The notes under the pieces were generated by a model that searched no databases, had not been told where the DNA came from, and was given only the letters and a program-made list of their open reading frames with translations. Source: a virus (lineage: Duplodnaviria; Caudoviricetes). Taken from it: a stretch of DNA of 56,378 nucleotides. Every line of letters begins with the position of its first letter. Positions within the stretch are counted from its first letter, which is position 1. Below are positions 1 through 56,378 of the stretch, one piece after another. The translations under genes were made by a program, and so were the position numbers. The DNA lies in the IMG/VR virus record IMGVR_UViG_3300017779_000007, positions 1 to 56,378 of that record; one strand, written 5' to 3'.

Positions 1-123
1 CATATCGAGGCCGTCGATTGCTTGAAGAAACGGTAACTTCTGCTGGACCCGCTCGACGACATTCCTTGTGATGTTCTGCCTAAGCTGGGCGTTGTCGGCT
101 GCGAAAGCGGCCTGCTGCCGCTC
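1..123 (+). repeat. Terminal direct repeat (left copy), circular-assembly overlap
   Basis: 1-123 is identical to 56256-56378 and lies inside an open reading frame. Confidence 0.95.
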
Positions 124-903
124 CTGCAACTGCTTCGCCTCTGCCAATGCGGCGTCGGCGTTAGCGTAAAGATGTTCTCTCCGCTGCAAGATGGGATCAA
201 TGTCCTCCATGATCCGGTAGATCCTAGCCTTATCCCGATCACTGGCATCCGGCAGAATATGAGATAACTGCTCTTCCTGTTCCTGCGGGTCGTCCAGTGA
301 CAGCACGTCAATCAAGGCGTCAGAATCGATCTCATACTTGTCGGCGATCTGGTCAGCCTGCTCTACAAGGGCTTCCAGTGGCTGCGAGACCGCCTGATAA
401 TAAGCGGGAGTCTGCTCCAGATTAGTGAGAGCCTGCTGATGCTCATACTCAGAGAGCTTCTCTTGTAGCTGCTCAACGTCTTTATTCTCAACGAGTCCCG
501 TCAGTTCTTTAATCTTTGACTGGTATTCTGTGGATCGTTGCCTCAACATATCCAACTCAGAACGGTTGGTCTTCAACTCAGTCTTGAGTTCCTTGAAACG
601 GTTCGCCGCTTTGGGCGTCCAGTCATCACCAATGTCGTCAGTCAAGCTCTCAATCGGATCTGTATCCTGAACCTCTGTATCCTGAACCTCTGCAACTGGT
701 TCAGGTTCCGCTGCTGCTGGTTCATCAGCAACTGGTTCCGGTTCAGCGGTTGCTTGATCCATGTTCGCGAAAGCGGCTTCCAGTGAGGCTTCAAAGGAAG
801 AGGGTTCAGTGGCGTCCGGCAAGGCGTCGATGTTAGTTGGTGCTTCTACGGCTTCGGGAGCCTCTACGGCTGCTTCTACAGGTGCTTCTACAGGTGCGTC
901 CAT
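1..903 (-). CDS. Putative capsid scaffolding protein, 5' part (continues at 56258..55980; about 392 aa total)
   Basis: Hand translation from ATG at 903: MDAPVEAPVEAAVEAPEAVE...DDWTPKAANRFKELKTELK..., open to position 1. Acidic Pro/Ala-rich N-terminus, then coiled coil; lies between portal and capsid genes. Absent from the ORF track. Confidence 0.7.
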   Translation of the reverse strand, partial: MDAPVEAPVEAAVEAPEAVEAPTNIDALPDATEPSSFEASLEAAFANMDQATAEPEPVADEPAAAEPEPVAEVQDTEVQDTDPIESLTDDIGDDWTPKAANRFKELKTELKTNRSELDMLRQRSTEYQSKIKELTGLVENKDVEQLQEKLSEYEHQQALTNLEQTPAYYQAVSQPLEALVEQADQIADKYEIDSDALIDVLSLDDPQEQEEQLSHILPDASDRDKARIYRIMEDIDPILQRREHLYANADAALAEAKQLQERQQAAFAADNAQLRQNITRNVVERVQQKLPFLQAIDGLDM

Positions 904-1184
904 TCGTCTGGTTGGTTGGTTTTAGTGTTGGATGGCCGATTAGTCAGCTTCTCCAGATCATTAAAGGCGTCCCTGTATCCCGCATACCAAGCCAGTTTAT
1001 GGCTGTTCGCTTGCGGGTCTGCATCCAACGACGTAACCGTTGGGCCAGAAGCCTCTTTCAAAATCGCAATAGCCTGTTGCAAGGTAGGGTCGTCGATGAT
1101 CTCCTTGAGCCTTGTAACTGACTTTAAATCGTTGAACCAGTGTTCCAGTTTAATGGGAACCGTGGCTTTCTTTTTAGCTGGCAT
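888..1184 (-). CDS. Hypothetical protein downstream of portal (98 aa)
   Basis: ORF coupled to portal stop (TAATG overlap at 1184). Confidence 0.75.
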   Translation of the reverse strand: MPAKKKATVPIKLEHWFNDLKSVTRLKEIIDDPTLQQAIAILKEASGPTVTSLDADPQANSHKLAWYAGYRDAFNDLEKLTNRPSNTKTNQPDEWTHL

Positions 1185-3418
1185 TATTCTTGTTCACGAA
1201 ACTTCAAGGCGGCTTGCGCGTCGCGGATCGCTTGCTCTTGGTCGAACTTCTGTTGCTTGATAGCCATGTCTAGTTCGGCCTTCTGCTGCGTGATCTGCAT
1301 ATCGACTTGCGCCTTCTGTAGCTTCATGTCTACCTCAGACATCTGAGGCTGTCCAGCACCATCTTCAGAAATTTGCTGTTGCTGTTGCTGCTGTTCTCTC
1401 TGAATCTTTTCCAACGCCTTCATGGTGTTGTTGATCGCCTCTTCGGCATACTGGAGAATCTGCTTGGCGTTTCCGACCACGGCCCCCAATGCAGGGTCAC
1501 CGGATGCGTATTGAGCGGTCTCGGAAATGTGCTGGTAGAGTGCCTGCAACGCCGGAAGAACCTGCTGCGGATCTGCTTGGCCTTCGTTGATAGCCTGAAT
1601 GAACTGCTGCAACAGCGGGACGTGCAACTGCAAGTGCTGGCCGTGTAGCTCGCTGGAGACAACAGGAACCTGCTGACCCTGCTGCAACTGCTGGTTCTCA
1701 AGGTAAGCGATCTTGGTATCTACCGTCTGTCTCTCCGACTCTTGTGCCGGAACGTAGCGATCCGCGAGGTCGTGGCCGACACGAGTGCTAACGATGTCAC
1801 GAGTAAGGTTGCGGCGACCAACGTCGTCGAATTGGCCACTAATGCCTTGAAGCTCGCGAAGCGAGACGAGTCTGTTTGCGTGCGATCCATTACCAATGGA
1901 ACGAACTGCTTTGGTCTGTGCGACATCTAATTTTTGAATGAATTCTTTCTCTACGCCCCGCTTCTCGCAGCGGTCGAAGAAATCTTTAATCGCCGCATCA
2001 GGCCGCTTGACCTGAACAATACGGCGGACCATCTCGCGCATCAGGCGAGTCCAACTTGAGTAGAATAGGTTAAGCGTTGAACCACTAATCCTTGTAGCGA
2101 CATCCATGTCCGCTACCACCTGCATCTTGTTCTTGTATGGCGAAGTCTGATTCGGGCCATACGGCGACATCGTATCAGTGTTGAGGTTCAACTGCTGAGT
2201 GAGATCCTGCAAAGCTGGCTGGACTGCGGTTCCTAAGTTAGGAATAGCCTTCTCAACGATCTTCACGTTAGGCGACATCACGGCATACGCTCCGTAGAAG
2301 GTAAAGCTGAGTTCGTCTAGTGAGCGTTGGTTCTCAGGCTGAATCATAACAGCCGACGCCAACATTGCGCCGTCGATCTGCTGGCATCGTAACCTGTTAC
2401 TGGTCTGGATGTGGGAGAAGATCCGCTGGCCGAGACCTCTGATCGAATGATAAGTGCCGTTACTGCCTACTCCGTAAGTGAAGAAGATGTACGCCTGTTC
2501 AGGCGAATCGTAGCGGCTGACCTTTTTGTAGAGGAAATCTTTAGGACTGGACTCAGCGGATATGTAATGACTCACGCTACCGTCGATCTCGCGTACCCAG
2601 TAGTGCAGCACGTCAACGGTAGGGTTCTGGATGCCTGTGTAGAGATCGTTGTTCTTGATCTCTGCCTGCAACGCTTCGTAATCAGAGAATGTATTGCCGG
2701 ACGTGTAGGCGCGGCCAGAGGTCTTGACGTTCTCCATCATTACCCGCTTGACCTCTTTCACGTTCCAGCCGACCGCCTTAGCGGCCTTCTCGTTCTTAAT
2801 AAAGTGGTAGAGTTCGTGTAGCTGATACTGGCGGCGTCCTACCGCGATATCGATTGCGTTCTCTGATGCCTGTGACTGTCTCGGAATAAGAATGTCCGCG
2901 AAGCCGCCGACGCGGAACTTCCAGTCCTCCGGCGAGTCGAAGTAAGCGATCCCGACTCCGTGCTTAATAAACTGTGTGCAGAGACGGAGGTAGCTGCTGT
3001 GGAACTCCGGCCAGCGGCGGAAGAGATCCGTCAGCTCTTGCGCCACGATGTCCTCCTTTGGACCTACTTCGCTCCGCTCGCCTGTCGTGGCCTTGACCTC
3101 TACAAGACGCTCAAGAGAGGTGTAAAGGTCAACGTAGGCCGAAAGGGAGATGTCCAGCAGACGCTGCGCCTCTCCGAAGTTCAGGTTGGTCTTGAGTCCC
3201 TGACCACTGGCCGCTAACTGTGATTGGCTATAAGGTGCGACGCCGTCGAACATACTGTCGATCCGAGAGCGGTTCACGGCAGACTTCTCGTCGGCGCGGA
3301 GCAAGGTTGCAAAAATACCTACGGCGGCTTTTACATCCTTGAGACGTGTTTTGACGGGTTTGCCCTTATCATCTAGGCTCCCTAAATCGAGGCCGTCTAA
3401 GTCAATTAAGTTTGACAT
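1184..3418 (-). CDS. Portal protein (about 744 aa from ATG 3418; track start 3454)
   Basis: Size, position at the head of the scaffold/capsid block, and long Gln-rich C-terminal coiled coil reminiscent of P22-type portal barrels. Confidence 0.7.
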   Translation of the reverse strand: MSNLIDLDGLDLGSLDDKGKPVKTRLKDVKAAVGIFATLLRADEKSAVNRSRIDSMFDGVAPYSQSQLAASGQGLKTNLNFGEAQRLLDISLSAYVDLYTSLERLVEVKATTGERSEVGPKEDIVAQELTDLFRRWPEFHSSYLRLCTQFIKHGVGIAYFDSPEDWKFRVGGFADILIPRQSQASENAIDIAVGRRQYQLHELYHFIKNEKAAKAVGWNVKEVKRVMMENVKTSGRAYTSGNTFSDYEALQAEIKNNDLYTGIQNPTVDVLHYWVREIDGSVSHYISAESSPKDFLYKKVSRYDSPEQAYIFFTYGVGSNGTYHSIRGLGQRIFSHIQTSNRLRCQQIDGAMLASAVMIQPENQRSLDELSFTFYGAYAVMSPNVKIVEKAIPNLGTAVQPALQDLTQQLNLNTDTMSPYGPNQTSPYKNKMQVVADMDVATRISGSTLNLFYSSWTRLMREMVRRIVQVKRPDAAIKDFFDRCEKRGVEKEFIQKLDVAQTKAVRSIGNGSHANRLVSLRELQGISGQFDDVGRRNLTRDIVSTRVGHDLADRYVPAQESERQTVDTKIAYLENQQLQQGQQVPVVSSELHGQHLQLHVPLLQQFIQAINEGQADPQQVLPALQALYQHISETAQYASGDPALGAVVGNAKQILQYAEEAINNTMKALEKIQREQQQQQQQISEDGAGQPQMSEVDMKLQKAQVDMQITQQKAELDMAIKQQKFDQEQAIRDAQAALKFREQE

Positions 3419-3426
3419 ACTTGGCG

Positions 3427-3454
3427 AGTATATTGGTTTGGCGCGTAATGTCAA
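3427..3454 (-). promoter_or_regulatory. Sigma70-type promoter for portal
   Basis: Minus strand TTGACA(3454-3449)-16 bp-TATACT(3432-3427), 8 nt before ATG 3418. Confidence 0.65.
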
Positions 3455-3891
3455 TCATTTGGGTAAGCCTCCTCCATAATCTTCTCCATCCGTACCCAGT
3501 GGGCGCGACCGTCTCTAGTCTTGAGACGGACGTATTCTTTCTTTCCGAAGTCCTTAGTATGCACTAAGAAGGGGACGCCCCTGTATTTTTTGCCTGTGTT
3601 CTGGTATTTCCAGACGGCTCCGTAAGGCGTTACCTTGTAATCGGGATAGTCGGCTACCACCACGAACTCCTCGTCCGGTAAGCCGTGTCGGACTACAGTC
3701 GGGTTGTCGTGGTTAACCTTTCTATACACACCGTCGTCATCAGTAACAAAGGAATGATGTTTTAGGCTCTGCCAATACCGCTTAATCTTTTTGTCGGTTT
3801 TAAGGTTGTAGATGTAATCGTCGTCGGTCAGGGCGTAGTGGGACGCTCCTTCAACGGGTGTCCAGTCTTCTGGTATGTGGTGTTTGGTCAT
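3451..3891 (-). CDS. Tandem NUMOD4-like DNA-binding protein without nuclease domain
   Basis: Two E.W/F..V.G/DY..Y.(L/V)T motifs (EDWTPVEGASHYALT; EEFVVVADYPDYKVTPYG); no HNH motif. Confidence 0.5.
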   Translation of the reverse strand: MTKHHIPEDWTPVEGASHYALTDDDYIYNLKTDKKIKRYWQSLKHHSFVTDDDGVYRKVNHDNPTVVRHGLPDEEFVVVADYPDYKVTPYGAVWKYQNTGKKYRGVPFLVHTKDFGKKEYVRLKTRDGRAHWVRMEKIMEEAYPND

Positions 3892-3904
3892 GTCGGAAGT
3901 CGGT

Positions 3905-3984
3905 AAAAAAAACTTTTCTCTGAGGCTCTTAGTACCTTATAATATATTATAAGGTACTATACGTCTAGGAAAAAAGTTTTTTTT
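3905..3984. repeat. 80-bp palindromic element, copy 1
   Basis: AAAAAAAACTTTT-12 nt-TAGTACCTTATAATA|TATTATAAGGTACTA (perfect 30-bp palindrome, 3930-3959)-12 nt-AAAAGTTTTTTTT. Confidence 0.95.
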
Positions 3985-4023
3985 CGTAGTTTAGGTGCGG
4001 GTTTTCCAGCACTCCATTCCCTT

Positions 4024-4101
4024 AAAAAAAACTTTTCTCTGAGGCTCTTAGTATCTTATAATATATTATAAGGTACTATACGTCTGGGAAAAAAGTTTTT
4101 T
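4024..4101. repeat. 80-bp palindromic element, copy 2 (direct to copy 1, period 119 bp)
   Basis: Near identical to copy 1, with one C>T change in the core. Confidence 0.95.
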
Positions 4102-4360
4102 ATTGGATTTTAAGTGCCGCTTTTCTAGCATTACGTTTTGCCATGATTTTAGCTTTGTTTTTGCGATAATACTCTTTGTTGTAATTCTTTACGCGATTCT
4201 TGAACGCCTCATACTCCTCCGGTTCAAGGACTTTTGCCACCTCCAATTTCCGAGAGTAGCTGTATTTTGTCTTACGGTAATACTCATTTTGGTAGTCGAG
4301 CCTCTTTTCCCGATTCTTCAAATAGTATTCCTTCTTCTTTTTTGGGTCGTAATTCGCCAT
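4100..4360 (-). CDS. Small Lys/Arg/Tyr-rich basic protein (86 aa)
   Basis: MANYDPKKKKEYYLKNREK...EYYRKNKAKI; promoter directly upstream. Confidence 0.65.
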   Translation of the reverse strand: MANYDPKKKKEYYLKNREKRLDYQNEYYRKTKYSYSRKLEVAKVLEPEEYEAFKNRVKNYNKEYYRKNKAKIMAKRNARKAALKIQ

Positions 4361-4365
4361 GCCCA

Positions 4366-4394
4366 ACTCTAGCCGAAAGCCAGACCCCCGTCAA
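4366..4394 (-). promoter_or_regulatory. Sigma70-type promoter, likely leaderless transcript
   Basis: TTGACG-17 bp-TAGAGT, 5 nt before ATG 4360. Confidence 0.55.
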
Positions 4395-4622
4395 TTTTTT
4401 TCTAAATGGTATATTGTATACACTGCACTCCGTGCAAAAATCCGAGACCTACCGGTGGCGTCTCCCGAACCCCGAACCCCAAATCACTATCATACTATCA
4501 TGATCAACGCATCACGATACGACGATGCGTTAGTAGTGGTGAGGGATCAGGGAAGCGGGATTCATGAATCAGGAATCAGGTGTCGGTGGATCGGAAGGAA
4601 GGCGGGGCATTGCTCTGCATCA

Positions 4623-4846
4623 GGTCCAGTGTCCGGTGTCCAGTGTCCGGTCTGGTGTCCGGTCTGGTGTCCGGTGTCCAGTGTCCGGTCTGGTGTCCGG
4701 TCTGGTGTCCGGTGTCCAGTGTCCGGTCTGGTGTCTGGTGTCTAGTGTCTGGTGTCCAGTGTCCGGTCTGGTGTCCGGTCTGGTGTCCGGTGTCCAGTGT
4801 CCGGTCTGGTGTCTGGTGTCTAGTGTCTGGTGTCTGGTGTCTGGTG
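4623..4846 (+). repeat. Tandem array of GTGTCYR heptamers with GTCTG pentamers
   Basis: Units GTGTCCG/GTGTCCA/GTGTCTG/GTGTCTA/GTCTG; 78-bp higher-order duplication 4674-4751 = 4752-4829. Confidence 0.95.
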
Positions 4847-4849
4847 TTC

Positions 4850-4884
4850 CCCGCTTCCCGCTTCCCGCTTCCCGCTTCCCGCTT
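4850..4884 (+). repeat. (CCCGCTT)5 heptamer array
   Basis: Five perfect copies; reverse complement GGGAAGCGGGA at 4550-4560. Confidence 0.95.
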
Positions 4885-5186
4885 CCCTTATCATGATTAC
4901 TGAATATCGAAAAAAGATTCGATTGTGCTTGCAATAGGTCAATTCCTTTTCTTGGCCCTCAGATGCGATCTGAGAGCGTTTGCCCCCGTCCGGCTGGTCC
5001 TATTCAATTTCTTTTCGAAACGCGATCCTGAGCGATTCGATGTTCTGTTGAACAGTGAAAAGGGTGTTCAAAACTTTGCCTTTATATAGTGTGTTTTTTG
5101 AGGGGCAGCCGGAACATCGAGAAGGGGTTGATTGGTAAGGGATTAGGGTGATCGGTGAAAAAAGAAAAGAATTTGACCGATTTAGC

Positions 5187-5215
5187 TTGCAGAAAGTAAA
5201 CCGTTATTTTAGTTT
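5187..5215 (+). promoter_or_regulatory. Putative early promoter
   Basis: TTGCAG-17 bp-TAGTTT with A-rich upstream tract; first plus-strand genes follow. Confidence 0.5.
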
Positions 5216-5223
5216 CTAGTCAT

Positions 5224-5276
5224 CGCCACAACGGCGTGAGTTGAGTCCACCGACCGACTGCCCCGATCTTTGAAAT
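5224..5276 (+). promoter_or_regulatory. boxB-like hairpin plus boxA-like antitermination motif
   Basis: CGCC-ACAAC-GGCG at 5224-5236; GATCTTTGAAAT at 5265-5276 resembles rRNA-leader boxA. Confidence 0.45.
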
Positions 5277-5330
5277 CACAGAATAGTTTAAGCGTCTTTT
5301 AAATAGCACGGGCCGACATTGGCCCGTTCC

Positions 5331-5395
5331 GCTATTCCCCGCTTCGGCGGGGCATAGCTCACAGCCTCCGGCCATGCCGGAAGTTGCGAGCTATG
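5331..5395 (+). ncRNA. Structured leader element, family 1, copy 1
   Basis: GCTAT-T-CCCCGC-TTCG-GCGGGG-C-ATAGC hairpin overlapping a second hairpin CATAGCTC...GAGCTATG that contains the ATG. Confidence 0.7.
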
Positions 5396-5740
5396 ACAAA
5401 ACAAGAACAAATAGACATCGTTAGAAACGCAGCACAATCTCTCAACGGAACCCTGATGGGAGATTGGCTCGATGAATCGGTTGCCCAAGCCGCCTCTGCA
5501 TTGGACTCTGACATCAATCCAGCAATTTGGGTTCATGGAATAGAAGAGGCAGTCGCGGTGAAGACATCTACCAAGGTCGCCGAAATACAAGCCTCCTTTG
5601 AAAAACGGGAAGCTGAACTAGCCAAGCGGGAAAGAGACTTCGAAAAGCGCGAATCCGACTTCGAACATTGGAGAGCGGACTTCCACAACACCGTCACCAA
5701 GACGGCCTCCCATCTGGAGTATGTGATCGATCACCTCTAA
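5393..5740 (+). CDS. Early hypothetical protein with coiled coil
   Basis: ORF; ATG 5393 at the end of the structured element. Confidence 0.75.
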   Translation: MTKQEQIDIVRNAAQSLNGTLMGDWLDESVAQAASALDSDINPAIWVHGIEEAVAVKTSTKVAEIQASFEKREAELAKRERDFEKRESDFEHWRADFHNTVTKTASHLEYVIDHL

Positions 5741-5748
5741 CCCTAACC

Positions 5749-5813
5749 GCTACACCCCGCTCCGGCGGGGCGTAGCTCTCAGCTACCGGAAAGATCGGTG
5801 GTTGAGAGCTATG
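5749..5813 (+). ncRNA. Structured leader element, family 1, copy 2
   Basis: Same architecture with compensatory change GCTAT/ATAGC to GCTAC/GTAGC. Confidence 0.7.
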
Positions 5814-6167
5814 AGTAATACTACCACAAAGCAAGACGTGTCCGCCCCTACTGTTGAATTCCTCGCCATCACCGGATTCGGCTGGGCCTATGCTGACTCG
5901 CCAGCGATGGCGATTCAGAAAGCGCAATCGAATATCTCCTACGGGGCGAAGCCTCGTAAGGGATCGAAGAAATGGGAGGAGGCTCAAGACAAAATCCATC
6001 TCTGGATGGTTCCCTCCACTTGGCACGGGACTGACAACTACAGGCCCATCGATGAAGACGGCAACCCTGTTGGAATCCTCCTCCACGGCCATTACAAGCC
6101 CGAAGATAAAACGGCCCAATATGAGGTCATGGACTCGGCCATCAAAGGATGGTTGGAAAACAGATAA
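5811..6167 (+). CDS. Early hypothetical protein
   Basis: ORF; ATG 5811 at the end of the structured element. Confidence 0.75.
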   Translation: MSNTTTKQDVSAPTVEFLAITGFGWAYADSPAMAIQKAQSNISYGAKPRKGSKKWEEAQDKIHLWMVPSTWHGTDNYRPIDEDGNPVGILLHGHYKPEDKTAQYEVMDSAIKGWLENR

Positions 6168-6188
6168 CCCTGAACCCTGAACCCTGAA
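6168..6188 (+). repeat. (CCCTGAA)3 after stop codon
   Basis: Direct reading; same unit at 6404-6417 and 8910-8937. Confidence 0.9.
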
Positions 6189-6190
6189 CA

Positions 6191-6403
6191 ATGAAGATTA
6201 AAAAATGGATCGTAAACTTGAATGGCCAACACCACACCGTCACAGGTGATTGCGATGGGCATTTGGAAATTCACATCAGCCACGAGGATGGAACTCCTGT
6301 TTACGCTCTTGAGCGCGACATGGAAACGCCAAACGGATGGTTAGATTCCTTCACATCAGAAGGCATAGAAGGGAACTACCGTAAAAAAATCATCAACCAC
6401 TAA
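6191..6403 (+). CDS. Early hypothetical protein (70 aa)
   Basis: ORF bounded by CCCTGAA repeats. Confidence 0.7.
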   Translation: MKIKKWIVNLNGQHHTVTGDCDGHLEIHISHEDGTPVYALERDMETPNGWLDSFTSEGIEGNYRKKIINH

Positions 6404-6410
6404 CCCTGAA

Positions 6411-6475
6411 CCCTGAACCCCTGCACCATGCAAGACGCATGGTGCAGTATTCAGGGGTCACAACGACCCACTGAA
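6411..6475 (+). ncRNA. Structured intergenic element, family 2, copy A
   Basis: CCCTGAA-ccc-11 bp stem-ta-TTCAGGG then second hairpin ending CTGAA. Confidence 0.7.
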
Positions 6476-6508
6476 ACAGAACCAATAAACCAATAGAAAG
6501 AAAAAACT

Positions 6509-7552
6509 ATGTCACATCAAATTACAGAAATCGACACCGTGTTATGTCCTGAAGGTTCCAAGTATCGCACTTGGCACGGGCTAGAGCAAACATCAGCAAA
6601 GCCGATCACGTTGGAAGTCGCGAGGGATCACGATCTCTTGCCCGTTGTCCGAAAGTCTCCGATTCATGTAGCGGGTAATCACCCGCCGATTGAGAACTTC
6701 AAAGCCCTGACAACGTGGGACAAGAACGGTGAGCTGACCACGCTCGACGTGGTCTCTGACCGATACTCGATCATTCAGAACGAGCAGATATTCAAGACCA
6801 TGTCCGAGTCCTTCAAGGGGACAGGACTGGAATACACTCTGTCCTGCATCGGCACGTTGGGTGGCTTGAAGAAGTTCTTCATCTCGGTCGCCGTAGGCGA
6901 TGACGATGGCGGGTTCACCGTCAACGGTGATAAGTTTCACGGCAACGTGAACTTCAACACCTCACATGATGGAGGATCGTTCTTCGCCAACGACAGTCTA
7001 ACCCGAATCGTATGCGGGAACACACTCCGGCAAAGCATGAACGGAGATAAAAACGTGTCATTCAAGATCAGGCACAAGGGCGATACCGCCAGCAAGGGTA
7101 AGGATCTTAGTCGCTACCTTCAGGCAGTCTTCACCTCTCGCGAAGTATTCGCCGAGAACATGGGCAAGCTGGCTGAACAGCGAGTAGCTGGCGATGACAT
7201 CAAGCAGATCGTCGGTGGCTTCTTTGTGAAAGAAGCATTCAAGCGTGGCGAAAAGCTGGAGGAGGGTTTCAAGACCCGCTCGCTCAACATGATCGACGGG
7301 ATCACTGACCTCGCCATCTCCGGTCGCGGAAACAGTGGACGGTCTCTCTATGATGCCCTCAACGGAGCGACTGAGTTTTGGACGAGTGGTGACGGCGTAG
7401 GCCGGACAGCGAGTGCCGGAAAGAAAGCCTACTCTTCCGAATTCGGAAACGCTGCTGCCAGCAAGGAGAAGTTCTCCGAGTATCTCGTCAAAGGCGAGTT
7501 TGAATCCTCGCTTCAGGAGGATACAAAGCGCATCCTCGCCCTCACTTCCTAG
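6509..7552 (+). CDS. DUF932/DUF945-family phage/plasmid protein
   Basis: Motifs WHGL, VVSDRY.IIQN, SHDG, RIVC.NTL, IRH.G, LYDALN.ATE. Confidence 0.8.
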   Translation: MSHQITEIDTVLCPEGSKYRTWHGLEQTSAKPITLEVARDHDLLPVVRKSPIHVAGNHPPIENFKALTTWDKNGELTTLDVVSDRYSIIQNEQIFKTMSESFKGTGLEYTLSCIGTLGGLKKFFISVAVGDDDGGFTVNGDKFHGNVNFNTSHDGGSFFANDSLTRIVCGNTLRQSMNGDKNVSFKIRHKGDTASKGKDLSRYLQAVFTSREVFAENMGKLAEQRVAGDDIKQIVGGFFVKEAFKRGEKLEEGFKTRSLNMIDGITDLAISGRGNSGRSLYDALNGATEFWTSGDGVGRTASAGKKAYSSEFGNAAASKEKFSEYLVKGEFESSLQEDTKRILALTS

Positions 7553-7556
7553 TGAG

Positions 7557-7612
7557 TCTTGATACACTGCCCCCTCCAGCCGGAGGGGGCAGTAATCAGG
7601 AATGAGCCTGAA
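7557..7612 (+). ncRNA. Structured intergenic element, family 2, copy B
   Basis: TCTTGAT-aca-CTGCCCCCTCC-agcc-GGAGGGGGCAG-ta-ATCAGG-aatgag-CCTGAA. Confidence 0.7.
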
Positions 7613-7634
7613 ATTAAACCAATAAAGAATAAAG

Positions 7635-7793
7635 ATGAAATTCGACAAACTAAGACAGAAACTCGGCATGATCAATCCAGAAACCCTGACCGATGTCCTC
7701 GATGGAAAGATAAAATTAAGTCATGAGGAAAGAGAGGAATTCAATGAATACATGGACATGGGCCGGAGAATGTTCGCAAAAAAGAAATCCTAA
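7635..7793 (+). CDS. Small early protein (52 aa), not in ORF track
   Basis: MKFDKLRQKLGMINPETLTDVLDGKIKLSHEEREEFNEYMDMGRRMFAKKKS, filling the gap between elements B and C. Confidence 0.7.
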   Translation: MKFDKLRQKLGMINPETLTDVLDGKIKLSHEEREEFNEYMDMGRRMFAKKKS

Positions 7794-7799
7794 ACCGGA

Positions 7800-7855
7800 T
7801 CTTGATACACTGCCCCCTCCAATCGGAGGGGGTAGTAATCAGGAATCAGCCTGAA
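7800..7855 (+). ncRNA. Structured intergenic element, family 2, copy C
   Basis: Near-identical to copy B; differences fall in loops or keep G-U pairing. Confidence 0.7.
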
Positions 7856-7873
7856 CTTAAACCCTAAAAATAA

Positions 7874-8386
7874 ATGAGAGAAATAATCGAAGTAAAAGGG
7901 AACTGCACCCTCAAAAAGCAGGGAGGTCGCTACGTCATGACTAACGACTCAACAGGTGCTTGTCATAGCATCTCGGCCCGACCGGACATCAGCCCTCTTA
8001 AGAGGCTGGTGGCCCACTGGGAATCGTTCCTCAAATTACAACTCGATGGAATCGAGTTAAAAGACCTGAACGCTTCCACTCTGAAGGAAGCGTTGAGAGA
8101 GGCAAAGATGGTCGCCCTCGATAACGGAGACGGTGGGGACTACTGCCAGACGGCGGGACAACTCGTCCTTGTAGACTCAGACGGTGAGCGGATCGGTGGG
8201 GGGCCAAGCGTCTACTTTGACGGTCAACCTAAATTGCGAGACATCCGCGAGCTGTTTGAAGACCACCCCAAAGCCGTGACCGTGTCTGTCGAAGGACAAA
8301 CCCGCTGGTATGGTGAGGGGAACGCTGCCCAGCGTTTCGAGGACTCCGAGATCTGCGACTGGTGGGTATTGAACATCGTCCGATAA
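7874..8386 (+). CDS. Early hypothetical protein (170 aa)
   Basis: ORF with A-rich leader. Confidence 0.75.
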   Translation: MREIIEVKGNCTLKKQGGRYVMTNDSTGACHSISARPDISPLKRLVAHWESFLKLQLDGIELKDLNASTLKEALREAKMVALDNGDGGDYCQTAGQLVLVDSDGERIGGGPSVYFDGQPKLRDIRELFEDHPKAVTVSVEGQTRWYGEGNAAQRFEDSEICDWWVLNIVR

Positions 8387-8406
8387 CTTTAACCCTAAAA
8401 CTAAAT

Positions 8407-8634
8407 ATGTATAAGTATACCACAACTGAGCTTCAATCGCTCCCACCGTCATTCGGCGGCAATAATGATTACGGTTGCGAGACCGTCACCTGCTTCTCGC
8501 CTTCTCCTAAGAAGGCGGTAGCGATGGAGGGAACCATCACCCGCTCCCGTGAGGGAGTCGAGGGCGTTCCCGTCCTCCTGAATGCGACCCTAGTCGCCCC
8601 CAACGGTCGAGTCGTTTTCGACCGTTGGGATTAA
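8407..8634 (+). CDS. Early hypothetical protein (75 aa from ATG 8407)
   Basis: ORF track 8362..8634; the internal ATG avoids overlap with the upstream gene. Confidence 0.6.
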   Translation: MYKYTTTELQSLPPSFGGNNDYGCETVTCFSPSPKKAVAMEGTITRSREGVEGVPVLLNATLVAPNGRVVFDRWD

Positions 8635-8651
8635 CCAACAACTAAGCCAGT

Positions 8652-8915
8652 ATGAAAACCGAACAATGCCAAGCCTTTTGGCGAAACAAAAAAGGCGCGT
8701 GTTGCTTGGCCACCTTCCCATCATCCGAGCTTCCTGAGTTTGTGATGAAACGGTGGCGGCAGCGTCAGGAGTGCGATGTTTACTACGTCAAAGATCAAGA
8801 GATTCCGCTTGATGAACACGGTTATCGGGACATCGAATACCGTGCCGGAAAAGTATGGAAGCTCGACGATGGGAGTGATCGTTGGGACTATTACTACGAC
8901 TTCGATGAACCCTGA
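8652..8915 (+). CDS. Early hypothetical protein (87 aa)
   Basis: ORF; stop lies within the first CCCTGAA unit. Confidence 0.7.
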   Translation: MKTEQCQAFWRNKKGACCLATFPSSELPEFVMKRWRQRQECDVYYVKDQEIPLDEHGYRDIEYRAGKVWKLDDGSDRWDYYYDFDEP

Positions 8916-8931
8916 ACCCTGAACCCTGAAC

Positions 8932-8998
8932 CCTGAACCAGTGCGCCCTGTAGATGATACAGGGCGCACCATTCAGGAGTCATGAAGACTCTTATGAA
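8932..8998 (+). ncRNA. Structured intergenic element, family 2, copy D
   Basis: CCTGAA-cca-GTGCGCCCTGTA-gatga-TACAGGGCGCAC-ca-TTCAGG then hairpin GAGTC-atgaa-GACTC..TGAA. Confidence 0.7.
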
Positions 8999-9641
8999 CA
9001 AGAATAAAACTGTGAAAAAAATAAAAGAATACCCCGAAGGGGACATAATCGAGTCCGCACCTGTAAGGTCTGGCCGGACTGAGTTGGAATACTACAAACT
9101 ACACCTATGGGCATATTCCGATGGAACATACACCATTGGTGATGATGACGGTGACCATGAGGAAGCTGATAAAGAGGATGTGGAGGAGTTCTTGAGGCTA
9201 TCGCCTCAACGACACAGGGCGTATGATGACTACGTTGCCGAGACCGGAGAAGACCCCTGCGAATTATACTTCGTTGCTCGAAAGCGTGAGGTCAATCAAC
9301 GTGTGGAGTTACACCTGCAAAACTACGTAGGGGCATCCGAGTTTGGATTGCGCCTAAGAAAGGTAACGCTCCCCAACGGTGAGGATATTACACCCGCCCA
9401 ATGCCTCGCCGATCACCCAAAATTGGCTGAGTTTATTGAGCTTAAAAAACAGGAGTCGGGACACTTCATCTTGGATGAGGTAAACGAGCAGGTGCTTCGG
9501 GAATGCCCCGAAGTAGAGGAGTGGCAGGATTATCTCAGCACCGTGTTCGTGAATGCTGTCTGGGATGAGCCGATCCCTGAAGAGGAACTGCGCGTCACGC
9601 TCCGAGAGAAGGCGAAAAAATCACTAGAAAGTAACCGATAA
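8982..9641 (+). CDS. Acidic early hypothetical protein (219 aa)
   Basis: ORF track; start uncertain (8982/8994/9012). Confidence 0.75.
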   Translation: MKTLMNKNKTVKKIKEYPEGDIIESAPVRSGRTELEYYKLHLWAYSDGTYTIGDDDGDHEEADKEDVEEFLRLSPQRHRAYDDYVAETGEDPCELYFVARKREVNQRVELHLQNYVGASEFGLRLRKVTLPNGEDITPAQCLADHPKLAEFIELKKQESGHFILDEVNEQVLRECPEVEEWQDYLSTVFVNAVWDEPIPEEELRVTLREKAKKSLESNR

Positions 9642-9657
9642 GCAATAAACCAAGATT

Positions 9658-9831
9658 ATGATTAAAGAAAAATACCTAGTGACAATATATCAAGAAACTT
9701 ACACTACTGTTGAAGTGGAAGCAAACGATAAGCATGAAGCAGAAGACCTTGCTCTTATGGGAGAAGGCAAAGTTGATGACGTTACGATCAAAGATTCAGA
9801 AGTGATAACCAATAAACCAATAAACCAATGA
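9658..9831 (+). CDS. Small protein (57 aa), DpnD/PcfM-like pattern
   Basis: MIKEKYLVTIYQETYTTVEVEANDKHEAEDLA...; not in ORF track; ATGA overlap with next gene. Confidence 0.6.
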   Translation: MIKEKYLVTIYQETYTTVEVEANDKHEAEDLALMGEGKVDDVTIKDSEVITNKPINQ

Positions 9832-9950
9832 GCAAAACTCAGTTAGTAATCGCGTCCACGATCTTTCTCGTTGCCGTGTATTCAATCCACGCCGTCGGTG
9901 GCATCGATACCATCGTCCGACGACTAATCTCCACGATATTTGAACTATGA
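9828..9950 (+). CDS. Small membrane protein (40 aa)
   Basis: MSKTQLVIASTIFLVAVYSIHAVGGIDTIVRRLISTIFEL; ATGA overlaps on both sides. Confidence 0.6.
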   Translation: MSKTQLVIASTIFLVAVYSIHAVGGIDTIVRRLISTIFEL

Positions 9951-10090
9951 ATTATTTAGAAATCGTCGGAGTTATATTAGCCACGCCTCTGATCGTCATA
10001 GTCATCGCCGCGAGCATGATCAAGTCGGAAGCTCGCCGGATCGAGAAACTGAAGCAGCGTGCCGATAGGAAGAAAGGGAGGCGTTCATGA
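9947..10090 (+). CDS. Small membrane protein with basic tail (47 aa)
   Basis: MNYLEIVGVILATPLIVIVIAASMIKSEARRIEKLKQRADRKKGRRS; ATGA overlaps on both sides. Confidence 0.65.
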   Translation: MNYLEIVGVILATPLIVIVIAASMIKSEARRIEKLKQRADRKKGRRS

Positions 10091-10527
10091 TCTACTTCAC
10101 CGACACCGACCCCGACGAGGCAGCGAGCAATCTCTGCGACCGTCACCTGCGAAAGACCGTGAGATTCACCCAAAAAGTGTTCTCGGAAGCCGCTGAGAAT
10201 CGCACACAGCATCGCGACCCGTATGTCCGGTGGGGCTGTTCAAGTCTCACGAACTTAAAATGGGTCGTTGAACATGGAAACGCATCGGCTCATGAGCTTT
10301 ACTATCGATTCCACAAACCCGTCCGAATCGAAGACAGCCTGCCTTTGATCAGGGCCAGAGAGATGATGGACTCTCTGGCCCTCCCGCCCGTAGACCCCGA
10401 CCATATCTTCTTTCCTGATGAAATAGATAAGGTTAGGGAGTTTTACCGTTTAAAGGTTTTTCCAAAATCGAGATGGACAAGGCGATATCCGCCTGATTGG
10501 ATGCACCCGTCACTTCTGGTGAAGTGA
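10087..10527 (+). CDS. Pyrimidine-dimer DNA glycosylase/endonuclease V-like protein (divergent)
   Basis: M.YF.D.DP..AA..LCDRH..K, H..P...W...S..N..W...H......E...RF.K, YR.FY-like and WT.R..P.W tail. Confidence 0.65.
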   Translation: MIYFTDTDPDEAASNLCDRHLRKTVRFTQKVFSEAAENRTQHRDPYVRWGCSSLTNLKWVVEHGNASAHELYYRFHKPVRIEDSLPLIRAREMMDSLALPPVDPDHIFFPDEIDKVREFYRLKVFPKSRWTRRYPPDWMHPSLLVK

Positions 10528-10545
10528 CTTGTTTATTCATAGCAC

Positions 10546-10580
10546 AAGGAGGTAGGGAGAAATCCCTGCCTCCTTTTTTT
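10546..10580 (+). terminator. Intrinsic terminator of early region
   Basis: GGAGGTAGGGA-GAAA-TCCCTGCCTCC followed by T7. Confidence 0.85.
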
Positions 10581-10652
10581 GTGCCTAGAAATAAGTGGGA
10601 AAAACCGCCCAGAAATCCCCCACTTACTATCATAGTTTAATCCACGCAAGCT

Positions 10653-13600
10653 CTACTCAGATTCTGTAATAGGCCGGACAGGAATGTAGCGGTTGAGCTT
10701 TGAGGCGTGGTCGTAGACCTGCTGCGCTCGCGCCCTACCATATTCATCAGTCCTTGGGTCGAGCAGACCCTCGATAATGTATTTGAACGACGGCTTGTCC
10801 ATGTAACCTTTACTCAGTAGAGCGACCCGATCTCGACCCAGCTTCTTATCCTTCATCCCCTTGAGGAGGTCGGTGTTAGTGAGTCCGAGAGAGGCGAACC
10901 CTTTATTGATCCGCATCAGTTCGTAGTTAAGGAGGCGTCGATCCTCGATGTTCTCATCGATGATGTCCGCTACATCTCCGTCGCTCATCGGGACGTTACG
11001 CTTCACCGCGTTGAGTCCGCTCTTCACGTTGTTGTATCGCTTGTTTAGATCCAGCAGGTATCGCGAATACTGTTTCTGGAGATCAACATCATGAACACGC
11101 GCAGGCATCGCGCCGTCCATAATCTCAAGAGTCATGCCCTTCAGAGATCCGGTTGACCAGCCCTCGACAAAATCTTTACCAAGTCGCGGAGCGTATGCCT
11201 CCTTGGCGATGTAACCTAAGATCTTCGATCCAGCTTCCACCGGACCATCGGCCCCCTTATTCCAAATTGGTTTACCCGTTGACGGGTTAAGGTTTCGGCG
11301 AGCCTCAGACACTGCTCCCGCGAGAATCTGATCGTCTAAGTATTGATCCCTCACCAAGCCTAGCGCGAGAGCGGCTCCCGCTTCGGTGAACTCACCGCTG
11401 CGGATGTTCTCATACGCTCGCAGGAATGGATCGACCAGTAGCGAGTATGGATTAACGTAAGTAAGGTCAACCGACTTCAGCTCACCGTTCCATCTGTAAT
11501 AGAAGAACGTATGCCCTCTGAGGTAATCTGGAATGGATGCACGCATGGCCTCGTCCTCCTCATCTCCGATGCCCGAAAGAGCAGCGAGGATCATAGGAAG
11601 AGCGGAAGAAAGAACTCCTATCGTTCCGGTCATCCAGATCATTCTAGTTTTACCTCTCCGAACCAGAACAGGATTGCCGCTGGCGATCTCCTCACTGGCG
11701 AGCTTGTACGTGTTGATCACGATTCGCGGAACCTCCATCTTGAATCGGATGAACGGGGCGAACAGCAGGCCGAGGCCAGACTTCGTGTATGCTGCGACGG
11801 CTGGCGGTGCTTGGCTGTATGCCTGTGAGGTCATGACTACCTTGCGAGCGGCCAGACGCTTGATCTGCGTGTCGCTCATATTGGCTAGGTTGTTGACCCT
11901 CACTTTGCCGTCCTCGACCGTGCTTGTGTCGGCGGCTTGGGCTTCCTTCAGAATTGCCAACTCATGGTTGTAGTAGGCGACCTTGTAGGCGGCGTCGAGA
12001 GCGGCGGATAAATCCTGTGCCTTCTTCTCAATTATCGCTAGAGCCTTAGTGGCTTTATTGAGTTTCGTCTTTTCACCTAAGTCTTCGATCTGCTTCCTGA
12101 TGCCGTCGGGTGTTATCCTACCGTTCAGGAGGTCTCTCATAACTCCGGCGCGGAGTTCGTCGCCCTTGATATTCAGGCCGATAAGCTCATTAAGCTCTGG
12201 GTCAATCTCACCTTCGTTAAATGGGTTTAACACGCCGAAAGTCCCTTTCGCCATTTCAGCGATCATCTTATCGTAGCGGAGAAATCCCTGTGAGGTTCCG
12301 AACAATAAGTTACCGATTCCGTTTCGTAAGTAGAATCCGATGGAGCCTAGAGTCTTAGCTGCCATTGCCTTACCGCTCAGGTTAGCGGCTAAACCAACAG
12401 CTCCCTTAACAGCCTTCTCCGCTGTGTCGGCGTAATCCATCGAGAAGGAGTCATTGAGCGTAGTATCCAGAAGCTTTTTGAATTCAGGATCTACCTGCAT
12501 TCCTGAGAGGGGGTCGTTCTTACTCGGCGCACCCGATCTGGCGGCGACGAAGTTAGCATACTTGACGCGGTTCTCTTTGGTAGCGAGCTTCTCTTCCACC
12601 GTGACCATGACGCCCGTTTCCTTGCCGAATGCCACCAGTTGGTTCAGGAATGCCTGCTGCGAAGCGAGTGTCGCGACGGTCGAGTAAGTCCGAAGAATCA
12701 AATCAGTGCCAGCCTCCGACCCGATTTCGCCGAGAAGATTTCGGATCTCCACCGGCAAATCTTTGCGTCTTTTCAGGTTGTCCTCGATCATCTTGTAATG
12801 TTTAGGCGAAGCAGTCGTCGAGTCTCTGCCTCCTTCGTCATACCGCATCAAGAAAGTGTTAAGCACCTCTTGCGCGTATGATTTATGTGGGTAGCTTTGG
12901 TTCTCTTTTTCGAGGAGTATACGAGCTTCAACCTCGGCACGCGACTTGTCCATGCCGCCCTCAACCAGCTCCTCAAACTTCTTATCTTTAAACTGTTTAT
13001 TAAAGAACCTCATAGCCTCGTCCCTCACAACTTGATAATTGGGATCTTCCCTCACCTTCTGGAGGTAAGACGAGTCGGTGAACATCTTATAACTACGGGT
13101 AATGTAGACTCCTCCGGTCTCAGAGATCTTGACTCCAATATTATCGTCAAGGCCCGACTTAACGAGTTTCTTCTGCAACGGGATGATCAGCCTCTGCCGT
13201 ATGTCGATAATGTGAGCGGCAAGCTTCGGAGATTCCTTAGCGAGTTCTCTCAGAGCGGCGTCGCGGTCAGCTTCCCTAGAAGTGATAGCCTCTTCGTAAG
13301 CTTTATCGGTGGCCTCAGTTCTCGCATTATGGGCGAGTCCCTTTAGGGAGTCAGCTTCTTCCTCAGTGATTAAGCCTACTTTGCGCTTCTTCTCTGCGTC
13401 GGCGTGCGCGGCTTCGTAATCTTTATCAATATCTTTAAGAACTTCCTCAGTGACTATGTTACCTGTGTAGTGTCCCTGCGCGAGAGCGATCAAATCCATC
13501 GGCGCGTATTCGTAACCGCCGTAGTTTTCCTCAATGAGTTTATCCATCTCCTGTTTATAGGCGACGACGTTAGCCTCAGTAAGTCTCTTGTAAGCGTCTC

Positions 13601-16600
13601 GGTTCTGGATTAATCGGCGGAAGGCTTCTGGAAGCTCGCCAGCGAACACCTTATTCAGGAACTCCATGATGAAGTTCTGTGGCTTTCCGGTCTCCAGCTC
13701 GTATACAGGAATCTCAAGGAGATCGACCACTGCGGCGAAGTTTATGGTCGAACCTGTCGGCTTGCTGGACGGAGCGGCTGCGGCTGCGGTGGGGGCTGAA
13801 TACAGAGGTAGTTTTACGGTCTCAACTCCCTCGTCCGCTTTTCTAAATATAAGTTCGCGTTGAGAAACACCAACGGACGGTGGGAAGATGCTGTCTTCCT
13901 CCGATTTTTTAATTGGGTCTGTGTTGCCGTCATATGGATCGGCTGCTTTTTTGGGGTTAGGTTTCTTAGCCGAGTAAACTACGTCTTTCCACAGGTTGGA
14001 CTCACTCAGAACGTGGACTACAGGTGTCTCACCCGAAGTGCTGCGTATAGAATACGGGTATGAGTCATGGAAGTCAGTCTCGACGGCTTCGACCTCTCCC
14101 TTCATCGAGAGAACAGCGTATACCCGCCCAGAGGCTTTCTTATCCATTTGCTGAAATTGCTGGAAGGTCTTGACCAGAGGCTCTGCAAAAAGATCTGCCA
14201 TGCCCTGCATGACTGATGCCATTTTGAGGTTACCTGTAGGTATTAAAGATTTATTGTATAGGTTCTTGTCACCAGCCAGAAGGTTAGCTATGTTCAAAGC
14301 CTGATTTTTCTTTTTATCGAAAGCAGCTTTTTCCTTTGGGTTGAACTTCTTCTGAACTTCCGCTGTAGGCAGTTTCATGCTGTCAGCTATTGCTGACGCT
14401 ATCTGAGCGACAAAGGAACCGCGTTGTGGGAACACTGACTCTTCAGGGAGGAGATTCTTTTTCATCTCCTCTATGTTTTTAGCCAGTCCGTCTTTCAGCT
14501 TCAGTTTCCTTGAAAATTCTTTGATGGTGGTCGTCTCGACTCCTGTATCTTTGTCTTTCTTTTTAAGAACTAATCTCTCTTTACTGGCGTTAACAATAGC
14601 ACGGTTTACGACCGCCTCAGTGATCCCATACTTCTTGGGGTTCTTGGCTAGAGTGGCGAACAGGTTGACCGCTCCCGTAGCCATTGTTGTGGAGCTAAAC
14701 ATCTTCTCGATGGGAGCGGACGTGAGAGCCATCAGAATAGTTCCGTTGTTGCGCTTGGATATCTTGTTAAGGTTTTCCGCCATGTTCACGGCGGCGTCCT
14801 TGGTAGATGCCCAGAAATACCCTTGGTCACCGAACATGACTGGGTAGTAAACACCTCCCTTGCCGTCTACGACCTTATCGCCCTCGACCTCCAGTGTGCC
14901 TGCCATCGCGCCGTCAGGTTGGTGGAGCATGACGGCCATTCCCTCAAACTGGTCGAGGGATTGCTGTATCTTAATGTATCCGTTCTTGATCTTCTCGTAA
15001 AACTTCCCGTCCTCTTTGACGTAGATATGTTTAACTATGGGGTCACTCGCACTGGCGATTTCTGGTGGGATCTCGGCGGGTGTAGTAGCACCAGCCACCG
15101 GAGCAGAGTAAAGGATACTGCTTTTACTTTCATCGAACCGCTGGCTAAGTGGGATCACGTTGCCGTTAGCGTCACGGGTGATAGGGTCTGCGGATTTGAG
15201 TTGATCGGGTGACCTTACGACAAGGTGTTCCGTGTCGTGAAAACTGAACGCTTCCTCCAAGTCCTCATAGGTTGTTATGGTCTCGTTCGGGTTGTTCTCA
15301 AGGTAGAGTTCCGCGCCCCCGAGAGCAGAGTCCTTTTTTATCACGAAGTAACCGGATCGTTCATTTTGTCCATCTAGCGACACAGGCTCCCCTTGGTCAA
15401 AATCCCGCTGCTGCTTCTGGGTAGGGAACCCAGCAGGTTCACTAAACACAACCGTATCGAACCCAGAAGGGAAGCCATCCGTCTCCTCTCCACGAGCCAC
15501 CATTTGTTGTGCTGTAACTCGATCAATGGTTCGTCCTTTCTTGACGAAAAGGTCGAGAACCTTGTTGTCGGTCCGCTGATATCTATAGGACGAAAATGTG
15601 TCGGCTTCATTCGATACATGAAAACCGCGAATATTGGTGTCTGGATCAAACTCAGGGATCTCGCCTCGGTCGAATGCGTCGAAGGTTGCTCCAGTTGCGT
15701 GTTTAGTGCGGGTTTCATACCCCGCTGCCTTAGCGCGTCGTTCCACCATCGTCCTCAACTCAAGCCAGTTCTTCTCAGGATCTTTGGCAAGCTCTAGATA
15801 CTCAACGTCTTCTACCGGAGCAGACGCTAAACCAACGAAGTCCTGATTAACGACCTCAAACATTTGGAAAACTTCCGTCGGGTTCTTGGTATCGAACGCC
15901 ATCTTCGTAGGCTGACGGACGAACCCAGCTTCGATAGCTCGCATCTCAATAATCAACTTATTGAGGGCAACATCTGCTGCGGGTCCGATCTGTTCACGCT
16001 TGGCGACCCATCGGTTGATGATCCCCCTAAAGTAACGACCTAGAATTTTAAGTAAGGAAGGCTTGGATTTCCAGAATTGGTTATCATCCTCGGTAGTAAA
16101 GCCCCGTGTGACCTTCTGGAAGTGCATACGAAGTTTCTCTTGTGCCAACCCATACTTAGCTTTTGCGACCACTTGAGGGTCTGACGACTGAAGGCTCACT
16201 ATCGCAGCCGCAAGTCTTGGTTCGTTTCCGACATGGTATTCTTTAGCGATGTCCACGAAGTCCGAGTCAGAAAGACTGTTGATGTAATTCTGAACCTCTC
16301 CGTCGGTCATGGAACTCCAACTGGCACTATGCACTAACTCCTCGTTGATTATAACACCAGCGATTGCGCGTCCGGCGATGTCCCCAACGCCGCCTGTCTG
16401 GCTCAACATAAGAGGGAGGTTGATATATACCGCTGAAGAATCAGACTGCACAAAAGAAGAACTTCCATCGGACTCAGTAACAAATTCTAGTTCCATGCCG
16501 AATGGAATCAGACCTCTGAGATAATTCAGTAGGGGTAATGCTTTAGAGCGGTCTTCCTCTGGGATAAGTGAGAGGAATTTTTCGCGCTCTACCTCGTCTT

Positions 16601-19600
16601 TAAGACGCTTCGATTCAAGACGTTTTTCCTCTGTATCGTCCTGCATCTCGCGCAACGCTTCTCTCCTCTCCGCTTTCCTCTCAGCCATATATTCAGGAGA
16701 GAAAACTGGTGAACTGGATAACGTCGCGTTATTAGCGATTGCCCCAGCCAAAGCTCCGGCGTTGGTAGGCGGACCCTTGCGGGGATTGCTCCCCACGTCG
16801 ATAATATCTCCAAGAGACTCCGCTACTTCTTTAGCAGATCCTATCCCCACATTCGGGAACAACATAGCTATGTTGATAAGGAAGCTATCAAAGGGTGAGG
16901 AGTTGTTAGTTGGTTTTAGATTTTTGAAGTGCTTCTGAACGTCCTCCGACAACAAGAACTGAGCGGTGAACTCGTTAAGATCGACAAGAGCGTTCTCAAG
17001 AGATGGGACGGGTCCGCTGCTTTCTTTTTGCGATTCGTAGGTTTCTTTCGCGAAGTCGAAAACACTGGACAACTGGTTAACTATACCTTGTTTACTTGAG
17101 GGTGGATTTGAAATAGTTCCAGAAATGAATGCGTGGACATACTCCTCAAGTAATGTGTTGACGAGACCTCGACCGTTTCCAGACGTGACATTGATGAACA
17201 CACTGTCCGAGCCGTCTTTTCCCTTAACGTATTTTCCTGCGATGTCGGCTTTTGCTTCGCCCATCACAAACTTAATCTTCTTGATGAAGGCGGTGTCGCG
17301 CAGCAGCAAGGTAGCTACAAATTTATGGGAAGGGATCTTTGAATTTTTAGCGACTTCTTTAAGGGCTTCAATAACACTGTCGGGGTTCCCACTCTCAAGA
17401 CCCAGTCTCTCAATATCAGCCTTGTTCTCAGCCGTAATGACTGCCCTTTCGGCGGCAGAGATGTTAGATCTCGATAGGTGGGTTCGGACTGCTTTGGTTA
17501 AAGCAATCATTGTGTTCTTCGCCTCTTCCGCAGTGATCTCTGTTTCCGCGCCTGCATTGAACTGAGCTTGGAAATCGCTCACAGCGTCAGAGTTCTCGTA
17601 GCTAGCACCGTCTGAGGGGGTCACTAAGCGGACGAGTTGTAGCGCGTTCAGGAAATCTTCGCTGCCGATTAATACTTTGTCCTCCAGAATCTCCACAAGG
17701 CTATTAACAGACGGCCTAGTGTCGCCGTTTCCAGATGAAAGCCATGAAGCGAATATCCCGAACAGGTCTTTAGAACTCGCGTTCTCAACCATGTCTTCCA
17801 TCTCAGGATCTTCCAATACGTCTTCAAGAATAACCTTGACGATTCCCTTGCGTAAGTCTGGGCTAGTGTTTACGGTATTAACCGCTTTTTTCATCGCCCC
17901 AGATACTGTGTTACTTATATCTTGTGGGGAAGCGAAGTCGCCTACAGGGTTTTCACCGAAGTTAAAAACCCAACTACTTACTTTAGGGTTCTTGAATTGA
18001 TCGGGAGTTATATCGAACGGAAGGGTAGAGGCCGCTCTCTGTTGTCTAAGGGAGGTGGCTTTTTCTTGCTGATTCTTAAATTCGTTCGCGGCTTTTTTAA
18101 GTAGCGTATCGAAGGTCGGCGTTGTGTTATTAGCGAAGTCTGGGTTGTTCAAGAGTTTCTGCTCTACGAACAATCCGAGAATCGTTTCTCCCGTAAGCTC
18201 TTTGTTAGATTCTACTTTAATGAACGGGAGTAGTTTTTGAGCCGCTTGATCTACATTCTTAGATCCCGTCTGGGCTACCAGCTCATCGAAGGGAGTGGTA
18301 GGGTTGGTTCCTTCTCCGAACGCTTCTACTTTTGCGCGAAGACTAAACAACTGTGCGTTAAATAAGAATTCTTGTTTAGCTGACTCAAATGCCACCATGC
18401 GGAACTCCTCGTTAAGCTCCCCGTCGTTGGCTTCAAGGAGGGCTTGGGCGTTGCGATTCGTTTCGTCTCCGGTCTTCTCTAGCTCAAGGGCGAACCTATT
18501 GATTTTTCTTTTGATCGACGTAGTATTAGAAAAGTTTCCATCAGTAATTGGGCTTCCATTTTTGTCAAAGTCTGGAACACCTTCAGGTAAGGTCGCAGGC
18601 TTGAAACGGATACTAGCTATAGCAGAAGCTCTCGTATTGTTTGGCCCAATCGAACTTACGCCCCTCGCGTTAGTGACCTTAGACTCTAGGAGAGTGCCGT
18701 CGGCAGTAGGTCCGACCACGTCACTAACCATCTCATTTTTAATTCGGATAGCGGGGTTGAGGTTTGCTCTATTGAAACTACGAGGAACCTTAACGGTTTT
18801 ACCAGCCCTCAACATCTCAATAATAGAGATCGGGTCGTTGTCGAACACGCCATTACCTCTATCATCAACGAAGAATTTAACTGGCTGGGTAACGGTCTTA
18901 CCGGATACGGGATCGAAGTAAGTCCTGAAAGGTCTCTTCTCATTATCAGGGTCGAGCTTCGCGTTCTTTGGGGGAGCGAGTTTAGGGTAAGCTGTATAAA
19001 CAGCAGAAGACACAAACTCTGACGCGGACTGGCGAGACGAGTCAGGAGGCATAGGTAAACCGTAGTTTACGTTGGGGTCAGGATTAATCGGAAACCCATT
19101 ACCCATCGCGAAGCCAATAAGCCTGTTAGCTTTCTCCTCTGCGTCAGGCCCACTAAAGGGAGACTCTTCATACCTAAATGTATTGGGTGACGGCCTTGAA
19201 GAATACCTCTTGGATTTAGTTGGGTCGAATCCACGGACGCTGTTGTTAGCGGAACTTATGTTCGTTCTGGACTCGCCTTGAAGGGTGACGCCAGCAGATT
19301 CTGCGTTAGCCTGTTCTTGAGTAAAGTCGATATAAGGTCCGGTGTAGTCCTTAATTTCTCTAGGGGATTTACGACCGTAATCGAAAGGAGTCTCTAGAAC
19401 TGTGACGGGTTCACTATTTCTAACGGAGACGCTCTGCTGGTTTCTGATGTTCTCTAAAGCAATTTCAACGTCGAGTGGGCTAGAATCGTTCAGGGACTGC
19501 AAGAACACCACCGGATCTACCTTCTGGTCAGTAAGTGCGAAATCAGGAGTAGTAGGTGACTGCGCTGCAACTTCAAGGTTTTGTTCCTTTTGCGAAATGG

Positions 19601-22418
19601 CTGCGCTCTCCTGCTCAAGCTCTATTCTCCGTTGTTCGCGAAGGGCGACCTCGGCTTCCCGCTCCTCCTCCTTTTTAGGTAGGGTCGATTCGTCGCTAAG
19701 TTTAGATATCTCTTGGGCGATCTCCTTACTTCTTTTGGCGTTTTCTGTTCTTAGTAATGACTGCTCAGTAACAGTGGATGTTCCTTCTGAGGGGGTTGGT
19801 GCTAGTTCAGCCGCAGCCTCGGCTGCACCACGACTTTGGGCGCGGGTCGTAATTATCTGACGAACCTGTTGGGCGGTGAGTGGGCTACCAGTTCCTTCAA
19901 GTTCAGAAGAAACTTGTTCAGCGAACTCATTCGCCATCCGAATACGACTTTCTCGCTGATCCATCGGAGTATAACCTACGAATCTTGCACCGGCCTGAAT
20001 AGTGGGGACACCGCCACCGAGAATACCGCCAACTTGTGCGGCGTGCCACACCTGCGTCATCCTCTCAAGCATCGGCGTGTCCTGATTCAGTGCTACGTCT
20101 TCAACGAATGAATTAACTAACTGATCGAGACCTTCTTCCAAACTTTCATCGACTGCATTTTTTGCGATCTTCTTCCCAAGAGCAAAAGCCCCATACTTCT
20201 TGATGGAGGCATTCATCACGGTTTTCATTGCTCCCGCGACGAGCGTATCAGAGATTCCCGACGTGTTGCCCATCGCTTGGAAAACCGCTTTAGATTCTCT
20301 AAAGGTCATGCCTTTAAGCAAGGCGTCCTCAACACCTCCGCGACCTATCATACTGAAGCCTGCGGTAATTGCACCTGTGATCGCACCAGAGGTTAGGGCG
20401 AATCCTAACGCCCTATCGTGGGCTTCATCTTCGCTTAGTTCTGGGTCTTTGCGTAGCTGGTTATAGAGCGAGGCGTAAGTCATCGCGCCACTACGAGTAG
20501 CTGCTGGAACGAACCCCGCTACCCCTATATTAAACTTACTAGAAGCTACTTTGTTAAATGCTTCGATGGCTTCGACGGTCTTGGCGCGACCTCCTTTTTC
20601 TAACGACTCCCTGATCAAGACATTAGCCGCCTTGTCTGCCACTTCTTTATAACCCTGTTTCGTGCTGGCTCTAAGGACATTACTGGTAAGTGCTTTAGCG
20701 AATCCCTTGGCGGTGAGCTGCGCTCCACCTTTTACAGTAGATCTCAAAGCTAAGTAACCCGCACCAAGAGTGCCACCGGAAACTGTAGCTAAAGCAGTCG
20801 TAGCGGCTATATCCACGATAAGGGGCGCAACGCTTTCGGACACGTCTTGAAACAAGCCATACTGCTCACCGAAAATTTGGGCAACCTCGCGGCGGTCCGA
20901 TTGTCTCTGAGCAGTATTAGCGAGACCGTCTTTGGCCCAGTCTGCCCCCATAATAGCGGGAGCGGCATACACAAGAGTGGCGACAGAATCCCAGACAGAG
21001 TAAGCAATTCCCTTGGCACTGTCAGCGAACTCATTGAAGTTCTCGTCCTTAGCGACGAAATCGTCGAAGATGTCTAGGTCATCTCGTCCGGCCTGCCTGC
21101 CATCTATAAGGGCTTTCGCCCAGTCATCGCCGACGGCGGACTCAGACAAAAGCTTGCTGTAACTCGCGAAGTTTTGTTTGAGAACATCGACTCGTTTCTC
21201 GGCAAAAAGTTTTTTCTGCTGGGCAGTAAGTTCAGGATGCGCGGCAAGAGTGTTAATCATGTCCTCTTCACGGGCAAATACTGCGGGGTTCAGGACTGGA
21301 CCAAGAGCGGTCTTGTAAAGGTTCTTACCCGCTTCAGACGGATCTTGATGCAGCTTAAACGTCCCGCGTCTAGCCCCCTCATGGATAACATGGGCCTCGT
21401 AAGCGTCGCGGACGTCTTCGGCCTTATAATTAGCCCCAGAACTGTTCAGCTTATCGGTGATATACTCAACCGTATTGTCAAAGGATTGTCGGCTAGCGAT
21501 ATAAACTCTTTTTTTCTTGTCGTTACTCTCCTCTGATTCAACCCCAACGGCTGTCATCAGATCGCTCAGTCCTCGCGTTAGGGATTGCGTCGTTGCATCC
21601 CAAGCATTCTGACTTTCTCTGGCGAGTTGAAGGGTATGTCCGGTGACGTGTTCCGCAACTGAGGAGTCCTGTTGGGCCAACTCAGCGATGCTTTCAGAGA
21701 TCTCTGCGATCTGCTTGAATTTGTAAAGTTTGATGTCGAGACCAGCGACAGGAGAAAGAAGTGCTTGAGCAGCCAGACCGTCTTTAAACGACACACCTCC
21801 GATCTTGGAGGCTTTGATCGCCTGATTTACGGTCATGTTCTCGGCGGCGTCACCGACTAATAGTTCGCGCTCGCCAGTTTCATTAGTGACGTAAGCCAAC
21901 GGAATCTGGTTACTCTCAACCAGATTTCTCTTAACCTCGTCAAATCGGCGATTAACAACTTCTTCAGACTTTAGTTTAAGACCAGCTATTTTATCTTGGT
22001 AAGGCTGGACAGTTCCACCAGCGGCGACGACTTTCTCGCCTGCCTTATACTCGGTGAGGGTCATCCAGTCTTCGTCGTCACTGTTCAGTCCGGCGCGAAC
22101 ATACTCAAACTTTTCCTCAAACGATGGCTCCTTGGTGGCCGTAAGAGCTTGAATAGCTTCTTCGTCTACCACACCGAGGTCAGCTAATTTAGAATTCAGT
22201 GATCCACTAATCTCTCCTTCGACACTAGGGGTGTAAGCCCCCTGTTCAAGGTAGCCCTCACGGACGTAATCCGAATACTGGACGTAGCTCTGAGGGTCAG
22301 CTTCGGTTAATTGATTCTCCTCTGACCAAACAGAAAAGGGTTTAAGTTCGGGTGGTTTAGGAGCCTCTGTGATCAGAGACTTATCAAAGTCGGTAAGGGA
22401 TGGATTCAAATCAGTCAT
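10653..22418 (-). CDS. Giant (3921 aa) polyvalent / internal virion ejection protein
   Basis: Gly/Ala-rich hydrophobic N-terminal region typical of ejected proteins, two zincin-like EExxH motifs, ART-PolyVal-like module at about 15105-15800. Confidence 0.75.
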   Translation of the reverse strand: MTDLNPSLTDFDKSLITEAPKPPELKPFSVWSEENQLTEADPQSYVQYSDYVREGYLEQGAYTPSVEGEISGSLNSKLADLGVVDEEAIQALTATKEPSFEEKFEYVRAGLNSDDEDWMTLTEYKAGEKVVAAGGTVQPYQDKIAGLKLKSEEVVNRRFDEVKRNLVESNQIPLAYVTNETGERELLVGDAAENMTVNQAIKASKIGGVSFKDGLAAQALLSPVAGLDIKLYKFKQIAEISESIAELAQQDSSVAEHVTGHTLQLARESQNAWDATTQSLTRGLSDLMTAVGVESEESNDKKKRVYIASRQSFDNTVEYITDKLNSSGANYKAEDVRDAYEAHVIHEGARRGTFKLHQDPSEAGKNLYKTALGPVLNPAVFAREEDMINTLAAHPELTAQQKKLFAEKRVDVLKQNFASYSKLLSESAVGDDWAKALIDGRQAGRDDLDIFDDFVAKDENFNEFADSAKGIAYSVWDSVATLVYAAPAIMGADWAKDGLANTAQRQSDRREVAQIFGEQYGLFQDVSESVAPLIVDIAATTALATVSGGTLGAGYLALRSTVKGGAQLTAKGFAKALTSNVLRASTKQGYKEVADKAANVLIRESLEKGGRAKTVEAIEAFNKVASSKFNIGVAGFVPAATRSGAMTYASLYNQLRKDPELSEDEAHDRALGFALTSGAITGAITAGFSMIGRGGVEDALLKGMTFRESKAVFQAMGNTSGISDTLVAGAMKTVMNASIKKYGAFALGKKIAKNAVDESLEEGLDQLVNSFVEDVALNQDTPMLERMTQVWHAAQVGGILGGGVPTIQAGARFVGYTPMDQRESRIRMANEFAEQVSSELEGTGSPLTAQQVRQIITTRAQSRGAAEAAAELAPTPSEGTSTVTEQSLLRTENAKRSKEIAQEISKLSDESTLPKKEEEREAEVALREQRRIELEQESAAISQKEQNLEVAAQSPTTPDFALTDQKVDPVVFLQSLNDSSPLDVEIALENIRNQQSVSVRNSEPVTVLETPFDYGRKSPREIKDYTGPYIDFTQEQANAESAGVTLQGESRTNISSANNSVRGFDPTKSKRYSSRPSPNTFRYEESPFSGPDAEEKANRLIGFAMGNGFPINPDPNVNYGLPMPPDSSRQSASEFVSSAVYTAYPKLAPPKNAKLDPDNEKRPFRTYFDPVSGKTVTQPVKFFVDDRGNGVFDNDPISIIEMLRAGKTVKVPRSFNRANLNPAIRIKNEMVSDVVGPTADGTLLESKVTNARGVSSIGPNNTRASAIASIRFKPATLPEGVPDFDKNGSPITDGNFSNTTSIKRKINRFALELEKTGDETNRNAQALLEANDGELNEEFRMVAFESAKQEFLFNAQLFSLRAKVEAFGEGTNPTTPFDELVAQTGSKNVDQAAQKLLPFIKVESNKELTGETILGLFVEQKLLNNPDFANNTTPTFDTLLKKAANEFKNQQEKATSLRQQRAASTLPFDITPDQFKNPKVSSWVFNFGENPVGDFASPQDISNTVSGAMKKAVNTVNTSPDLRKGIVKVILEDVLEDPEMEDMVENASSKDLFGIFASWLSSGNGDTRPSVNSLVEILEDKVLIGSEDFLNALQLVRLVTPSDGASYENSDAVSDFQAQFNAGAETEITAEEAKNTMIALTKAVRTHLSRSNISAAERAVITAENKADIERLGLESGNPDSVIEALKEVAKNSKIPSHKFVATLLLRDTAFIKKIKFVMGEAKADIAGKYVKGKDGSDSVFINVTSGNGRGLVNTLLEEYVHAFISGTISNPPSSKQGIVNQLSSVFDFAKETYESQKESSGPVPSLENALVDLNEFTAQFLLSEDVQKHFKNLKPTNNSSPFDSFLINIAMLFPNVGIGSAKEVAESLGDIIDVGSNPRKGPPTNAGALAGAIANNATLSSSPVFSPEYMAERKAERREALREMQDDTEEKRLESKRLKDEVEREKFLSLIPEEDRSKALPLLNYLRGLIPFGMELEFVTESDGSSSFVQSDSSAVYINLPLMLSQTGGVGDIAGRAIAGVIINEELVHSASWSSMTDGEVQNYINSLSDSDFVDIAKEYHVGNEPRLAAAIVSLQSSDPQVVAKAKYGLAQEKLRMHFQKVTRGFTTEDDNQFWKSKPSLLKILGRYFRGIINRWVAKREQIGPAADVALNKLIIEMRAIEAGFVRQPTKMAFDTKNPTEVFQMFEVVNQDFVGLASAPVEDVEYLELAKDPEKNWLELRTMVERRAKAAGYETRTKHATGATFDAFDRGEIPEFDPDTNIRGFHVSNEADTFSSYRYQRTDNKVLDLFVKKGRTIDRVTAQQMVARGEETDGFPSGFDTVVFSEPAGFPTQKQQRDFDQGEPVSLDGQNERSGYFVIKKDSALGGAELYLENNPNETITTYEDLEEAFSFHDTEHLVVRSPDQLKSADPITRDANGNVIPLSQRFDESKSSILYSAPVAGATTPAEIPPEIASASDPIVKHIYVKEDGKFYEKIKNGYIKIQQSLDQFEGMAVMLHQPDGAMAGTLEVEGDKVVDGKGGVYYPVMFGDQGYFWASTKDAAVNMAENLNKISKRNNGTILMALTSAPIEKMFSSTTMATGAVNLFATLAKNPKKYGITEAVVNRAIVNASKERLVLKKKDKDTGVETTTIKEFSRKLKLKDGLAKNIEEMKKNLLPEESVFPQRGSFVAQIASAIADSMKLPTAEVQKKFNPKEKAAFDKKKNQALNIANLLAGDKNLYNKSLIPTGNLKMASVMQGMADLFAEPLVKTFQQFQQMDKKASGRVYAVLSMKGEVEAVETDFHDSYPYSIRSTSGETPVVHVLSESNLWKDVVYSAKKPNPKKAADPYDGNTDPIKKSEEDSIFPPSVGVSQRELIFRKADEGVETVKLPLYSAPTAAAAAPSSKPTGSTINFAAVVDLLEIPVYELETGKPQNFIMEFLNKVFAGELPEAFRRLIQNRDAYKRLTEANVVAYKQEMDKLIEENYGGYEYAPMDLIALAQGHYTGNIVTEEVLKDIDKDYEAAHADAEKKRKVGLITEEEADSLKGLAHNARTEATDKAYEEAITSREADRDAALRELAKESPKLAAHIIDIRQRLIIPLQKKLVKSGLDDNIGVKISETGGVYITRSYKMFTDSSYLQKVREDPNYQVVRDEAMRFFNKQFKDKKFEELVEGGMDKSRAEVEARILLEKENQSYPHKSYAQEVLNTFLMRYDEGGRDSTTASPKHYKMIEDNLKRRKDLPVEIRNLLGEIGSEAGTDLILRTYSTVATLASQQAFLNQLVAFGKETGVMVTVEEKLATKENRVKYANFVAARSGAPSKNDPLSGMQVDPEFKKLLDTTLNDSFSMDYADTAEKAVKGAVGLAANLSGKAMAAKTLGSIGFYLRNGIGNLLFGTSQGFLRYDKMIAEMAKGTFGVLNPFNEGEIDPELNELIGLNIKGDELRAGVMRDLLNGRITPDGIRKQIEDLGEKTKLNKATKALAIIEKKAQDLSAALDAAYKVAYYNHELAILKEAQAADTSTVEDGKVRVNNLANMSDTQIKRLAARKVVMTSQAYSQAPPAVAAYTKSGLGLLFAPFIRFKMEVPRIVINTYKLASEEIASGNPVLVRRGKTRMIWMTGTIGVLSSALPMILAALSGIGDEEDEAMRASIPDYLRGHTFFYYRWNGELKSVDLTYVNPYSLLVDPFLRAYENIRSGEFTEAGAALALGLVRDQYLDDQILAGAVSEARRNLNPSTGKPIWNKGADGPVEAGSKILGYIAKEAYAPRLGKDFVEGWSTGSLKGMTLEIMDGAMPARVHDVDLQKQYSRYLLDLNKRYNNVKSGLNAVKRNVPMSDGDVADIIDENIEDRRLLNYELMRINKGFASLGLTNTDLLKGMKDKKLGRDRVALLSKGYMDKPSFKYIIEGLLDPRTDEYGRARAQQVYDHASKLNRYIPVRPITESE

Positions 22419-22454
22419 AGCTGAAGAGGTTTGTGTTGTGTTGTTTGGTAGAGT

Positions 22455-23480
22455 TTAAGTATTAATGAGTGAATTTATTGCGCTTGCCTTTTTAGGCTGG
22501 CCGTATTGTCCGAGAATCCTGCGTTGTTCTAAGACTTTAGAATAGGTTGACCGGAAAAGATCTTCTACATTTGCCTCCTTTAAGGCTTCTTTGTCCACCT
22601 TAATACCAGACCTCGCCATGACATCAACATAAAGCTCTTGGAGTCTTATTTTGTTAGCTTTCCCTATGTCAAAGCCCTCAGAGACTTTGTTAACAATCTG
22701 CTGAATGTCGCCGCCAGCCTTTGGTGCGGTCATATTTTCCCATTGATTCTGCGTGGACTTGGTAGTCATGCTCCTTAAAGTGCTTTCAAACTCTTTGTAG
22801 CGATCATCTACTTTTCCTATAGCCGCAGCCTCAGTCTCAGCCATCAATTTATCGTATGCCGCTTTCGTTTTTGTGTCCTTTGCGTCTTTAAACACATCGG
22901 ATAGTTCGATGTATGCTTGCTCTGCGTCGTCAACTACAGGTCCGGCTGCTGCTCTTGTCTGTTCAGTAGCCCCCTGTTGGGCGAGCATGGTCATAATGCC
23001 AAACTTGCGGGACTCTGCTTTCTCCTCTTCGCGTTCTTCTTTTTCTTGGCGGATGCGATCCACGTTAAGTGCATTATTAGCAGAGGTGAAAAGCGTCCCG
23101 ATAAGCGGGTTGTGTTGCATGGAAGGAGCATACTGCATCTGGAGACCGATCAAATCTTTGGTCGCGGTATATGAATCCTTTTCAGGATCATTCGTAATGG
23201 CGTCGAGCTGACTCATGAGGTCAGGCAGCTTTTCCATGAAATCTAGCTGAGACTTAGCCTTCTGTCGAGACTGCGCCAGACTGAACTTCTGCGCTTCATA
23301 GGCTAGGTCTTGCCTCTGCATCGACATAGCGTGCTGCTCCATCTTCATGGTCTGCTGCCGCATAGGCGTCAATACTTTCTGGCGGTAATCCATCGCTTGA
23401 TTGAAACCAGTATCGCCAGTGAGCATTGGGAAATACTCCTGACGTAGGGGGGCGATGTCTTGGTTGTAGTCTATAGCCAT
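22455..23480 (-). CDS. Putative internal virion/ejection protein (341 aa)
   Basis: Helical Gln/Ala/Lys-rich ORF directly upstream of the giant protein. Confidence 0.55.
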   Translation of the reverse strand: MAIDYNQDIAPLRQEYFPMLTGDTGFNQAMDYRQKVLTPMRQQTMKMEQHAMSMQRQDLAYEAQKFSLAQSRQKAKSQLDFMEKLPDLMSQLDAITNDPEKDSYTATKDLIGLQMQYAPSMQHNPLIGTLFTSANNALNVDRIRQEKEEREEEKAESRKFGIMTMLAQQGATEQTRAAAGPVVDDAEQAYIELSDVFKDAKDTKTKAAYDKLMAETEAAAIGKVDDRYKEFESTLRSMTTKSTQNQWENMTAPKAGGDIQQIVNKVSEGFDIGKANKIRLQELYVDVMARSGIKVDKEALKEANVEDLFRSTYSKVLEQRRILGQYGQPKKASAINSLINT

Positions 23481-23501
23481 TTCAGTAGTTACTTGTAAAA
23501 T

Positions 23502-24752
23502 TTACGCCGTTCCAAACATATCTCGATTGTCACCAGCAACAGCTTTCAATTCTTTCATGTATTTTTCAAATAAACGCTTAGGTATTGAAGCTTGCTCGAT
23601 CAAGTCTGTGTCTGAGGGCTTAGGTTTATAACTCGTTACAACCTCTTCACCGCGTGACCCAGATCCAACTCCAACTCCAGATTGTCCTAGCTTTACGCCA
23701 GCACTACTAGCATAAGCCTTATCCTGCCTTTGGGCTTCTTTCCCAGCCAGAATTTTTTGGGACATCCTCTGCCTCCTCAATTCAGGTGTGTCGATGTTCG
23801 GCTCCCCCAGACGCATTATCTCTGCGGCTTCCGCCATCCGGCCTGCTTGTGCGGTATACCCTTTACGACGGAGCCTACGGGCCGCATTACGTAGCTTGCC
23901 ACTCTCAGGGCCAATTCGCCGTGCTGGTTGGTTCAACACTGAACCACTACCAAATTTGTAGTTGGGGTCGTTGCTCCTAATATCCATCGCCCTAAGTGCC
24001 GAACCATGTTCAGACTCAAAGAGGGCATTCTGGGCAGCTTCTTGTGGTGAAGAAGATTTTGGCGCAGTTGCAAAGTTTGAGGGCTGGATTCGGTTTTTAT
24101 CCATGAACGAATTAAACTGCTCCTCAGAAACACCAGCGGTGGTAGCCCGTTCGCGAGCCTGTTTAAGAAGATCACCCGTTAAGGCTCCCCGTCGGGACAA
24201 GTCTTCTAAGCCGGAGGCGATGCCCTGTCGGGTGGAGAGTTGTGATTGTGATTGTGATTGTGGTTGTGATTCTTCTTCTTCCTCGATAGCTGGTGCAGGG
24301 GGGTTTAAGTAAGGGTTATCAATTTGCTCATCATCACCTAACGTGTTAGGTGCGCCAGCCATACCTTTACCGTATTTTTCGGTATTTGCTGCGGCGGTTT
24401 TTTTCCAGTAATCGTTAGTTGAGGGAGGTTCATCAGCCGACATAATCCGCTCGTTTGCCGTTCGCCTACCTACGGGTTCGGGTTTGTAAGCAGGGAAAAC
24501 ATCCCTGAGTTCCTTCCGGAGTTGTGTTTGTGGGTCTGGATCTTTCCCCACCCTTCCCTGCATCAAAGCATCATTATACTCATCGTCGCGTGTTGCTGGA
24601 GCTGTATCGTCAGGCATTGTTGTCGTTACAGGAGGTGATGCGTTCATCCCAGATCCAGCTTTTTTTTCCTCTTGAGCTTTCCTTTTTTTCGCTTCGTCGA
24701 TATTCTTTTTGATTTCTAGTAGACGTTTTCTACGTTCCTGATCTTTGTCCAT
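23502..24752 (-). CDS. Putative internal virion protein, largely disordered (416 aa)
   Basis: Low-complexity ORF in the same operon; QSQSQS tract. Confidence 0.55.
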   Translation of the reverse strand: MDKDQERRKRLLEIKKNIDEAKKRKAQEEKKAGSGMNASPPVTTTMPDDTAPATRDDEYNDALMQGRVGKDPDPQTQLRKELRDVFPAYKPEPVGRRTANERIMSADEPPSTNDYWKKTAAANTEKYGKGMAGAPNTLGDDEQIDNPYLNPPAPAIEEEEESQPQSQSQSQLSTRQGIASGLEDLSRRGALTGDLLKQARERATTAGVSEEQFNSFMDKNRIQPSNFATAPKSSSPQEAAQNALFESEHGSALRAMDIRSNDPNYKFGSGSVLNQPARRIGPESGKLRNAARRLRRKGYTAQAGRMAEAAEIMRLGEPNIDTPELRRQRMSQKILAGKEAQRQDKAYASSAGVKLGQSGVGVGSGSRGEEVVTSYKPKPSDTDLIEQASIPKRLFEKYMKELKAVAGDNRDMFGTA

Positions 24753-24766
24753 AATATTAGCGGTTA

Positions 24767-25321
24767 CTAGGTTAAGGTTTTAGCTACGGGCTTCGATTTT
24801 TTCTTTTGAAGGTCGGATTTTACATCCGACAACAGGCCAGCCTTTGAAGTTTTCGACGGTACGCCGCCCACTCCGGTAAAAGCGTTGGAGACAGTGCCAA
24901 ATTTGTAGTTAGGGTCAAATACGTTTAGCGTGGGAGAGCTAGCGTCCGAACTCGACGTATTTGAGGGGGGAGAGCTAGCGTCCGAACTCGACGTATTTGA
25001 GAAGGTGTCCCCCATACCAGTTCTTGCGATTTTCGACGCCCCGCCCCCAACAGGAGAAGACTCGAAAAGACTTTTCGAGTAACTACCAATTTCGTAGTTT
25101 GGGTCTTGCATGGCTTCTAACCTACCGAGACCCGTAGTCTGGTTCATTACATTTTGCGTTGCTTCTGCTGCATTTGTAGGGGCTGCTGGAGCTGCTGCTG
25201 GAGCTGCTGCTGGAGCTGCTGCTGGAGCTGCTGCTGGAGCTGCTGCTGCCGTAGAAGCGGCGTTCTTCTTCGCCTGATTTGACTCCTGTGCTTCTTTTAG
25301 AATTTTTTTTCTATCGGCCAT
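24767..25321 (-). CDS. Low-complexity protein (184 aa), putative internal virion protein
   Basis: (AAAP)n tract from a 12-bp repeat at about 25182-25247; NTSSSDASSP duplicated (36-bp period, 24932-25001). Confidence 0.55.
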   Translation of the reverse strand: MADRKKILKEAQESNQAKKNAASTAAAAPAAAPAAAPAAAPAAAPAAPTNAAEATQNVMNQTTGLGRLEAMQDPNYEIGSYSKSLFESSPVGGGASKIARTGMGDTFSNTSSSDASSPPSNTSSSDASSPTLNVFDPNYKFGTVSNAFTGVGGVPSKTSKAGLLSDVKSDLQKKKSKPVAKTLT

Positions 25322-25323
25322 GA

Positions 25324-25617
25324 TTACCAGAGGTGCTTGCAGGCCCAGTGGCGTGCGGTTGTCTTGTCTTTCGCGGTTTTGCAGTTGTGTCTGGCCCTGA
25401 AATTAGCCCGACGCTTTGGGTTCTTGTGTTTCGTAAAATCGCTGTAATCACGATGTCCATACGAGACTTTCTTGATTTTGTCGCCTTCCTTGCCTAACAC
25501 GACAAATTTTTTTTTCGATCCTTTCGGGGCGCGTTTAGGCTTATTAAAGCCAGCGAACGTCTCGCCGTGGTATTGGATACGGCCAGAAGGGAGCCGCTTG
25601 AATCGTTTATTCGCCAC
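25324..25617 (-). CDS. Small basic phage protein (YG..DY.DFT.H....RR..FRARH.C...W pattern; DUF5754-like)
   Basis: Motif recognition; GTG 25617 lies 6 nt after a -10 box. Confidence 0.65.
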   Translation of the reverse strand: MANKRFKRLPSGRIQYHGETFAGFNKPKRAPKGSKKKFVVLGKEGDKIKKVSYGHRDYSDFTKHKNPKRRANFRARHNCKTAKDKTTARHWACKHLW

Positions 25618-25623
25618 AGGCAA

Positions 25624-25652
25624 AAGATACAGGTTTTAGGAACAAGTGTCAA
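25624..25652 (-). promoter_or_regulatory. Sigma70-type promoter, likely leaderless
   Basis: TTGACA-17 bp-TATCTT-6 nt-GTG. Confidence 0.65.
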
Positions 25653-25669
25653 TCTTCGGGATTCGGGGC

Positions 25670-25748
25670 AAAAAAACTTTTTTCCCAGACCTTTAGTACC
25701 TTATAATATATTATAAGGTACTAAGAGCCTCAGAGAAAAGTTTTTTTT
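25670..25748. repeat. 80-bp palindromic element, copy 3 (inverted relative to copies 1 and 2)
   Basis: Reverse complement reads AAAAAAAACTTTTCTCTGAGGCTCTTAGTACCTTATAATATATTATAAGGTACTAAAGGTCTGGGAAAAAAGTTTTTTT. Confidence 0.95.
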
Positions 25749-27538
25749 TAGCTGATCAGGCTGGTATCTGGATTATTGAGCGCACCGCTAAGACTTTTAA
25801 TCGTAACCTGTTTCCTGAACCCCTTACCGTCATCGTCTTTCGGTGGGTCAACAGCCACTAATCCTAATCGCTGGCGAGCGCAATCGAGAGCCAAGAACGC
25901 AGCATCTGCCAAGTCTGGGCTGCGACCAAACCGTGCCTTGAACTCTGGTTTCGACTCGATCTTCACTCTCAGCGTGCCTGTTCCCTTAGTCATGTCGTAG
26001 TTTCTGGCACACATTTCCTGTGCGAGATCCGACGATACACCGTAGATCTGCTTAGTTCTCAGCAGTTCCTTGCCGACGAACCAGAGTTCAGAGACTCTAT
26101 TAGTGTAGAGTTCGGCTCCGGTAAGCTGGCTGTTCATGCTGACACGCTTGTCTGATCCTTTACCACCGAAGGTGACGCGCATAAAGTCGCTCGACCACTC
26201 GCCAGCCAACACGTCGCAGAACGGCGCACCCGCTCCGGTCGAGTCGAGTGCTACGTTATTAGCAGAGATATTCCTCCGTTTGCAGTGGTCGATAATCTGG
26301 TGGACGATCTGGTAGGTGCGCGGAACCGCTTTATTAGTGGCGTCATCGTTTAAGTGGATCGCCTCTCCCAATTTACATACGTATTGGCCGTTTCGGGCGT
26401 AGCCTACTTCGGCGGTATACATAATAGTCCGGTCGCCCCCGTTCGTGAAGGCAGGGTCTATTCCGGCCACCGCCGTCGGTTTTCCGGCCCAATCGACCTC
26501 CCCCATCGCACCACCTTTAGTAAGCTCCGCCTCAGAGTAGATTCCCGTTGTTTCGTCAGAGTCGAAAAAGACTGCGCGAACCATCCTCATATATCCTCTG
26601 GACTCTGGCCCTAATAACGCCCTGTCTTCCGCCAGCTTCTCAGCGGTGGGTAGCCAAGGATATTTAACCTCTCCTAAAGTAATGTTTGGACTCCGCTCAC
26701 CATCCAGTCTAATATATTTACCGTTCCATTTAGTCTTCCATTCGTCAGCGGTCTGCGTATCCACGGACTCCCAGCCCTTCTTCGGCTCCGACCAGACGCC
26801 GAAAGCGTCAAACCTACTATTCGGGTTGGACATACCAATCATTTGAAATGACGGGTTCTTAGATAAGTTAGTCAGGCCAGCCTGCAAGATGCTCTCAGAA
26901 AGTTCTGAAAGCTCGTCGCCGATCATAATCACGCGCTTCTGCTTGATTCCGATGAATTTGCCAATCGCCTCTCTCGTCTTAGATTTTTCCGCTGCAATAA
27001 GCGATAAACCAGCTCTCTCGATAAGCGTGCCGTTTTCATCGATGTAGGCAGCGTTTCCTATTGAGTCCCGTATCTTGATCGGCGCACCATCGATCACGGA
27101 CAATAGAGACATTACTGAACCCCATATCCTTTTTCGCGCTTCCCGTAGCGTTGTTGAGGTCATCAGGACTAGTGTGTCGCGTGGCTGAGATAGCCACTGG
27201 ACGATTCCCCATGCGGCCATTGTGTGTGATTTACCGGACGACGCAGAACCACCGACCGCCAGATACTTGTGCTTAATCGCTGCCCGAATCATTTTTTCGG
27301 CCCAAGGATGGCGAACCATCATATGCTCCGGTAGTTCTTCCCTATTCCAGAGTTCGTCGCAGACTCGCCAGAAGTAAAACTCCTTGGCCTTGTCGTTCGG
27401 GTGGTGCGCGAAACCGTAAAGTAAAGCGGTAAGGAGACTGGTGGGCTGGATCATTAGACCGCCCACGTCCATCTTCTTGGATTGCGGGTCGATGCGCGGC
27501 TCCAGAACGCGCTTGCGTTTGTCTGCTTCGGAAGGCAT
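25748..27538 (-). CDS. terL: Terminase large subunit (about 596 aa from ATG 27538)
   Basis: Walker A GSASSGKS, Walker B IMIGDE, SNPN, nuclease motifs GIDPA..GGDRT and SPDLADA. Confidence 0.9.
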   Translation of the reverse strand: MPSEADKRKRVLEPRIDPQSKKMDVGGLMIQPTSLLTALLYGFAHHPNDKAKEFYFWRVCDELWNREELPEHMMVRHPWAEKMIRAAIKHKYLAVGGSASSGKSHTMAAWGIVQWLSQPRDTLVLMTSTTLREARKRIWGSVMSLLSVIDGAPIKIRDSIGNAAYIDENGTLIERAGLSLIAAEKSKTREAIGKFIGIKQKRVIMIGDELSELSESILQAGLTNLSKNPSFQMIGMSNPNSRFDAFGVWSEPKKGWESVDTQTADEWKTKWNGKYIRLDGERSPNITLGEVKYPWLPTAEKLAEDRALLGPESRGYMRMVRAVFFDSDETTGIYSEAELTKGGAMGEVDWAGKPTAVAGIDPAFTNGGDRTIMYTAEVGYARNGQYVCKLGEAIHLNDDATNKAVPRTYQIVHQIIDHCKRRNISANNVALDSTGAGAPFCDVLAGEWSSDFMRVTFGGKGSDKRVSMNSQLTGAELYTNRVSELWFVGKELLRTKQIYGVSSDLAQEMCARNYDMTKGTGTLRVKIESKPEFKARFGRSPDLADAAFLALDCARQRLGLVAVDPPKDDDGKGFRKQVTIKSLSGALNNPDTSLIS

Positions 27539-27541
27539 AAT
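27513..27541 (+). promoter_or_regulatory. Promoter for HTH/TerS-like gene, embedded in terL start
   Basis: TTGCGT-17 bp-CATAAT-7 nt-ATG(27549). Confidence 0.5.
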
Positions 27542-27548
27542 TAAGTGG

Positions 27549-28190
27549 ATGTCTGAAAAACCTATACGAGAGTGCGAGGCCGAAGCCTTGCGCCTTAGCA
27601 AAGAAGGTTACAGTAATAGTGCGATTGGTCAACACATTGGGGTTCACCGCAACACAATTCGTAAATGGCTAAAGAAGCACGGAGTCGCTGCAAAGGTGAA
27701 CGGGGATATGTCGGACGGCAAGGTTCTCGACAACCTGATCCACAATAAAAAAGTCAAAGACGAACACCTGAAACCGGACGACGACAAAGACCAGCTTAAA
27801 GAAGATATTGAAGAACACTTTAACGAGACGGTGAGTTCGGCCATTGTTGAAGAACGGTTCCGAGCGTCGAAAGAAGAGGACGTTACCCTTAGCGAGATCG
27901 CGGAGGCGCAGAACTCGCCCGCTGACAAATACCAGCACTATGTAGCCGCAGCCGGAATTAAGTTACTGCGCGACTCGATAAAGACCCTACGCGGTCCGAA
28001 GACAATCCGCGAGATGTCTGAACTCGACCAGCTCATTCGACGTAACTTAGGTCTTAACGCGAAGACTGGCGGAGGCAGTAGTAAGATGCAGATCGATATT
28101 TCTATCCTTAACAACTCCAAAGCCGACAAAGGAGGAGGGGCGATAAAACAGAAAAAAACGATTGACGCCGAGACCGGAAAAGAGATTTAA
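27549..28190 (+). CDS. HTH protein, putative terminase small subunit (213 aa)
   Basis: N-terminal HTH (GYSNSAIGQHIGVHRNTIRKWL), helical middle, adjacent to terL. Confidence 0.55.
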   Translation: MSEKPIRECEAEALRLSKEGYSNSAIGQHIGVHRNTIRKWLKKHGVAAKVNGDMSDGKVLDNLIHNKKVKDEHLKPDDDKDQLKEDIEEHFNETVSSAIVEERFRASKEEDVTLSEIAEAQNSPADKYQHYVAAAGIKLLRDSIKTLRGPKTIREMSELDQLIRRNLGLNAKTGGGSSKMQIDISILNNSKADKGGGAIKQKKTIDAETGKEI

Positions 28191-28200
28191 TACCGTCGCA

Positions 28201-28431
28201 ATGTTTGAAGACCGCGAACCCGAAGTAGGGGCAAGGTTCATTACCCGTATAGATGAGGGTTCTGATTTCCGATTTCCTGTCGATACCGCCGACGGACTAT
28301 GGTATCGCGTGAGGCCGTCAACGGCTCGCGAAGTGTTCTACCTGCAATCGTTGCCGAAAGGGATCAGGGTTCTTGTGCCAGCAGAGGGCGACGGCCTACT
28401 TATCCGAGGAGATTCAATACCAGTAAAATAA
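28201..28431 (+). CDS. Hypothetical protein
   Basis: ORF from ATG 28201; TAATG coupling to next gene. Confidence 0.65.
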   Translation: MFEDREPEVGARFITRIDEGSDFRFPVDTADGLWYRVRPSTAREVFYLQSLPKGIRVLVPAEGDGLLIRGDSIPVK

Positions 28432-28604
28432 TGAAAAAACAATTAGATTGGCAGAACCTAGATATTATTCGTCTTTTCTTACTCCACCGTGAGGCAGACT
28501 TTGGGGAACACATAGAAGAATACGGGTTCAGCCCCTCAGAAGCGGATGATTACCGAGAAGAAATTATGAAGCTCCTGTGGGATAAAATGGAAGAAGTATT
28601 ATGA
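28431..28604 (+). CDS. Hypothetical protein (57 aa)
   Basis: MKKQLDWQNLDIIRLFLLHREADF...; coupled on both sides. Confidence 0.6.
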   Translation: MKKQLDWQNLDIIRLFLLHREADFGEHIEEYGFSPSEADDYREEIMKLLWDKMEEVL

Positions 28605-28999
28605 AACCCGAAACCCTATTCCGTCTCCACGAAGAGACGTGCGCTAAAACGCTCGACATCATGCGAGCAAAAAACTCCGACTACTGCGGTGGCACTGAGA
28701 CCGTAGACGCGCTCGCTAATTTCAAGTCAGCTAAATCGTTAGGACTCCATCCGGTTACCGGATTGCTGTTAAGGATGCAGGATAAACTGATGCGGATTAA
28801 ATCGTTCGTGAATGATGGCGAGCTAAAAGTCGCTGGCGAGTCGGTCGATGACGCCTGTGAGGATCTTGTGAATTACTCTATCTTAGCCAAAGCCTTACTC
28901 ACTGAGGAACGCGAGGAACACTGCGAGACGTGCGACGGGACTGTGGACGAGAACTGCGACAATATGTATTGTCCTGAGTATATCCCTACCCAGTTGTAA
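28601..28999 (+). CDS. Nucleotide-modification-associated domain protein (DUF1599/Nmad1-like)
   Basis: KNSDY, ANF, R..DKL.R, ESV.D...DL.NY motifs; C-terminal CxxC..CxxxxC. Confidence 0.7.
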   Translation: MKPETLFRLHEETCAKTLDIMRAKNSDYCGGTETVDALANFKSAKSLGLHPVTGLLLRMQDKLMRIKSFVNDGELKVAGESVDDACEDLVNYSILAKALLTEEREEHCETCDGTVDENCDNMYCPEYIPTQL

Positions 29000-29012
29000 C
29001 TCCACCAATACA

Positions 29013-29660
29013 GTGAAGGTAGCCGTCGCTCAGTTATACACACCCAATTACGACTCTTGGGCTTCAACCGTTATTGATAATACTAAAAATTATTGCGACA
29101 CTCACTCGTATCAATTTTTCCATAAAAAGATCCCGTTCCCGAAAGATAGGCATCCCGCATGGTATAGAATTCCTTTTATCCTCGATTTATTTGAGGAAGA
29201 AGATGTAGATTGGGTATTTTGGTCTGATATCGACTCCTTGATTATGAACCACTCTATTCGCATAGAGAATTTTCTTAAAGACGATAAGGATTTGGTAATA
29301 GCTAGTCAAGGAGAAGGCGGGTATTGTGAGAATTGGTGCGAACACGTTTTAAATACGGGTCAGTTTTTCATTAAAAATACCGAATGGTCGAGAGAACTTC
29401 TTAAACTGTGGTGGGAATGGCCTGAAAACAACCCAAAATATTTGTGGGATGTGTGGTGGGATAACGACGCGATGAATGTTTTCTGGAAGGATAACATTCT
29501 TGATTTTGATTCCAAAGTAGAAGTTGAGTATTCTACAAGGAAGTTCAATAGTTTTTACAGCGACTATATTGAAGGAGATTTTATATGCCACTTCACGGGA
29601 AATTTATCTTCGGAAGTAAGGGAGGATCTAATCAGTGAATATATCCAAAAATTGAAGTGA
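29013..29660 (+). CDS. Glycosyltransferase, GT34 (GMA12/MNN10)-like
   Basis: YC..H.Y, PAWYRI, DWVFWSDID (DxD), LNTG.F.IKNT.WS, GDFICHF.G. Confidence 0.8.
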   Translation: MKVAVAQLYTPNYDSWASTVIDNTKNYCDTHSYQFFHKKIPFPKDRHPAWYRIPFILDLFEEEDVDWVFWSDIDSLIMNHSIRIENFLKDDKDLVIASQGEGGYCENWCEHVLNTGQFFIKNTEWSRELLKLWWEWPENNPKYLWDVWWDNDAMNVFWKDNILDFDSKVEVEYSTRKFNSFYSDYIEGDFICHFTGNLSSEVREDLISEYIQKLK

Positions 29661-29700
29661 GGTTATGTAGCCCCATTTGCAGCGGCAACTTTCTTTAAGT

Positions 29701-30189
29701 ATGATCGTCGGAGTAGACAACGGATTAGACGGCGGACTATGCGCCATATCGAAACACGACGGCAGTCTAATCGATAAAATCCGTATGCCTACTCTTCAGA
29801 TGTCGAAGAAAAAAGAAATCGACATCCGTAAGGTCCATCAATGGATAATGGATCTAAACACCCCATTTGTATTCGCGGTAGAGGAACCGCTGGCGCACGC
29901 GAAGAGTAGCCAAGCGGTTCGGTCAATGGCGATCTCGTTCGGCAAGCTAGTCGGCATGGCGGAGTCCCACGACTACGAAAACATAATGCGTGTGTCAGTC
30001 CACAAGTGGCAGAAGGTCATGCTGGGCAGAGTTCCCAAAGGTAAGACCAAAGAAGTCGCGTTGGAACTAGCGAATCAGTTAGAGCCGTCGGAGAACTGGC
30101 TGGCGAACAAACGATGCCGGACGCCGCACGACGGCATGATCGATGCCTACCTTATCGCCCGATACATTTGGGGTGGTAAAAAAAGTTGA
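29701..30189 (+). CDS. RuvC-like Holliday junction resolvase
   Basis: IVGVDNG..GG, AVEE, WQK, HDG..DA.LIA. Confidence 0.8.
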   Translation: MIVGVDNGLDGGLCAISKHDGSLIDKIRMPTLQMSKKKEIDIRKVHQWIMDLNTPFVFAVEEPLAHAKSSQAVRSMAISFGKLVGMAESHDYENIMRVSVHKWQKVMLGRVPKGKTKEVALELANQLEPSENWLANKRCRTPHDGMIDAYLIARYIWGGKKS

Positions 30190-30244
30190 AATTTTTCTGG
30201 ACGTATTGCCAGACTTCAATTATTTGTCTGTTCATAGACAATAA

Positions 30245-31537
30245 ATGAAGACATTATACCCGAAACAACAAGACGCGCTCGACTTCTTCCTAGCGAAGCA
30301 CAAGTTGAATTTAAACTCACTCGACACTAGCCATGTCGGAACCGGCAAGACAGTAGTAGCCGCTCATCTGGCCAAAGCTTTGAATAGACCTGTAGCGGTC
30401 TTGTGTCCGAAGGCGGTGATCCCGTCATGGGAACGCGAGCTAAAAGAGACTGGTATCAAGCCTTTGTTCGTTCTCAACTACGAGAAGATCAGAACGGGCC
30501 GAACGGACTTCATGTCCAAACGCGGCAAGAAAATCATGACGTGGAACCTGCCTAAAAACACATTAGTGTTAGTGGACGAGGTTCATAGATGCAAAGGACC
30601 ATACACGCAAAACGCGCAGTTGTTAGTGTCGTTAGTGGCCCAAGGCTACTCGATCCATGCGATGTCCGCGACCGCTGCCGAAGACCCTACTGAGATGCGG
30701 CCAATCGGATACGCATTAGGTCTGCACAATCTCAACAAAGCGGAGGACGGTGTCAAGAGTTGGTTCGGTTGGATGATGCAATACGGATGCAGTCAGAACC
30801 AGTGGAACGCATGGGAGCTTCGGCGTAAGACCAAACTCAGTGACCTTAATAAGGTCATGTATGGGAAGAATGTTAAGCGGCTCACGGTTGATGACTTCCC
30901 CGAGTCCTTTAAAGCGAACCGTGTATTCGTGGAGTCGATTGCATTCGGCACTGCTGCTCAGATCGCGAAGGTGTATAAAGATCTCGACATCACGCCAGAG
31001 ATCATCACGAATCTTCTAGAGAACGGAACCGTTGAGGACAGCGATTGGGTTCTGGTCAACCTACTTCGCGCTCGCCAGCTAGCGGAGTCACTTAAGGCCA
31101 AAGACATGGCCGACATGGCAAGGGACTACGTAGAGCAGGGACACAGTGTTGTGCTGTTCGTCAACTTTACGGAGACGGCCCAGACACTACAGCAGTTGTT
31201 GAATTGCCCTGCTATCGTTGGTGGTCAGTCTGCCGAAGAACGGCAACAGGTGATCGACGATTTTCAAGACGACAATGAACACGTCATCGTGGTCAACATC
31301 GCCGCTGGTGGAACCGGAATCTCGCTGCATGACATCAACGGTAGTAGGCAGCGGATCTCATTGATCTCGCCCACATTCAATGTCAAAGACCACCTACAGG
31401 CATTGGGTCGTATCCACCGCAACGGAGCAAAGAGCGACGCCATCCAGAAGATTCTGGTCGCCAGTGACTCCATTGAGGAACACGTTATGCGAGTTGTCGA
31501 ACAGAAGTCAGATAACCTGAACACTCTACACCAATGA
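30245..31537 (+). CDS. SF2 (SNF2-like) helicase
   Basis: GTGKT, DEVH, SAT, GGTGISL, QALGRIHR. Confidence 0.9.
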   Translation: MKTLYPKQQDALDFFLAKHKLNLNSLDTSHVGTGKTVVAAHLAKALNRPVAVLCPKAVIPSWERELKETGIKPLFVLNYEKIRTGRTDFMSKRGKKIMTWNLPKNTLVLVDEVHRCKGPYTQNAQLLVSLVAQGYSIHAMSATAAEDPTEMRPIGYALGLHNLNKAEDGVKSWFGWMMQYGCSQNQWNAWELRRKTKLSDLNKVMYGKNVKRLTVDDFPESFKANRVFVESIAFGTAAQIAKVYKDLDITPEIITNLLENGTVEDSDWVLVNLLRARQLAESLKAKDMADMARDYVEQGHSVVLFVNFTETAQTLQQLLNCPAIVGGQSAEERQQVIDDFQDDNEHVIVVNIAAGGTGISLHDINGSRQRISLISPTFNVKDHLQALGRIHRNGAKSDAIQKILVASDSIEEHVMRVVEQKSDNLNTLHQ

Positions 31538-31881
31538 AAACAGAAAACAAAATTAAAGGTCTTACTAAATATAAGCAGGCCATAATCGAAAAAGTCTGCT
31601 CGCTCGTCGCCGACGAATTTTCAATCTACAATGATGACCTGTTTAAAAAATCCAGAGCCTGTCAATATTCGGTTCCGAGATCCGTTGCGGCTGCTCTGCT
31701 GCACAAAAACTACGGAATCCAGCAGCAGATCATCGCTGATTATTTTGGCTATGTCTCACACAGCAGCGTCCCCCATGCGGTCAAATCGCTTGACCGTAGG
31801 ATCAACACGGAACCTGAGTTAAGATTTATTATCAGAAATATCTTGAAGAACGTCACTAAAGAAATTAAACCAACTAAGTAG
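31534..31881 (+). CDS. DnaA C-terminal (domain IV)-like HTH protein
   Basis: V...F.I...DL..KSR.....PR.VA..L......I..YFG..SHSSV.HA. Confidence 0.75.
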   Translation: MKTENKIKGLTKYKQAIIEKVCSLVADEFSIYNDDLFKKSRACQYSVPRSVAAALLHKNYGIQQQIIADYFGYVSHSSVPHAVKSLDRRINTEPELRFIIRNILKNVTKEIKPTK

Positions 31882-31884
31882 ACC

Positions 31885-32304
31885 ATGAAAAAATTATTCG
31901 TATTGGCATTATGCATCACTCCCATAGCCGCAGTGTTGTTTAGCTCCACCTCACCGGATCTACCTGAACCTGTCGCGGAAGAGCCTAAAGAAGAACCTGA
32001 ACAGATCAGCGCGTCTGTCCTCCTGTCAAAGTGGCAGGTGGAGAAGATGATGAGGAGTTTTGACGGCGATGACCATCCGTCGGATATGCGCGTCTTCACC
32101 TCTGTAGTCAACAACTCTGCGGACGGCTGGCGTATCTCATCAACGCATTTGGTTCGTAACCCGAAGAATGTGATCCTACCAACCACAGATTATCACGTCA
32201 TTGATTCTTCCTACATCGATTTCTCTGGTAATCTCAGAGAGTGTGTGGAGTATGCGAGATCCTATAAAGGTCACCATGATTATATCGTCGTGCCACTGAA
32301 ATAA
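31885..32304 (+). CDS. Secreted/membrane-anchored hypothetical protein
   Basis: MKK plus hydrophobic signal-like N-terminus. Confidence 0.65.
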   Translation: MKKLFVLALCITPIAAVLFSSTSPDLPEPVAEEPKEEPEQISASVLLSKWQVEKMMRSFDGDDHPSDMRVFTSVVNNSADGWRISSTHLVRNPKNVILPTTDYHVIDSSYIDFSGNLRECVEYARSYKGHHDYIVVPLK

Positions 32305-32390
32305 AATTTTGCCGAGAGAGTCCGGCAATTAAGACTTCGCTGACGGGGCAGTTAAGCTCTCACCCCGAACCACTAACCAAAAATAAAACC

Positions 32391-32615
32391 ATGAACAAAG
32401 AAAGAAAACTGGAATACCCATACATCAATAGATGGAAAGCTTTTCCATCAACTGGATCTGTAAAGGGTATGACCTTATTAGATTATTTTGCAGGTCAAGC
32501 TCTTGCATCTCTGACTCAAGGTAGCCCAGATAAAAGAGCAGATAAGGCTTATGAAATAGCTGAAGCAATGATGGAGATGAAACTTCATACTTTATCGAAT
32601 CACGATGATGTGTAA
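32391..32615 (+). CDS. Small phage protein of the GMTLRDYFA pattern
   Basis: AFP...GMTLLDYFAGQAL...AY.IA.AM. Confidence 0.7.
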   Translation: MNKERKLEYPYINRWKAFPSTGSVKGMTLLDYFAGQALASLTQGSPDKRADKAYEIAEAMMEMKLHTLSNHDDV

Positions 32616-33705
32616 TACACCAGACCACCAAAGCAGAGGACACGCAGAGTTCTCTCCGTCGAGCCTGAAGTATGTAGCCGCCTGTGCTGGCTACCAAGGC
32701 CGAGACGGCACGTCACCCGCTGCTGAGATGGGGACTCGTATTCATGAGGCTCTTGAAGTATTCGACCCTTCTGCTCTCCATAACGAAGAAGAACTCGCTA
32801 TCTATGAGCAGATCGTTGAGATGGAGAAGGACTTCATGGGCAACTTCGATGAGATCGAGGAAGAGCTTAACGAGATCCAAGTTGAGGTCGCACTCGATGG
32901 CACTGAGACATGGGGAACCTGTGACCGATTCTTGATCCTCAAAGGCGGCGACCGTGCCGTCATGGCTGACTACAAAACCGGAATCAGCATCATCGACCCG
33001 CCGGAAAAGAACTGGCAAGCGAAGGCATACACGACCGGAGCGTTCCAGAAGTATCCCGACATCAAGGAGATCGTCTTCGCGTTCTACGTTCCGCAGCACA
33101 ATGCGACGTTGCACCACACGTTCACGCGAGAAGACCTCCCTACTCTGGTCGAAGACCTTAGCCGAGTCATCAAGGCTGGCGAAGAAGTTAGACCGAAATG
33201 GGAGTCCGGCACACCTGAGCTTGAGGAATGCACCCCGACTCAGTATTGCCGATTCTGTAGGCACGAAGATACTTGTCCCGCACTAGGCGGTCTCGTTATC
33301 AGTGTGGCTAAGAAACTCGATACCACGTTGCCTGACATCGATCCGACTGACGTTGACAATCCGGCCAGACTATCTGAGCTATTTAACATCGCGAAGATCG
33401 TGGAGAACTGGTCGATGTCGATTAAACGTAAAACACTCGACGCTCTTAAAGACGGCGAGCAGCTTGACGGTCTTAAACTCCGCTCGATGGGCAGGACTAG
33501 AAAGATCTCCGATAACGCGACTTTTGTAAAAATCGCAAAAAAATATGGAATTGATCTGGACACGCTGCTGGATCAAGTTAACTTCCCTCTCGCCAAGGTT
33601 GCTAAGAAAGCAGGAACCGACAGCAGACAAACTTTCCTCGACGAATGCGAAGACGCAGGAATCGTAGAAACATCAGACGAGCGGCACTGTGTCGCGACTC
33701 AATAA
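32605..33705 (+). CDS. Cas4-like PD-(D/E)XK exonuclease (DUF2800-like)
   Basis: HA.FSPS...C, GT.IH, GTCD, DYKTG, Q...Y, CRFC.....CP. Confidence 0.85.
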   Translation: MMCNTPDHQSRGHAEFSPSSLKYVAACAGYQGRDGTSPAAEMGTRIHEALEVFDPSALHNEEELAIYEQIVEMEKDFMGNFDEIEEELNEIQVEVALDGTETWGTCDRFLILKGGDRAVMADYKTGISIIDPPEKNWQAKAYTTGAFQKYPDIKEIVFAFYVPQHNATLHHTFTREDLPTLVEDLSRVIKAGEEVRPKWESGTPELEECTPTQYCRFCRHEDTCPALGGLVISVAKKLDTTLPDIDPTDVDNPARLSELFNIAKIVENWSMSIKRKTLDALKDGEQLDGLKLRSMGRTRKISDNATFVKIAKKYGIDLDTLLDQVNFPLAKVAKKAGTDSRQTFLDECEDAGIVETSDERHCVATQ

Positions 33706-33726
33706 AGCAAACCAATAATTGATATT

Positions 33727-34383
33727 ATGGCTAAAACCCAAAAGCAAGAAGTCGTTGCTGCCGAGACCAACACTGGTCTCTCCACCAACGTAAGCGGAAT
33801 CGAAATCGACGTAGAGGACATCGAGATTCCACGTATTAACGTCTGTCAAAAGATGTCGCAATCCGACGCACCTGTCGGGTCGATTCTCTTCGACAAGACA
33901 TACGAGATCGCCCCACCGGATACTCCGGTAAAGGTGATCACCGTAGCGGCCCAGAAGGGCTGGCGGGAGAACATCCCTTTCGAGGAAGAGGATATCCCCC
34001 GCATCGCTTGGTCTAAAGAACAAGCCGACGCCATTGAAGCGGAGTCGGACTGGGACATGACTGAGTTCGCCGAGATCACTCTCCTCATGCGTCAGCCTGA
34101 AGGTAGTGAAGAAGGCGATGCGTTCCAGTTGCCTATCGGCGACCACAACTACGCATTGGGCAAGATCAACGTGGGTAAGAACGCATACCGTTCAACCTAC
34201 AAGCGTCTTGCGACATTCGCGGCTCTTCAGTCTGGAGTTCCTATTCATAGCAAAGTTTGGAACTTCGTTTCTGAAGAACTCAGCAAGGGCAAGTATACTT
34301 GGTTTAATCCGTCACTCAGCGTGACTAAGGAAGAAGCCGATGAGGATGTCACCGCCTTTGTTAAAAACTTTCTCGGAGCGTAG
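33727..34383 (+). CDS. Putative ssDNA-binding/annealing protein
   Basis: EDI.IPR....Q..S N-terminus, KG.Y.W, acidic; lies between nuclease and polymerase. Confidence 0.55.
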   Translation: MAKTQKQEVVAAETNTGLSTNVSGIEIDVEDIEIPRINVCQKMSQSDAPVGSILFDKTYEIAPPDTPVKVITVAAQKGWRENIPFEEEDIPRIAWSKEQADAIEAESDWDMTEFAEITLLMRQPEGSEEGDAFQLPIGDHNYALGKINVGKNAYRSTYKRLATFAALQSGVPIHSKVWNFVSEELSKGKYTWFNPSLSVTKEEADEDVTAFVKNFLGA

Positions 34384-34385
34384 TT

Positions 34386-34574
34386 ATGACTGACCAAGAG
34401 AAAGAACAAAAAACCCGTGATCTCCTGCTTGAAGAGATCAAGATGCTCGACGGCATGATCGCTGAAGTCGAGGATCAACTCTCGCAAGTCGGGAGCAACT
34501 TGAGAAAGTTGCGGGTAGTTCGGGAGGCACTCCAGCACGTTACTGGCGAGCAGACCGAATTGGAATTGGACTAG
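34386..34574 (+). CDS. Small coiled-coil protein (62 aa)
   Basis: ORF in operon. Confidence 0.7.
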   Translation: MTDQEKEQKTRDLLLEEIKMLDGMIAEVEDQLSQVGSNLRKLRVVREALQHVTGEQTELELD

Positions 34575-34601
34575 GAATACTAGTAACACTAGTAGGATAC
34601 A

Positions 34602-34647
34602 AGCCCACCGCAGAGTTTTTAATTTTTTCCTTTGCGGTGGGTTTTTT
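34602..34647 (+). terminator. Intrinsic terminator upstream of DNA polymerase
   Basis: AGCCCACCGCAGAG...CTTTGCGGTGGGTT followed by T run. Confidence 0.7.
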
Positions 34648-34667
34648 CTGCTCACAAATAAACTTAT

Positions 34668-36425
34668 ATGATTACATACGCATTAGATTTTGAAACCTAC
34701 TACGACAAGCACTGCTCGATACGAAAGCTTGGCCCGTTAGGTTACTTCTCCCATTACGACTTCGACGCCTATATGGTGAGCGTTGTCGGAGATGACGGCT
34801 ACGAGTTTGTAGGCCACCCTGAAGATTTTGACTGGAACCTGCTTAACGGCAACATCGTCCTGTCCCATAACGCATCATTCGATGAAACACTTTACCTATA
34901 TGGAATCAACTGCGGTTGGTGGCCGGAGGTGAAACCAGCCGAATGGCACTGCACCGCCGACATGGCCGCTGCGGTCGGCTTGCCGAGATCGCTGAAGAAC
35001 TCAACTGCTGAAGCTTTCGATCTGGAGGTCTCTAAATCCACCCGTGATAATATGTCTGGCAAGACGTGGGCGGGTATGACTAAAGAGTTCCAGAAGGAAG
35101 TAGAGGAATACGCCATCAAGGACTCCGTCCTCTGCCTCCGTCTGTGGAAGGCTTACGAGTCTAAATGGTCGCAGTTTGAGAGGGACATCAGCGTTACGAA
35201 TCGACGGATCGTTCAGAGAGGAATCCCGATTGACGTGGACGCTCTACGCAAAGCTAAGGAGACGATCAACGAACTCATTTTTGAAACAGAGAAGGCGATA
35301 CCTTGGGCAGACGAGAAGCCGTTACTTAGCCGGAAAGCGTTCGACGAACACTGCATTCAACTCGGCATCGAACCGCCAGCCTCTCTCGCTAAAACGGATG
35401 TCGATGCCCAGCGGTGGATACTGGCACATGGCCACAAATACAAATGGATCGAGGCCGTAACGAACTGGCGTCGTATAAACACGATCAAGAAGAAGCTCGA
35501 TAGCTTCGACTTCGCGACGATGCCGGACAGCAGATACTACGGCGGCATTATGTATTTTGGCGGACACACCGGACGCTTCAGCGGTAGTGGAGGTAATCTT
35601 AATCTCCAGAACTTGCCGAGAGAAGGAATGTTCGGGGTTAATATGCGTAACCTCATTACCGCGCCTAAAGGTAAGAAGCTAGTCGTCGTTGACCTATCTC
35701 AGATCGAAGTCCGCACTCTTTGTTGGCTATCCGGTGACCGAGAGACGATGGACGCAATCGAGAAGTCCGACGACATCTACGAGGCATTCGCGATCCAGTT
35801 CGGTCTGTGGTCTGAAGACAAGGGAGTCCTGAAGAAGAAAGACGCCAAGCTAAGACACAAAGTCAAGGCTCTCGTATTGGGCTGCGGCTACGGTGCAGGG
35901 GCTAAACGGTTTGCTGAGATGTATGATATGCCTCAGAAAGAAGCTCAAGACGCTGTGGATCTTTACCGAACCAAGCTCGCGAAGGTTCCCCAATACTGGA
36001 AGAAGCTCAACAAAGAAATCGATAAAGCCTATGATGTCGGCCACCTGTCTCTACCGCTACCGTCTGGCAGGTCTCTTAACTACGGGAATATCCGCAAGAC
36101 TCTGGCCCAAGGACGAATCCAGTTTGTTTCCAGCATTAACCGGAACGGCCAGAAACGCATCATGAAACTGTGGGGAGGAGTCCTCGCTGAGAATCTCTCA
36201 CAGGCTCTGGCCAGAGATATTTTCAGTTTCATGATGTTAGAGATCGACAAGGCTGGCATAGACATTATCTTCCATGTTCACGATGAAGTGATCTGCGAAT
36301 GTGATGAAGACGAAGCCGAAGAAGTCCTACAAAAAATTACTAAAATTATGTCCACTCCTCCTGAGTGGATTAGCGATATCCCTCTGGATGCGGAGGGAGA
36401 AATTCTAACCCAATACCAAAAATAA
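34668..36425 (+). CDS. polA: DNA polymerase family A with 3'-5' exonuclease
   Basis: DFET, HNASFD, YAIKD; motif A DLSQIEVR, motif B RHKVKALVLGCGYG, motif C VHDE. Confidence 0.95.
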   Translation: MITYALDFETYYDKHCSIRKLGPLGYFSHYDFDAYMVSVVGDDGYEFVGHPEDFDWNLLNGNIVLSHNASFDETLYLYGINCGWWPEVKPAEWHCTADMAAAVGLPRSLKNSTAEAFDLEVSKSTRDNMSGKTWAGMTKEFQKEVEEYAIKDSVLCLRLWKAYESKWSQFERDISVTNRRIVQRGIPIDVDALRKAKETINELIFETEKAIPWADEKPLLSRKAFDEHCIQLGIEPPASLAKTDVDAQRWILAHGHKYKWIEAVTNWRRINTIKKKLDSFDFATMPDSRYYGGIMYFGGHTGRFSGSGGNLNLQNLPREGMFGVNMRNLITAPKGKKLVVVDLSQIEVRTLCWLSGDRETMDAIEKSDDIYEAFAIQFGLWSEDKGVLKKKDAKLRHKVKALVLGCGYGAGAKRFAEMYDMPQKEAQDAVDLYRTKLAKVPQYWKKLNKEIDKAYDVGHLSLPLPSGRSLNYGNIRKTLAQGRIQFVSSINRNGQKRIMKLWGGVLAENLSQALARDIFSFMMLEIDKAGIDIIFHVHDEVICECDEDEAEEVLQKITKIMSTPPEWISDIPLDAEGEILTQYQK

Positions 36426-38620
36426 TGACCTACAGATATTTGCGTAACCTACGCGACAGCAAAGCCCAGAAAACCAGCAAACTCGATAACCTTAATCCAA
36501 CTAAACCCCCATTTAAGAATAAAGCGGACTATCGGGAATGGTGCAGCAACAGTAATACCGACCACATATTCTATTCTTGCGTTGAAGGACGCGCACCTTC
36601 CAAACGAGTAAGCAACGACAACCCCGCCCACAAGATACACGGCGTAGTAGCCGACTACGATTCACCCATCGATTGGAAGTCTTTTCGTAATAAATTAGCC
36701 AACGCCTGTGCGGGTATCCCCCTACCTACGTGGGCTAGCCGAACTCATAGCGGTTACCTACGATTAGTTTGGGAGTTTGATTCGGCGATACCGATTGACC
36801 CCTCTATGTATGACTCGTTTATGGATTACGTGAACAAGTCGCTGAAGATGGACAAGCTCTTCGCTGGTTTTGATAAGACTTCATTGAAGCCTAATCAATA
36901 TTTTGAGTTAGGCGAAGACTGGATTAAGACAGGCGACGCGACCCCGACCGACGTAGTCCATGCTTGCCTGTCGAAGGCGGTGTCTTCTAAGCCGCCTGAA
37001 TCTTCCGATACCTCAGTGCCGATAGATGTCGTCGCGCCTGAAGTCGAATCCCGATTCCCGAACCGTTGGTTCGGTGAATTTGAAGTAGGGGCCAGAGGGC
37101 CGTTGTTCTGGATCGATGATGGGATCGACCGAGACGGTTGTCAGGTCGTGGAGGATGGTGTTGTGTGTTACAGCGACCGCGCTGGTAAAGGCTTTATGAG
37201 TTGGGGCGATATCTTCGGAAGTTCGTTCGTCAAAGATTACGAGACCAAGAAGCTGTCTACCCTACTCGACGAGTACTGGTTTAATGGCAAGACCTTCTTC
37301 AAGCTCCTATACGGAAACGCCGTGTCGATACCGAAGGAGCAACTCCTTCTAGAGCTTCGACAAGCGGGGTTCTCTGTCAGGGTTAGGAGAGGTAGAGCGA
37401 TCAGCGAGGTGGAGGAAGCTGTCCTGACAGTTAGTAATAACAACCGGATCGATGAGATTGCACCTGTGGTGTTCTCAAGCGACCGCATTGTGTCCTACAA
37501 CGCCAGCCGTATTCTCAACTGCTCTAACCTAGTTCCGGTGGAGCCAGACTCAGACGGAGATCCATCGAAGTGGCCGTTCCTGCACCAATGGCTGAATCAG
37601 TTATTCGTGAATAGCTCAAAGAACTCCGCCTTAGATTATTTTTACTCATGGTTGCAGCGTTTCTACACTGCGGTTTTGGATAGGGTTCCCTTACAGGGAC
37701 AAGCTCTGCTGCTGGTCGGGCCGACAGGTCGCGGCAAGTCGCTATTGTCGAACAAAATTATCAGTGGCCTTGTAGGGGGTTTCTCTGATGCGTCTGACTA
37801 CCTGTCAGGTCAGACGAAGTTCAACAAAGACTTAGGTCGTGTCGCCTCATGGGTTATTGACGATACGACCTCGGCAGCTAGCTTCCAAGACCAGAGACGT
37901 GCGACCGAACTACTTAAGCGTGCGGTAGCCAATCCGAGAGTCGAGTATATGGCCAAGTATGCGGACGCCATGTCTATTCCTTGGACAGGACGAGTTATCT
38001 TGTCGCTGAACATGGATGCCAACTCGCTGTCAGTGATACCGTCTCTGGATACCAGTAACCGCGATAAGCTCATGGCGTTGCTTATAAGCGACAAGTCCAC
38101 AAATAGTTTTCCGGCTAACTCTCAACTAGAGGCTACCATCGAACAGGAGCTGCCTCACTTCGGTAAGTTCCTCCTCGACTGGAAGGCTCCTAAAGAGGTA
38201 GAGGACGTTGGTCGGTTCGGCGTTAAGTCCTACATCGACCCCACCATCGCGGACGCCGCATACGACAACAGCAGTCGCAGTTCAATCGCGGAGTTGGTCG
38301 AGTTCTTTGCCAAGCGTTGCCGTGAGCTTTACCCCGATATGGGTAAATGGAGCGGGACTCTGACTGAGTTTCAGGTGATGGTGCATGAACTAAACAACGG
38401 GCGCGATGTCGGTTCTTCTCGTAATCTGGAGTTCTGCCGACGAGGCATGATCACTCTGGAAGAAGCTAGTCGGGTCAATAACAAGATCCGTCCCGTAATG
38501 TCCCAAGGACAGGGAGGGGGCAAATTATGGAGTATTGATCTCAGCGAGAATTACGATATAGGTTATGCAGCGGATGACAAACGAGGACATTCAGATAAAG
38601 AGGCAGGAGCTTTGCGGTGA
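36425..38620 (+). CDS. Primase-helicase (AEP-like N-terminus plus SF3/DUF5906-like NTPase)
   Basis: VVADYD (DxD), RTHSG.LRLVW, Walker A GPTGRGKS, VIDD. Confidence 0.8.
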   Translation: MTYRYLRNLRDSKAQKTSKLDNLNPTKPPFKNKADYREWCSNSNTDHIFYSCVEGRAPSKRVSNDNPAHKIHGVVADYDSPIDWKSFRNKLANACAGIPLPTWASRTHSGYLRLVWEFDSAIPIDPSMYDSFMDYVNKSLKMDKLFAGFDKTSLKPNQYFELGEDWIKTGDATPTDVVHACLSKAVSSKPPESSDTSVPIDVVAPEVESRFPNRWFGEFEVGARGPLFWIDDGIDRDGCQVVEDGVVCYSDRAGKGFMSWGDIFGSSFVKDYETKKLSTLLDEYWFNGKTFFKLLYGNAVSIPKEQLLLELRQAGFSVRVRRGRAISEVEEAVLTVSNNNRIDEIAPVVFSSDRIVSYNASRILNCSNLVPVEPDSDGDPSKWPFLHQWLNQLFVNSSKNSALDYFYSWLQRFYTAVLDRVPLQGQALLLVGPTGRGKSLLSNKIISGLVGGFSDASDYLSGQTKFNKDLGRVASWVIDDTTSAASFQDQRRATELLKRAVANPRVEYMAKYADAMSIPWTGRVILSLNMDANSLSVIPSLDTSNRDKLMALLISDKSTNSFPANSQLEATIEQELPHFGKFLLDWKAPKEVEDVGRFGVKSYIDPTIADAAYDNSSRSSIAELVEFFAKRCRELYPDMGKWSGTLTEFQVMVHELNNGRDVGSSRNLEFCRRGMITLEEASRVNNKIRPVMSQGQGGGKLWSIDLSENYDIGYAADDKRGHSDKEAGALR

Positions 38621-38801
38621 GTTCTGGCTAGACCTTCGTGAAGCGATAGAGGCTGTGGGAGGAGACTCATCTACTATAGACCTATACGCGGATGCCCCAC
38701 TGAGTGAGTTTATTGAACTCGTAGCACCAAACGGAATAAGGCCCGTCTTTAAAAAGACGGGTCATATTCACCACAAAAAACTACCGCCGGAGGAAGAATG
38801 A
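38574..38801 (+). CDS. Hypothetical protein
   Basis: Last ORF of the replication operon. Confidence 0.6.
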   Translation: MTNEDIQIKRQELCGEFWLDLREAIEAVGGDSSTIDLYADAPLSEFIELVAPNGIRPVFKKTGHIHHKKLPPEEE

Positions 38802-39299
38802 CTCGAAAGCGTCGGGCCGACGGGTCTTCTTAATCTCGATGTTGTATCCGTCGGCCTTGAATCGGAACCCGTCTTTGTCGTGAGTGCCTCTCTTGTTGAA
38901 TCGTTTTTTGTGGATGATCGTCTTCTTAGGAGTCCAACCACAGAGCCATACCTTCCGTAGACCTTTGTGGACTCGCATGAAGAAGTATATATTGGCTTCA
39001 AACTTACTGAACTTGGTGCTGACTACCGAGGCGTTGTAGTCCAGCTTAGGAGGGGTATTGCAGCTCTTGGCCTTAACGTCAACCTTGAGACCTTTGTATT
39101 CGTAGTCGTGGGTAAAAGACTGGTCCCCGACGTAGTCGAACTGCTTGAAGGTATTCTCGAAAGCGACCTCACCTAAGAAGCCAGTCATGTTCCCTTTGCC
39201 GTTCGTGAACGACGTTCTCAACTCACCTAACGCATCGGATCTTCGGCACGCTTCTGCGACATCTTCTGGCGTGGGTTTGTAGAGTATGAAACGACTCAT
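38781..39299 (-). CDS. PD-(D/E)XK nuclease-like protein
   Basis: G.LGE....HDY.....VDVKAK pattern. Confidence 0.65.
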   Translation of the reverse strand: MSRFILYKPTPEDVAEACRRSDALGELRTSFTNGKGNMTGFLGEVAFENTFKQFDYVGDQSFTHDYEYKGLKVDVKAKSCNTPPKLDYNASVVSTKFSKFEANIYFFMRVHKGLRKVWLCGWTPKKTIIHKKRFNKRGTHDKDGFRFKADGYNIEIKKTRRPDAFESFFLRR

Positions 39300-39577
39300 G
39301 ATTTGCGCTTACGCGCTTTCTTCAGGAGCCTCTTTTTGCTCCTGTATCTCGCGGTCTTCTCCGCGATCTTCTTAGGTTGCTTGACGTATTGCTTACCTTT
39401 TCGCATACCTTTACGCTTCTTACGGCTGGTTCGGTCATATTCCTCGTCAGTCAATGCTTCACGCGCAGCCTTTGGTAAATATCGCTCGCCCGTTTTGAGC
39501 GACGGCTTACCAGATTTGGTTCCCCATTTCTCTCTTGTCCAGTTGTCCAGAGATCTCTGTGAAGCTTTCTTAGGCAT
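39296..39577 (-). CDS. Basic protein, DUF5872 C-terminal-half-like
   Basis: Q.SL..WT.EKW.T......RYLP..A...L...EY..T..K. Confidence 0.65.
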   Translation of the reverse strand: MPKKASQRSLDNWTREKWGTKSGKPSLKTGERYLPKAAREALTDEEYDRTSRKKRKGMRKGKQYVKQPKKIAEKTARYRSKKRLLKKARKRKS

Positions 39578-39753
39578 TAGTAACCGGATTGTGGTTTAGA
39601 CCGTTTACGGATAATCTTCTTAGCCTTCTTCTTGGTAGACGGCTTAGTGTGTCCGTAGCCTTTCTTCTTCATGGCAAGGTGCTGCTCGTAGGTGTTAGCC
39701 TTGTAGCCTTTACCATTCTTGTCATACATCATGTGTGGTTTAAAATCCTTCAT
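39577..39753 (-). CDS. Small basic protein (58 aa)
   Basis: MKDFKPHMMYDKNGKGYKANTYEQHLAMKKKGYGH...; TAATG couplings on both sides. Confidence 0.65.
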   Translation of the reverse strand: MKDFKPHMMYDKNGKGYKANTYEQHLAMKKKGYGHTKPSTKKKAKKIIRKRSKPQSGY

Positions 39754-39932
39754 TAGTCTCTGTATCCTCCTCCGTTTTTCTTGTATCTTGCTGCTAATAG
39801 CTGTGCTTTTCGTGCGGACCATTGGCCAGCTTTACCGCCTTTGGTTCCGGCCTTGATTGAGTTAAATAGACGTTTCCTCATCGTAGGCTTCGTGTAGTTG
39901 CCTGCCTCATTGACCTTTGATTTCTTTTTCAT
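39753..39932 (-). CDS. Small basic protein (59 aa), DUF5872 N-terminal-half-like; not in ORF track
   Basis: MKKKSKVNEAGNYTKPTMRKRLFNSIKAGTKGGKAGQWSARKAQLLAARYKKNGGGYRD. Confidence 0.75.
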   Translation of the reverse strand: MKKKSKVNEAGNYTKPTMRKRLFNSIKAGTKGGKAGQWSARKAQLLAARYKKNGGGYRD

Positions 39933-40216
39933 TTTAAGCGTTTAAGGATTCGTTCGTAGGCTGGAAAGAAGACCTCGTCGATGCATCGGACGCAGGCTTC
40001 CTCTTCAAAGTTCTCGCAGAACGAGATACCAGCGATGTGGAAGGCGGCGTGTAGCATTTCATGGCGTAAGGTCGGGATGATTTCGTGTTCTGGTAGTTTG
40101 TTGTGTAACTGGATTATCCGCTTCTCATGGAGATACTGACCGTAGCACCCCTCTAACTCAGTCTTGTGGATCTTGATCCGCTGACCTGCAATCGTGACTG
40201 ATTTTAGGGATTTCAC
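39929..40216 (-). CDS. Small zincin-like metallopeptidase
   Basis: TLRHEMLHA (HExxH) plus downstream EE. Confidence 0.7.
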   Translation of the reverse strand: MKSLKSVTIAGQRIKIHKTELEGCYGQYLHEKRIIQLHNKLPEHEIIPTLRHEMLHAAFHIAGISFCENFEEEACVRCIDEVFFPAYERILKRLK

Positions 40217-40428
40217 TTCTTGGATCTGTTCCTTGATTTGCTGAGTAGTTGTAAGTTCCCGCGTGAGTTGTTTCTAGGATTACCGTCTTTGTGGTCAACG
40301 TCCTTGCCCTTGACCCGCTTGCCTAAGATCTTCTTCATTTTACGGCGTGCGCCATTACGGCTAGCCCGATTCTTTTTCTGCTCCGGCTTGCTGTGGTAGT
40401 TGTCGTATTCTTTTTGGTAGTTCCTCAT
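40213..40428 (-). CDS. Small HNH endonuclease
   Basis: DVDHKDGNPRNN...NL......NR. Confidence 0.8.
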   Translation of the reverse strand: MRNYQKEYDNYHSKPEQKKNRASRNGARRKMKKILGKRVKGKDVDHKDGNPRNNSRGNLQLLSKSRNRSKK

Positions 40429-41078
40429 GGGTTGTTAAAGTAACTGACAATCGCCTGTGCGTATACGTCGGCCAGTAGTGAGTGCTTTACGTCAAAGAGA
40501 ACCCATTCCTTTGGGCAGCTACCGAAGAAAGGCTCGCAGATAACGGCTGGCGGCGGCACGCTCCTCAAGAACCCGCCCCCGCGACCGCCCGATTCAATCG
40601 CCTTAATCCCTCTGTCCGACTGCACCTTAAAGGTCTCGGCGTGGGCTTCGCGGAAACACTCAGCCAGACGGCGACCGTTGTTGCTGGTGTGGTAATGCAG
40701 ATATTCGTAGCCCTCTGCTTTCGAGCTTGAGTAGCTGTTGAAGTGTAGTTCGATTGCGATGTCGCACTCCTCCTTCGCGACGCTTTCGCCCAACCAGTCC
40801 ATCGCGCCGCTGTAGCTCTCCGACGGGTAGTCATCGAACACAACAGATTGAATCCCTTGATGGCGCAGGTGGCTCTTCAGCAGGTCTGCGACCTTCTTGT
40901 TGTAGGTCCACTCGTCCACGCCTCCGACGGACGTGGCCCCTTTGTCTCCGATCCGGCTGTGTCCCACACAGATGGCGACCTTCTTGAGATTCTTAACCTT
41001 CTTACGCTTTACGGCTTTAGCCGCTCTGTAAGCGGCTACAAGTTCTAAGATCTTGTCGAGTATCTGGCTTGGACTCAT
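40425..41078 (-). CDS. Endolysin, N-acetylmuramoyl-L-alanine amidase (Amidase_3)
   Basis: VAICVGH, E...N, IELHFN, ICEPFF. Confidence 0.9.
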   Translation of the reverse strand: MSPSQILDKILELVAAYRAAKAVKRKKVKNLKKVAICVGHSRIGDKGATSVGGVDEWTYNKKVADLLKSHLRHQGIQSVVFDDYPSESYSGAMDWLGESVAKEECDIAIELHFNSYSSSKAEGYEYLHYHTSNNGRRLAECFREAHAETFKVQSDRGIKAIESGGRGGGFLRSVPPPAVICEPFFGSCPKEWVLFDVKHSLLADVYAQAIVSYFNNP

Positions 41079-41311
41079 TTACCGATGATGATTGCGCGAC
41101 GATATGAATAATCGCTGTGGAACTTCTGGCCTCGGCCTTTTAGCTGGCCTTCTTTAAACTGATACGTGACGCCCTCAACCAGCGTCACCGTCGGAGGGTC
41201 GAGCAATGCGCTCTCGTTCAAACTTGAGTCGTTTCGCCAAGCGTTCGATCCGCAGCTTGGCAGCAGGAGAGCCATCAGCGGCAAGATCATCAATGTCGTC
41301 TTCCAGTTCAT
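41075..41311 (-). CDS. Lipoprotein, putative o-spanin
   Basis: Hydrophobic signal plus lipobox LLPSC; overlaps upstream ORF in another frame. Confidence 0.55.
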   Translation of the reverse strand: MNWKTTLMILPLMALLLPSCGSNAWRNDSSLNESALLDPPTVTLVEGVTYQFKEGQLKGRGQKFHSDYSYRRAIIIGK

Positions 41312-41384
41312 AAACGTATGTTCTTTGTTTGAGACCGACGTAAGCTATGTATGCCTTAGCTGCTGCGGTCAGTAGTTTGATCAT
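41175..41384 (-). CDS. Putative i-spanin-like protein (69 aa)
   Basis: Weakly hydrophobic N-terminus, helical; overlaps lipoprotein gene. Confidence 0.45.
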   Translation of the reverse strand: MIKLLTAAAKAYIAYVGLKQRTYVYELEDDIDDLAADGSPAAKLRIERLAKRLKFERERIARPSDGDAG

Positions 41385-41893
41385 TTCTTTATTTCTTGTA
41401 AGTAATATCTTCCACCGTCCCCTTTCACAAAGTTCCTTCCACGTTCTTTTTCATAGGCGATAGAATCTTTGACGGATGTATGTCCCATACCCTTTAAGAG
41501 CATACCGTTTCTAGGGTCAATACTACCTTTGTGCTTGTACCAATCAAAGGGACTATTAGGGTCATCCTCGTTAGCGCGATGCCACACCCACGCTTCAAAT
41601 GCTCCTTCATTGGTTCTTTCGGGAACGGAATCTCCGGCTGCGAGGGCGGCAAGCTCCTCTTCTGTCGGCCTATCCGTAGGTTTATCTATATTTAAAGGCA
41701 TTAGCTCCGCAAGTTCCGCACCTGTTTTTTCGTCGTATCTTTTACCTTCAGGATCGAACTCAGTGGCCACTTTTCTAGCCACTTTTCTAGCCGCTTTTTT
41801 AGCAGCAGTTTTAGCAGCAGTTTTAGCAGCAGTTTTAGCAGCAGCTATAGCGGCAGCTCTAGCATCTACCCTTTTTTCAAATGAGTCGGACAT
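41381..41893 (-). CDS. Hypothetical protein with (AAKT)n repeats
   Basis: ORF inside lysis cassette. Confidence 0.7.
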   Translation of the reverse strand: MSDSFEKRVDARAAAIAAAKTAAKTAAKTAAKKAARKVARKVATEFDPEGKRYDEKTGAELAELMPLNIDKPTDRPTEEELAALAAGDSVPERTNEGAFEAWVWHRANEDDPNSPFDWYKHKGSIDPRNGMLLKGMGHTSVKDSIAYEKERGRNFVKGDGGRYYLQEIKK

Positions 41894-41900
41894 TCCCTAA

Positions 41901-42080
41901 TCACTTATCCTTAGCCTTGAACACGTTGAGCGCGAGCCAGTCGATGATCTTATAGGCTTTACCAATGAAGGTATCGTCCTTCGGTGTAGGGGTGAGGGCA
42001 GCGATAGCTGATGCGGCTGCGATGACGGCGGTAACAACCCCGAAGAGCTGTTCTTTGTTTTCGATGATGTAGTTAATCAT
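41901..42080 (-). CDS. Holin-like membrane protein (59 aa)
   Basis: Hydrophobic helix then LTPTPKDD...LALN. Confidence 0.6.
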   Translation of the reverse strand: MINYIIENKEQLFGVVTAVIAAASAIAALTPTPKDDTFIGKAYKIIDWLALNVFKAKDK

Positions 42081-42258
42081 TTTTCTTACGGTTACGGAAT
42101 TTCTCAACTGCTGTTATAGCAGAGAGGACGGCGATGATCAAGCCGAGAAAAGCTGAGACCATCTGGATGATTACGTTGATGTTTTCGGGCAGCGTAGACA
42201 TGAAAACGAAGATGGATGCTAGGATGCCGGAGATTGGGTGTGTGAGGTGTTGGAACAT
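42073..42258 (-). CDS. Holin-like membrane protein (61 aa)
   Basis: Two hydrophobic segments, basic C-terminus. Confidence 0.6.
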   Translation of the reverse strand: MFQHLTHPISGILASIFVFMSTLPENINVIIQMVSAFLGLIIAVLSAITAVEKFRNRKKND

Positions 42259-42289
42259 TGTAGTTCAATAAGTTAGGTGTGTTGATCGG

Positions 42290-43453
42290 TTAGATCTGCG
42301 GGAATGTTGAGAAATCTGCTTCGGTAACTGTATAGTTTGTCGATACCCCTGCCTGTGTGTCGGCGGTAGCGATCATGGTGTTGAGGTCTGAAATATAGTC
42401 TGCTATAGGAGTCCCCGCTCCTGCCCCGCCGAATGTCCAAACAGTTACAAGCACAAGCTCTCCGTCTACAATTATGAATGCAGGGTTGCCGCTGTCGCCA
42501 CTAATTTTATTCTCATGGAAAATGAGCCTGTTGGGGTCAACGGGTGTCTGCATATTACCTCTAGAACGCCAATCAATAATAAGAGCTTTCTCCTCTTGGT
42601 CGAGGCCGAGGCAAGCTACCCTACTGAAGTTTTCCAAATAGTTACTGTGATCACTAGGCATTACAGCGCACGGCTTGATCGTGGGCGGAAGATCGCTGTC
42701 TAAAGTATAGATTGTTAAGTCTGGGTAGTAGTTTCTAGATTCAGGGTGTCGGGCTTTTCCGGCCACCGTGCGGTCATGCACCGTGCCGTCTTTCTCCACG
42801 AATCTCACCACTGCGCCTACAGAATACTCGTAGTGTGCCGCTCCAATGACGTGCCTTGGGGTCACCAGTGTCCCCGCTCGTTTATGGCCACCACTACTGT
42901 TCCAAGGGGACGCGCACGTAATATCTAGGTCTCCGCACCACAAATCAGGGTTTCTGACATAGGTGGAACTCGCGTGATCCTGTGAAGTAAATATCTTCCC
43001 GTTAGCCTCCATGCTCATGGAGTCGTCCAGCAAACCGTCGATTTGCTGAGAGCAATGAGTAGATAAAGAGATTTGCGGCTCAGACTCAGGGAGCGGGTCT
43101 TCGTCTTCGGGTTTCAAAGACAGCCATTGTTCTTTAGTCACGATGGATAGCACTCCTTGCTCAATGTAAGGCCGGAGGGCAGCGAGGTCCGATGAAGTCA
43201 CTCTCCACGTTGCGAGTTGCAGCATGAGTTGACCACTACCGTCAGTGGTGGTTAAAAGTTCTTCGGCAGGTGGGAGTCCGCGTAGGGTCTTAGCTTTAGC
43301 TCCACCTATTGGGTAGCCTCTGGAATCGTCAACGTAGCCAGAAAGAGCAGGGTAGGCTTCCGGTGTGGCGAGGAAATAAAACCAGCCGGTGTCCAACTGA
43401 TCCTGTTCCAGTTCAGTGAGTGGGGGTTCTTCTATGTAGTCTTCGTCTGACAT
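42290..43453 (-). CDS. Trypsin-like serine protease with acidic N-terminal domain
   Basis: GTLVTPRHVIGAAH, PDL.I..L, GDSGNP catalytic triad motifs. Confidence 0.85.
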   Translation of the reverse strand: MSDEDYIEEPPLTELEQDQLDTGWFYFLATPEAYPALSGYVDDSRGYPIGGAKAKTLRGLPPAEELLTTTDGSGQLMLQLATWRVTSSDLAALRPYIEQGVLSIVTKEQWLSLKPEDEDPLPESEPQISLSTHCSQQIDGLLDDSMSMEANGKIFTSQDHASSTYVRNPDLWCGDLDITCASPWNSSGGHKRAGTLVTPRHVIGAAHYEYSVGAVVRFVEKDGTVHDRTVAGKARHPESRNYYPDLTIYTLDSDLPPTIKPCAVMPSDHSNYLENFSRVACLGLDQEEKALIIDWRSRGNMQTPVDPNRLIFHENKISGDSGNPAFIIVDGELVLVTVWTFGGAGAGTPIADYISDLNTMIATADTQAGVSTNYTVTEADFSTFPQI

Positions 43454-43458
43454 GGCTT

Positions 43459-45237
43459 TTAGAAAATGCTGGAAGCGGAGTTAATATAATCGCGAACCTT
43501 CGTCGCCTCGCCGTCCGTCAGAGTCTCGTCGAACAGGTAGAGGTATTCGAGGTCGATGGCAGCGTTGCCGTTACCGTCATAACGTCCACCAATAGTGAAC
43601 TTCTCCGAAGACAACCCACTGAGGTCGAGAGATTTGGTTTTAGCGTCTGCATTGTTGACTTTAGAAACCTGCTCGCCATCAACTGCTTTTAATTCATGAA
43701 GAACTGCTCCTATATCCTCGTCGTATGTTCCATCGTGTCCGTCTTGAAAAGCGTTGTTGTAATACCAACCAACTTTGTCGGCGGTAGTCTGACGAAGGGA
43801 GAATGCCAGACCTCTCGGATTATTATAGTCAGTCTCGTCTGGATCGGTGGAATTGACGGCGAATACTCTGGCGTATGTCTCGCTGCCATAATTAACGCTA
43901 AACGCCACAAACATGTATCCTCCGCTGGTAAGCGATTGGTTAAACAAACCACTCATGAAATTATCAGAACCGTCGAATCGGAGGAATGGTCTGCGAACCA
44001 AAGTCGCAGGGTCTTCCGTGTTGCTCTTGTTGATGGTTACCGTCTGACCTGTCGAGCAGGTAAACGAGGATGCCTTGTGGTCTGCATCGGAGAAGTCAAT
44101 GTTAGTATTAGATCCTTCGCTTACGCTGAGTATTGCCCCATTTAGACCTCTACCATTGCCCCACCCGATTTGCGTGGTGGATGTTTGCAGTATTGCAACT
44201 CCAGAGGTGGCGGTTTGTTGTAAAGAGCCATCAAGGTAAAGTGCAACAGTATTACCTACCCTTGTCACTCTGGCTGTGTGTTCCTGACCTTCGGTAATTG
44301 CGTCAACGCTGGTTCTAATGTCAATACTTGGGTTTGTGCCATCCCCTCCGCAGAAAAAATAAAGTAGTTTTTGATGGTCATAGAAACCAAAATGTAATCT
44401 TCCACTCACACTCCCTTGGTATTGCGATAGAAGGTGAGAATACCCTGTGCCTGAAGCGAACTGGTTAATAATAAAATCAATGGAGATGTCAAAATCAGCC
44501 GTTGCAGGTATTACAGGGGCATTTACGCTCGCAAAGTTACTGCTCACGGCTGGGATATACAAATGACCGTCACCGACTGGAACGTGGGCGCGTGGTTGTT
44601 TGGTCGCTGTTGTCTGGGTCGCGTTTGCGCCTCCACTCACTCGGTTGTCTAAGGTGGCGACCAAACCAAGGTTTGACGCAGTCGGGGGTAGGCTACTAAA
44701 GGATGTGGCGACACTGCCTTCTTCGACCTGTGGCATTGCGATTTCTACAGAGTCGCCTTGGGTGTTTACCCAAATCCCAAACCAAATATCGCCATTACTT
44801 GCGTTGCCAGTAAAGGTGCGTTCTACTCTAGTCCACTCTTCACTAATTTCGCTGGTGATGTTGGTAAGATTACCTTGAGCGGAGTATTGGTGGTAAAGTT
44901 GAATGGTTCCAGTTCCCGATACCCGTCTTATCCAAAAGCTGCCGGTGTAAGTTGTCCCTGCGGTGGTCTCAATGGGAGGAGTGCGGAAAGTTCGGTGTGT
45001 TCCACCAGACGCTTCAAAGATTTTTGACGGTTCACCAAGGTAACCTGACCCATCGGTCAGCGTTGTAGAACTGGCCGCGATCCAATTAGAGAAGTCAGTT
45101 TTTGTAACTAAGTTGGTGGCTGCTGCCAGCATCGAACTCCCCGCCTCAAATGCCAGAATCGGGTTGAGGGATAAGGGGTCGAAGGGGGAGAACGCTCTAC
45201 CCCTACTAAGACCTAAACCGAGACCGAGCCGAGACAT
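43459..45237 (-). CDS. Carbohydrate-binding (CBM/LamG-like) fibre, putative head spike fibre
   Basis: N-terminal LGLGLGL; TYTGSFW..PQVEEG..AT; H...VTR.G....LYLDG; LRFDG.D. Confidence 0.7.
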   Translation of the reverse strand: MSRLGLGLGLSRGRAFSPFDPLSLNPILAFEAGSSMLAAATNLVTKTDFSNWIAASSTTLTDGSGYLGEPSKIFEASGGTHRTFRTPPIETTAGTTYTGSFWIRRVSGTGTIQLYHQYSAQGNLTNITSEISEEWTRVERTFTGNASNGDIWFGIWVNTQGDSVEIAMPQVEEGSVATSFSSLPPTASNLGLVATLDNRVSGGANATQTTATKQPRAHVPVGDGHLYIPAVSSNFASVNAPVIPATADFDISIDFIINQFASGTGYSHLLSQYQGSVSGRLHFGFYDHQKLLYFFCGGDGTNPSIDIRTSVDAITEGQEHTARVTRVGNTVALYLDGSLQQTATSGVAILQTSTTQIGWGNGRGLNGAILSVSEGSNTNIDFSDADHKASSFTCSTGQTVTINKSNTEDPATLVRRPFLRFDGSDNFMSGLFNQSLTSGGYMFVAFSVNYGSETYARVFAVNSTDPDETDYNNPRGLAFSLRQTTADKVGWYYNNAFQDGHDGTYDEDIGAVLHELKAVDGEQVSKVNNADAKTKSLDLSGLSSEKFTIGGRYDGNGNAAIDLEYLYLFDETLTDGEATKVRDYINSASSIF

Positions 45238-45244
45238 GATGCCG

Positions 45245-45490
45245 TTATACTTGGTTGTATGCGAGAACCTTGCCGGAGGTCAAGGCGAACGAAGTGATCT
45301 GACCGTAGATAACCGTTCCGGCAGGAATGGCGAATCCGGTCAAAGTTCCAGTCAATTCGGGCCAAGTAATTGCGCTGAAGTTAGCTTCTTCCAGCACCTG
45401 AAGGGCGCAGAAATCGCCTGAAGCACTGCCGCTTGTTACGCACACAGCTCCGCTCTGGCCGAAGGATTGTTTGTCGATTTTATTAGTCAT
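45245..45490 (-). CDS. Small beta protein, putative head spike base (81 aa)
   Basis: IPAGTVIYG..T...LTSG.V.AY; directly upstream of LGLGLGL protein. Confidence 0.55.
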   Translation of the reverse strand: MTNKIDKQSFGQSGAVCVTSGSASGDFCALQVLEEANFSAITWPELTGTLTGFAIPAGTVIYGQITSFALTSGKVLAYNQV

Positions 45491-45493
45491 GAA

Positions 45494-46459
45494 TTAAATA
45501 ATGTTTGGGGTGTTGAAATTGTTTCCGGTTGGTCTAAGGGTGACTTTAGGCTTCGCGGCTCCTCTGGTGGCGTCCAGTTCCTCATCGAGAAGCTGGCGGC
45601 AGATCGTCCAGTGATACTGGGCGCGTTCCAAATCGGCGTTGTCTTCCGCCAACATACCCAAAAGACCGTGCTTGATGACATTAAGGTTGCCGAGATACAA
45701 GATGTCGTCCTGCGTCAGGACTGGCTCCCATGCTCGTTTGAGTAGTAGTTTGACGTTTTGAGTCGTTCCACTGCTGTTAGAGAACCTGAATCGGCGGTAT
45801 CGAGCTACCCCGTCGCCTTTGATTTCTGCTAGAGTGGTTGTTGTGGCAACACCATCGGCGGTTACTACAGCGACAAGGCGGATTTTATCTGGAATTCCGT
45901 AATACGAGACATTCTTAATCTCAATAAGTTCACTTGTGTCAATAAACTCAGAAAAACTACCTCCCGAAAGGGGGATATTATAATTGCTGCGATTCTGACC
46001 TACTACCATATCAATGGTAACTTCTCCATCAGAAGGCAACTGTACGGTCGCGTTCGTTTGTTGATCGACGGACGGTATGGGGATCGCTTTTATGGAGATG
46101 GTATAAGCAGAGCTGGGATAAGATATTTCCTCTATAGTGGGGTGAAACCCGTCGTCCACAACGCCGAAAATGGGCGCAGGTCCGTCACTGGCGTAGCCAG
46201 AGATCCGGTAATCGTGCCACTGAGACTGCGCCTCTACCGGAGAATTCTGCAACATAGCCCCTAAAAGGCTGTCAGCGTGTTCGGGCAGCGCGAAATAGTC
46301 GTTCGTGGTCTCAATAGACCAGTCATACAGAAGATCCCGCCACATCCCCATAGCGTAGAGGCGGGGCATGACCATGTTCAATTTCGCCACGATATCCTCA
46401 TCGGGGCGCACATAGTCGGATAAGGCTTTGGTTACGGCCTTGACAGTCAACGCTGGCAT
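45494..46459 (-). CDS. Putative head-tail adaptor (P22 gp4/T7 gp11-like)
   Basis: Helical termini (LN....L...G.W...; LP; I..G......D...A..W) around a beta insert. Confidence 0.55.
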   Translation of the reverse strand: MPALTVKAVTKALSDYVRPDEDIVAKLNMVMPRLYAMGMWRDLLYDWSIETTNDYFALPEHADSLLGAMLQNSPVEAQSQWHDYRISGYASDGPAPIFGVVDDGFHPTIEEISYPSSAYTISIKAIPIPSVDQQTNATVQLPSDGEVTIDMVVGQNRSNYNIPLSGGSFSEFIDTSELIEIKNVSYYGIPDKIRLVAVVTADGVATTTTLAEIKGDGVARYRRFRFSNSSGTTQNVKLLLKRAWEPVLTQDDILYLGNLNVIKHGLLGMLAEDNADLERAQYHWTICRQLLDEELDATRGAAKPKVTLRPTGNNFNTPNII

Positions 46460-46465
46460 AGGCCG

Positions 46466-46494
46466 AATATAGTCGGGTTAGGCCGTCAAGTCAA
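46466..46494 (-). promoter_or_regulatory. Sigma70-type promoter, likely leaderless
   Basis: TTGACT-17 bp-TATATT-6 nt-ATG(46459). Confidence 0.65.
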
Positions 46495-47262
46495 TCACTG
46501 AGAAATAGGGGGTAATCCTAAGCCACGGCGTAGACAGGCTCCGAGACGGGTGTCACTAGCAAGAAGATCGTCCGGCCCGTCGAAGCGGTCAATGAGTCCT
46601 GCCAGCGCATGGCGCGATGCTATAACACCCCAAGAGTTGTAGCTGGCCACTTCTTCGTCAGTTCCGCCCTGCTCCCACAAACCAATCTCCATGCAATTGA
46701 TTGGAGTAACCAAGTGCGTAGGTAGCTCGATCCACTGCCCCCAGCTATTGTTATCAAGGGACTTCCGAACCGCATCAGTAGCCGCCTCCAACCACCCAAT
46801 TGCGCCATCCTTTTGTTCAAGCACGTCCAGTGCGAAGTCCGCTGAGTCACGGATAACCTTAGAACCAGCTCTACCAGCAAAGAAGTTATCCATCCAACCC
46901 CCACTCCACTCTTTGTATCCGACGAAATCGAATCCGCGAGCCATCTCGGTAAGCCAAGAAAGATCGGACCAACAAATATAATCCATGTCCACCCAAGCCC
47001 CTCCTACAGTCACGATAAATTTCTTACGTATCCAATCCACTCGGTGTGTGCAGTAAGCTTTTTCGAGGACTTTCGGAAGTGGACCCAATGAATCTTCCAC
47101 ATCCTGCCTCCCTATCAGGACGGCGTTGGGGTTGTGGTATTTGACAGTCTTCCAGCACAGGTCATAGAACCAATGCCGATTTTTGCCCTCCCAGTAACAG
47201 TAGAGTTTATAACTATCGTCGTTTACTCTCTCTTTATCCACACTACCAAAACTTAGTCTCAT
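46495..47262 (-). CDS. Glycosyltransferase, GT32/capsular-polysaccharide-synthesis-like
   Basis: YWEG, HRVDWIR, GGAWVDMD (DxD), N.F.A. Confidence 0.8.
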   Translation of the reverse strand: MRLSFGSVDKERVNDDSYKLYCYWEGKNRHWFYDLCWKTVKYHNPNAVLIGRQDVEDSLGPLPKVLEKAYCTHRVDWIRKKFIVTVGGAWVDMDYICWSDLSWLTEMARGFDFVGYKEWSGGWMDNFFAGRAGSKVIRDSADFALDVLEQKDGAIGWLEAATDAVRKSLDNNSWGQWIELPTHLVTPINCMEIGLWEQGGTDEEVASYNSWGVIASRHALAGLIDRFDGPDDLLASDTRLGACLRRGLGLPPISQ

Positions 47263-47914
47263 TCACCTTACCACTAATATTGGACGAGCCTTCTCGCTGG
47301 CCTGCGATCCACTCTTTCGGGCAATAAACGCGCCAGTCTTTGCGTCGGTGGGCCACTTCTAGCTGGTGGTCGATGTGCTTGTTCGTATCTCGATAGTCTG
47401 TCGCGTAGGAGATGTGGCGGTATAGCTTCTCAAACGTAGGCTGGTTTACAGCGTAGGCGTGGGTTCGGTTGACAGAGCCGCCGATAATAACATTAGGAGA
47501 TCTTGTCTTTGAATTATCTCTCCGGTGCTGGCCACCTAAATATATCTGGCCCCAGTCGTCCGGCACGTCTTCCATGAACTCATTGAGTTTCTTTAACGCG
47601 TCTTCCTTGAAGATCACGTCGTCCTCCAATACCAATACGTTATTTAAGGTCAACGTATGCTGATTATCTCTAGTGTGTAGAACGTCTTCAAGGATTCGCT
47701 GATGTGAACGCAGGCAACCCCACGCTCCGTTTCCAGAATTCCAATCGGCGGGATGGGTTGTCCAGTCACCAATAATGGCTGGATAATAATGAACCCAGTC
47801 ATTATTAGCCATTCCGGTTTCTTCCAAATGCTTCTTCGTCTCTTCAAGACGATCCGGTCTGTGAGCGCAGTTTATCACGTAAACGCGGTCAAACCAGTCG
47901 GTTAGATTTTTCAT
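47243..47914 (-). CDS. Glycosyltransferase family 25-like
   Basis: VYVIN...RPDR, G..GC..SH, LVLEDD, W..IYLG, THAY, ID. Confidence 0.85.
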   Translation of the reverse strand: MKNLTDWFDRVYVINCAHRPDRLEETKKHLEETGMANNDWVHYYPAIIGDWTTHPADWNSGNGAWGCLRSHQRILEDVLHTRDNQHTLTLNNVLVLEDDVIFKEDALKKLNEFMEDVPDDWGQIYLGGQHRRDNSKTRSPNVIIGGSVNRTHAYAVNQPTFEKLYRHISYATDYRDTNKHIDHQLEVAHRRKDWRVYCPKEWIAGQREGSSNISGKVNETKFW

Positions 47915-48291
47915 GATTGTGAGTCTGATTCTGATACTGATGAGCTACTCTTAGCGGAACCACTAGAGCTAGAGCCACTAGAGCTAGAGCCGCTGTAGCT
48001 ACAAGACGAACCACTAGCGGTTACTGTGATGGTAAGTGCGCTAGATGAAGAACCAGAAGAAGTATCTACGTAATCTCCTGACGGATCATCTGCGTCCGTC
48101 CCCCCTACGTATTCGTCTCCAAAGGCATCCGTGTAGATCCAAGCAACTCCGTTCCATTGAATAGTCTGCTCTCCTCCTCCTCCTGTAGTGTAGAGACCCC
48201 TGCTTTCGTCCCAATCTAAATCGAAAGGTCCAGCTACCGAGCTACCGCCTGCATCGTAGTGGGTGGCTTGTGCATCACAAGGTAACGACAT
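47911..48291 (-). CDS. Ser/Gly-rich small protein (126 aa)
   Basis: C-terminus SGSSCSYSGSSSSGSSSSGSAKSSSSVSESDSQS; coupled to neighbours. Confidence 0.7.
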   Translation of the reverse strand: MSLPCDAQATHYDAGGSSVAGPFDLDWDESRGLYTTGGGGEQTIQWNGVAWIYTDAFGDEYVGGTDADDPSGDYVDTSSGSSSSALTITVTASGSSCSYSGSSSSGSSSSGSAKSSSSVSESDSQS

Positions 48292-49403
48292 TACTTTCTA
48301 GGATAGGCTGAGTTAATAAACTTCTCGTTAGCGATGAATTGCTCTCTGCTACGCTCAGGCATATCGAGATGCTTGAATCCTTTACGTACTCCGGTCAGCT
48401 TCAAAGTAACCTTAGTCGGCCTCAAGAAAGATAAAGGCCAAGCTGAGAGGATCACGTTGTTCTCCTCGACCACCGCGCCAACTGATCCGGCCCTGTCACC
48501 AGCTACGCCTGTTATGACCATTGAATCTGGCTCGCATACAGCTAAAAATCGATCATCGATTCGGGTTACGGTTTTGGGGCCGACCACCGGAACATCTCTC
48601 ATAACGAACTCAAAGAGAACCTCGTTGGACTCCATCGTGAACAGCGCACCGTATCCTTCGTCATGCCAGTCCATCGGCACGATAGCTGTTGATTTATCGG
48701 AACCGGAATCAGAGGTAGAGGTAGAGGTAGAGGTAGAGGTAGAATCAGAGCCGGAGCTACTGTCAGAACCTTCGCTGCCAGACGCTTCCTCTGGCTCCGC
48801 GAAAGCGGTTATCCAGTAAACGTCGGTAGATATGTTCTGGTCTAGTGACGGGATGTCGTAACCCGCGTCTCCCTCCGCGACGTTCCCGATTTTTACGTAG
48901 AACTTACCGCCGTCGTCATTAGGTAGGCTTTGTTGGTCCGGTGCATCTGGCCCCTTCAATTCACACGAAGTAACAGAACCGGCTGAGTCGGTTTCCCAGT
49001 AAAGATAGACATCGCCACGCCAATTTAGCCTATAGAATTTATAACGGTTCTCCCCACTCTCACCCTCTTCAGGTTTGAGTTGGTCGGGGGTAATTACTTG
49101 CGGATTAGTTATACCTGTTTGAGATACCAAACCGTCCGGCCCAATTACCATCTTGTTAATCTGATGAACCAGAACGCCGTAACAGATGTGTATCCCCTCC
49201 GCATTTTCCGCTTCTCCCTCACCGACGGGGCAGGGTCTCAGGGCAAAGGGATACGGTTTGTAGTCTGGAAGTTCCCTAGAAGTCTCCACAATAGATGACT
49301 CACCTCCTGTATCGAAAGAAATGTCGTAGTTTGGGTTATCCTGCGGCGCGTTGTTTAGCGGGATCGGCAAGTTGATATTCCCTCTTTCAAACGGTTCACT
49401 CAT
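48291..49403 (-). CDS. Putative virion protein with Ser/Thr-rich linker (370 aa)
   Basis: SGSEGSDSSSGSDSTSTSTSTSTSDSGS, encoded partly by (AGAGGT)5 at 48711-48740. Confidence 0.65.
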   Translation of the reverse strand: MSEPFERGNINLPIPLNNAPQDNPNYDISFDTGGESSIVETSRELPDYKPYPFALRPCPVGEGEAENAEGIHICYGVLVHQINKMVIGPDGLVSQTGITNPQVITPDQLKPEEGESGENRYKFYRLNWRGDVYLYWETDSAGSVTSCELKGPDAPDQQSLPNDDGGKFYVKIGNVAEGDAGYDIPSLDQNISTDVYWITAFAEPEEASGSEGSDSSSGSDSTSTSTSTSTSDSGSDKSTAIVPMDWHDEGYGALFTMESNEVLFEFVMRDVPVVGPKTVTRIDDRFLAVCEPDSMVITGVAGDRAGSVGAVVEENNVILSAWPLSFLRPTKVTLKLTGVRKGFKHLDMPERSREQFIANEKFINSAYPRK

Positions 49404-50651
49404 CTAAACAACGGGTTTGAAAATCTTCGTGGTCTCTTTCAACCAGCCTCCTCTAAACTTCTTAACAGTAGAAGACACAGTCATCTCCTCCGGCCAGTCG
49501 GTGTGGTTAGTCGCGTCGAAACTATAAACTCCGGCGGTGTAGACATACGTCTCATCTTCTGTTCCGTTAGTCACGCTTATAGACACTGGTCCGTGCAGCG
49601 TCTCCCTGACGTTCAAATTGAAGTAGGGGGTGGATACAGCGATTGATTCGGGCTGCATGGTCTTAGTAAGAGTATCTGGAGAAGGTTGACTGTCAGACCA
49701 CACAACCGAAACGACTGCTTTACACGGCCCTCTATACGCCCCTTTAGAGTATTTGACCCTTGGTGAGTAGGTCTCAGCACCGGATCTCTTCTCCCAGAGG
49801 TCAAAATAAATAGCCTCTAAGACAGGCGGGAAAGAGTAATTCACATACGAAGTATAGGAGAAGGCTCCGCCTCCGTCGGCTTTATTTACAACTTGTTGCT
49901 TTGTGACCGCATACCAGTTGTCTGAGAGTTGCTGCACCGTCCGTAAAATGCCGCCCGACGTTAATTTCCAGTATTCGCTGTTAGGGTCTTTTGCTAGAGC
50001 CGAGATAGAATACGATACCGAATTTACTAAGACTTGCTCAGTCGCATACATCAAGGTCTGCTTCGTGTAGTTCGTCTTTGAGAAAAACTCGTCGTAGTCC
50101 AGACGATACAGGGGGACTTTCTTAACGTAGACCCGCTGCTCGATGACATACAGACCGTTAAGCACCTTGTCGTTAATCGGGATCTGTTTACGCTGTGCCA
50201 GAACATACGTATCGTTATGAGACCCTCCAAGTTCATCAACTCTAGCGGTTGAGGGGAACTTATCGACCGGAACATTGGGAATAGTATCTCCCATCGCCGG
50301 AAGTTCTGGGTCGAACTCGCTACGGCGGATCACGTAGTCCCGCGCCACGGCGTCGAACTTAGTTCCTCCGATATCAGCTTCCGTATACGACCAGTTGTCG
50401 TTGTCCTGATCTAGCTGGTCAGCAGCGTAGTAGTAACGGTAATACCGAGTCTGTTGTTTAGGGTCAGCGGCCTCGACGTGGACCAGTCTGTGGTTTGGCC
50501 ACTTCTTGGAGTCTGGATGCTTGCTACCGTATTCCGGTATGTCCGTTCCGACCCGCTCTGCGTCTACGGACTCAAAGAATAAGATGTCGTTGACGTTCGG
50601 CGTGGGGAACGTGACGACTGACTGTCTCTGCGGTGATGGGTTAAGGGCCAT
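49404..50651 (-). CDS. Putative tail structural protein (415 aa)
   Basis: Beta-rich ORF in structural operon. Confidence 0.6.
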   Translation of the reverse strand: MALNPSPQRQSVVTFPTPNVNDILFFESVDAERVGTDIPEYGSKHPDSKKWPNHRLVHVEAADPKQQTRYYRYYYAADQLDQDNDNWSYTEADIGGTKFDAVARDYVIRRSEFDPELPAMGDTIPNVPVDKFPSTARVDELGGSHNDTYVLAQRKQIPINDKVLNGLYVIEQRVYVKKVPLYRLDYDEFFSKTNYTKQTLMYATEQVLVNSVSYSISALAKDPNSEYWKLTSGGILRTVQQLSDNWYAVTKQQVVNKADGGGAFSYTSYVNYSFPPVLEAIYFDLWEKRSGAETYSPRVKYSKGAYRGPCKAVVSVVWSDSQPSPDTLTKTMQPESIAVSTPYFNLNVRETLHGPVSISVTNGTEDETYVYTAGVYSFDATNHTDWPEEMTVSSTVKKFRGGWLKETTKIFKPVV

Positions 50652-50667
50652 ATCCGTTTATATCCGT

Positions 50668-51429
50668 TTAGGAGGTCGCAACTTTGATGACGGCGAAATT
50701 CACTTTGACGGGGGAGACGGGTGTTACATTGCTAGTTCCGCCGTTTCTTATAGAGATATCGCAAGTTCCTGTTGTTGTGTTAGTAACTGAAACTGACAAC
50801 GAGTCGTCTCCGTCTTGTAAAGACACAACCACAACATCGTTCGCTCCTATAGCAGTGTTGGTCAAAGTGAAATTAATCGACGGATTGGCCGGAGTGGAGC
50901 CGACGAAGGGTGAAAGATACGTATGAGAAGAGAGGAGGGTGATCACTCCAGAGGGGGCATTCAAGGTGACTCCTGTAGTAATACTTCCGGCGGGGTCTTG
51001 AGTCGCCGTGCCGCCAGATGAGTATCCTAGATCTGCGCTGGCTAGGATGTCGGGTGCGGTAACATCTCCATTTGTCACAGAGACATTACCAGTTCCAACG
51101 GAAACATCGCCTACTGACGTGGTAATATCACCACTTCCCGTAGAGATACTGCCAGATCCCGTAGATATACTGCCTGATGACACGGTAATATTTCCAGATG
51201 TTACGGAGATGTTACCATTGGAAGTAATATTACCTGTCGCTGAAACCGTGTTTGCCGTTAGACTGTTCATGGACAGGTCAACCGTGCCAGTAACACTCGT
51301 TGAGCTAGTAATCGCGTTAGGTCCGGCTGGTCCGGTCGGTCCGGCTGGTCCAGCTAACATGGTAAGAGAATAACTGGAATCAGTTACAGTCAGACTGTGC
51401 CGAAGCGATTCTGTGATTTGTACGTCCAT
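50668..51429 (-). CDS. Fibre protein (short collagen motif, 7-residue G-x-I repeats)
   Basis: GPAGPTGPAGP; GNIT/GSIS/GDVS repeats; TGVTLN..SG.IT C-terminal domain. Confidence 0.7.
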   Translation of the reverse strand: MDVQITESLRHSLTVTDSSYSLTMLAGPAGPTGPAGPNAITSSTSVTGTVDLSMNSLTANTVSATGNITSNGNISVTSGNITVSSGSISTGSGSISTGSGDITTSVGDVSVGTGNVSVTNGDVTAPDILASADLGYSSGGTATQDPAGSITTGVTLNAPSGVITLLSSHTYLSPFVGSTPANPSINFTLTNTAIGANDVVVVSLQDGDDSLSVSVTNTTTGTCDISIRNGGTSNVTPVSPVKVNFAVIKVATS

Positions 51430-51758
51430 TACTCAATAGTGATGCTGTCTTCGACGAAAACTTTCCCGTAAATCAAACGTGAGCGAGTTCCTGAAGCGGT
51501 TCGGAAAAGATCCCACTCATAAGTCGTGTTACCATCTAACTTTAAGGTCTCGGTTTTAGATATCCCGACAACCACGTTGTCGCCATCGTCTGTCATAGCA
51601 TCAAAAGACGCGACAAGAGGTTTCCCTCCGCCGCGTCTAATCTCAGCTTTTAACTCGGAGGCGGCTAAATTTACAGTTACACTTGCCAAACTGGCAGATA
51701 ACGTAAACGAAAAATCCTCTCCGCGAGCTACTATGATATTATGCTTTGCTGCTGCCAT
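51429..51758 (-). CDS. Small beta-sandwich fibre-associated protein (BppU-N-like)
   Basis: I.RGEDF, L......AEIR, Y.WDL, R.I.G.V.V...IT. Confidence 0.6.
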   Translation of the reverse strand: MAAAKHNIIVARGEDFSFTLSASLASVTVNLAASELKAEIRRGGGKPLVASFDAMTDDGDNVVVGISKTETLKLDGNTTYEWDLFRTASGTRSRLIYGKVFVEDSITIE

Positions 51759-52062
51759 CAGTCATTGCCTTTTCCACGGCGATGACGAAGTCTACCTTAT
51801 TCGGCTTGCCTTGTCCAGCGTCCGATTTCATCGGGCCACCATTGACAACGTAAGCGTGGACAGACTCCAGATAGTCGTTGGCGAGGGTCATTTTTGACTG
51901 AACCCAAGCCTCAGTCATCCTCGGAGAGCCGCAGCCGCACTGCTCCATGAGCTGCTCGGCGTTGGCCATAATGTTGGACAACTGCTGCTGGACCATCTCC
52001 AGATCCTTCTGAACATCGTGGTGATGCTCAGAAGGTTCCTCGGACTGGTATACGGTGTTCAT
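51739..52062 (-). CDS. Hypothetical protein (EAWVQSK.T.A.DYL pattern)
   Basis: ORF coupled to neighbours. Confidence 0.65.
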   Translation of the reverse strand: MNTVYQSEEPSEHHHDVQKDLEMVQQQLSNIMANAEQLMEQCGCGSPRMTEAWVQSKMTLANDYLESVHAYVVNGGPMKSDAGQGKPNKVDFVIAVEKAMTDGSSKA

Positions 52063-53039
52063 TAGGGATATTCACGATAAAACTGTAAAGCGAACTGGTT
52101 AGGGGACATTTCACCCAAACCACCCCGCTCTGCGAGCATGGACTTCATATTCTCAAGCTTTCCTCGGTCCGTGCGGGACTTTGGATCGAATGAGGTTCCA
52201 TGAGTATTCTTGAACAGAGCAATCGCTTGGTCTTCGTATCCTTCAGACACAACTTCAGCTTTAGGAGGAGCTGCGGCAATTTTCGCCTCACCCGCAGGCG
52301 TGTCGTAGTATTCTTCAAACAGCTCATCTGAGGTTGAGATACCCTCCGTTAGGTCGGATACCTTGTCTCCGACGGCTCCAACATACTTGTCTTTCAAAGA
52401 CTTTGCAGCTCCTGCGGGGTCTTTCAAAGATTCTGCGACTCCGCCCAACTTTTCTTTCAGGAGGTCTCCAAGTGCAGAAAAGTCGAGACCTTCGCCTCCT
52501 GCTTTTCTTGCTGCTTTTCTTGCTGCTCCTGCTGCTCCTGCTCCTGCTCCTCTTGCTGGGGCATTCAGAGCTTCCTCGATTCTATCGCCTGATTTCGTCT
52601 CAAAATCTTTTCCTTCTTCTAAGAGACGGCCAATTTTTGCGTCTTTTGAGGCGAGCGCGATATCCGCGATCTTTTCAGCGTCAGTCTTTTCCTTCGAAAT
52701 CGCGTCGAAACCTGCTTTAGCGTAGCCCATCTCGTTAACAACCTCATCGGCGTCAGGTAGCAGATTCGCTGGGTCTAGTAGGCTCACTGAACCTCCTTTT
52801 TCCCCCATTCGGATCTCGGGTCCATAATCATCTGCAAGCTTCGCTGCTGATTGGAGAACTCCTGCGGTGGCTCTACCTGCATCGGCTGCTGATCGTTTAA
52901 CGGCCCCAACGGCTTTGGTAGGTAGTGCTAGGAGCGATAGAATATCTCGCTCTCCTGCTTCCAGCATAGCTTCTGCTTTGGGGTTCTCCTTGAAAAAGTC
53001 GTTTGTGACTTTACCTAATGTTTCAAGTAACTTTGACAT
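52062..53039 (-). CDS. Ala/Lys/Gly-rich hypothetical protein (325 aa)
   Basis: Long ORF in late operon. Confidence 0.7.
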   Translation of the reverse strand: MSKLLETLGKVTNDFFKENPKAEAMLEAGERDILSLLALPTKAVGAVKRSAADAGRATAGVLQSAAKLADDYGPEIRMGEKGGSVSLLDPANLLPDADEVVNEMGYAKAGFDAISKEKTDAEKIADIALASKDAKIGRLLEEGKDFETKSGDRIEEALNAPARGAGAGAAGAARKAARKAGGEGLDFSALGDLLKEKLGGVAESLKDPAGAAKSLKDKYVGAVGDKVSDLTEGISTSDELFEEYYDTPAGEAKIAAAPPKAEVVSEGYEDQAIALFKNTHGTSFDPKSRTDRGKLENMKSMLAERGGLGEMSPNQFALQFYREYP

Positions 53040-53058
53040 AATAAGTGTTTCTTTCTGT

Positions 53059-53103
53059 AAATAAGAACCCCGCTGCCCGTTTTAGAGACAGGCAACGGGG
53101 TTC
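53059..53103 (-). terminator. Intrinsic terminator after capsid-associated gene
   Basis: GAACCCCGTTGCCTGT-loop-ACGGGCAGCGGGGTTC-TTATTT on minus strand. Confidence 0.65.
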
Positions 53104-53128
53104 ATGTTAAGTGATACGTGATTCGGGG

Positions 53129-53350
53129 TTAAGCAAAAGCTCCAGATGCGATTGAATAAGCGAAATCCTCCACCTTGATGGTTTTAACTTTCTGCTCCGA
53201 GACATCGTATACTTGAATCAAATCTTTTTTAGAGAGTTCAGTTACAGCGTCAGAGTCTGATGCGGGAGTCAGTGCGTCGGGAGTAGACCCGTCGGAAGAT
53301 CCAGAAGCTACCAGTTCTTCAACAATCGGTGCGTCGTCTAGTGTTGGCAT
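53129..53350 (-). CDS. Small acidic protein after capsid (73 aa), possible decoration protein
   Basis: Position between capsid hairpin and terminator. Confidence 0.6.
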   Translation of the reverse strand: MPTLDDAPIVEELVASGSSDGSTPDALTPASDSDAVTELSKKDLIQVYDVSEQKVKTIKVEDFAYSIASGAFA

Positions 53351-53372
53351 AATTATATAAGTGTTACGCTAA

Positions 53373-53406
53373 GTAATGTTCCCGAAATCTGTTTCGGGAA
53401 CATTAC
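53373..53406. other. Perfect 15-bp hairpin after capsid stop (no U tract)
   Basis: GTAATGTTCCCGAAA-TCTG-TTTCGGGAACATTAC. Confidence 0.8.
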
Positions 53407-53419
53407 CTAACTAGATTAA

Positions 53420-54739
53420 TTAAGCAGCAGGAGTGCTGGAGTCACGCTTGAAGAGGATCACATAACCAAACTCAGTCTTGATGGGCTTGGTTGCGCTGGC
53501 GAGAACACCACGGAAGAATCCGATGGAACCGTCAGGGTTGGTGATCTCGTTAGCGATGTTCTTCCAGTCAAACTTACCACGGTAGTTGACAGGATCGAAA
53601 CTGATTCCGTTAGATCCGCTAAGTGGATTAGGGATCTGGGCTTCGCAAACTTCAGGGTGAAGAACGAATGCTGCCTCATAGGAAGCTGCTTCGTAAGAGG
53701 GGTTCGGGGTAGCTACTCCGCCTGATACGCTGTAAGGCTCAACCAAGTTGAGTGTGTTGTCAGCGGTATCGCCGGAGGCACTACTACCGTCGGTGTCGGT
53801 GTCCTGCTCAAAGCGAGGAGCGAGATCGTCAACGAGGTGGTAGAATCCGCGGAAGGACTTCTCGATACCAAGTGGGGCAATCAGGTCACTGACCTTAGCG
53901 TTGTTGTAGCGAACATCATCGCGGAATCCGGCCTCAGTCTGGAGCTGGTAAGAAGCTTCAGAAGAAAGGACGAGAGCGAAGACTGGGCGACCGTTCTCAC
54001 GACCGTAAGCATTGCTACCAGCACCTGCGCGGACCTGTCGGAAATAGACTTTGTCCAGAATCGCGTTGGAGATGTTTGCAGTAATATTGGTCGCTGTGAT
54101 CGTCTGATCGACAGTTGCAGTGCCTTCCTTGCTGTCAGCAAAGCTTGAGCTAGCACTCTTACAGATAACGAGGTTATCAGAGACTTTATCAAACTCTTCG
54201 CGGTAGCGGGTCTCCCAAGTGTTGCGGGTGACCTGAGTCATGATGTCCATGATGGCGCGAAGCTGCTCCTGACGGTGTGCGGCGAAGCGTAGGTCTTCAA
54301 GCGAGATGCGTGGAGACTCGATTACGGCACGTTGCAGGTTGAACTTTTTAAGTTGCTTACCGAACTGGACGAAAGCGCGTTTGTCGGCAGAACCAGTTCC
54401 GCGACCGCCCTGAACATCGTCAGCGGCGTCGTCGAGAGGCTGTGCGTTTGCGCCTGACAGAGATGTGTTAAACTGGTTTCCTCCAGAAGAGAGGGTTCCA
54501 AGGTCGGACCAGTTAGCCCCTACAGTGCTTCCGCCAGCCTCAGTGGTGGCGATTGCACGGTCATAAACGAGCGTGGTCTGTTGGTAGCCCATTCCATCTG
54601 CGAAGGAGGTCTGCTTAGTGAGATCCAACCAAGGCGAGGTGTGGAGGGTACGTGAGTAGATGTCGCTGCCGATGCGGTTAGCTTCTTCAGCGAGAATAGT
54701 GTTTACGGCAGTGATGCCAGCGTCAAGATTAAAAGACAT
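53420..54739 (-). CDS. Major capsid protein (about 439 aa from ATG 54739)
   Basis: Size, position downstream of portal and scaffold, own promoter, downstream hairpin and terminator. Confidence 0.75.
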   Translation of the reverse strand: MSFNLDAGITAVNTILAEEANRIGSDIYSRTLHTSPWLDLTKQTSFADGMGYQQTTLVYDRAIATTEAGGSTVGANWSDLGTLSSGGNQFNTSLSGANAQPLDDAADDVQGGRGTGSADKRAFVQFGKQLKKFNLQRAVIESPRISLEDLRFAAHRQEQLRAIMDIMTQVTRNTWETRYREEFDKVSDNLVICKSASSSFADSKEGTATVDQTITATNITANISNAILDKVYFRQVRAGAGSNAYGRENGRPVFALVLSSEASYQLQTEAGFRDDVRYNNAKVSDLIAPLGIEKSFRGFYHLVDDLAPRFEQDTDTDGSSASGDTADNTLNLVEPYSVSGGVATPNPSYEAASYEAAFVLHPEVCEAQIPNPLSGSNGISFDPVNYRGKFDWKNIANEITNPDGSIGFFRGVLASATKPIKTEFGYVILFKRDSSTPAA

Positions 54740-54811
54740 TGTTCTAAATAAATAAGGGTTTGCGCTTCCGGCCAACGGGGTCGGAAACTAAAAGAGTTTA
54801 GGACGAACCTC

Positions 54812-54896
54812 TTAGAACTATTCAATGGCTAGAGCAACCGGAGTTTCTATGTGCTGTATCAGTTGTTTTTAGAACTATTCAAAGGCTAGAGCAACC
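54812..54896 (-). ncRNA. Tandem 28-nt structured motif in capsid 5' UTR
   Basis: GGTTGCTCTAGCCWTTGAATAGTTCTAA at 54896-54869 and 54839-54812, each enclosed by a different closing stem. Confidence 0.65.
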
Positions 54897-54910
54897 TAAC
54901 TGATAAGCGA

Positions 54911-54938
54911 ATCTTAACACTGTATACCAATCTGTCAA
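54911..54938 (-). promoter_or_regulatory. Sigma70-type capsid promoter
   Basis: CCCCG-TTGACA-16 bp-(TGt)TAAGAT. Confidence 0.6.
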
Positions 54939-54943
54939 CGGGG

Positions 54944-55795
54944 TTACTTCGTCAACGAGGTCAACCCGTCGTAGGGTTTTTCCATTAGCTTTCGCAGATC
55001 ATCGGCTTTCTTGTCGTTAGGAGAGCGGACTGAAGACGCACCTGACCGAAGTTCTTTTTGGAGATCGCCTTGATCTGGGTTGGCAATCGCTCTGTCGGCA
55101 CTCTCTGCCCGTTCTTCGGGGGACATCCTTGCTTTACGCAGATCTGCCGTGCGGCCTCTATTTCGTTTATACATCCTAAACTTTGCCGCTTCACGCTGCT
55201 CCTCTTCAGACGGGCCGAAGAACTTGTCATACGCGAGTCCTCCGAGGGTTTTTGCGGTATCGACCGCTGCGTCGCCAGCCGCATAAATAGTTCCTGCGGG
55301 GTCGAGGAAGCCTTGCCCCATGTTTTGTAAGTTTCCTCCCACAGTTCCCCCTCTTTTATACATTTCTTCCGCTTCGTCCCTAGCTTTTTGCCGTTCCTCC
55401 TCCGAGTTAGCTAGCATAGCAGATCTATACCCTAGTGCAGCTAATTCAGCAGGCGGGGCGAACTTTAAAAATCTCGACGCGGTACTCCCCGCTTTTTGAA
55501 GAGCTGGGCTGTATTTAGCGGCTTGATTGTAAAGGTTTTTGGCAACATTATCGGGGTTCAACTTTGAGAGGTTCTCTTGGAGAACGCCAAGAGCAGGTTT
55601 GAATCTACCAGCATTGTCTACGGCTTTTTCTAAAAGTGCTTTGGGAACTGTAGTGGTGTTCGCGGTGGGTCTTGAGAAGGATACCCCCGTCACGTCCGAA
55701 GCAAGCCCCCCAAGGGATTCATCGGCTTTCTCCGCAGCCACTCGGATATCCTCAAGCGTCTGGCTAAGGACTTTTTTCTTGTTTTTCTCACTCAT
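54944..55795 (-). CDS. Hypothetical protein between scaffold and capsid (283 aa)
   Basis: Long Ala/Gly/Lys-rich ORF with its own promoter. Confidence 0.7.
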   Translation of the reverse strand: MSEKNKKKVLSQTLEDIRVAAEKADESLGGLASDVTGVSFSRPTANTTTVPKALLEKAVDNAGRFKPALGVLQENLSKLNPDNVAKNLYNQAAKYSPALQKAGSTASRFLKFAPPAELAALGYRSAMLANSEEERQKARDEAEEMYKRGGTVGGNLQNMGQGFLDPAGTIYAAGDAAVDTAKTLGGLAYDKFFGPSEEEQREAAKFRMYKRNRGRTADLRKARMSPEERAESADRAIANPDQGDLQKELRSGASSVRSPNDKKADDLRKLMEKPYDGLTSLTK

Positions 55796-55815
55796 CTAAG
55801 TAAACCGGTAAATCG

Positions 55816-55844
55816 AGGGTATCATTTGCTGGTTATAATGTCAA
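55816..55844 (-). promoter_or_regulatory. Sigma70-type promoter
   Basis: CCCCG-TTGACA-17 bp-TACCCT; same CCCCGTTGACA as capsid promoter. Confidence 0.55.
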
Positions 55845-55925
55845 CGGGGTCGCTCAGACGCGAGGGCCGCCAATATCAGTAGCGAAATAATGGCGAGTAG
55901 GGATGCCTCGTAATAATCCATAACT

Positions 55926-55952
55926 AAAAGGGGCCAGCTTAATGCTGACCCC
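55926..55952 (-). terminator. Intrinsic terminator after scaffold gene
   Basis: GGGGTCAGC-ATTAA-GCTGGCCCC-TTTT. Confidence 0.7.
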
Positions 55953-55979
55953 ATTATATGTGAATTTAGGTTAAGTTTA

Positions 55980-56258
55980 TTACACCGCGCCTAAAGCAGC
56001 GTTCACGCGCTCCTCAAAGCTCGCGTTGTCCGATACTCCGGCTCTGGCCGCTGGTGCTTTCGTCTGACCAGACATCGCTGGCTCCGCTTCCTCATATTCA
56101 GCGAGGCGGTCGGTCAGCGACTCGACTTCCTTACGCATCTCCAGATACTGCCTTACAACAGTCGGGAACACTTGAGCGGATACCGCGTTGTAGGCATGGT
56201 CAACAGGGTGCAGGACAGAGGGATCGGTCTCGGACGCCTTCTGCTGGATAGCAGACAT
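55980..56258 (-). CDS. Putative scaffolding protein, 3' part
   Basis: In frame with 903..1 through the terminal overlap. Confidence 0.7.
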   Translation of the reverse strand: MSAIQQKASETDPSVLHPVDHAYNAVSAQVFPTVVRQYLEMRKEVESLTDRLAEYEEAEPAMSGQTKAPAARAGVSDNASFEERVNAALGAV

Positions 56259-56378
56259 ATCGAGGCCGTCGATTGCTTGAAGAAACGGTAACTTCTGCTG
56301 GACCCGCTCGACGACATTCCTTGTGATGTTCTGCCTAAGCTGGGCGTTGTCGGCTGCGAAAGCGGCCTGCTGCCGCTC
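56256..56378 (+). repeat. Terminal direct repeat (right copy)
   Basis: Identical to 1-123. Confidence 0.95.

Follow-up and report, generated by a model that had tools for sequence, protein, structure and literature searches.

What does an 80-bp palindromic element, carried in three copies, do in the genome of an uncultured marine phage? The window, the whole stretch of 56,378 nucleotides that was analyzed, covers an IMG/VR record entirely and is a complete 56-kb genome. The contig ends share a 123-bp overlap that lies within an ORF, an indication that the map is circular or permuted and that these are not true ends. Family searches (PHROGs, Pfam) identified a large terminase, an endolysin, and tail-related proteins, and a replication module made up of a helicase, a RuvC-like resolvase, a PD-(D/E)XK exonuclease, a family A polymerase, and a primase. 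A stand-alone HNH protein of 71 aa is encoded at 40213-40428. The largest ORF discussed here, of 3921 aa, matched no PHROG family, gave one sub-threshold Pfam match (ART-PolyVal), and had no sequence match in the PDB, RNA polymerases included. A search for tRNA and tmRNA genes found none. Rfam returned nothing at gathering score over the whole window; near the element it gave only sub-threshold matches to long hairpins resembling miRNA precursors, the best at 32 bits against a cut-off of 119.

The original prediction read the element as a candidate origin or cruciform, a recombination or resolution site laid out like a protelomerase target, a MITE-like repeat, or a bidirectional regulatory site. 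Overall this interpretation is partly supported, and the last option on the list fits best. The reading we put forward, which on sequence comparison has about an even chance of being right, is a clade-wide cis-element: a long-stem, factor-independent, bidirectional terminator or insulator between transcription domains. We infer both termination itself and its action in both directions.

Anatomy of the three copies

Copy 1 (E2a, 80 bp) occupies positions 3905-3984 and copy 2 (E2b) positions 4024-4101. Copy 3 (E1), at 25670-25749, is inverted relative to the other two. The two loci are 21.7 kb apart and each has unique flanks. The element opens with a 13-bp outer arm, A8CTTTT, followed by the 12-bp sequence CTCTGAGGCTCT and a 30-bp core, TAGTACC..GGTACTA, which carries TATAAT on both strands. 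A second 12-bp spacer and the 13-bp inverted arm follow. Positions and anatomy had been described correctly apart from the points below, and chance would produce none of the copies. With up to three mismatches, the 30-mer occurs three times against 0.00 expected (100 shuffles), and the arm pattern AAAACTTTT-N45-75-AAAAGTTTT also occurs three times against 0.00 expected. The core had been called a perfect palindrome; this fails for copy 2, where TAGTATC introduces one mismatch.

The 39 bp between E2a and E2b (3985-4023) had been taken for a unique gap. They are instead what is left of a second copy of the 3' end of p88, the adjacent 88-aa gene, in decayed form, so E2a and E2b are a 119-bp tandem duplication. 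Positions 3904-4018 and 4023-4137 are 89% identical (repeat family D4). As originally noted, copies 2 and 3 begin at the TAA of an upstream gene, in both cases on the minus strand: the T-run of E2b overlaps the TAA of p88 (4100-4366), and that of E1 overlaps the TAA of terL (25748-27538). The copies are real and not the product of misassembly, as the same arrangement is present in independent assemblies (the contig behind L001 and L004; G001 and G002 have the same tandem pair).

Both strands fold into a single long hairpin of -25 to -38 kcal/mol, 4.7-8 sd below shuffles. For the RNAs of the two strands the values are -34.4 and -31.0 kcal/mol at E2a (z -6.7 and -7.7), -32.7 and -24.8 kcal/mol at E2b, and -36.1 and -38.3 kcal/mol at E1. 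The spacers had been described as poorly complementary, but they are not unpaired. In the hairpin, 6 of their 12 positions form Watson-Crick pairs, and a further three on one strand or two on the other form G-U pairs. The A/T runs of the window copies are 6-9 nt long, and the GC content of the element is 0.25-0.29. The outer stem beside the U-tract, CUUUUC/GAAAAG, has two G-C pairs of six. Such a weak stem next to a U-run counts against the terminator reading. A search of the window for the 16-mer half-site (up to three mismatches) found only the six arms and no extra half-sites, and no target-site duplication was seen at the element ends in the window.

The element in related genomes

A terL search returned 462 related stretches, and the best 80, with terL identities of 82-99%, were kept. 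A covariance model placed the element downstream of terL in 75 of these 80 contigs; the remaining five end at terL and have no DNA at the element site. The model was trained on 54 of these loci, where its matches are given by construction. Outside the alignment, L014, L027, L029, and L087 scored 38-52 bits. Within the window the model (R1) found only the three copies, at 72-88 bits: E2a with 84.0 bits on the plus and 77.9 bits on the minus strand, E2b with 79.2 and 72.5 bits, and E1 with 87.9 and 82.7 bits. The next best match had 14.6 bits. The terL homologs are environmental sequences throughout, and in a collection of 50,697 phage records there was no match to positions 3451-4400 (blastn) or to terL (tblastn). 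By run labels and by this search, the clade is uncultured and marine.

Downstream of terL the architecture is kept nearly everywhere while the letters vary. The conserved plan runs from an A-tract through an 8-bp outer stem and a half-paired 11x11 interior to a 13-15-bp inner stem and a T-tract. For 54 distinct terL-downstream elements RNAalifold predicts 23 pairs, compensatory double changes are present at 19 of these, and the consensus fold maintains pairing up to a 3-4-nt loop. In the same 54 sequences the stems are about 90% Watson-Crick paired and the interior 47%. The interior has a pyrimidine-rich 5' side, a purine-rich 3' side, and a conserved A-G/C-U pair mid-way. The invariant columns are A7, A8, T75, T76, and an A within the inner stem, and conservation reaches at least 90% at A5 and T77. 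TTRGT, at the inner-stem base, is near-invariant, and the distance from A-run to T-run is near constant across the clade.

Since the stems carry compensatory changes and the folds lie far below those of shuffled sequences, the hairpin is under selection. In some relatives (for example L042-44) the palindrome has been extended outwards by unrelated sequence, which fits selection on pairing and not on a motif. The original prediction named the retention of base pairing alone at homologous loci, with RNA 3' ends at the T tracts, as the mark of a simple bidirectional terminator. This is largely what the homologs have: pairing and the A/T tracts are kept while the sequence changes. A promoter in the core was rejected because TATAAT is not conserved, relatives having cores such as GTAATTACTAATTGC or TTGGAGAGTCCAA.

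On the terL-sense strand, non-Watson-Crick cells of the stems are G-U versus A-C in a ratio of 53:26, or 19:8 after clustering at 70% identity (binomial p 0.05). This G-U excess could also stem from strand-biased mutation. Among 53 elements the sense fold is the more stable in 34 and the antisense fold in 19, a weak effect with a mean difference of -2.1 kcal/mol.

A second locus is equally regular. Further records were searched, and the element was present in 23 of 23; those long enough hold two loci 19-25 kb apart. Fifteen genomes contain both. In these, locus 1 reads terL, element, DUF5754 gene, and locus 2 reads p88, element, p146, p756 (15/15), with two exceptions in the synteny: the G010 contig ends before p88, which is otherwise upstream of E2 (13 of 14 related genomes), and G009 has no DUF5754 match. 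At additional p146 loci the element lies upstream in 12 of 13; in L159 there is no element within 614 nt upstream of p146.

Five genomes, G000-G004, are complete or nearly so, and each carries three copies. The extra one is either a tandem copy at locus 2, a duplication present in G000, G001, G002, and G009, or a copy in the plus-strand early operon of the lineage of G003, G004, and G007. The third-site copy begins at a gene's stop codon, in G007 that of a 126-aa gene. Several lineages also have extra inner-stem half-sites, which are confined to element loci. In G014 the arrays are 4+4, spaced 54-19-54 at one locus as at the other; in G023 they are 4+9, and those of L158 are nested. These half-sites, the near-constant length between the A- and T-tracts, and TTRGT would be superfluous for a plain terminator.

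The copies of one genome resemble each other more than they resemble their orthologs. E1 and E2 of the same genome have a mean identity of 0.90 (range 0.74-0.99), against 0.68 for E1 orthologs between genomes, and in 14 of 15 genomes the best match to E1 is its own E2. Inner stem, loop, and spacers are common to the copies in one genome and strongly divergent between genomes. Judged by these identities, the copies of one genome are homogenized, and their identical spacers reflect concerted evolution. The identity of the poorly complementary spacers had been the main argument offered for protein recognition. It falls away: because the spacers differ freely between genomes, their identity among copies is a by-product of homogenization, which takes in the whole element. 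Gene conversion would keep the copies alike.

The interior also flips. Its asymmetry allows orientation to be compared between the two loci: of 15 genomes, 10 have it in opposite directions (clear in 7) and 5 in the same direction (clear in 4). Compared with the window, G001 has an in-place flip of E1 in which the E1-specific AAGG beside the stem is retained. Because the orientation of the interior is not fixed relative to transcription, the function must be symmetric. Flips would arise when the inverted arms recombine or when template switching occurs between them. Perfect long palindromes in DNA are unstable, and the mismatched interior would be kept to avoid one. With compensatory change, homogenization over about 20 kb, in-place flipping, and both tandem and ectopic duplication, the evolution of the element is unusually readable.

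Transcription map and proposed termination

A transcription map was drawn from gene strands, AT skew, and the start of an HTH gene at 27550. At locus 1, terL (25748-27538, minus strand; phrog_2, E 2.6e-13) starts at an ATG at 27538, encodes 596 aa as do its homologs, and is transcribed towards E1. A sigma-70-type promoter, TTGACA-17-TATCTT, with 10 of 12 matches (25624-25652, minus strand), begins 17 nt after E1. Relatives retain it, in sequence or in type, downstream of the element. The DUF5754 gene has its conserved GTG (25617) 6 nt past this promoter, so its mRNA would be nearly leaderless. With tblastn, 14 relatives have a DUF5754 match; the alignment starts at residue 3 in 10 of them and at residue 1 or 2 in the remaining 4. 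The gene (25324-25617, minus strand) encodes a basic protein (Pfam PF19058, E 4.1e-11; PHROG 7595) and is the first of a long minus-strand operon, which starts with the 25652 promoter and reaches as far as the giant 3921-aa ORF.

At locus 2, a short minus-strand unit of p88 and p104 lies after E2 by coordinate. The p88 product is a small basic protein with repeated EYY-KN-EK motifs, and the stop codon of its gene abuts E2b. The gene directly downstream of E2 is p146 (3451-3891, minus strand), which encodes a two-domain all-beta protein. E2a lies 13 nt upstream of the p146 ATG. A promoter does not fit into this gap, and p146 must therefore rely on read-through. A further sigma-70-type promoter, TTGACA-16-TATACT, with 11 of 12 matches (3427-3454, minus strand), is located at the p146/p756 junction, 8 nt before the ATG at 3418. 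It is a candidate for the own promoter of a second long structural operon, from p756 onwards. By coordinate, this minus-strand operon passes through the contig ends to about 3418 and is followed by p146 and then E2.

The plus strand carries an operon that follows a non-coding region (4934-5380) and extends up to 10527, with a GC-rich convergent terminator at 10546, and the HTH gene with the replication operon, from 27550 to 38801. On this map each element sits where a short leftward unit ends and a long structural operon begins. The elements sit within co-directional gene arrays, where a bidirectional stop is not obviously needed. A consensus terminator scan that demands at least three G-C pairs found other terminator-like sites, all short and GC-rich (10546-10575, 53103-53065, and 55952-55930); it did not flag the elements.

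In the terminator reading, the RNA of either strand would present an A-tract, the 8-bp outer stem, the half-paired interior, the 13-15-bp inner stem, and a U-tract, and hairpin and U-tract together would release the host RNA polymerase. E1 would close the terL unit directly ahead of the giant-gene operon and its sigma-70 promoter. The tandem pair E2a/E2b would end the short p104-p88 unit, ahead of p146 and the second structural operon. The two loci would thereby split the circular map into two transcription domains. The symmetry of the element would be explained because antisense read-through from the two convergent plus-strand operons would cross a structural operon and meet the element from its other side, where it would also be stopped. 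A ribosome halting at the TAA in the A-run would shield the 5' side of the outer stem and would thereby weaken termination on transcripts that are translated (cf. PMC4824070). At locus 2 the second, untranslated tandem copy would then restore a firm stop.

Several features point to termination. The element has a hairpin maintained by selection, a U-run 3' of the stem on both strands, and a position at gene 3' ends; a G+C-rich stem beside the U-tract is missing. The A- and T-tracts are its only invariant flanks, a terminator-like feature on both strands. It starts at a stop codon in three gene contexts: terL, p88, and the third-site gene of the G003/G004/G007 lineage. The sigma-70 promoter after E1, stem pairing maintained up to the loop, the outward extension of the palindrome in some relatives, and the roughly twofold G-U excess on the sense strand point the same way.

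Known terminators offer partial parallels. Bidirectional intrinsic terminators, which are placed between convergent genes, are short with GC-rich stems. The element shares with them a palindromic hairpin flanked by A- and T-tracts, so that either strand yields a hairpin and a U-tract, but it is long and AT-rich and lies between co-directional genes. A long stem with an A-tract and a U-tract is the design of hard-stop terminators that resist processive antitermination, as described for TerR of pLS20 (PMC10325885). The element resembles TerR in its A-tract, its unusually long, imperfection-tolerant stem, its long U-tract, and its place at the end of a transcription unit. Function of this type depends on stem length and not on sequence (PMC10325885). 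TerR is a single copy with a stem of about 15 bp and G-C-rich ends (PMC10325885), whereas the element has a composite stem of about 35 positions, a conserved half-paired interior, and a weak A-U-rich base. It further differs in its two-strand symmetry and its homogenization between loci, and no antitermination system is known in this phage.

PeSL cassettes of the T4-type phages phi1 and RB49 contain stem-loops that have been shown to terminate (PMC2839356). Like the element, they are intergenic and AT-rich and begin at the upstream stop codon; their combination of a stem-loop terminator with a sigma-70 promoter (PMC2839356) has a counterpart in the layout at E1. They are also repeated in the genome, where their copies are recombination substrates (PMC2839356); no gene shuffling was seen at copies of the element. 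We rejected membership in this group because copy number and distribution do not fit. A genome contains about 50 PeSLs, located in hyperplastic regions, and their stems are short, often made of G/C runs, and placed in or beside the promoter (PMC2839356). The element has 2-3 copies at fixed, orthologous positions in the genome core, it is a 76-nt AT-rich two-stem hairpin with A/T tracts, and an adjacent promoter is found only at the terL copy and not at E2a.

If the terminator reading is true, the element is a clade-wide hard-stop insulator that divides a phage genome into two transcription domains. The elements form a natural series of long AT-rich terminators in which stem length, A/T tracts, and an interrupted interior can be tested. 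They would also be a cheap marker of operon boundaries in an abundant group of uncultured marine phages with no cultured relative in the collection searched.

A possible protein partner and other readings

A phage protein might instead read the element. We consider it rather unlikely, with p146 as the prime candidate, that the element is a genome-specific protein site gating polymerase entry into the two structural operons. The protein could bind it as double-stranded DNA, as a cruciform, or as an RNA hairpin, and the outcome could be a roadblock, regulated termination, or antitermination. Basal terminator activity could exist alongside. Protein recognition retains some room through the geometry of the element, TTRGT, the extra half-sites, and the adjoining gene with a DNA-binding fold.

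The inner stem and spacers, common within a genome and different between orthologs (0.90 versus 0.68), are what a genome-specific site would produce, but the identity between copies reaches loops and mismatched positions, and gene conversion alone suffices to explain it. Constant geometry and conserved TTRGT are also in keeping with a bound protein, whereas pairing up to the 3-4-nt loop is not needed by dimer operators. The symmetric half-site arrays of G014, G023, and L158, found only at element loci, count in favor of protein recognition; the window genome has no such extra sites. p146 is the next gene in 15 of 15 genomes and the element is present at 12 of 13 further p146 loci, but this adjacency is the shared synteny of one clade and not a set of independent events.

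The p146 protein itself is suggestive. Its match to PHROG 6086 (E 1.4e-6) covers residues 74-145 only. In an AF2 model with a mean pLDDT of 89.6, the C-domain aligns with residues 1-66 of 1u3e_M at Z 9.4 and an rmsd of 2.1 over 64 aa, the next best match being at Z 3.2 (VIA-align). By this model the p146 C-domain is folded like the DNA-binding domain at the N-terminus of I-HmuI; the HNH catalytic part is absent from p146. The I-HmuI match comes from the exhaustive aligner only; Foldseek against the PDB gave nothing for p146 at E <= 0.001. Whole-protein identities are 30-89% for p146 versus 74-97% for p756, and it is the N-half of p146 that evolves fast. However, the N-domain does not co-vary with the element beyond phylogeny: the partial rank correlation is 0.06 across 15 genomes, with terL, p756, p88, and the C-domain controlled. 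For the C-domain and the element it is 0.33 (pairwise distances, 15 genomes).

Phage regulatory sites of this general kind are known. The nutL and nutR sites of lambda, with boxB and N, and the stoperators of mycobacteriophages are 13-15-nt sites without A/T tracts. The element resembles them as one of a few genome-specific sites near the starts of long operons, with a fast-evolving small protein gene adjoining one copy. In the known systems the site co-varies with that protein, whereas the p146 N-domain and the element do not vary together here beyond phylogeny, p146 being only a candidate for binding.

A more specific version, which leans on the structural model and which we hold to be unlikely, is that the element and p146 together form a phage-specific boundary switch, or that p146 recruits the 71-aa HNH protein to nick the palindrome. 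In the switch, p146 would consist of two beta-sheet domains, both resembling the DNA-binding N-terminus of I-HmuI, and would have no nuclease domain. It would bind the palindromes at both loci, and the extra half-sites of some lineages, and bound p146 would decide whether polymerase passes into the two structural operons. If this is true, a homing-endonuclease DNA-binding module has been domesticated as a regulator, and its sites evolve in concert with it. More broadly, if protein recognition is true, the element belongs to a new type of transcription switch built from a homing-endonuclease DNA-binding domain.

It seems improbable that the element acts as a DNA structure, a cruciform or hairpin at which replication starts or the DNA is nicked, packaged (pac), recombined, or resolved. 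Its AT-rich, near-perfect palindrome with a TA-rich center invites this reading, but the mismatched interior lowers cruciform stability. The flip-flop of the interior between genomes is reminiscent of hairpin-processed palindromes, and the phage encodes a RuvC-like resolvase, a PD-(D/E)XK exonuclease, and the stand-alone 71-aa HNH protein. No match to a protelomerase, a tyrosine or serine recombinase, or a Rep/HUH protein was found among 65 ORFs searched against PHROGs and 44 ORF queries against Pfam, and gene order across both loci is unchanged in 15 of 15 genomes, with no fixed inversion or deletion between the copies. One copy abuts terL, and the cumulative GC skew has its minimum near 26-27 kb. 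That minimum coincides with the switch in gene strand and was set aside as uninformative about an origin, and the loci are outside the replication module and not beside it. A DNA structure would also leave the invariant A/T tracts and the abutment to stop codons unexplained.

The protelomerase version of this idea had been raised from the layout of the element. Protelomerase targets, such as telRL of N15-type phages, are palindromes of 50-80 bp with a TA-rich center. The element has such a center, and some relatives have nested inverted repeats, but it occurs at 2-3 internal sites with unique flanks in a circular map, and its interior is imperfect. Unique flanks mean that the copies are not hairpin ends. 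We rejected a protelomerase target because no such gene was matched in the searches given above, which distant homologs may escape, and because there are two loci rather than a single hairpin-end site on a contig that closes on itself. Together with the orthologous positions in 15 of 15 genomes, these results tell against the origin, protelomerase-type, and MITE options of the original prediction.

A selfish or neutral palindromic repeat of the MITE or REP type, spreading and homogenizing without serving the phage, is very unlikely. The tandem duplication at locus 2 in G000, G001, G002, and G009, the new third site in one lineage, and concerted evolution are what such a repeat might leave behind. 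Mobility was rejected on the orthologous positions in 15 of 15 genomes. With two loci in each of these and the element at 75 of 80 terL loci, over terL divergence down to 82% identity, the positions are stable; the copy number is just 2-3, no target-site duplication was seen, and compensatory change maintains the stems.

The least probable of the readings we graded is that the element mainly serves RNase III-type processing and mRNA stabilization between cistrons, in the manner of T7 R1.1. T7 RNase III sites occur as similar copies within a genome, as the element does, and an imperfect duplex of more than 30 bp with a conserved internal loop between cistrons would suit the enzyme, but processing needs neither the flanking invariant A/T runs nor the two-strand symmetry. 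Hairpin promoters of the N4 type, which are used by a virion RNA polymerase, are short hairpins (5-7 bp) upstream of early genes, and this reading finds little support, as the elements follow genes rather than precede early ones.

Palindrome variants in related genomes

In several relatives, the ~80-bp element is enclosed by a larger palindrome of ~150 bp. The outer arms of this larger structure are repeats of the inner-stem half-site, which is one arm of the element's inner stem. Enlarged palindromes are found in two related genomes, G014 (9282–9424 and 49547–49689) and G023 (4761–4896 and 34915–35244), and in the related contig stretch L158 (95–264). Within one genome, half-site spacing is equal at both loci. 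In one lineage, the lineage's own element is present a third time, in the plus-strand early operon (contig stretch L126, 1505–1582 [genome G007, 13656–13739]; G004, 13637–13720; G003, 25261–25344). The stop codon of a 126-aa gene marks where this copy begins, with a DUF932 gene ~190 nt further on.

Promoters and start codons

Both long structural operons, on the minus strand, are headed by a near-consensus sigma-70 promoter and a conserved start codon: GTG 25617 for one (promoter and start, 25652–25615) and ATG 3418 for the other (3454–3416). Just 6–8 nt separate the −10 box from the start codon in each case, a spacing which suggests that the two mRNAs are leaderless or nearly so. A further promoter-like site, TTGACA-16-TAAGAT, lies on the minus strand at 54938–54911. 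Downstream of it are two intergenic 28-nt direct repeats (54812–54839 and 54869–54896; 96% identical).

The start codons of terL (ATG 27538, minus) and of a gene for an HTH_23 protein (ATG 27550, plus) diverge 11 nt apart (27536–27552). Judged from this back-to-back layout, the predicted terL promoter must lie inside the HTH_23 gene, and that of the HTH_23 gene inside terL. The HTH_23 protein is possibly a small terminase or a regulator.

Other repeats and the window ends

The plus-strand early operon also contains a second repeat family, distinct from the element: an intergenic cassette of 64 nt in two copies (7557–7620 and 7800–7863; 92% identical). Each cassette contains a GC-rich hairpin (ACTGCCCCCTCC..GGAGGGGGCAGT) with no T-run after it. 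Tandem repeats of 12/14 nt, GGTGTCCGGTCT-type, span ~270 bp (4586–4855) within the small ORF p104, directly upstream of gene p88. The ORF at 24767–25321 holds an exact 34-nt repeat in two copies starting 36 nt apart (24932–25001), followed by GCT-rich 12-nt repeats at 25168–25257.

The window termini overlap exactly over 123 bp (1–123 = 56256–56378). Since the overlap falls within one ORF, 55980–56378 running on into 1–903, this "direct terminal repeat" probably reflects closure of a circular or permuted assembly rather than a physical genome end.

The giant ORF and a stand-alone HNH protein

One fifth of the genome is taken up by a 3921-aa ORF (10653–22418, minus). It hits no PHROG family, and its sequence matches nothing in the PDB; Pfam yields a single, sub-threshold match, to ART-PolyVal (residues 2240–2411). 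A 71-aa stand-alone HNH protein (40213–40428, minus), matching HNH endonuclease families, adjoins the endolysin gene. Together with p146, which has the DNA-binding domain only, it would amount to an I-HmuI-like enzyme split in two, with each half encoded by its own gene.

Follow-up and report, generated by a model that had tools for sequence, protein, structure and literature searches.

The early gene array of this virus raises the question of how small genes are translated when the element that precedes them folds their start codons into a helix, and of why one and the same element should stand before unrelated genes. The window, by which we mean the whole stretch of DNA analysed, is a complete virus record of 56,378 bp whose ends share an overlap of 123 bp. 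A first-pass annotation had described two 65-nt copies of an element ending exactly in ATG, with a central segment that could pair either upstream or downstream, and had proposed a translational switch or timer, or a processing site. Both copies are indeed present and end in ATG (table 1), and they belong to a larger family of which we recovered 55 distinct copies. The length of 65 nt does not hold, since the conserved unit begins at the preceding stop codon and reaches an A-rich tract about 12 nt beyond the ATG. We refer to this unit as the module. It occupies about 75–90 nt of the mRNA, and its parts follow one another in a fixed order, that is, a stop codon within UAACCCUAAC, a segment a of 5 nt (GCUAY), hairpin H1, hairpin H2, and A-rich coding sequence. 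The two strands at the base of H2 are called a' and a''.

Based on minimum-energy RNA folding, both window copies form the same pair of adjacent hairpins. H1 has the form CCCCGC-UYCG-GCGGGG, and H2 follows it without a spacer, is about 19 bp long, opens with CRUAGC and closes with GCUAUG, the AUG forming its last three pairs. The contiguous pairing that had been noted in copy 2 is present, but it amounts to 19 pairs rather than the 13 counted earlier. The folds reach −42.1 kcal/mol for copy 1 and −45.8 kcal/mol for copy 2 (z = −6.45 and −7.14), and none of 200 shuffles folds as well. A 24-nt degenerate core of the module has exactly two matches in the window and none in 100 dinucleotide shuffles. 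The first codons of cassette gene 1 (ACA AAA CAA GAA) are the A-rich tail of the module itself, and the homologue of this gene in the related locus L022 sits behind a different upstream context. Just upstream of copy 1 there is a further ATAGC followed by a hairpin. Segment a of copy 1 is a possible partner for this ATAGC, and when 5300–5420 is folded to minimum energy, AAUAGC does pair with GCUAUU around the hairpin at 5309–5326. The same layout is kept in two related loci, L019 and L035, where the hairpin shows compensatory changes.

Table 1. Positions in the window of the two module copies, the genes that they precede, and neighboring signals.
Feature	Position	Strand	Remarks
Promoter-like block, A-rich tract and TTGCAG-17 nt-TAGTTT	5157..5222	+	read by eye; the consensus scan made no call
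ATAGC and hairpin CGGGCC-GACATT-GGCCCG	5303..5326	+	ATAGC 5303-5307; hairpin 5309-5326
Copy 1, whole	5322-5398	+	
Copy 1 segment a, GCTAT	5331-5335	+	competitor strand for a'
Copy 1 hairpin H1, CCCCGC-TTCG-GCGGGG	5337-5352	+	6 bp, UUCG loop; RNA fold and family covariation
Copy 1 hairpin H2	5353-5395	+	a' CATAGC 5353-5358; a'' GCTATG 5390-5395
Copy 1 ATG	5393-5395	+	forms the final three H2 pairs
Cassette gene 1, 115 aa	5393..5740	+	starts at copy 1 ATG
Copy 2, whole	5740-5816	+	
Copy 2 5' edge	5738..5753	+	gene 1 stop TAA 5738-5740, CCCTAAC, then segment a
Copy 2 segment a, GCTAC	5749-5753	+	
Copy 2 hairpin H1	5755-5770	+	6 bp, UCCG loop
Copy 2 hairpin H2	5771-5813	+	19 contiguous pairs; ATG 5811-5813 in base
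Cassette gene 2, 118 aa	5811..6167	+	homologues at other array positions in L007, L016, L009
Canonical intrinsic terminator, 13-bp stem and T run	10546..10575	+	directly after the last ORF of the block

To find relatives, public collections were scanned with short degenerate motifs, which yielded 3 viral contigs, 26 metagenome stretches, and 2 contigs from metagenome-assembled genomes (MAGs). An Opitutae MAG bin gives a weak hint at the host. A covariance model built from 10 copies was then run on the sequence of these motif-found relatives, and it gave 143 matches at E up to 1 across 31 sources, many of them weaker antisense images of the hairpin. Removal of matches that overlapped a stronger one left 72, of which 55 are distinct when flanks are counted. 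The ATG is kept in 54 of these 55 copies, the remaining one being cut by a contig end. H1 and H2 could be parsed in 52 copies; a truncated 5' end accounts for one of the two exceptions, and an atypical H1, missed by the parser, for the other. The architecture is identical in all 52 parsed copies, with an H1 of 5–8 bp abutting an H2 of 16–20 bp that ends in AUG. More precisely, H2 has this length in 49 copies and is longer in the other three, which carry apex insertions; it is never shorter. The start codon is base-paired in 52 of 52 parsed copies, which bears out the earlier suggestion that the element can sequester the AUG.

The module matches no Rfam family. With Rfam 15 there is no match at gathering score in the whole window or in nine related loci (84,664 bases), and the four weak hits obtained at E up to 1 over 4000–11000 do not overlap the element, in agreement with the first-pass annotation, which had not recognized it. 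A blastn search of 4500–10600 against phage records gave no match, and tblastn with the DNA polymerase and a DUF932 protein gave only matches below 30% identity. The phage lineage thus seems, to judge from its sequence, to be one without a cultured relative. Our literature search, which covered the articles themselves, found no description of the element or of the phage group. Two relatives that are 95–96% complete have the module confined to the array. L008/G004, a more distant relative with 50% identity in its DUF932 protein, carries at the same place a different repeat of seven copies, consisting of hairpins and a conserved promoter-like motif that is absent from the window.

Pairing was counted on an alignment fitted to the model (A4), which has 57 rows, 54 of them distinct, including one antisense row. 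Across the 54 distinct rows, 96.6% of cells are paired, as against 34–47% when partners are slid by 1–3 columns. Changes on both sides occur in 16 of the 25 pairs, covering all 6 pairs of H1 and 10 of the 19 pairs of H2, and none of 500 shuffles reaches any of five pairing measures. Fitting to the model leans these pairing figures toward the structure, with a margin that is still large, and the copies are kin by descent and recombination, so the shuffle significance overstates their independence. The earlier observation that differences between copies mostly preserve pairing extends from two copies to the family. H1 is built from unrelated sequences in different copies (CCCCGC, GCCACC, GCGGA, GCAGCACC), and the apex of H2 varies freely, from a loop of 3 nt to inserts of 30–70 nt, with mismatch positions that are fixed. 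Within the helix that carries the AUG, covariation falls in the upper 13 pairs. The pairs UAGC/GCUA at its base are invariant (54/54 rows), and next to them 31 rows have a G.U pair and 22 an A-U pair. The six a':a'' pairs hardly vary and thus offer no covariation evidence of their own; we infer that the pairs holding the AUG are the continuation of the helix that covaries directly above them.

It is the RNA of the + strand that folds in this way. In the 53 distinct sense rows, G.U cells number 122 and A.C cells 27. Of the 52 parsed copies, 36 have H1 loops of the UNCG class (UUCG in 16, UCCG in 15, UACG in 3, CACG in 2). The excess of G.U over A.C and the UNCG loops argue that the fold is one of + strand RNA and not of duplex DNA or the template strand. 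Thus, what is conserved in the module is a fold of + strand RNA in which the AUG of every cassette is paired.

The competition between two pairings that the first-pass annotation had proposed stands only in part. Segment a can form a helix of at least 4 contiguous bp with a' beside H1 in 38 of 52 copies, whereas 500 trials with shuffled flanks averaged 8.5 such copies and never exceeded 17; a helix of at least 5 bp is possible in 27 of 52 copies (mean 2.2, maximum 8 in shuffled flanks). Two further copies, in which the parser had mis-set H1, were read as having a:a'. Segment a is kept beside three unrelated H1 sequences in shifted registers (GCUAC, CUAUG, GUUAUG). In 14 of the 52 copies, including three that stand first in their arrays, it is lacking or pairs over no more than 3 bp. 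Where it exists, the closed form is invariably more stable than the open one, by 1.5–9.1 kcal/mol (median 5.0, n = 38); the gap is 4.2 kcal/mol for copy 1 of the window and 1.7 kcal/mol for copy 2. When the 3' strand of H2 is lacking, a:a' appears in the minimum-energy fold of 32 of the 38 copies. The annotation had further called for covariation in both pairings. Such support is strong for the closed helix and lacks significance for the open one: a count of a:a' in fixed columns finds 78.2% of cells paired and a change on both sides in 1 of 5 pairs, and the association of R in a' with Y in a (8/4 against 8/15; Fisher p = 0.09, with a few rows mis-assigned by the regular expression) is not significant. 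The competitor helix is thus frequent but weaker than the closed helix. As for a kinetic timer, we judge it unlikely, because a strand exchange of 5–6 bp beside a preformed helix should equilibrate far faster than a ribosome loads. A processing site, which the annotation had also named, is plausible.

Two aspects that the first-pass annotation had missed are the context of the module in a cassette array and its part in recombination. In a hypervariable early array, nothing but the module separates one small gene from the next. As read from the junctions, the end of the preceding stop codon lies no more than 7 nt from model position 1 in 29 of 30 cases; it falls exactly at position 1 in 10 of them and 6 nt later, as the second UAA of UAACCCUAAC, in 6. 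At the other edge, the A-rich coding tract after the AUG spans about 12 nt, and the A content at +4 to +15 is 63% in module genes versus 41% in 37 other genes. Homologous cassette proteins differ in these module-derived first codons. Each contig has 2 to 5 modules, and the same protein families occur at different positions and with different neighbors. Among the 52 copies from non-duplicate contigs, five pairs share the upstream flank (at least 80% identity) with an unrelated downstream gene, seven pairs share the downstream gene only, and none shares both sides. The points at which similarity switches fall within the module or at its ATG. The cassettes are therefore mosaic, and the conserved module probably serves as a patch of homology for the exchange of cassettes between related phages. 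This role as a recombination linker fits all of the RNA-level readings discussed below and is the best-supported statement that can be made on function. Translational bypassing, or hopping, over the module was also considered and was rejected on the ground that the last sense codon varies and, by eye, mismatches the GCU before the AUG.

The signals around the array bear on how these genes could be expressed. No Shine-Dalgarno motif can be seen ahead of any of the 44 listed gene starts, and the bases before the AUG in the stem, GUUGWGAGCU, do not form one; without such a motif, an unstructured AUG should matter most. The start regions of the two cassette genes are the most stable of the 39 genes that start with ATG (−43.5 and −47.0 kcal/mol, as against −3.3 to −36.9 kcal/mol for the other 37), and their AUGs are unpaired with probabilities of 0.004 and 0.080 (ranks 1 and 4 of 39). 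A scan of 3800–10700 with the σ70 consensus, which may not suit the host, called five sites, as against 6.7 expected by chance, and all five lie on the − strand. The promoter-like block of table 1 is conserved upstream of the arrays in four related loci (L007, L019, L035, and L013), and a single polycistronic + strand transcript may start near 5157–5222, although this is only our own reading of the sequence. The intrinsic terminator at 10546–10575 is the sole strong one on the + strand in the scan of 3800–10700, and the terminator scan made no call at the element. No T run follows either module hairpin, H1 being followed by H2, and H2 by AUGA and the A-rich tract. Given that the canonical terminator does have a T run, the module hairpins are not the usual terminators of this phage. 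A Pfam scan of 45 window ORFs, most of which have no family at all, found a DNA polymerase A, a helicase, a PD-(D/E)XK exonuclease, an amidase, and glycosyltransferases; it turned up neither an RNA polymerase nor an integrase or ribonuclease. An ORF of 3921 aa has no sequence match in Pfam, PHROG, NCBIfam, or PDB. Its ESM-atlas language-model features resemble those of polyvalent proteins (LPD38, ART-PolyVal), which is a lead only. As a candidate virion RNA polymerase this ORF was rejected, a crude regular-expression scan with T7/N4-type polymerase motifs having found no motif B.

Several parts of the layout recall known systems. The early-gene RNase III sites of T7 and T3 and the processing hairpins in the early transcripts of the Bacillus phage SP82 are repeated spacer hairpins, and cleavage of this type separates cistrons, leaves a protective hairpin on the upstream message, and sometimes frees an occluded start site. 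The module shares with them repeated conserved hairpins in the spacers of an early polycistronic region, including one before the first gene. It differs in that their start codon and ribosome-binding site lie downstream of the hairpin, whereas here the AUG is the last three pairs of the stem. The module also adds a clamp hairpin and a competitor segment and has no Shine-Dalgarno motif, and cleavage is here only proposed. Hairpins that sequester starts are known as well in T4-type phages, in the lysozyme gene e, soc, and I-TevI. There too a stable hairpin hides the initiation region, and translation needs an RNA without the 5' half of the stem, but those hairpins serve single genes and are relieved by an internal late promoter, whereas the module is a portable repeat before many unrelated genes. 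A mobE hairpin of T4-type phages, listed among the references of PMC3014915, belongs with these.

We tentatively favor the hypothesis that the module is a translational gate opened by cleavage of the RNase III type, in which segment a displaces a strand and tunes the level, and that it doubles as a recombination linker; we consider this quite possible. The module would keep the AUG of each cassette shut by default, and it would open mainly when a host RNase specific for double strands cuts the long H2 duplex. After the cut, segment a would zip onto a' and extend H1, displacing the short leftover 3' strand. The upstream message would then end in a stable hairpin of 11–12 bp capped by UNCG, and the downstream cistron would begin a few nucleotides before a free AUG, with the A-rich tract next. 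In uncut RNA, a:a' pairing may give a minor open conformer and thereby a low basal translation at a level specific to the cassette. We favor a cut of this type because H2 is kept at 16–20 bp, far beyond what the occlusion of an AUG needs, and because long duplexes and repeated hairpins between early genes are typical substrates and a typical setting. RNase III generally acts on long perfect duplexes in bacterial messages, and its classical setting is provided by hairpins repeated between the early genes of phages such as T7 and SP82. A length of 16–20 bp is at the lower edge of its hairpin substrates, about two turns of double-stranded RNA being typical; H2, which has this length in 49 of 52 copies, abuts an H1 of 5–8 bp that might stack on it.

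The same pairings could also act without any cleavage. In a self-contained switch or tuner, the energy gap between the pairings of a, a', and a'' would fix the fraction of free AUG for each cassette, and H1 and the upper part of H2 would be mere clamps that keep the competing strands close. This would account for the enrichment of segment a (38/52 copies against 8.5 expected), for its retention in shifted registers beside three unrelated H1 sequences, and for the invariance of a' and a'' (UAGC/GCUA in 54/54 rows), as expected of a segment with two alternative partners. The gap is also small enough to matter in some copies, from 1.5 kcal/mol (1.7 in window copy 2), and the ATAGC upstream of copy 1 can engage segment a, much as in an attenuator with four segments. 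Even so, we regard a tuner of this kind as rather unlikely. By simple arithmetic, the median gap of 5.0 kcal/mol corresponds to about one open molecule in several thousand; the 14 of 52 copies without a usable segment a would never open; the a:a' helix has no significant covariation; 13 further H2 pairs at a near-fixed length would be left unexplained; and no ligand pocket, sensor, or other trigger is evident in what are two plain hairpins with variable apex and loops. In a further reading, the module would be a natural "cistron insulator", a portable unit in which a structure-specific nuclease cuts H2 at its base or close to it and so gives a standard message for each cassette regardless of the neighboring genes. 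The released message would then be leaderless or nearly so, with the AUG first and the A-rich tract next as a landing site for ribosomes, and the upstream message would be sealed by a hairpin made of a:a' and H1. An insulator in this sense appears unlikely to us. The invariance around the AUG has a different possible cause, since the near-invariance of the a':a'' pairs would fit recognition by a protein equally well. The coat proteins of RNA phages, for example, bind a hairpin that holds the replicase AUG. A trans-acting RNA-binding protein could have its operator on the CRUAGC/GCUAUG duplex or at the H1–H2 junction and would switch all cassettes together. The duplex around the AUG is the sole invariant part of the module (54/54 rows), the rest being free to covary, and its presence before every cassette would suit coordinate control. 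The T4 RegA operators offer a likeness, a shared signal that overlaps the AUG of about 30 early messages, but, as described in PMC3014915, they are unstructured and A+U-rich, unlike the strong GC-rich duplex of the module. Given as well that the AUG is occluded already without a protein, and that the 45 ORFs scanned with Pfam, most of which lack any family, yielded no RNA-binding or RegA-like one, we think a protein operator quite unlikely.

Two other explanations would place the function of the module in DNA. In one, it is a folded single-stranded DNA site, comparable to an integron attC site or to an N4-type hairpin promoter, the latter being a stem of 5–7 bp with a 3-nt loop on the template strand that is used together with a virion RNA polymerase. 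The likeness to attC extends to imperfect hairpins with a conserved stem base, fixed mismatch positions, and a variable apex, to arrays of promoterless small cassettes in one direction, and even to translation, since an attC folded in mRNA affects the cassette that follows; for N4, a giant virion-type ORF lies nearby. These likenesses are countered by the coding-strand wobble pairs, which would become A.C mismatches on the template strand and which, with the UNCG loops, are features of RNA; by the absence of tyrosine recombinase and integrase families among the 45 scanned ORFs; and by the attC core motifs (RYYYAAC/GTTRRRY), which are not seen by eye. The H1 loops are mostly of 4 nt and of UNCG type, not the 3-nt loops of N4 promoters, and the giant ORF resembles polyvalent proteins (a lead only), polymerase motif B not having been found in it by a crude scan. 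A folded DNA site is therefore extremely improbable in our view. In the other, the module is mainly a linker at the level of duplex DNA, of the type of the T4 promoter-early stem-loop (PeSL) elements, with a promoter or attenuator that has escaped recognition, and the pairing of the AUG is incidental. PeSLs are elements of about 100 nt that run from the stop codon of an orphan gene to the next start codon in the hyperplastic early region of T4-type phages, and they combine a strong σ70 promoter, a GC-rich stem-loop that acts as a terminator, and a Shine-Dalgarno motif at the 3' end (Arbiol, Comeau and Krisch 2010, PMC2839356). According to the same article, their copies recombine with one another and so shuffle the genes that they flank. 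The module resembles them in its stable stem-loop between stop and start codon, in its setting among hypervariable early orphan genes, and in its mosaicism (five and seven mosaic pairs, none sharing both sides), with breakpoints inside the module or at its edge and with a gene content and order that differ between the arrays of relatives. The seven-copy repeat of L008/G004 with its promoter-like motif at the same position, and a terminator-like hairpin that immediately precedes the first module of several relatives, also point this way. Unlike the PeSLs so described, the module has two hairpins, a paired AUG, and neither a recognizable promoter nor a Shine-Dalgarno motif; no −35/−10-like site was called on the + strand, and no T run follows the hairpins. 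Moreover, the excess of G.U over A.C and the UNCG loops indicate selection on RNA rather than on duplex DNA, and recombination alone preserves neither compensatory changes in a variable apex nor an AUG within a helix in every copy. We thus consider a mere DNA linker improbable.

Returning to the cleavage-opened gate that we favor, the module is a solid new RNA motif of unusual layout, and its mechanism is what we propose from that layout. By analogy, the element may work like a blend of T7-type processing sites, the sequestering hairpins of T4, and the shuffling cassettes of the PeSL type.

Hypervariable arrays of small early orphan genes tend to hold functions in host takeover and counter-defence, and how such shuffled genes stay expressible is, to our knowledge, poorly understood outside T4. 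The present lineage seems to use a module at the level of RNA, and not a promoter cassette, to keep its shuffled genes expressible. An AUG held in a helix without Shine-Dalgarno pairing offers a testable case of initiation that is gated and possibly activated by processing, and the module motif gives an easy means of searching marine viromes for such cassette arrays. Should the module indeed be an insulator, it would be the phage equivalent of the synthetic ribozyme or Csy4 operon insulators, it would explain how orphan early genes can move freely among phages whose host does not rely on Shine-Dalgarno pairing, and it would offer a compact natural part for operon building. In all, this module of an uncultured marine phage has the look of a new plug-in unit, one that both controls expression and allows cassettes to be swapped.

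In a more distant relative (locus L008), the inter-cassette repeat is unlike the module of the window. It occurs in seven copies, its parts being a 23-nt palindrome, an ACCCC-loop-GGGGU hairpin and the motif CTGTCCTACTTAKACTAA, and it is followed by a leader of ~25 nt that is A- and C-rich. Compared with PeSL, the T4-type promoter-early stem-loop cassette located between shuffled early genes, it is the L008 repeat whose layout looks more PeSL-like. The leaders of the window genes are A- and C-rich, and a Shine-Dalgarno motif is visible at 0 of the 44 gene starts listed for the whole window. The window record has a G+C content of 49.7% and contains no tRNA genes.

In some relatives, ~330 nt of GC-rich sequence are inserted 3' of the promoter-like block and ahead of the first module. 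L007, L031 and L023 share the same insert, and L021 and L022 have a different one; neither matched Rfam. Because the L007 insert ends in a hairpin followed by TTTT, it may be a non-coding RNA.

Within the operon of the array, AACCCTG heptamer tracts, akin to UAACCCUAAC of the module 5' edge, lie at three sites immediately 3' of a stop codon; at the third gene, such a tract stands where the hairpin module would be. A second intergenic repeat family, with two copies that are 92% identical, forms a 12-bp GC-rich hairpin (ACTGCCCCCTCC...GGAGGGGGCAGT) that involves no start codon. The DUF932 protein (Pfam E = 8.8e-23) is encoded by a gene that always lies 3' of the cassette array in relatives. Upstream of this gene is a hairpin, CTGCACCATGC-loop-GCATGGTGCAG, which is kept in the related loci L006 and L007 with stem changes on both sides.

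The divergent intergenic region 5' of the array contains two copies of a direct repeat that are 89% identical, each including a near-perfect palindrome of ~80 nt centred on TATAATATATTATA. Judged from sequence, these palindromic repeats are a candidate origin or operator. Tandem repeats with units GTGTCCGGT and CTGGTGTCCGGT extend over ~230 nt and are followed by five CCCGCTT heptamers.

Positions of repeats, hairpins and genes in the window and in related loci
Feature	Sequence	Position	Strand
115-nt direct repeat, two copies	window	3905-4101	
Imperfect inverted partner of tandem repeat region	window	4537-4580	
Tandem 12/14-nt repeats and the CCCGCTT heptamers after them	window	4620-4884	
AACCCTG heptamer tracts	window	6166-6190, 6402-6420, 8908-8937	
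ATG of third gene	window	6191	
Hairpin upstream of DUF932 gene	window	6421-6446	
Same hairpin	L006	~1719-1745	
Same hairpin	L007	~2083-2110	
DUF932 protein	window	6509-7552	
Second intergenic repeat family	window	7557-7620, 7800-7863	
3921-aa ORF, without family assignment by sequence	window	10653-22418	-
Insert before first module	L007	100-430	
Inter-cassette repeats	L008 (= G004)	1680-4960	
Three modules	L043	392-1280	

Sequence comparison of the 3921-aa ORF with Pfam, PHROG, NCBIfam and PDB gave no match. Based on language-model features, the nearest clusters to its C-terminal 2022 aa carry LPD38 and ART-PolyVal (score 0.96), which are domains of the 'polyvalent protein' type.

Hits were also obtained in two contigs from metagenome-assembled genomes (MAGs). 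The match in a Xanthobacteraceae MAG (L042) was not recovered by the covariance model of the module at E up to 1e-6. The other contig, L043, belongs to a related phage; it has three modules and shares the divergent 752-aa ORF with the window, and its bin is a MAG labelled 'uncultured Opitutae'. This binning hints weakly at a verrucomicrobial host.

Follow-up and report, generated by a model that had tools for sequence, protein, structure and literature searches.

Two-state stem-loop elements between the co-oriented genes of an uncultured marine phage, sited where related phages have exchanged genes

The complete genome of an uncultured marine phage (56 kb; the window, the whole stretch of DNA that was analysed, comprises 56,378 nucleotides) carries four copies of an intergenic element that very probably represent a real family of sequences structured in the sense strand. 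All four lie on the + strand between the genes of one co-oriented operon of small ORFs, presumably early genes of the phage. The order of parts is an upstream stop codon, a UGA-containing 5′ arm, an internal loop, an inner hairpin of 11–13 bp with a freely varying sequence, a 3′ arm of the form WUCAG, a second CUGA motif 13–23 nt past the 3′ arm, an A/C-rich leader without a Shine-Dalgarno sequence and the start codon of the next gene; in many cases the 5′ arm belongs to a CCCUGAA heptamer array, of which it forms the final unit. With both arms paired, the duplex consists of 6–7 bp, the loop and a further 11–13 bp, that is, about 20 rungs. The elements probably punctuate the long messenger RNA of the phage. 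Very little is known about intergenic signals in uncultured marine phages; the family described here is supported by covariation, can be clearly assigned to a strand, conserves an unusual two-state design and is located at the points where relatives exchanged genes.

The initial annotation had placed the four copies at 6411, 7557, 7800 and 8932, and all are present as placed (Table 1). Their inner stems were said to differ in sequence and yet to pair in every copy, which is the case, with one G-U pair in copy 3; no bulges or extrahelical bases interrupt them. The outer helix does change from CCTGAA/TTCAGG in copies 1 and 4 to CTTGAT/ATCAGG in copies 2 and 3, through an A-U to U-A swap together with a C-G to U-G change. 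The internal loop, described as 3 × 2 throughout, is always there and has this size in copies 1 and 4, but is reduced to 2 × 1 in copies 2 and 3 if an extra A-U pair is counted, and in the relatives it varies from 1 × 2 to 2 × 3. The annotation also has to be corrected in that in copies 1 and 4 a tandem array of (CCCTGAA)n heptamers, two and four units long, respectively, ends in the unit that serves as the 5′ arm.

Table 1. Coordinates of the four elements, their parts and associated features in the window.
Feature	Coordinates	Strand	Details
Copy 1	6404..6475	+	R1 80.1 bits
Copy 1, stop TAA	6401-6403	+	
Copy 1, two CCCTGAA heptamers	6404-6417	+	directly after the stop
Copy 1, 5′ arm	6411-6417	+	followed by CCC loop
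Copy 1, inner stem	6421-6431/6437-6447	+	loop 6432-6436; followed by TA loop
Copy 1, 3′ arm	6450-6456	+	TTCAGGG
Copy 1, alternative helix	6450-6459 with 6465-6475	+	A″ CTGAA 6471-6475
Copy 1, next ATG	6509	+	after A/C-rich leader
Copy 2	7550..7620	+	R1 70.6 bits
Copy 2, stop TAG	7550-7552	+	
Copy 2, 5′ arm	7557-7563	+	TCTTGAT
Copy 2, inner stem	7566-7577/7582-7593	+	loop AGCC
Copy 2, 3′ arm	7595-7601	+	ATCAGGA
Copy 2, alternative partner	7607-7611	+	CCTGA
Copy 2, next ATG	7635	+	after leader
Copy 3	7791..7863	+	near duplicate of copy 2; R1 69.2 bits
Copy 3, stop TAA	7791-7793	+	
Copy 3, 5′ arm	7800-7806	+	TCTTGAT
Copy 3, inner stem	7809-7820/7825-7836	+	one G-U
Copy 3, 3′ arm	7838-7844	+	ATCAGGA
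Copy 3, alternative partner	7850-7854	+	CCTGA
Copy 3, next ATG	7874	+	
Copy 4	8910..8998	+	R1 86.7 bits
Copy 4, four CCCTGAA heptamers	8910-8937	+	
Copy 4, stop TGA of upstream ORF	8913-8915	+	inside first heptamer
Copy 4, 5′ arm	8932-8937	+	followed by CCA loop
Copy 4, inner stem	8941-8952/8958-8969	+	followed by CA loop
Copy 4, 3′ arm	8972-8977	+	TTCAGG
Copy 4, mini-hairpin	8977-8981/8987-8991	+	
Copy 4, TGAA	8995-8998	+	
Heptamer array without hairpin	6166..6190	+	CCCTGAA unit (repeat-finder register AACCCTG), directly upstream of ATG 6191
Canonical intrinsic terminator	10546..10582	+	13-bp stem plus T run (10546-10575 in the terminator list)

A covariance model (R1) built from the window's copies and searched with the filters off returned exactly four + strand matches in the window, at 69–87 bits; the same four places gave 20–38 bits on the − strand, and the next best match in the 56 kb scored 12.4 bits. 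Since the model was built from these same copies, independent support comes from the relatives and from the pair counts. In 18 copies from seven records (the window and six related phage records) 96.8% of the 317 pair cells are paired, against 81.0 ± 1.4% in shuffles, none of 500 of which reached the observed value, and sliding the partners left only 35–47% of the cells paired. Both sides have changed in 11 of the 18 pairs, including 10 of the 12 inner-stem pairs, across the 18 copies, and a smaller set agrees; many of these copies are close relatives, so that independent events are fewer than the cell counts suggest. In orthologous copies position and structure are retained as the stem sequences are replaced through compensatory changes, and the proposal of a structured element conserved in homologues is thereby upheld. 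Rfam gave no match at the gathering score in the whole window and, at E ≤ 1 in 5200–9200, only a chance-level miRNA match (25 bits against a gathering score of 100); a nucleotide search of 6000–10000 against the phage collection gave no match.

Scanning viral_contigs with a pattern for the 3′ module yielded 27 stretches, and among the 23 new loci searched with R1 (together with L008, L033 and L003) only L083 had a real element; L008 itself, a candidate member with heptamers and a continuous 12-bp hairpin, was excluded by the model. The copy-2 arm pattern yielded 28 stretches, two of them on the known relatives L004 and L131, and R1 found no match in the other 26. The corresponding scan of genome_contigs, with a pattern that describes heptamer-type copies only, gave 50 matches, of which one, on an 18.7-kb phage-like contig, was a true element. 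In the clade at 50% identity R1 found nothing convincing (G003, E 0.1; L153, 22 bits), the hairpins there lacking the 3′ arm, and where copy 2 would stand, the close relative L166 carries another U-less hairpin, one that lacks arms. The two-state feature is thus not essential at these positions.

The comparison of G-U with A-C cells, proposed with the initial annotation as a way of assigning the functional strand, favours the + (sense) strand. There are 27 G-U and 5 A-C cells, and all five of the latter fall in the helix-end columns 29-41 and 14-55, which argues for folding of the sense strand; further + strand wobble pairs occur in new metagenome variants. Judged from the sequence, messenger RNA would be the simplest carrier of the fold, and + strand ssDNA hairpins may be another, given that G-T wobbles are tolerated in ssDNA too. 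The loop sequences are not conserved, one loop being reverse-complemented between relatives, and this lack of conservation argues for recognition of the duplex and not of the loop.

The elements had been called switch-like, and TCAG(G) was said to be able to pair alternatively with a downstream (C)TGA. This pairing, with a downstream (C)CTGA, is real; it is weak in copy 4, in which only TTCA/TGAA can pair. With the 5′ arm blocked, the 3′ arm refolds onto the downstream sequence in all 18 copies, and the energy gap between the two states does not exceed 2.1 kcal/mol in 15 of them and 4.1 kcal/mol overall. For the alternative pairing, the summed longest complement is 88, compared with 60.2 ± 3.1 (maximum 71) in shuffles. 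Besides this statistical support, one lineage shows a compensatory change in the second helix, with TCAGTG in the 3′ arm facing CACTGA in the downstream partner; it is common to L083_b and G006_c and probably represents a single event. The alternative pairing is weak in six of the 18 copies (W_c4, L001_c4, L002_c4, L002_c3, G004_a and G004_b).

The placement of the elements relative to genes is regular. In 16 of 19 copies the inner stem begins 10–31 nt after the end of an open frame of at least 55 codons, and the next ATG opening at least 30 codons is found 8–62 nt after the stem. Stem–ATG gaps of 8–41 nt leave no room for a promoter; between 3700 and 10800 there are no promoter-like sites on the + strand and five, all of them, on the − strand, as far as the host promoter consensus does not differ from the one sought. 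A Shine-Dalgarno sequence is absent at 37 of the 38 gene starts listed with ATG (39 are listed), and the leaders are G-poor. For this reason CAGGAG in the 3′ arm was rejected as a sequestered ribosome-binding site, a feature that the genes of this phage almost never have; a further reason is that the ATG in the mini-hairpin of copy 4 opens only 4–12 codons in G004 and L002. The element-bearing operon is closed by the canonical terminator, which reads as a terminator in both directions.

The elements are confined to a plastic accessory region of the genome, where the gene order of relatives breaks at them. Homology with the relative L001 begins at copy 1 and ends at copy 2, and L001 has one chimeric copy 2/3 in place of the window's copy 2, orf52, copy 3 and orf170. 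Which gene follows an element of the copy-2 type depends on the relative (three different genes occur), and the genes upstream of copy 1 are diverse. The arms and the leader are conserved and the flanking genes are not, so the elements act as short homology patches. Of the idea that they are a recombination substrate, the part that stands is the coincidence with gene-order breakpoints; no recombinase was found in the genome, a search for the tyrosine recombinase domain PF00589 giving no match at E ≤ 1 in the whole genome, with 14 of 14 genomes positive in the control.

This behaviour resembles that of the promoter-early stem-loops (PeSLs) of T4-type phages, which, in the parts of the two reports that describe them, combine a strong sigma-70-like promoter, a terminating stem-loop and a Shine-Dalgarno sequence (PMC2839356, PMC4122927). 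Both are conserved intergenic cassettes of about 100 nt with a stable stem-loop, flanking small ORFans in a plastic region, and in both it is within the motif that the joints of insertions, deletions and swaps between relatives fall, a chimeric motif being the trace of a deletion. The present elements differ in having no promoter-like site (again, the host promoter consensus may differ), no U tract after the stable stem-loop and no Shine-Dalgarno sequence.

The reading that we tentatively prefer is that of an intercistronic processing and stability element, comparable to an RNase III site of phage T7, that also serves as a PeSL-like joint for recombination. The early transcript of T7, which has a single terminator, carries RNase III sites between nearly all its genes; they are irregular hairpins about two helical turns long that include an internal loop. 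The likeness, known here by geometry, lies in the duplex of some 20 rungs with an internal loop between the cistrons of one co-oriented operon, in the missing U tract and in a common shape adopted by differing sequences; hairpins of an unrelated sequence family ('family 1') in the same operon also measure 19–20 bp. In contrast to the T7 sites, to which they have no sequence relation, the elements add a conserved UGA-containing arm, heptamer arrays and a second, exclusive helix. The small accessory genes would share one long polycistronic transcript, and the four copies would act in cis as structures in this sense-strand RNA; their 3′ arm would have two mutually exclusive partners, forming the irregular duplex with the 5′ arm or a small hairpin with the downstream CUGA. 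The closed duplex may be a signal for processing and stability of the type that the host RNase III cuts in the T7 early transcript (no gene for RNase III is present in the phage genome). If the enzyme cut at the internal loop or close to it, the upstream message would end in the inner hairpin, a cap that blocks 3′ exonucleases, and the freed 3′ arm would fold onto the downstream CUGA to give a protective 5′ hairpin on the next message. As homology patches, the same sequences would have a second role as the places where related phages exchanged, gained or lost gene cassettes. Cleavage by RNase III is suggested by the geometry and the T7 analogy, and processing and stability as the specific mechanism is accordingly put forward by us as possible, at somewhat under even chances. 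The strongly conserved UGA/UCA core of the outer helix speaks against it, being unneeded in a pure dsRNA signal; this core could instead reflect stop-codon use or the binding of a protein.

In an unlikely alternative, the element is a translation switch operated by ribosomes or a structural insulator. A ribosome at the upstream stop would cover the 5′ arm and flip the 3′ arm to CUGA, tuning initiation of the next gene; as an insulator, the element would simply occupy the 3′ arm, which contains G, so that it does not pair with the unstructured A/C-rich leader. The two nearly isoenergetic states, present in all 18 copies, and the stops in or just before the 5′ arm in the 16 of 19 copies mentioned above fit a switch, gene starts without a Shine-Dalgarno sequence behind G-poor leaders should make initiation sensitive to local structure, and intergenic heptamer arrays immediately upstream of starts, where ribosome-binding sites are scarce, have been proposed as post-transcriptional signals, at least in the part of PMC4679880 that deals with them. 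Against this, the start codon is sequestered in neither state in copies 1–3, the ATG lying 20–45 nt beyond the downstream CUGA, and in four copies the stop is 23–31 nt upstream, which is probably too far to open the last heptamer. That the elements are hairpin-only transcription attenuators, pause sites or factor-dependent terminators, setting a gradient of expression over the operon, seems improbable to us. The GC-rich hairpins of 11–13 bp do stand right after stop codons, distant relatives retain a U-less GC hairpin at the same position, and the stem-loops of PeSLs are reported to terminate efficiently in the relevant section of PMC2839356. But the lack of a U tract noticed by the initial annotation holds for every copy: no T run occurs in the 3′ flank of any of the 18, and the terminator list includes none of the window's four, whereas a textbook stem and T run closes the operon. 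Moreover, the downstream genes have no promoter-like sites and gaps too short for one, so the elements must be read through, and termination needs no conserved outer helix, internal loop or alternative pairing.

The gene-order data could also mean that the element is primarily a boundary in DNA that promotes cassette exchange, possibly as an extruded hairpin or cruciform, the RNA fold being a by-product; the relevant likeness would be to PeSLs or, more loosely, to integron attC sites. Breakpoints that coincide with elements, the chimeric copy where the cassette is absent, the changing genes on both sides and the flipped loop, a sign of palindrome dynamics in DNA, all fit, as does the PeSL pattern in which one phage has an ORFan with a motif on either side and its relative just one motif, as the pertinent passages of PMC2839356 and PMC4122927 have it. 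We nevertheless regard a primary role in DNA as improbable. Recombination needs homology only, which leaves the compensatory changes of the inner stem, the one-sided G-U bias and the strict sense orientation unexplained, and a promoter-like site, a defining half of a PeSL, is missing. The attC sites of integrons follow each cassette ORF and have conserved short outer arms, an unpaired spacer and a variable inner stem. All these features recur here, as does a cassette content that varies between relatives; unlike attC sites, the elements have no extrahelical bases and no integrase, the wobble bias fits the coding strand, and the arms CTGAW/WTCAG presumably do not fit the integron core-site motif. 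It is still less likely that the copies are selfish or neutral palindromic repeats of the REP or MITE kind, tolerated in intergenic gaps, although copies 2 and 3 are near duplicates, elements occur only in the accessory region and the same heptamer arrays are found in many unrelated bacterial MAGs. Orthologous copies hold position and structure through compensatory turnover, all are in one orientation, and a single true element on a phage-like contig, among the 50 heptamer-type matches in genome_contigs, gives no sign of a host-wide repeat family. REP/BIME sequences, which stabilise upstream mRNA, are high-copy repeats of the host chromosome with a conserved sequence; they too are U-less imperfect palindromes after stop codons within operons, but the present elements belong to a phage, are low-copy and vary freely in their stems. 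Promoters of the phage N4 type, short template-strand hairpins used by an RNA polymerase carried in the virion, are very improbable. A protein of 3921 aa is encoded beside the operon and the hairpins stand upstream of genes, but Pfam, PHROGs and PDB sequence searches found no polymerase signal in that protein, the wobble bias is on the non-template strand, and N4 promoter stems are about half as long as those described here.

If the elements process or stabilise messages as we suggest, they would show how a phage of a host without Shine-Dalgarno sequences punctuates a polycistronic message, and regulatory punctuation would at the same time provide the joints of modular evolution, so that the PeSL idea would apply to phages other than the T4 type and to motifs without promoters. 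A more speculative and, in our view, improbable extension would make the element a 'plug-and-play' connector of gene cassettes for phages of such hosts. The CCCUGAA heptamers would stop translation in any of three frames; as it terminates, the ribosome would unpair the outer helix, so that the 3′ arm moves over to the downstream CUGA, and this bistable switch would control processing of the next gene or its initiation. An ORF brought in by recombination at the conserved arms would then have a correct stop, insulation and expression. Such a connector would be a single RNA/DNA module coupling translation termination, mRNA fate and modular gene exchange. The family could readily be proposed as a new RNA family entry and as a compact bistable part for synthetic operons.

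The heptamers have a parallel in the intergenic TAACTGA direct repeats described, in the part of PMC4679880 concerned with them, from Beggiatoaceae, Cyanobacteria and Bacteroidetes. Judging by that part, both are tandem UGA-containing 7-nt units near starts in regions without canonical ribosome-binding sites, and the difference is that the unit here is CCCTGAA and its last repeat takes part in a conserved helix as one of the strands; no hairpin accompanying the TAACTGA units is described in that part. A phage-like contig among the relatives has been assigned to the bin of an uncultured Opitutae MAG, which constitutes only weak evidence as to the host. From the heptamer arrays we had at first suspected a cyanobacterial host, an idea that was given up because in the genome_contigs scan the records with such arrays include none titled as a cyanobacterium and are mostly MAGs of Acidobacteriota, Planctomycetota and Verrucomicrobiota.

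All four hairpins listed in the initial annotation were found at their reported places (table), and, as it had also stated, none of them is followed by a U tract. Each has an inner stem of 11–12 bp, perfect or with G-U pairs, a loop of 4–5 nt and, beyond a small internal loop, an outer helix of 6–7 bp. Copies 1 and 4 have a tandem array of CCCTGAA heptamers (2 and 4 units, respectively), whose final unit serves as the 5' arm. An alignment of 11 copies (A1) was used for a covariance model, which, searched with filters off, gave 69–87 bits for the four + strand copies and 20–38 bits for their reverse complements, while nothing else in the whole genome scored above 12.4 bits. It follows that the family occurs only in this operon and in a single orientation. 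The element has no match in Rfam.

Coordinates of the elements and of other features in the window
Feature	Position	Location	Remarks
Element copies 1–4 (+)	near 6411, 7557, 7800, 8932	intergenic
CCCTGAA array without hairpin	6166–6190	directly before ATG	third array
DUF932 protein gene	6509–7552	block of small + strand ORFs
Textbook terminator	10546–10575	closes + strand block	13-bp stem and T run; faces convergent 3921-aa ORF
3921-aa ORF (−)	10653–22418		sub-threshold ART-PolyVal match only; no PHROG or PDB sequence match
Two near-palindromes, ~80 nt	3905–3984; 4026–4101	gap separating divergent operons	may be operator, promoter or origin
AT-rich core palindrome, 28–30 nt	25693–25724	another inter-operon gap	third copy of the core of the two near-palindromes; may have the same role
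Long tandem heptamer arrays	4612–4887	within ~1.2 kb (4100–5300) of poor coding signal	GTCCGGT-like, then CCCGCTT units
Family 1 double hairpins	5337–5395; 5755–5811		short GC hairpin, then 19–20 bp hairpin
Perfect 12-bp hairpins	8599–8629; 10351–10382	inside ORFs

The nearest relatives of the window phage are uncultured viral and marine metagenome contigs, and a nucleotide-level search of positions 6000–10000 against a phage collection found no match in cultured phages. The element stands at orthologous places in related viral records (three copies in G001, four in G002, three in G004, one in G005 and at least three in G006) and once in an 18.7-kb phage-like contig binned with an Opitutae MAG. 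Of 26 metagenome loci encoding the DUF932 protein, 12 have at least 77% identity; 11 of these carry the element (19 + strand matches, none below 53.9 bits), and the remaining one, L166, has a different GC hairpin at the copy-2 position, U-less and lacking arms. The 14 loci of at most 54% identity yielded one weak match, and often possess heptamers and/or a U-less GC hairpin 3' of the DUF932 gene. In our view these hairpins are a real new family of structured elements between genes, with good support, in one group of uncultured marine phages. Tandem arrays of CCCTGAA and near variants (L033–L082) are also present in MAGs of Acidobacteriota, Planctomycetota, Verrucomicrobiota and others and in a Pseudoalteromonas isolate. 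In a related phage, L083, a long hairpin (8988–9092) with arms made of opposed arrays of a CCCTGAT-like heptamer marks a break of homology with the window (~4466).

Pairing is maintained despite sequence change. In an alignment of 18 distinct copies (A2), 96.8% of the 317 pair cells are paired, although many copies are close kin and the cells are not independent events; column shuffles gave 81.0 ± 1.4%, with 0 of 500 reaching the observed value, and sliding the 3' partners by 1–3 columns reduced pairing to 35–47%. Both sides have changed in 11 of the 18 pairs, including 10 of the 12 of the inner stem, and several double changes separate orthologous stems (e.g., copies 1 and 4 across the window, L001, L002, L083 and G004). 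The comparison of G-U with A-C that had been proposed for assigning the strand favours the + strand, with 27 G-U cells against 5 A-C, all five of the latter restricted to two helix-end columns. The wobbles lie at six different pairs in several lineages, and new metagenome variants add further ones; on the − strand they would be A-C mismatches, so the + strand, which is also the sense strand of every flanking ORF, is the folding strand. RNA is the simplest carrier of the structure, the wobble bias alone being also compatible with + strand ssDNA.

The hairpins had been called switch-like, and at the level of the sequence this description is supported. Downstream of the 3' arm, which reads WTCAG and then G or TG, a complementary (C)CTGA follows after 13–23 nt; in the copy-1 and copy-4 types the two enclose a mini-hairpin of 3–5 bp. 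The longest complements between the arm and the 37 nt that follow it add up to 88, compared with 60.2 ± 3.1 (maximum 71) in 1000 shuffles; individually, the alternative pairing has P ≤ 0.065 in 12 of 18 copies and a higher P in copy 4 of the window, L001 and L002, copy 3 of L002 and two copies of G004 (a and b). In G006, two copies have the arm TCAGTG matched by CACTGA, a compensatory change that is probably a single event. When the 5' arm was barred from pairing in folding, the 3' arm paired with the downstream motif in all 18 copies. The gap between the closed and the alternative state is no more than 2.1 kcal/mol in 15 of them and never exceeds 4.1.

The 56,378-base window, a whole virus record, has direct terminal repeats and encodes a family-A DNA polymerase, a helicase, a primase-like protein, a PD-(D/E)XK nuclease and a large terminase, which identify a tailed phage. 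The copies sit within a block (~5.3–10.5 kb) of small + strand ORFs, most without a known family, the DUF932 gene being the exception. For 16 of 19 copies, the upstream frame, open over at least 55 codons, stops 10–31 nt 5' of the inner stem, within the 5' arm or heptamers or immediately before them; the upstream frames of the other three have 17, 28 and 38 codons, and one of these adjoins a contig end. The next ATG opening at least 30 codons follows 8–62 nt 3' of the stem. The copy-4 mini-hairpin contains an ATG that opens only 4–12 codons in G004 and L002 and so probably belongs to the element. A role of CAGGAG in the 3' arm as a ribosome-binding site was ruled out, because only one of the 38 starts listed with ATG (39 starts listed in the whole window) has a Shine-Dalgarno sequence, at 10087. 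The remaining leaders are A/C-rich and G-poor, which suggests that the host initiates translation without Shine-Dalgarno pairing. No + strand promoter-like site was found in 3700–10800 and several gaps between the stem and the next gene are too short for a promoter; transcription of the downstream genes must therefore pass through the hairpins.

The copies also coincide with breaks of homology. The window is homologous to L001 from copy 1 (6405) to copy 2 (7619); L001 has a single chimeric copy 2/3 followed directly by the orf75 homologue, whereas the order in the window and L002 is copy 2, orf52, copy 3, orf170, orf75. In metagenome relatives, the gene after a copy-2-type element is orf52, orf75 or orf170, and unrelated ORF ends precede copy 1. 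Copy 4 and ~45 nt 3' of it are conserved, but the next gene is not. The copy-1 loop (6432–6436) is exactly reverse-complemented in close relatives (L002 2093–2097, L142, L146) with the stem unchanged, which is an inversion of the palindrome centre. Such mosaic joints match the pattern described for the promoter-early stem-loops (PeSLs) of T4-type phages (PMC2839356, PMC4122927).

The element is thus a conserved, sense-strand, intercistronic two-state structure at recombination joints, without terminator or promoter features. As to its action, we tentatively place first a signal for RNA processing or stability. In its closed form the element is an irregular, ~20-rung duplex that contains an internal loop, and the duplex rather than the loop would be recognised, because the loop sequence is free. 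The T7 early region is one transcript with hairpins between cistrons and one terminator, and the window operon resembles it in all these respects. After cleavage, the upstream message would end in a 3' hairpin, and the 3' arm, now released, would be able to fold as a 5' hairpin on the downstream message; the second state would then have a purpose. T7-type RNase III sites are closest in shape and PeSLs in evolutionary behaviour, but by the tested features the element is a member of neither; a search of the genome found no RNase III encoded by the phage itself.

Of the other readings, a switch or insulator operated by ribosomes is possible but distinctly less probable than a processing signal. 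It is rather unlikely that the hairpins serve primarily at the DNA level as cassette joints, a search of the genome having found no integrase of the phage's own, and an attenuator acting through the hairpin only is equally doubtful. Still less probable is a selfish palindrome that is merely tolerated. An N4-like promoter is very improbable, as no polymerase signal was found in the 3921-aa giant protein; this product may be an injected polyvalent protein.

Family 1 hairpins, which lie in the same operon and are unrelated, equal the closed duplex of the element in length. Their last three stem bases read as the ATG of the next ORF; the start at 5393 fits, while the second, near 5809, is a few bases off in its coordinate, position 5809 itself reading CTA. 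Relatives have up to 5 copies of family 1. Of the hairpins inside ORFs, the one at 8599 ends 3 nt before a stop codon, is identical in L001 and L006, and may share the role of the intergenic elements.

Follow-up and report, generated by a model that had tools for sequence, protein, structure and literature searches.

A putative phage-encoded O-glycosylation module: serine-rich fibre-like proteins coupled to a predicted GT25-family glycosyltransferase in a Caudoviricetes genome

Four consecutive genes of an uncultured marine phage of the class Caudoviricetes (IMG/VR record IMGVR_UViG_3300017779_000007; the whole stretch of 56,378 nucleotides that was analysed is here called the window) raise the question of whether a phage carries its own system for the O-glycosylation of its tail appendages. 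In a first-pass annotation the four genes had been read as two glycosyltransferases coupled to Ser/Thr-rich structural proteins within the tail operon. The four open reading frames were found exactly where they had been placed, all on the minus strand:

48291..49403, minus strand: 370-aa fibre-like protein (open reading frame)
47911..48291, minus strand: 126-aa Ser-rich protein, ORF2 (open reading frame)
47243..47914, minus strand: 223-aa protein, predicted GT25-family glycosyltransferase (open reading frame and Pfam PF01755)
46495..47262, minus strand: 255-aa GT32-like protein (Atlas neighbours and a local DxD match; below the cut-off in Pfam)

The answer favoured here, which we consider moderately probable, is that the locus encodes a putative cytoplasmic protein O-glycosylation module for virion appendages.

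The genes are tightly linked. The 370- and 126-aa genes are joined by TAATG, the 126- and 223-aa genes by ATGA, and a 20-nt overlap links the 223-aa gene to the 255-aa gene, just as the first-pass annotation had read these junctions; moreover, the 370-aa gene itself follows an upstream gene of 415 aa through TAGATG. The assignment to a tail operon is plausible but falls short of proof, because capsid and portal genes were not identified in the window. Searches of Pfam, PHROG and NCBIfam with the 370-, 126-, 321- and 415-aa proteins gave chance-level rows only. The structure model of the 415-aa protein (pLDDT 76.8) found no match above Z 5.2 in a fold search; faint hints of a tail-tip or baseplate hub barrel were seen at Z 4.4-4.9. 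Signal peptides and membrane segments were absent from the enzymes and from the candidate acceptors, which is consistent with a cytoplasmic glycosylation of the Leloir type.

The Ser/Thr-rich tracts are real and consist of the linker SGSEGSDSSSGSDSTSTSTSTSDSGSD in the 370-aa protein and a Ser-rich tail in the 126-aa protein. Among the 58 non-nested open reading frames of at least 80 aa in the window, only three reach 10 or more Ser per 20 residues, and two of these are the neighbouring 370- and 126-aa genes directly preceding the GT25 gene. The Ser codons of both tracts are mixed (all six codons), which indicates that it is the protein sequence of the tracts that is conserved, as opposed to a simple repeat in the DNA.

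The 370-aa protein is composed of an N-domain (approximately aa 48-204), a hypervariable Ser/Thr/Asp/Gly linker (aa 205-233) and a C-terminus that is predicted to form a beta-sandwich knob (aa 237-343) followed by a terminal helix. In an alignment of 32 homologues the sequence GSDKSTAIVPM at aa 234-244 (G234-M244) was invariant:

48672..48704, minus strand: motif 1, GSDKSTAIVPM, closing the Ser linker and opening the knob as its first strand

The structure model has a mean pLDDT of 62, with 73-86 in the knob blocks. The best fold match of the knob was the R1 pyocin fibre (6cxb; Z 8.0, rmsd 4.4, 103 aligned residues), a borderline match since Z 8 is a common level, followed by the R2 fibre, the Pam1 tailspike and AP22 gp53 at Z 6.4-6.8. 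In Foldseek, local probabilities of 0.99-1.00 were obtained for the knob at E values of about 0.006-0.012. Additionally, the BFVD matches of the 370-aa protein are named as tail, tail-fibre or baseplate proteins, and its Atlas structure matches (TM up to 0.70) are the C-termini of tail-spike and collagen clusters. Because the invariant motif opens the knob domain, an autoproteolytic chaperone was considered; no Pfam match to Peptidase_S74, the endosialidase-type intramolecular chaperone, was found on the C-terminus at E <=0.1. As a side observation, a weak match to a ClfA model falls on the linker, and two relatives (L004 and L011) contain pure SD repeats, SDSDSDSDSDSDSDS.

The knob served as a query for relatives. 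Retrieval by the knob only yielded 40 loci, which were dereplicated to 24 knob lineages; motif 1 together with a Ser/Gly-rich linker was present in 37 of the 40 loci, and the strict motif in 19 of the 24 lineages, with variants occurring among the knob representatives. The knob family comprises at least 393 representatives at 50% identity (E <=0.001), and in nearly all cases a Ser tract that ends in GSDKSTAIVP stands in front of the knob. Of the best 150 representatives, 141 extended far enough upstream to be scored; in 131 of these, the 36 residues leading to the knob held 8 or more Ser, compared with 4.3% of 680 control windows.

In the 126-aa protein, a small N-domain, in which two Cys are invariant, is combined with a poly-Ser tract that varies in length and with GSAKSSSSVSES as a C-terminal tag. 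Its Ser content is 26%, with a peak of 14 Ser in 20 residues. In the ORF2 alignment, C5 and C97 as well as the tag, S-G-S-x-K-S-x-S-S-V-S-E, are conserved, the two Cys invariantly, and the tract is up to 36 residues longer:

47926..47961, minus strand: motif 2, GSAKSSSSVSES, flanking the Ser tract of ORF2

The two Ser-rich proteins thus share a tag, GS[DA]KS[ST], which flanks the tract on either side. In the six-frame translation of the window the pattern GS[ADSE]KS occurs three times, namely in the 370-aa protein, in the 126-aa protein and in one non-coding frame. Across the 24 lineages the related ORF2 tag GSAKSxxSVSE was found in 11 with a strict and in 18 with a loose pattern; the marine clade has it at the C-terminus, distant clades at the N-terminus. 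Small tag-bearing open reading frames with 40-51% Ser occur among the relatives.

The gene following the Ser-rich proteins was annotated at first pass as GT25-like, a call borne out by the family profile: the 223-aa protein scored 32.6 bits against Pfam Glyco_transf_25 (PF01755), above the cut-off of 24, and carries an EDD motif (E97-D98-D99) that is invariant, as is HxDHQL, in 13 relatives down to 41% identity. Among solved sequences, the closest are procollagen galactosyltransferase 1 (E 2.6e-9), with whose EDD the motif aligns, and R655 of mimivirus (E 4.7e-8), the profile matches covering positions 8-160 only. The PHROG match is named 'glucosyltransferase', and no hydrophobic segment was detected in the protein (maximal KD19 value 0.41). 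At E <=1e-5, 595 homologues were retrieved. The positional homologues in the relatives scored 27-51 bits in most loci; two were below the cut-off (L024 with 21.2 and L039 with 21.5 bits). The protein is accordingly predicted to be a GT25-family glycosyltransferase and forms the conserved anchor of the module. Hydroxylysine as acceptor, suggested by an invariant Lys in both tags, was provisionally set aside because no hydroxylase family was found among the open reading frames of the window.

The 255-aa protein of the fourth gene failed the cut-off of Pfam Gly_transf_sug (PF04488; 13.8 bits, cut-off 23) and had no sequence match in the PDB. Its GT32-like character is indicated by the ESM Atlas feature neighbours, 23 of 30 of which form one set; in the top three clusters (score 0.98), PF04488 is present in 82-95% and PF05704 in 65-93% of the members. 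Additionally, a local BLASTP match (E 0.001) was found in the DxD region, VDMDYIC / ADMDFIC, to the GT32 protein of a relative that scores 61.7 bits in Pfam. The first-pass call of a GT32-like enzyme is suggested by neighbours and by the DxD match but not by the Pfam threshold. Only one of eight close relatives (L001) has a homologue of this gene, and in two seawater sequencing runs its depth was zero with the flanks covered, one contig joining position 46509 to 47230. The 255-aa gene belongs to a swappable cassette whose content varies from one natural population to another. In the relatives, the genes after GT25 vary and include GT8, GT32, GT2, UDP-galactopyranose mutase and methyl-, sulfo- and pyruvyl-transferases, with profile scores of 170.9 bits for GLF and 61-65 bits for Gly_transf_sug, alongside matches to GT8, sulfotransferases and methyltransferases. 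These are typical builders and decorators of glycans.

The right border of the cassette is marked by a conserved element:

46466..46505, minus strand: TTTCTCAGTGATTGACTT with a -10-like box, right cassette boundary and candidate promoter of the next gene, of 321 aa

The promoter-like sequence TTGACT-17-TATATT matches the consensus at 10 of 12 positions and begins one base past the stop codon of the 255-aa gene, promoter-like sites as such being about as frequent in the region as expected (5 against 5.6). TTTCTCAGTGATTGACTT is unique in the window and was identical in all 14 marine-clade loci examined, whichever gene precedes it. The earlier observation that the block ends at the -35 box of the next promoter thus holds, in that a promoter-like element conserved in relatives lies at this position.

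The pairing of tracts and enzyme was followed through the relatives from both ends, and the expected co-occurrence of Ser tracts and glycosyltransferases was largely found. Starting from the knob, a Ser-rich open reading frame lies directly downstream of the knob gene in 20 of the 24 dereplicated lineages, and a GT25 gene lies within 4 kb of the knob in 12 of the 17 lineages having at least 2.5 kb of flank. Four of the remaining five have other glycan-type matches: two of them (L046 and L049) above the Pfam cut-offs, one (L037) as a sulfotransferase barely over the cut-off together with a methyltransferase, and one (L041) as a weak sub-cut-off Stealth match only. In one knob lineage (L116), no glycan gene was present in the examined flank. 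Starting from GT25 only, 64 loci were retrieved; after dereplication, 29 lineages had 3 kb or more of upstream sequence, and 10 of their representatives had also been found by the knob. A Ser tract lies within 3 kb upstream of GT25 in 20 of the 29 lineages, six of which have no knob. Among open reading frames of at least 100 aa, Ser-tract-rich ones made up 29 of the 90 ending within 3 kb upstream of GT25 and none of the 184 elsewhere in the same loci (Fisher p 2.7e-16; the counts ignore shared ancestry). The order of Ser-linker knob, Ser-rich open reading frame, GT25 and variable glycan genes recurs at 40-50% knob identity in phage contigs of approximately 56 to 200 kb.

The coupling is widespread but not strict, since no Ser tract precedes GT25 in 9 of the 29 lineages, including a sister clade that is syntenic. 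In this clade, the positional counterpart of the 370-aa gene retains the N-domain (HMM match in three loci), and neither a knob nor a second Ser-rich open reading frame nor an extra transferase was found; in L081 the tail of this gene contains 10% Ser+Thr. Lineages of this kind imply that GT25 has a role independent of poly-Ser. They also speak for an alternative that we regard as unlikely, in which the Ser tracts are unmodified, flexible and protease-tolerant linkers and the GT25 enzyme and the cassette, whose position would reflect nothing more than the variable end of a late transcription unit, act on another target, such as some other position in a structural protein or a glycan carried non-covalently. 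Poly-Ser linkers with no known glycosylation are common in marine bacterial enzymes (PMC2386152), and the site just before the conserved boundary element is a natural insertion point for a cassette. What such linkers would leave unexplained is the confinement of Ser-tract genes to the neighbourhood of GT25 (29/90 against 0/184), the small 40-51% Ser open reading frames with their conserved tag, and the persistence of the pairing at 40-50% knob identity.

Cultured relatives were not found: blastn with 4 kb and tblastn with the 415-aa protein and the knob gave no match among 50,697 phage records. Against the same records the GT25 protein matched four huge uncultured phages only, at 25-29% identity, and in the two of their loci that were examined no Ser tracts were present near the GT25-like gene. 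A literature search on phage poly-Ser linkers and on Ser-rich fibres with transferases found no description of such a module.

GT25 enzymes act in bacterial LOS synthesis, and temperate phages are known to convert the serotype of their hosts. The transferases might likewise alter the LPS core, O-antigen or capsule of the host envelope at a late stage of infection, so that less progeny sticks to debris or superinfection is blocked. Pfam and the automatic names in the sources file the family under LPS biosynthesis, Glf as well as sulfo- and methyltransferases would suit work on polysaccharides, and serotype-changing phage transferases are mentioned in PMC12619734. We nevertheless judge this explanation improbable. 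It does not account for the conservation of Ser tracts and tags next to the enzyme, and translational coupling ties the genes to their fibre-like neighbours on the late strand. Moreover, no integrase was found among the 52 open reading frames of the window that were scanned, which makes lysogenic conversion unlikely here. The only hint of the host, three Verrucomicrobiota MAG contigs, would point to Verrucomicrobiota and hence to a diderm cell.

A further transferase gene of the window, which the first-pass annotation had considered as a possible extender of the glycan, does not fit this role:

29013..29660, plus strand: GT34-like gene, in the replication module beside DUF1599

It lies apart from the fibre genes and adjoins a DUF1599 'nucleotide modification associated' domain, the pair spanning 28601..29660, and it is probably unrelated to the module. 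It is also the better candidate for the glycosylation of modified phage DNA bases against restriction, a common role of phage glycosyltransferases according to PMC12619734, citing Pyle et al. 2024. For the transferases of the fibre locus we consider such a role very improbable: their PHROG matches are glucosyltransferases of the 'moron/auxiliary' class, as DNA modification would allow, yet the genes stand among late fibre-type genes and outside the replication module, and neither a hydroxymethylase nor a thymidylate-synthase-like family was found among the 52 open reading frames scanned.

The favoured protein O-glycosylation module would operate as follows. Two candidate acceptors, which we infer to be parts of the virion, would be the fibre-like protein, whose domains are joined by the hypervariable Ser-rich linker ending in GSDKSTAIVP, and the small protein that has little besides a Ser tract and the related tag GSAKSxxSVSE. 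The soluble GT25-family enzyme, as the presumed initiating enzyme, would start the glycan on the tract serines, and the shared GS[DA]KS[ST] tag may dock it. The genes between GT25 and the conserved promoter element, here the GT32-like enzyme, would extend and decorate the glycan and would be exchanged as cassettes. The outcome would be mucin-like, strain-variable sugar coats on tail appendages. A bolder version, advanced only tentatively, is that a Ser tract with GS[DA]KS[ST] constitutes a portable glyco-tag, a sequon-like docking element for a dedicated GT25-family protein O-glycosyltransferase, by which hundreds of phage lineages might attach mucin-like glycans to fibres whose architectures are otherwise unrelated, with cassette exchange diversifying the coats, including sulfated and furanose-containing glycans of bacterial viruses.

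If the proposed module is real, many uncultured phages of marine, freshwater and soil origin, probable Verrucomicrobiota phages among them, would coat their appendages with sugar. The swapping of cassettes at the strain level suggests diversifying selection on the glycan, which could influence how the phage adsorbs, how it sticks to marine polysaccharide gels or whether it escapes recognition by hosts or grazers. The signature of the module (knob, Ser tract with tag, then GT25) can be searched for in any virome.

To our knowledge, glycosylated phage particles have so far been documented mainly for mycobacteriophages. In these, phage-encoded glycosyltransferases, coupled to structural genes, place glycans on structural proteins of the particle (Freeman et al. 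2023, Cell Host Microbe, as summarized in PMC12619734 and PMC11256854), and the glycans reside on the C-termini of capsid and tail-tube subunits in phages of a mycolate-walled host (PMC12619734). As in that system, the transferases here belong to the phage, and their genes are coupled to adjacent fibre-like genes of the late strand. Unlike the C-terminal acceptors of the mycobacteriophages, the candidate acceptor tracts here lie in an inter-domain linker and in a separate small open reading frame, both tagged, neither the capsid nor the tail-tube gene having been recognised in the window; the anchor enzyme here is predicted to be of the GT25 family, its putative extenders are swappable, and the host, going by the MAG contigs, may be one of the Verrucomicrobiota.

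A second comparison is offered by the staphylococcal SDR surface proteins, whose long Ser-Asp repeats are O-glycosylated by the dedicated soluble enzymes SdgA and SdgB (PMC3794999 and PMC8561734). Like the substrates of SdgA/SdgB, the relatives L004 and L011 carry pure SD repeats, whereas the acceptors of SdgA/SdgB are bacterial cell-wall adhesins and the candidates here are phage proteins. The transferase family and the fold of SdgA and SdgB differ from GT25, and we know of no conserved tag beside an SDR tract.

By profile search, procollagen galactosyltransferase 1 (COLGALT1) and R655 of mimivirus belong to the same family as the 223-aa protein; the former has a structural protein as its substrate, and the latter is a viral enzyme. 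COLGALT1 acts on the hydroxylysine of collagen. In the window, unlike in that case, no hydroxylase family was found, and the proposed acceptors are serines. Finally, poly-Ser stretches in marine bacterial carbohydrases were described simply as domain separators in PMC2386152 and were not reported there beside dedicated transferases, whereas the tracts described here are flanked by a tag and followed by a glycosyltransferase gene.

The window is a complete virus record of 56,378 bases with direct terminal repeats, and the features referred to in the following are located as listed here.

Features of the window (coordinates, strand, description)
plus strand: family A DNA polymerase, helicase, exonuclease and primase-like gene
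10653..22418, minus: single ORF of 3,921 aa
24767..25321, minus: ORF of 184 aa
25748..27601, minus: terminase large subunit
28601..28999, plus: DUF1599 protein
29013..29660, plus: GT34-like gene
40425..41078, minus: amidase endolysin
46495..49403, minus: block of four genes (370-aa fibre-like protein, 126-aa Ser-rich protein or ORF2, 223-aa GT25, 255-aa GT32-like protein)
50668..51429, minus: protein of 253 aa

The minus strand thus carries the terminase, the 3,921-aa ORF, the block and the endolysin. No match to an integrase family was obtained among the 52 window ORFs scanned, and no cultured relative emerged for the block, its upstream 415-aa neighbour or the knob, which is the C-terminal domain of the 370-aa protein, when 50,697 phage records were searched at the nucleotide and protein levels. 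The four-ORF layout described in the first-pass annotation was confirmed by the ORF coordinates and by the junctions, which are in order TAATG, ATGA and a 20-nt overlap; in addition, the stop codon TAG of the 415-aa gene directly abuts the ATG of the 370-aa gene. The 3,921-aa ORF had no PHROG match, and its sole row, ART-PolyVal at 17.1 bits, fell short of the threshold of 31.2. The 253-aa protein (phrog_18251) has a short collagen-like GPAGPTGPAGP followed by Ser/Thr/Gly/Val-rich repeats, and its relatives vary in length between 253 and 444 aa.

The 223-aa protein, previously called GT25-like, is a member of the GT25 family (Pfam, 32.6 bits against a cut-off of 24) with an EDD motif that is invariant in 13 relatives. 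The solved sequences nearest to the GT25 profile were human procollagen galactosyltransferase 1 (E 2.6e-9) and mimivirus R655 (E 4.7e-8), a ranking that may reflect the crystallisation record more than function. The label GT32-like for the 255-aa protein held in part: its ESM Atlas feature neighbours were GT32-type clusters (score 0.98) and its DxD stretch is common to a bona fide GT32 of a relative, but it scored below the Pfam Gly_transf_sug cut-off (13.8 vs 23); GT32-like is a fair description, short of family membership. The GT34-like gene (PF05637, 61.9 bits) had been proposed to extend the glycan. The gene is real, but it is situated in the replication module directly after the gene of the DUF1599 'nucleotide modification associated domain 1' protein (25.0 bits, exactly its cut-off), and no tie to the fibre block was found; such a tie is no likelier than an action on nucleotides or DNA. 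As a pair, the GT34-like and DUF1599 genes may serve to modify DNA or nucleotides.

An alignment of 32 homologues divided the 370-aa protein into three parts, namely an N-domain of moderate conservation, a linker of S, D, G and T with highly variable length (SGSEGSDSSSGSDSTSTSTSTSDSGSD in the window), and a C-terminal part that is nearly invariant from G234-S-D-K-S-T-A-I-V-P-M on. In the predicted model (mean pLDDT 62; 73-86 in blocks of the C-domain) residues 237-343 were modelled as a beta-sandwich. No Pfam family was found for the knob. Its best structural match was the R1 pyocin fibre (Z 8.0, rmsd 4.4, 103 aligned), with further matches to the R2 pyocin fibre, the receptor-binding domain of the cyanophage Pam1 tailspike and AP22 gp53; the best matches are tips of phage-tail-like fibres. 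Matching predicted viral structures bear the names tail, minor tail, tail-fibre, baseplate or collagen-like protein, and the comparison with C-termini of tail-spike and collagen clusters in the Atlas gave a TM of 0.70. Because a Z of 8 is borderline, the predicted structure is taken to indicate a fibre-like protein, short of a proven tail fibre.

Searching 1.84 billion representatives with HMMER yielded 393 proteins with knob homology at an E of 0.001 or lower, 232 of them at 1e-10 or lower. Among the best 150, the knob was located at the extreme C-terminus in 144, on proteins with lengths from 121 to 1,584 aa. Serines were counted in the 141 of these 150 with 30 or more residues ahead of the knob; in 131 of them the 36 residues that lead up to the knob start included 8 or more Ser (median 15), a level reached by 4.3% of 680 windows drawn at random from N-terminal portions of these proteins (median 2). 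Both anchor patterns were matched by 105 of the 120 close homologues listed, all 105 with S/D/G/T linkers of 17 to 48 residues, and the remaining 15 missed solely the N-side anchor pattern. The combination of knob and Ser tract is a module of wide occurrence.

The Ser-rich tracts noted earlier in the 370-aa and 126-aa proteins (26% Ser in the latter) are present and encoded by mixed Ser codons. Stretches with at least 10 Ser in 20 residues were detected in 3 of the 58 non-nested window ORFs of at least 80 aa, i.e. in these two and in the 184-aa ORF. The latter lies 22 kb away from the transferases, immediately downstream of the terminase gene; it combines an (AAAP)n run with a TSSSDASSP repeat and lacks the GS[DA]KS tag, and may be another acceptor or simply a low-complexity protein. 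ORF2 is marked by the tag G-S-[AS]-K-S-x-x-S-[VI]-S-E, which in the marine clade, the close relatives of the window, is C-terminal (GSAKSSSSVSES in the window) and preceded by a poly-Ser tract differing by up to 36 residues among relatives. In distant clades the tag is N-terminal (e.g. MSYGSAKSSGSVSES...) and the tract follows it. GS[DA]KS[ST] beside a tract is common to both candidate acceptors, as GSDKST ends the linker of the 370-aa protein, and two of the three occurrences of this pentapeptide class in the six-frame translation of the window are in these two proteins. Some relatives have an ORF2 of 439-551 aa (L019:1991-3469, L017:8029-9684, L020:8017-9336) with a large folded middle between Ser tracts and the C-terminal tag retained; tag and tract are therefore combined with differing cargo domains.

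Two knob peptides were scanned against viral contigs, resulting in 40 loci, and linker plus motif were present in 37 of the 40 knob-host ORFs, even at 39-52% knob identity, with unrelated N-terminal parts and lengths from 228 to 1,277 aa. Collapsing loci with common exact 60-mers, by which the whole marine clade became one lineage, left 24 knob lineages. The next ORF was Ser-tract-rich in 20 of them (up to 51% Ser), and the ORF2 tag was found in 11 by a strict and in 18 by a loose pattern. Where at least 2.5 kb downstream was available, a GT25 homologue lay within 4 kb in 12 of 17 lineages, and four of the other five had other glycan-type matches: Glyco_transf_7C, pyruvyl-transferase and O-FucT-like (L046); sulfotransferase, Caps_synth/GT32 and radical SAM (L049); a methyltransferase and a sulfotransferase, the latter barely over its cut-off (L037); and solely a Stealth match under its cut-off (L041). 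In the fifth, L116, a Luteolibacter MAG contig of 61,197 bases, the knob protein and the Ser-rich ORF are followed by genes for a tyrosine-integrase-like protein and a large serine recombinase, and neither a transferase nor another glycan-type match was found before these; the pairing has its clearest exception in this temperate relative.

From two GT25 peptides, 64 loci were retrieved, and dereplication left 29 lineages with at least 3 kb upstream; 10 of the 29 representative loci were also found via the knob. An ORF ending within 3 kb upstream of GT25 had a Ser tract in 20 lineages, and because the knob is absent in 6 of these 20, the link between GT25 and Ser tracts extends past the knob family. 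When each lineage was represented by a single locus, Ser-tract-rich ORFs made up 29 of the 90 ORFs (at least 100 aa) ending at most 3 kb upstream of GT25, vs 0 of 184 elsewhere in the same loci (Fisher p 2.7e-16, ancestry ignored). The co-occurrence in relatives was thus borne out for most lineages, but the tract is missing in 9 of the 29. Five of these form a sister clade with the gene order of the window (451-aa ... 415-aa, 351-420-aa gene, GT25, 321-aa, 81-aa), in which the gene at the 370-aa position has neither knob nor poly-Ser, and ORF2 and an extra transferase are absent. The N-domain is kept in part of this clade (HMM match in L082, L083 and L085); the tail of its product is rich in S, T, P, G and N in L082 and L086, where Ser+Thr make up 24% of the last 170 residues, and not so in L081 (10% Ser+Thr). 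No Ser tract was present near two more distantly related GT25-like genes from huge phages. GT25 therefore has a conserved tail-side role independent of long poly-Ser, and the function of the tracts may be to add acceptor sites instead of defining them.

The gene content of the cassette, i.e. between GT25 and the 321-aa gene, differs from phage to phage.

Cassette contents in relatives
empty: some relatives
GT8: 25.1-27.5 bits (cut-off 24.3)
GT32: 61.7-65.5 bits
second GT25: some relatives
GT2: some relatives
methyltransferases, sulfotransferases, hexapeptide transferase: relatives
UDP-galactopyranose mutase (PF03275): L011:10546-11538 (same as L004:11546-12538), 170.9 bits

Judging by the mutase gene, some relatives could make furanose-containing glycans. 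Sulfotransferase-family genes were observed in cassettes of distant relatives downstream of the knob gene (L037, L039, L042, L049, L100), in one case with the domain fused to GT25 (L042:7598-8926), a hint of sulfated glycans. The right edge of the cassette is sharp: the 18-base TTTCTCAGTGATTGACTT stands ahead of the 321-aa gene at each of the 14 marine-clade loci inspected, regardless of what precedes it (relatives L010-L027, L115). It is unique in the window (46466..46505 region, minus), where its first bases are the last codons of the GT32-like gene, and may serve as a late promoter or as the boundary at which cassettes recombine. The block had been described as ending at a promoter; a promoter-like TTGACT-17-TATATT indeed starts one base past the stop codon of the 255-aa gene, but such sites are not commoner in the region than in shuffles. 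Contigs from two independent seawater runs cover GT25 and its flanks with zero depth over the GT32-like gene, one of them joining 46509 to 47230; natural relatives therefore exist in which the GT32-like cassette is lacking or replaced.

Across the six genes that span the 415-aa gene to the 321-aa gene, no product has a hydrophobic segment or signal-like N-terminus (maximum 19-residue hydropathy 1.33), and any modification would therefore be cytoplasmic, precede assembly and be carried out by soluble nucleotide-sugar-dependent enzymes. Among 185,579 prokaryotes (one genome per species), the only matches were three MAG contigs labelled Verrucomicrobiota (Verrucomicrobiales, Opitutae, Luteolibacter), which hint at a diderm host, binning being able to misplace phage contigs. 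Phage-encoded glycosylation of Ser-tract appendage proteins, as suggested by the first-pass annotation, is in our judgement the best explanation, held with somewhat better than even confidence: the comparative co-occurrence argues for it, but a third of the GT25 lineages are without poly-Ser.

A literature search found no description of this module. In mycobacteriophages, the glycosylation of virions by phage-encoded transferases is described as established, the glycans being carried by capsid and tail-tube subunits at their C-termini (PMC12619734, citing Freeman et al. 2023), and staphylococcal Ser-Asp repeat adhesins are reported to be O-glycosylated by SdgA/SdgB (PMC3794999, PMC8561734). 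The module would work similarly to these systems and belongs to neither, as it differs from both the mycobacteriophage and the staphylococcal system in its GT25 enzyme, its linker and separate Ser-tract acceptors, its conserved tag and its exchangeable cassette.
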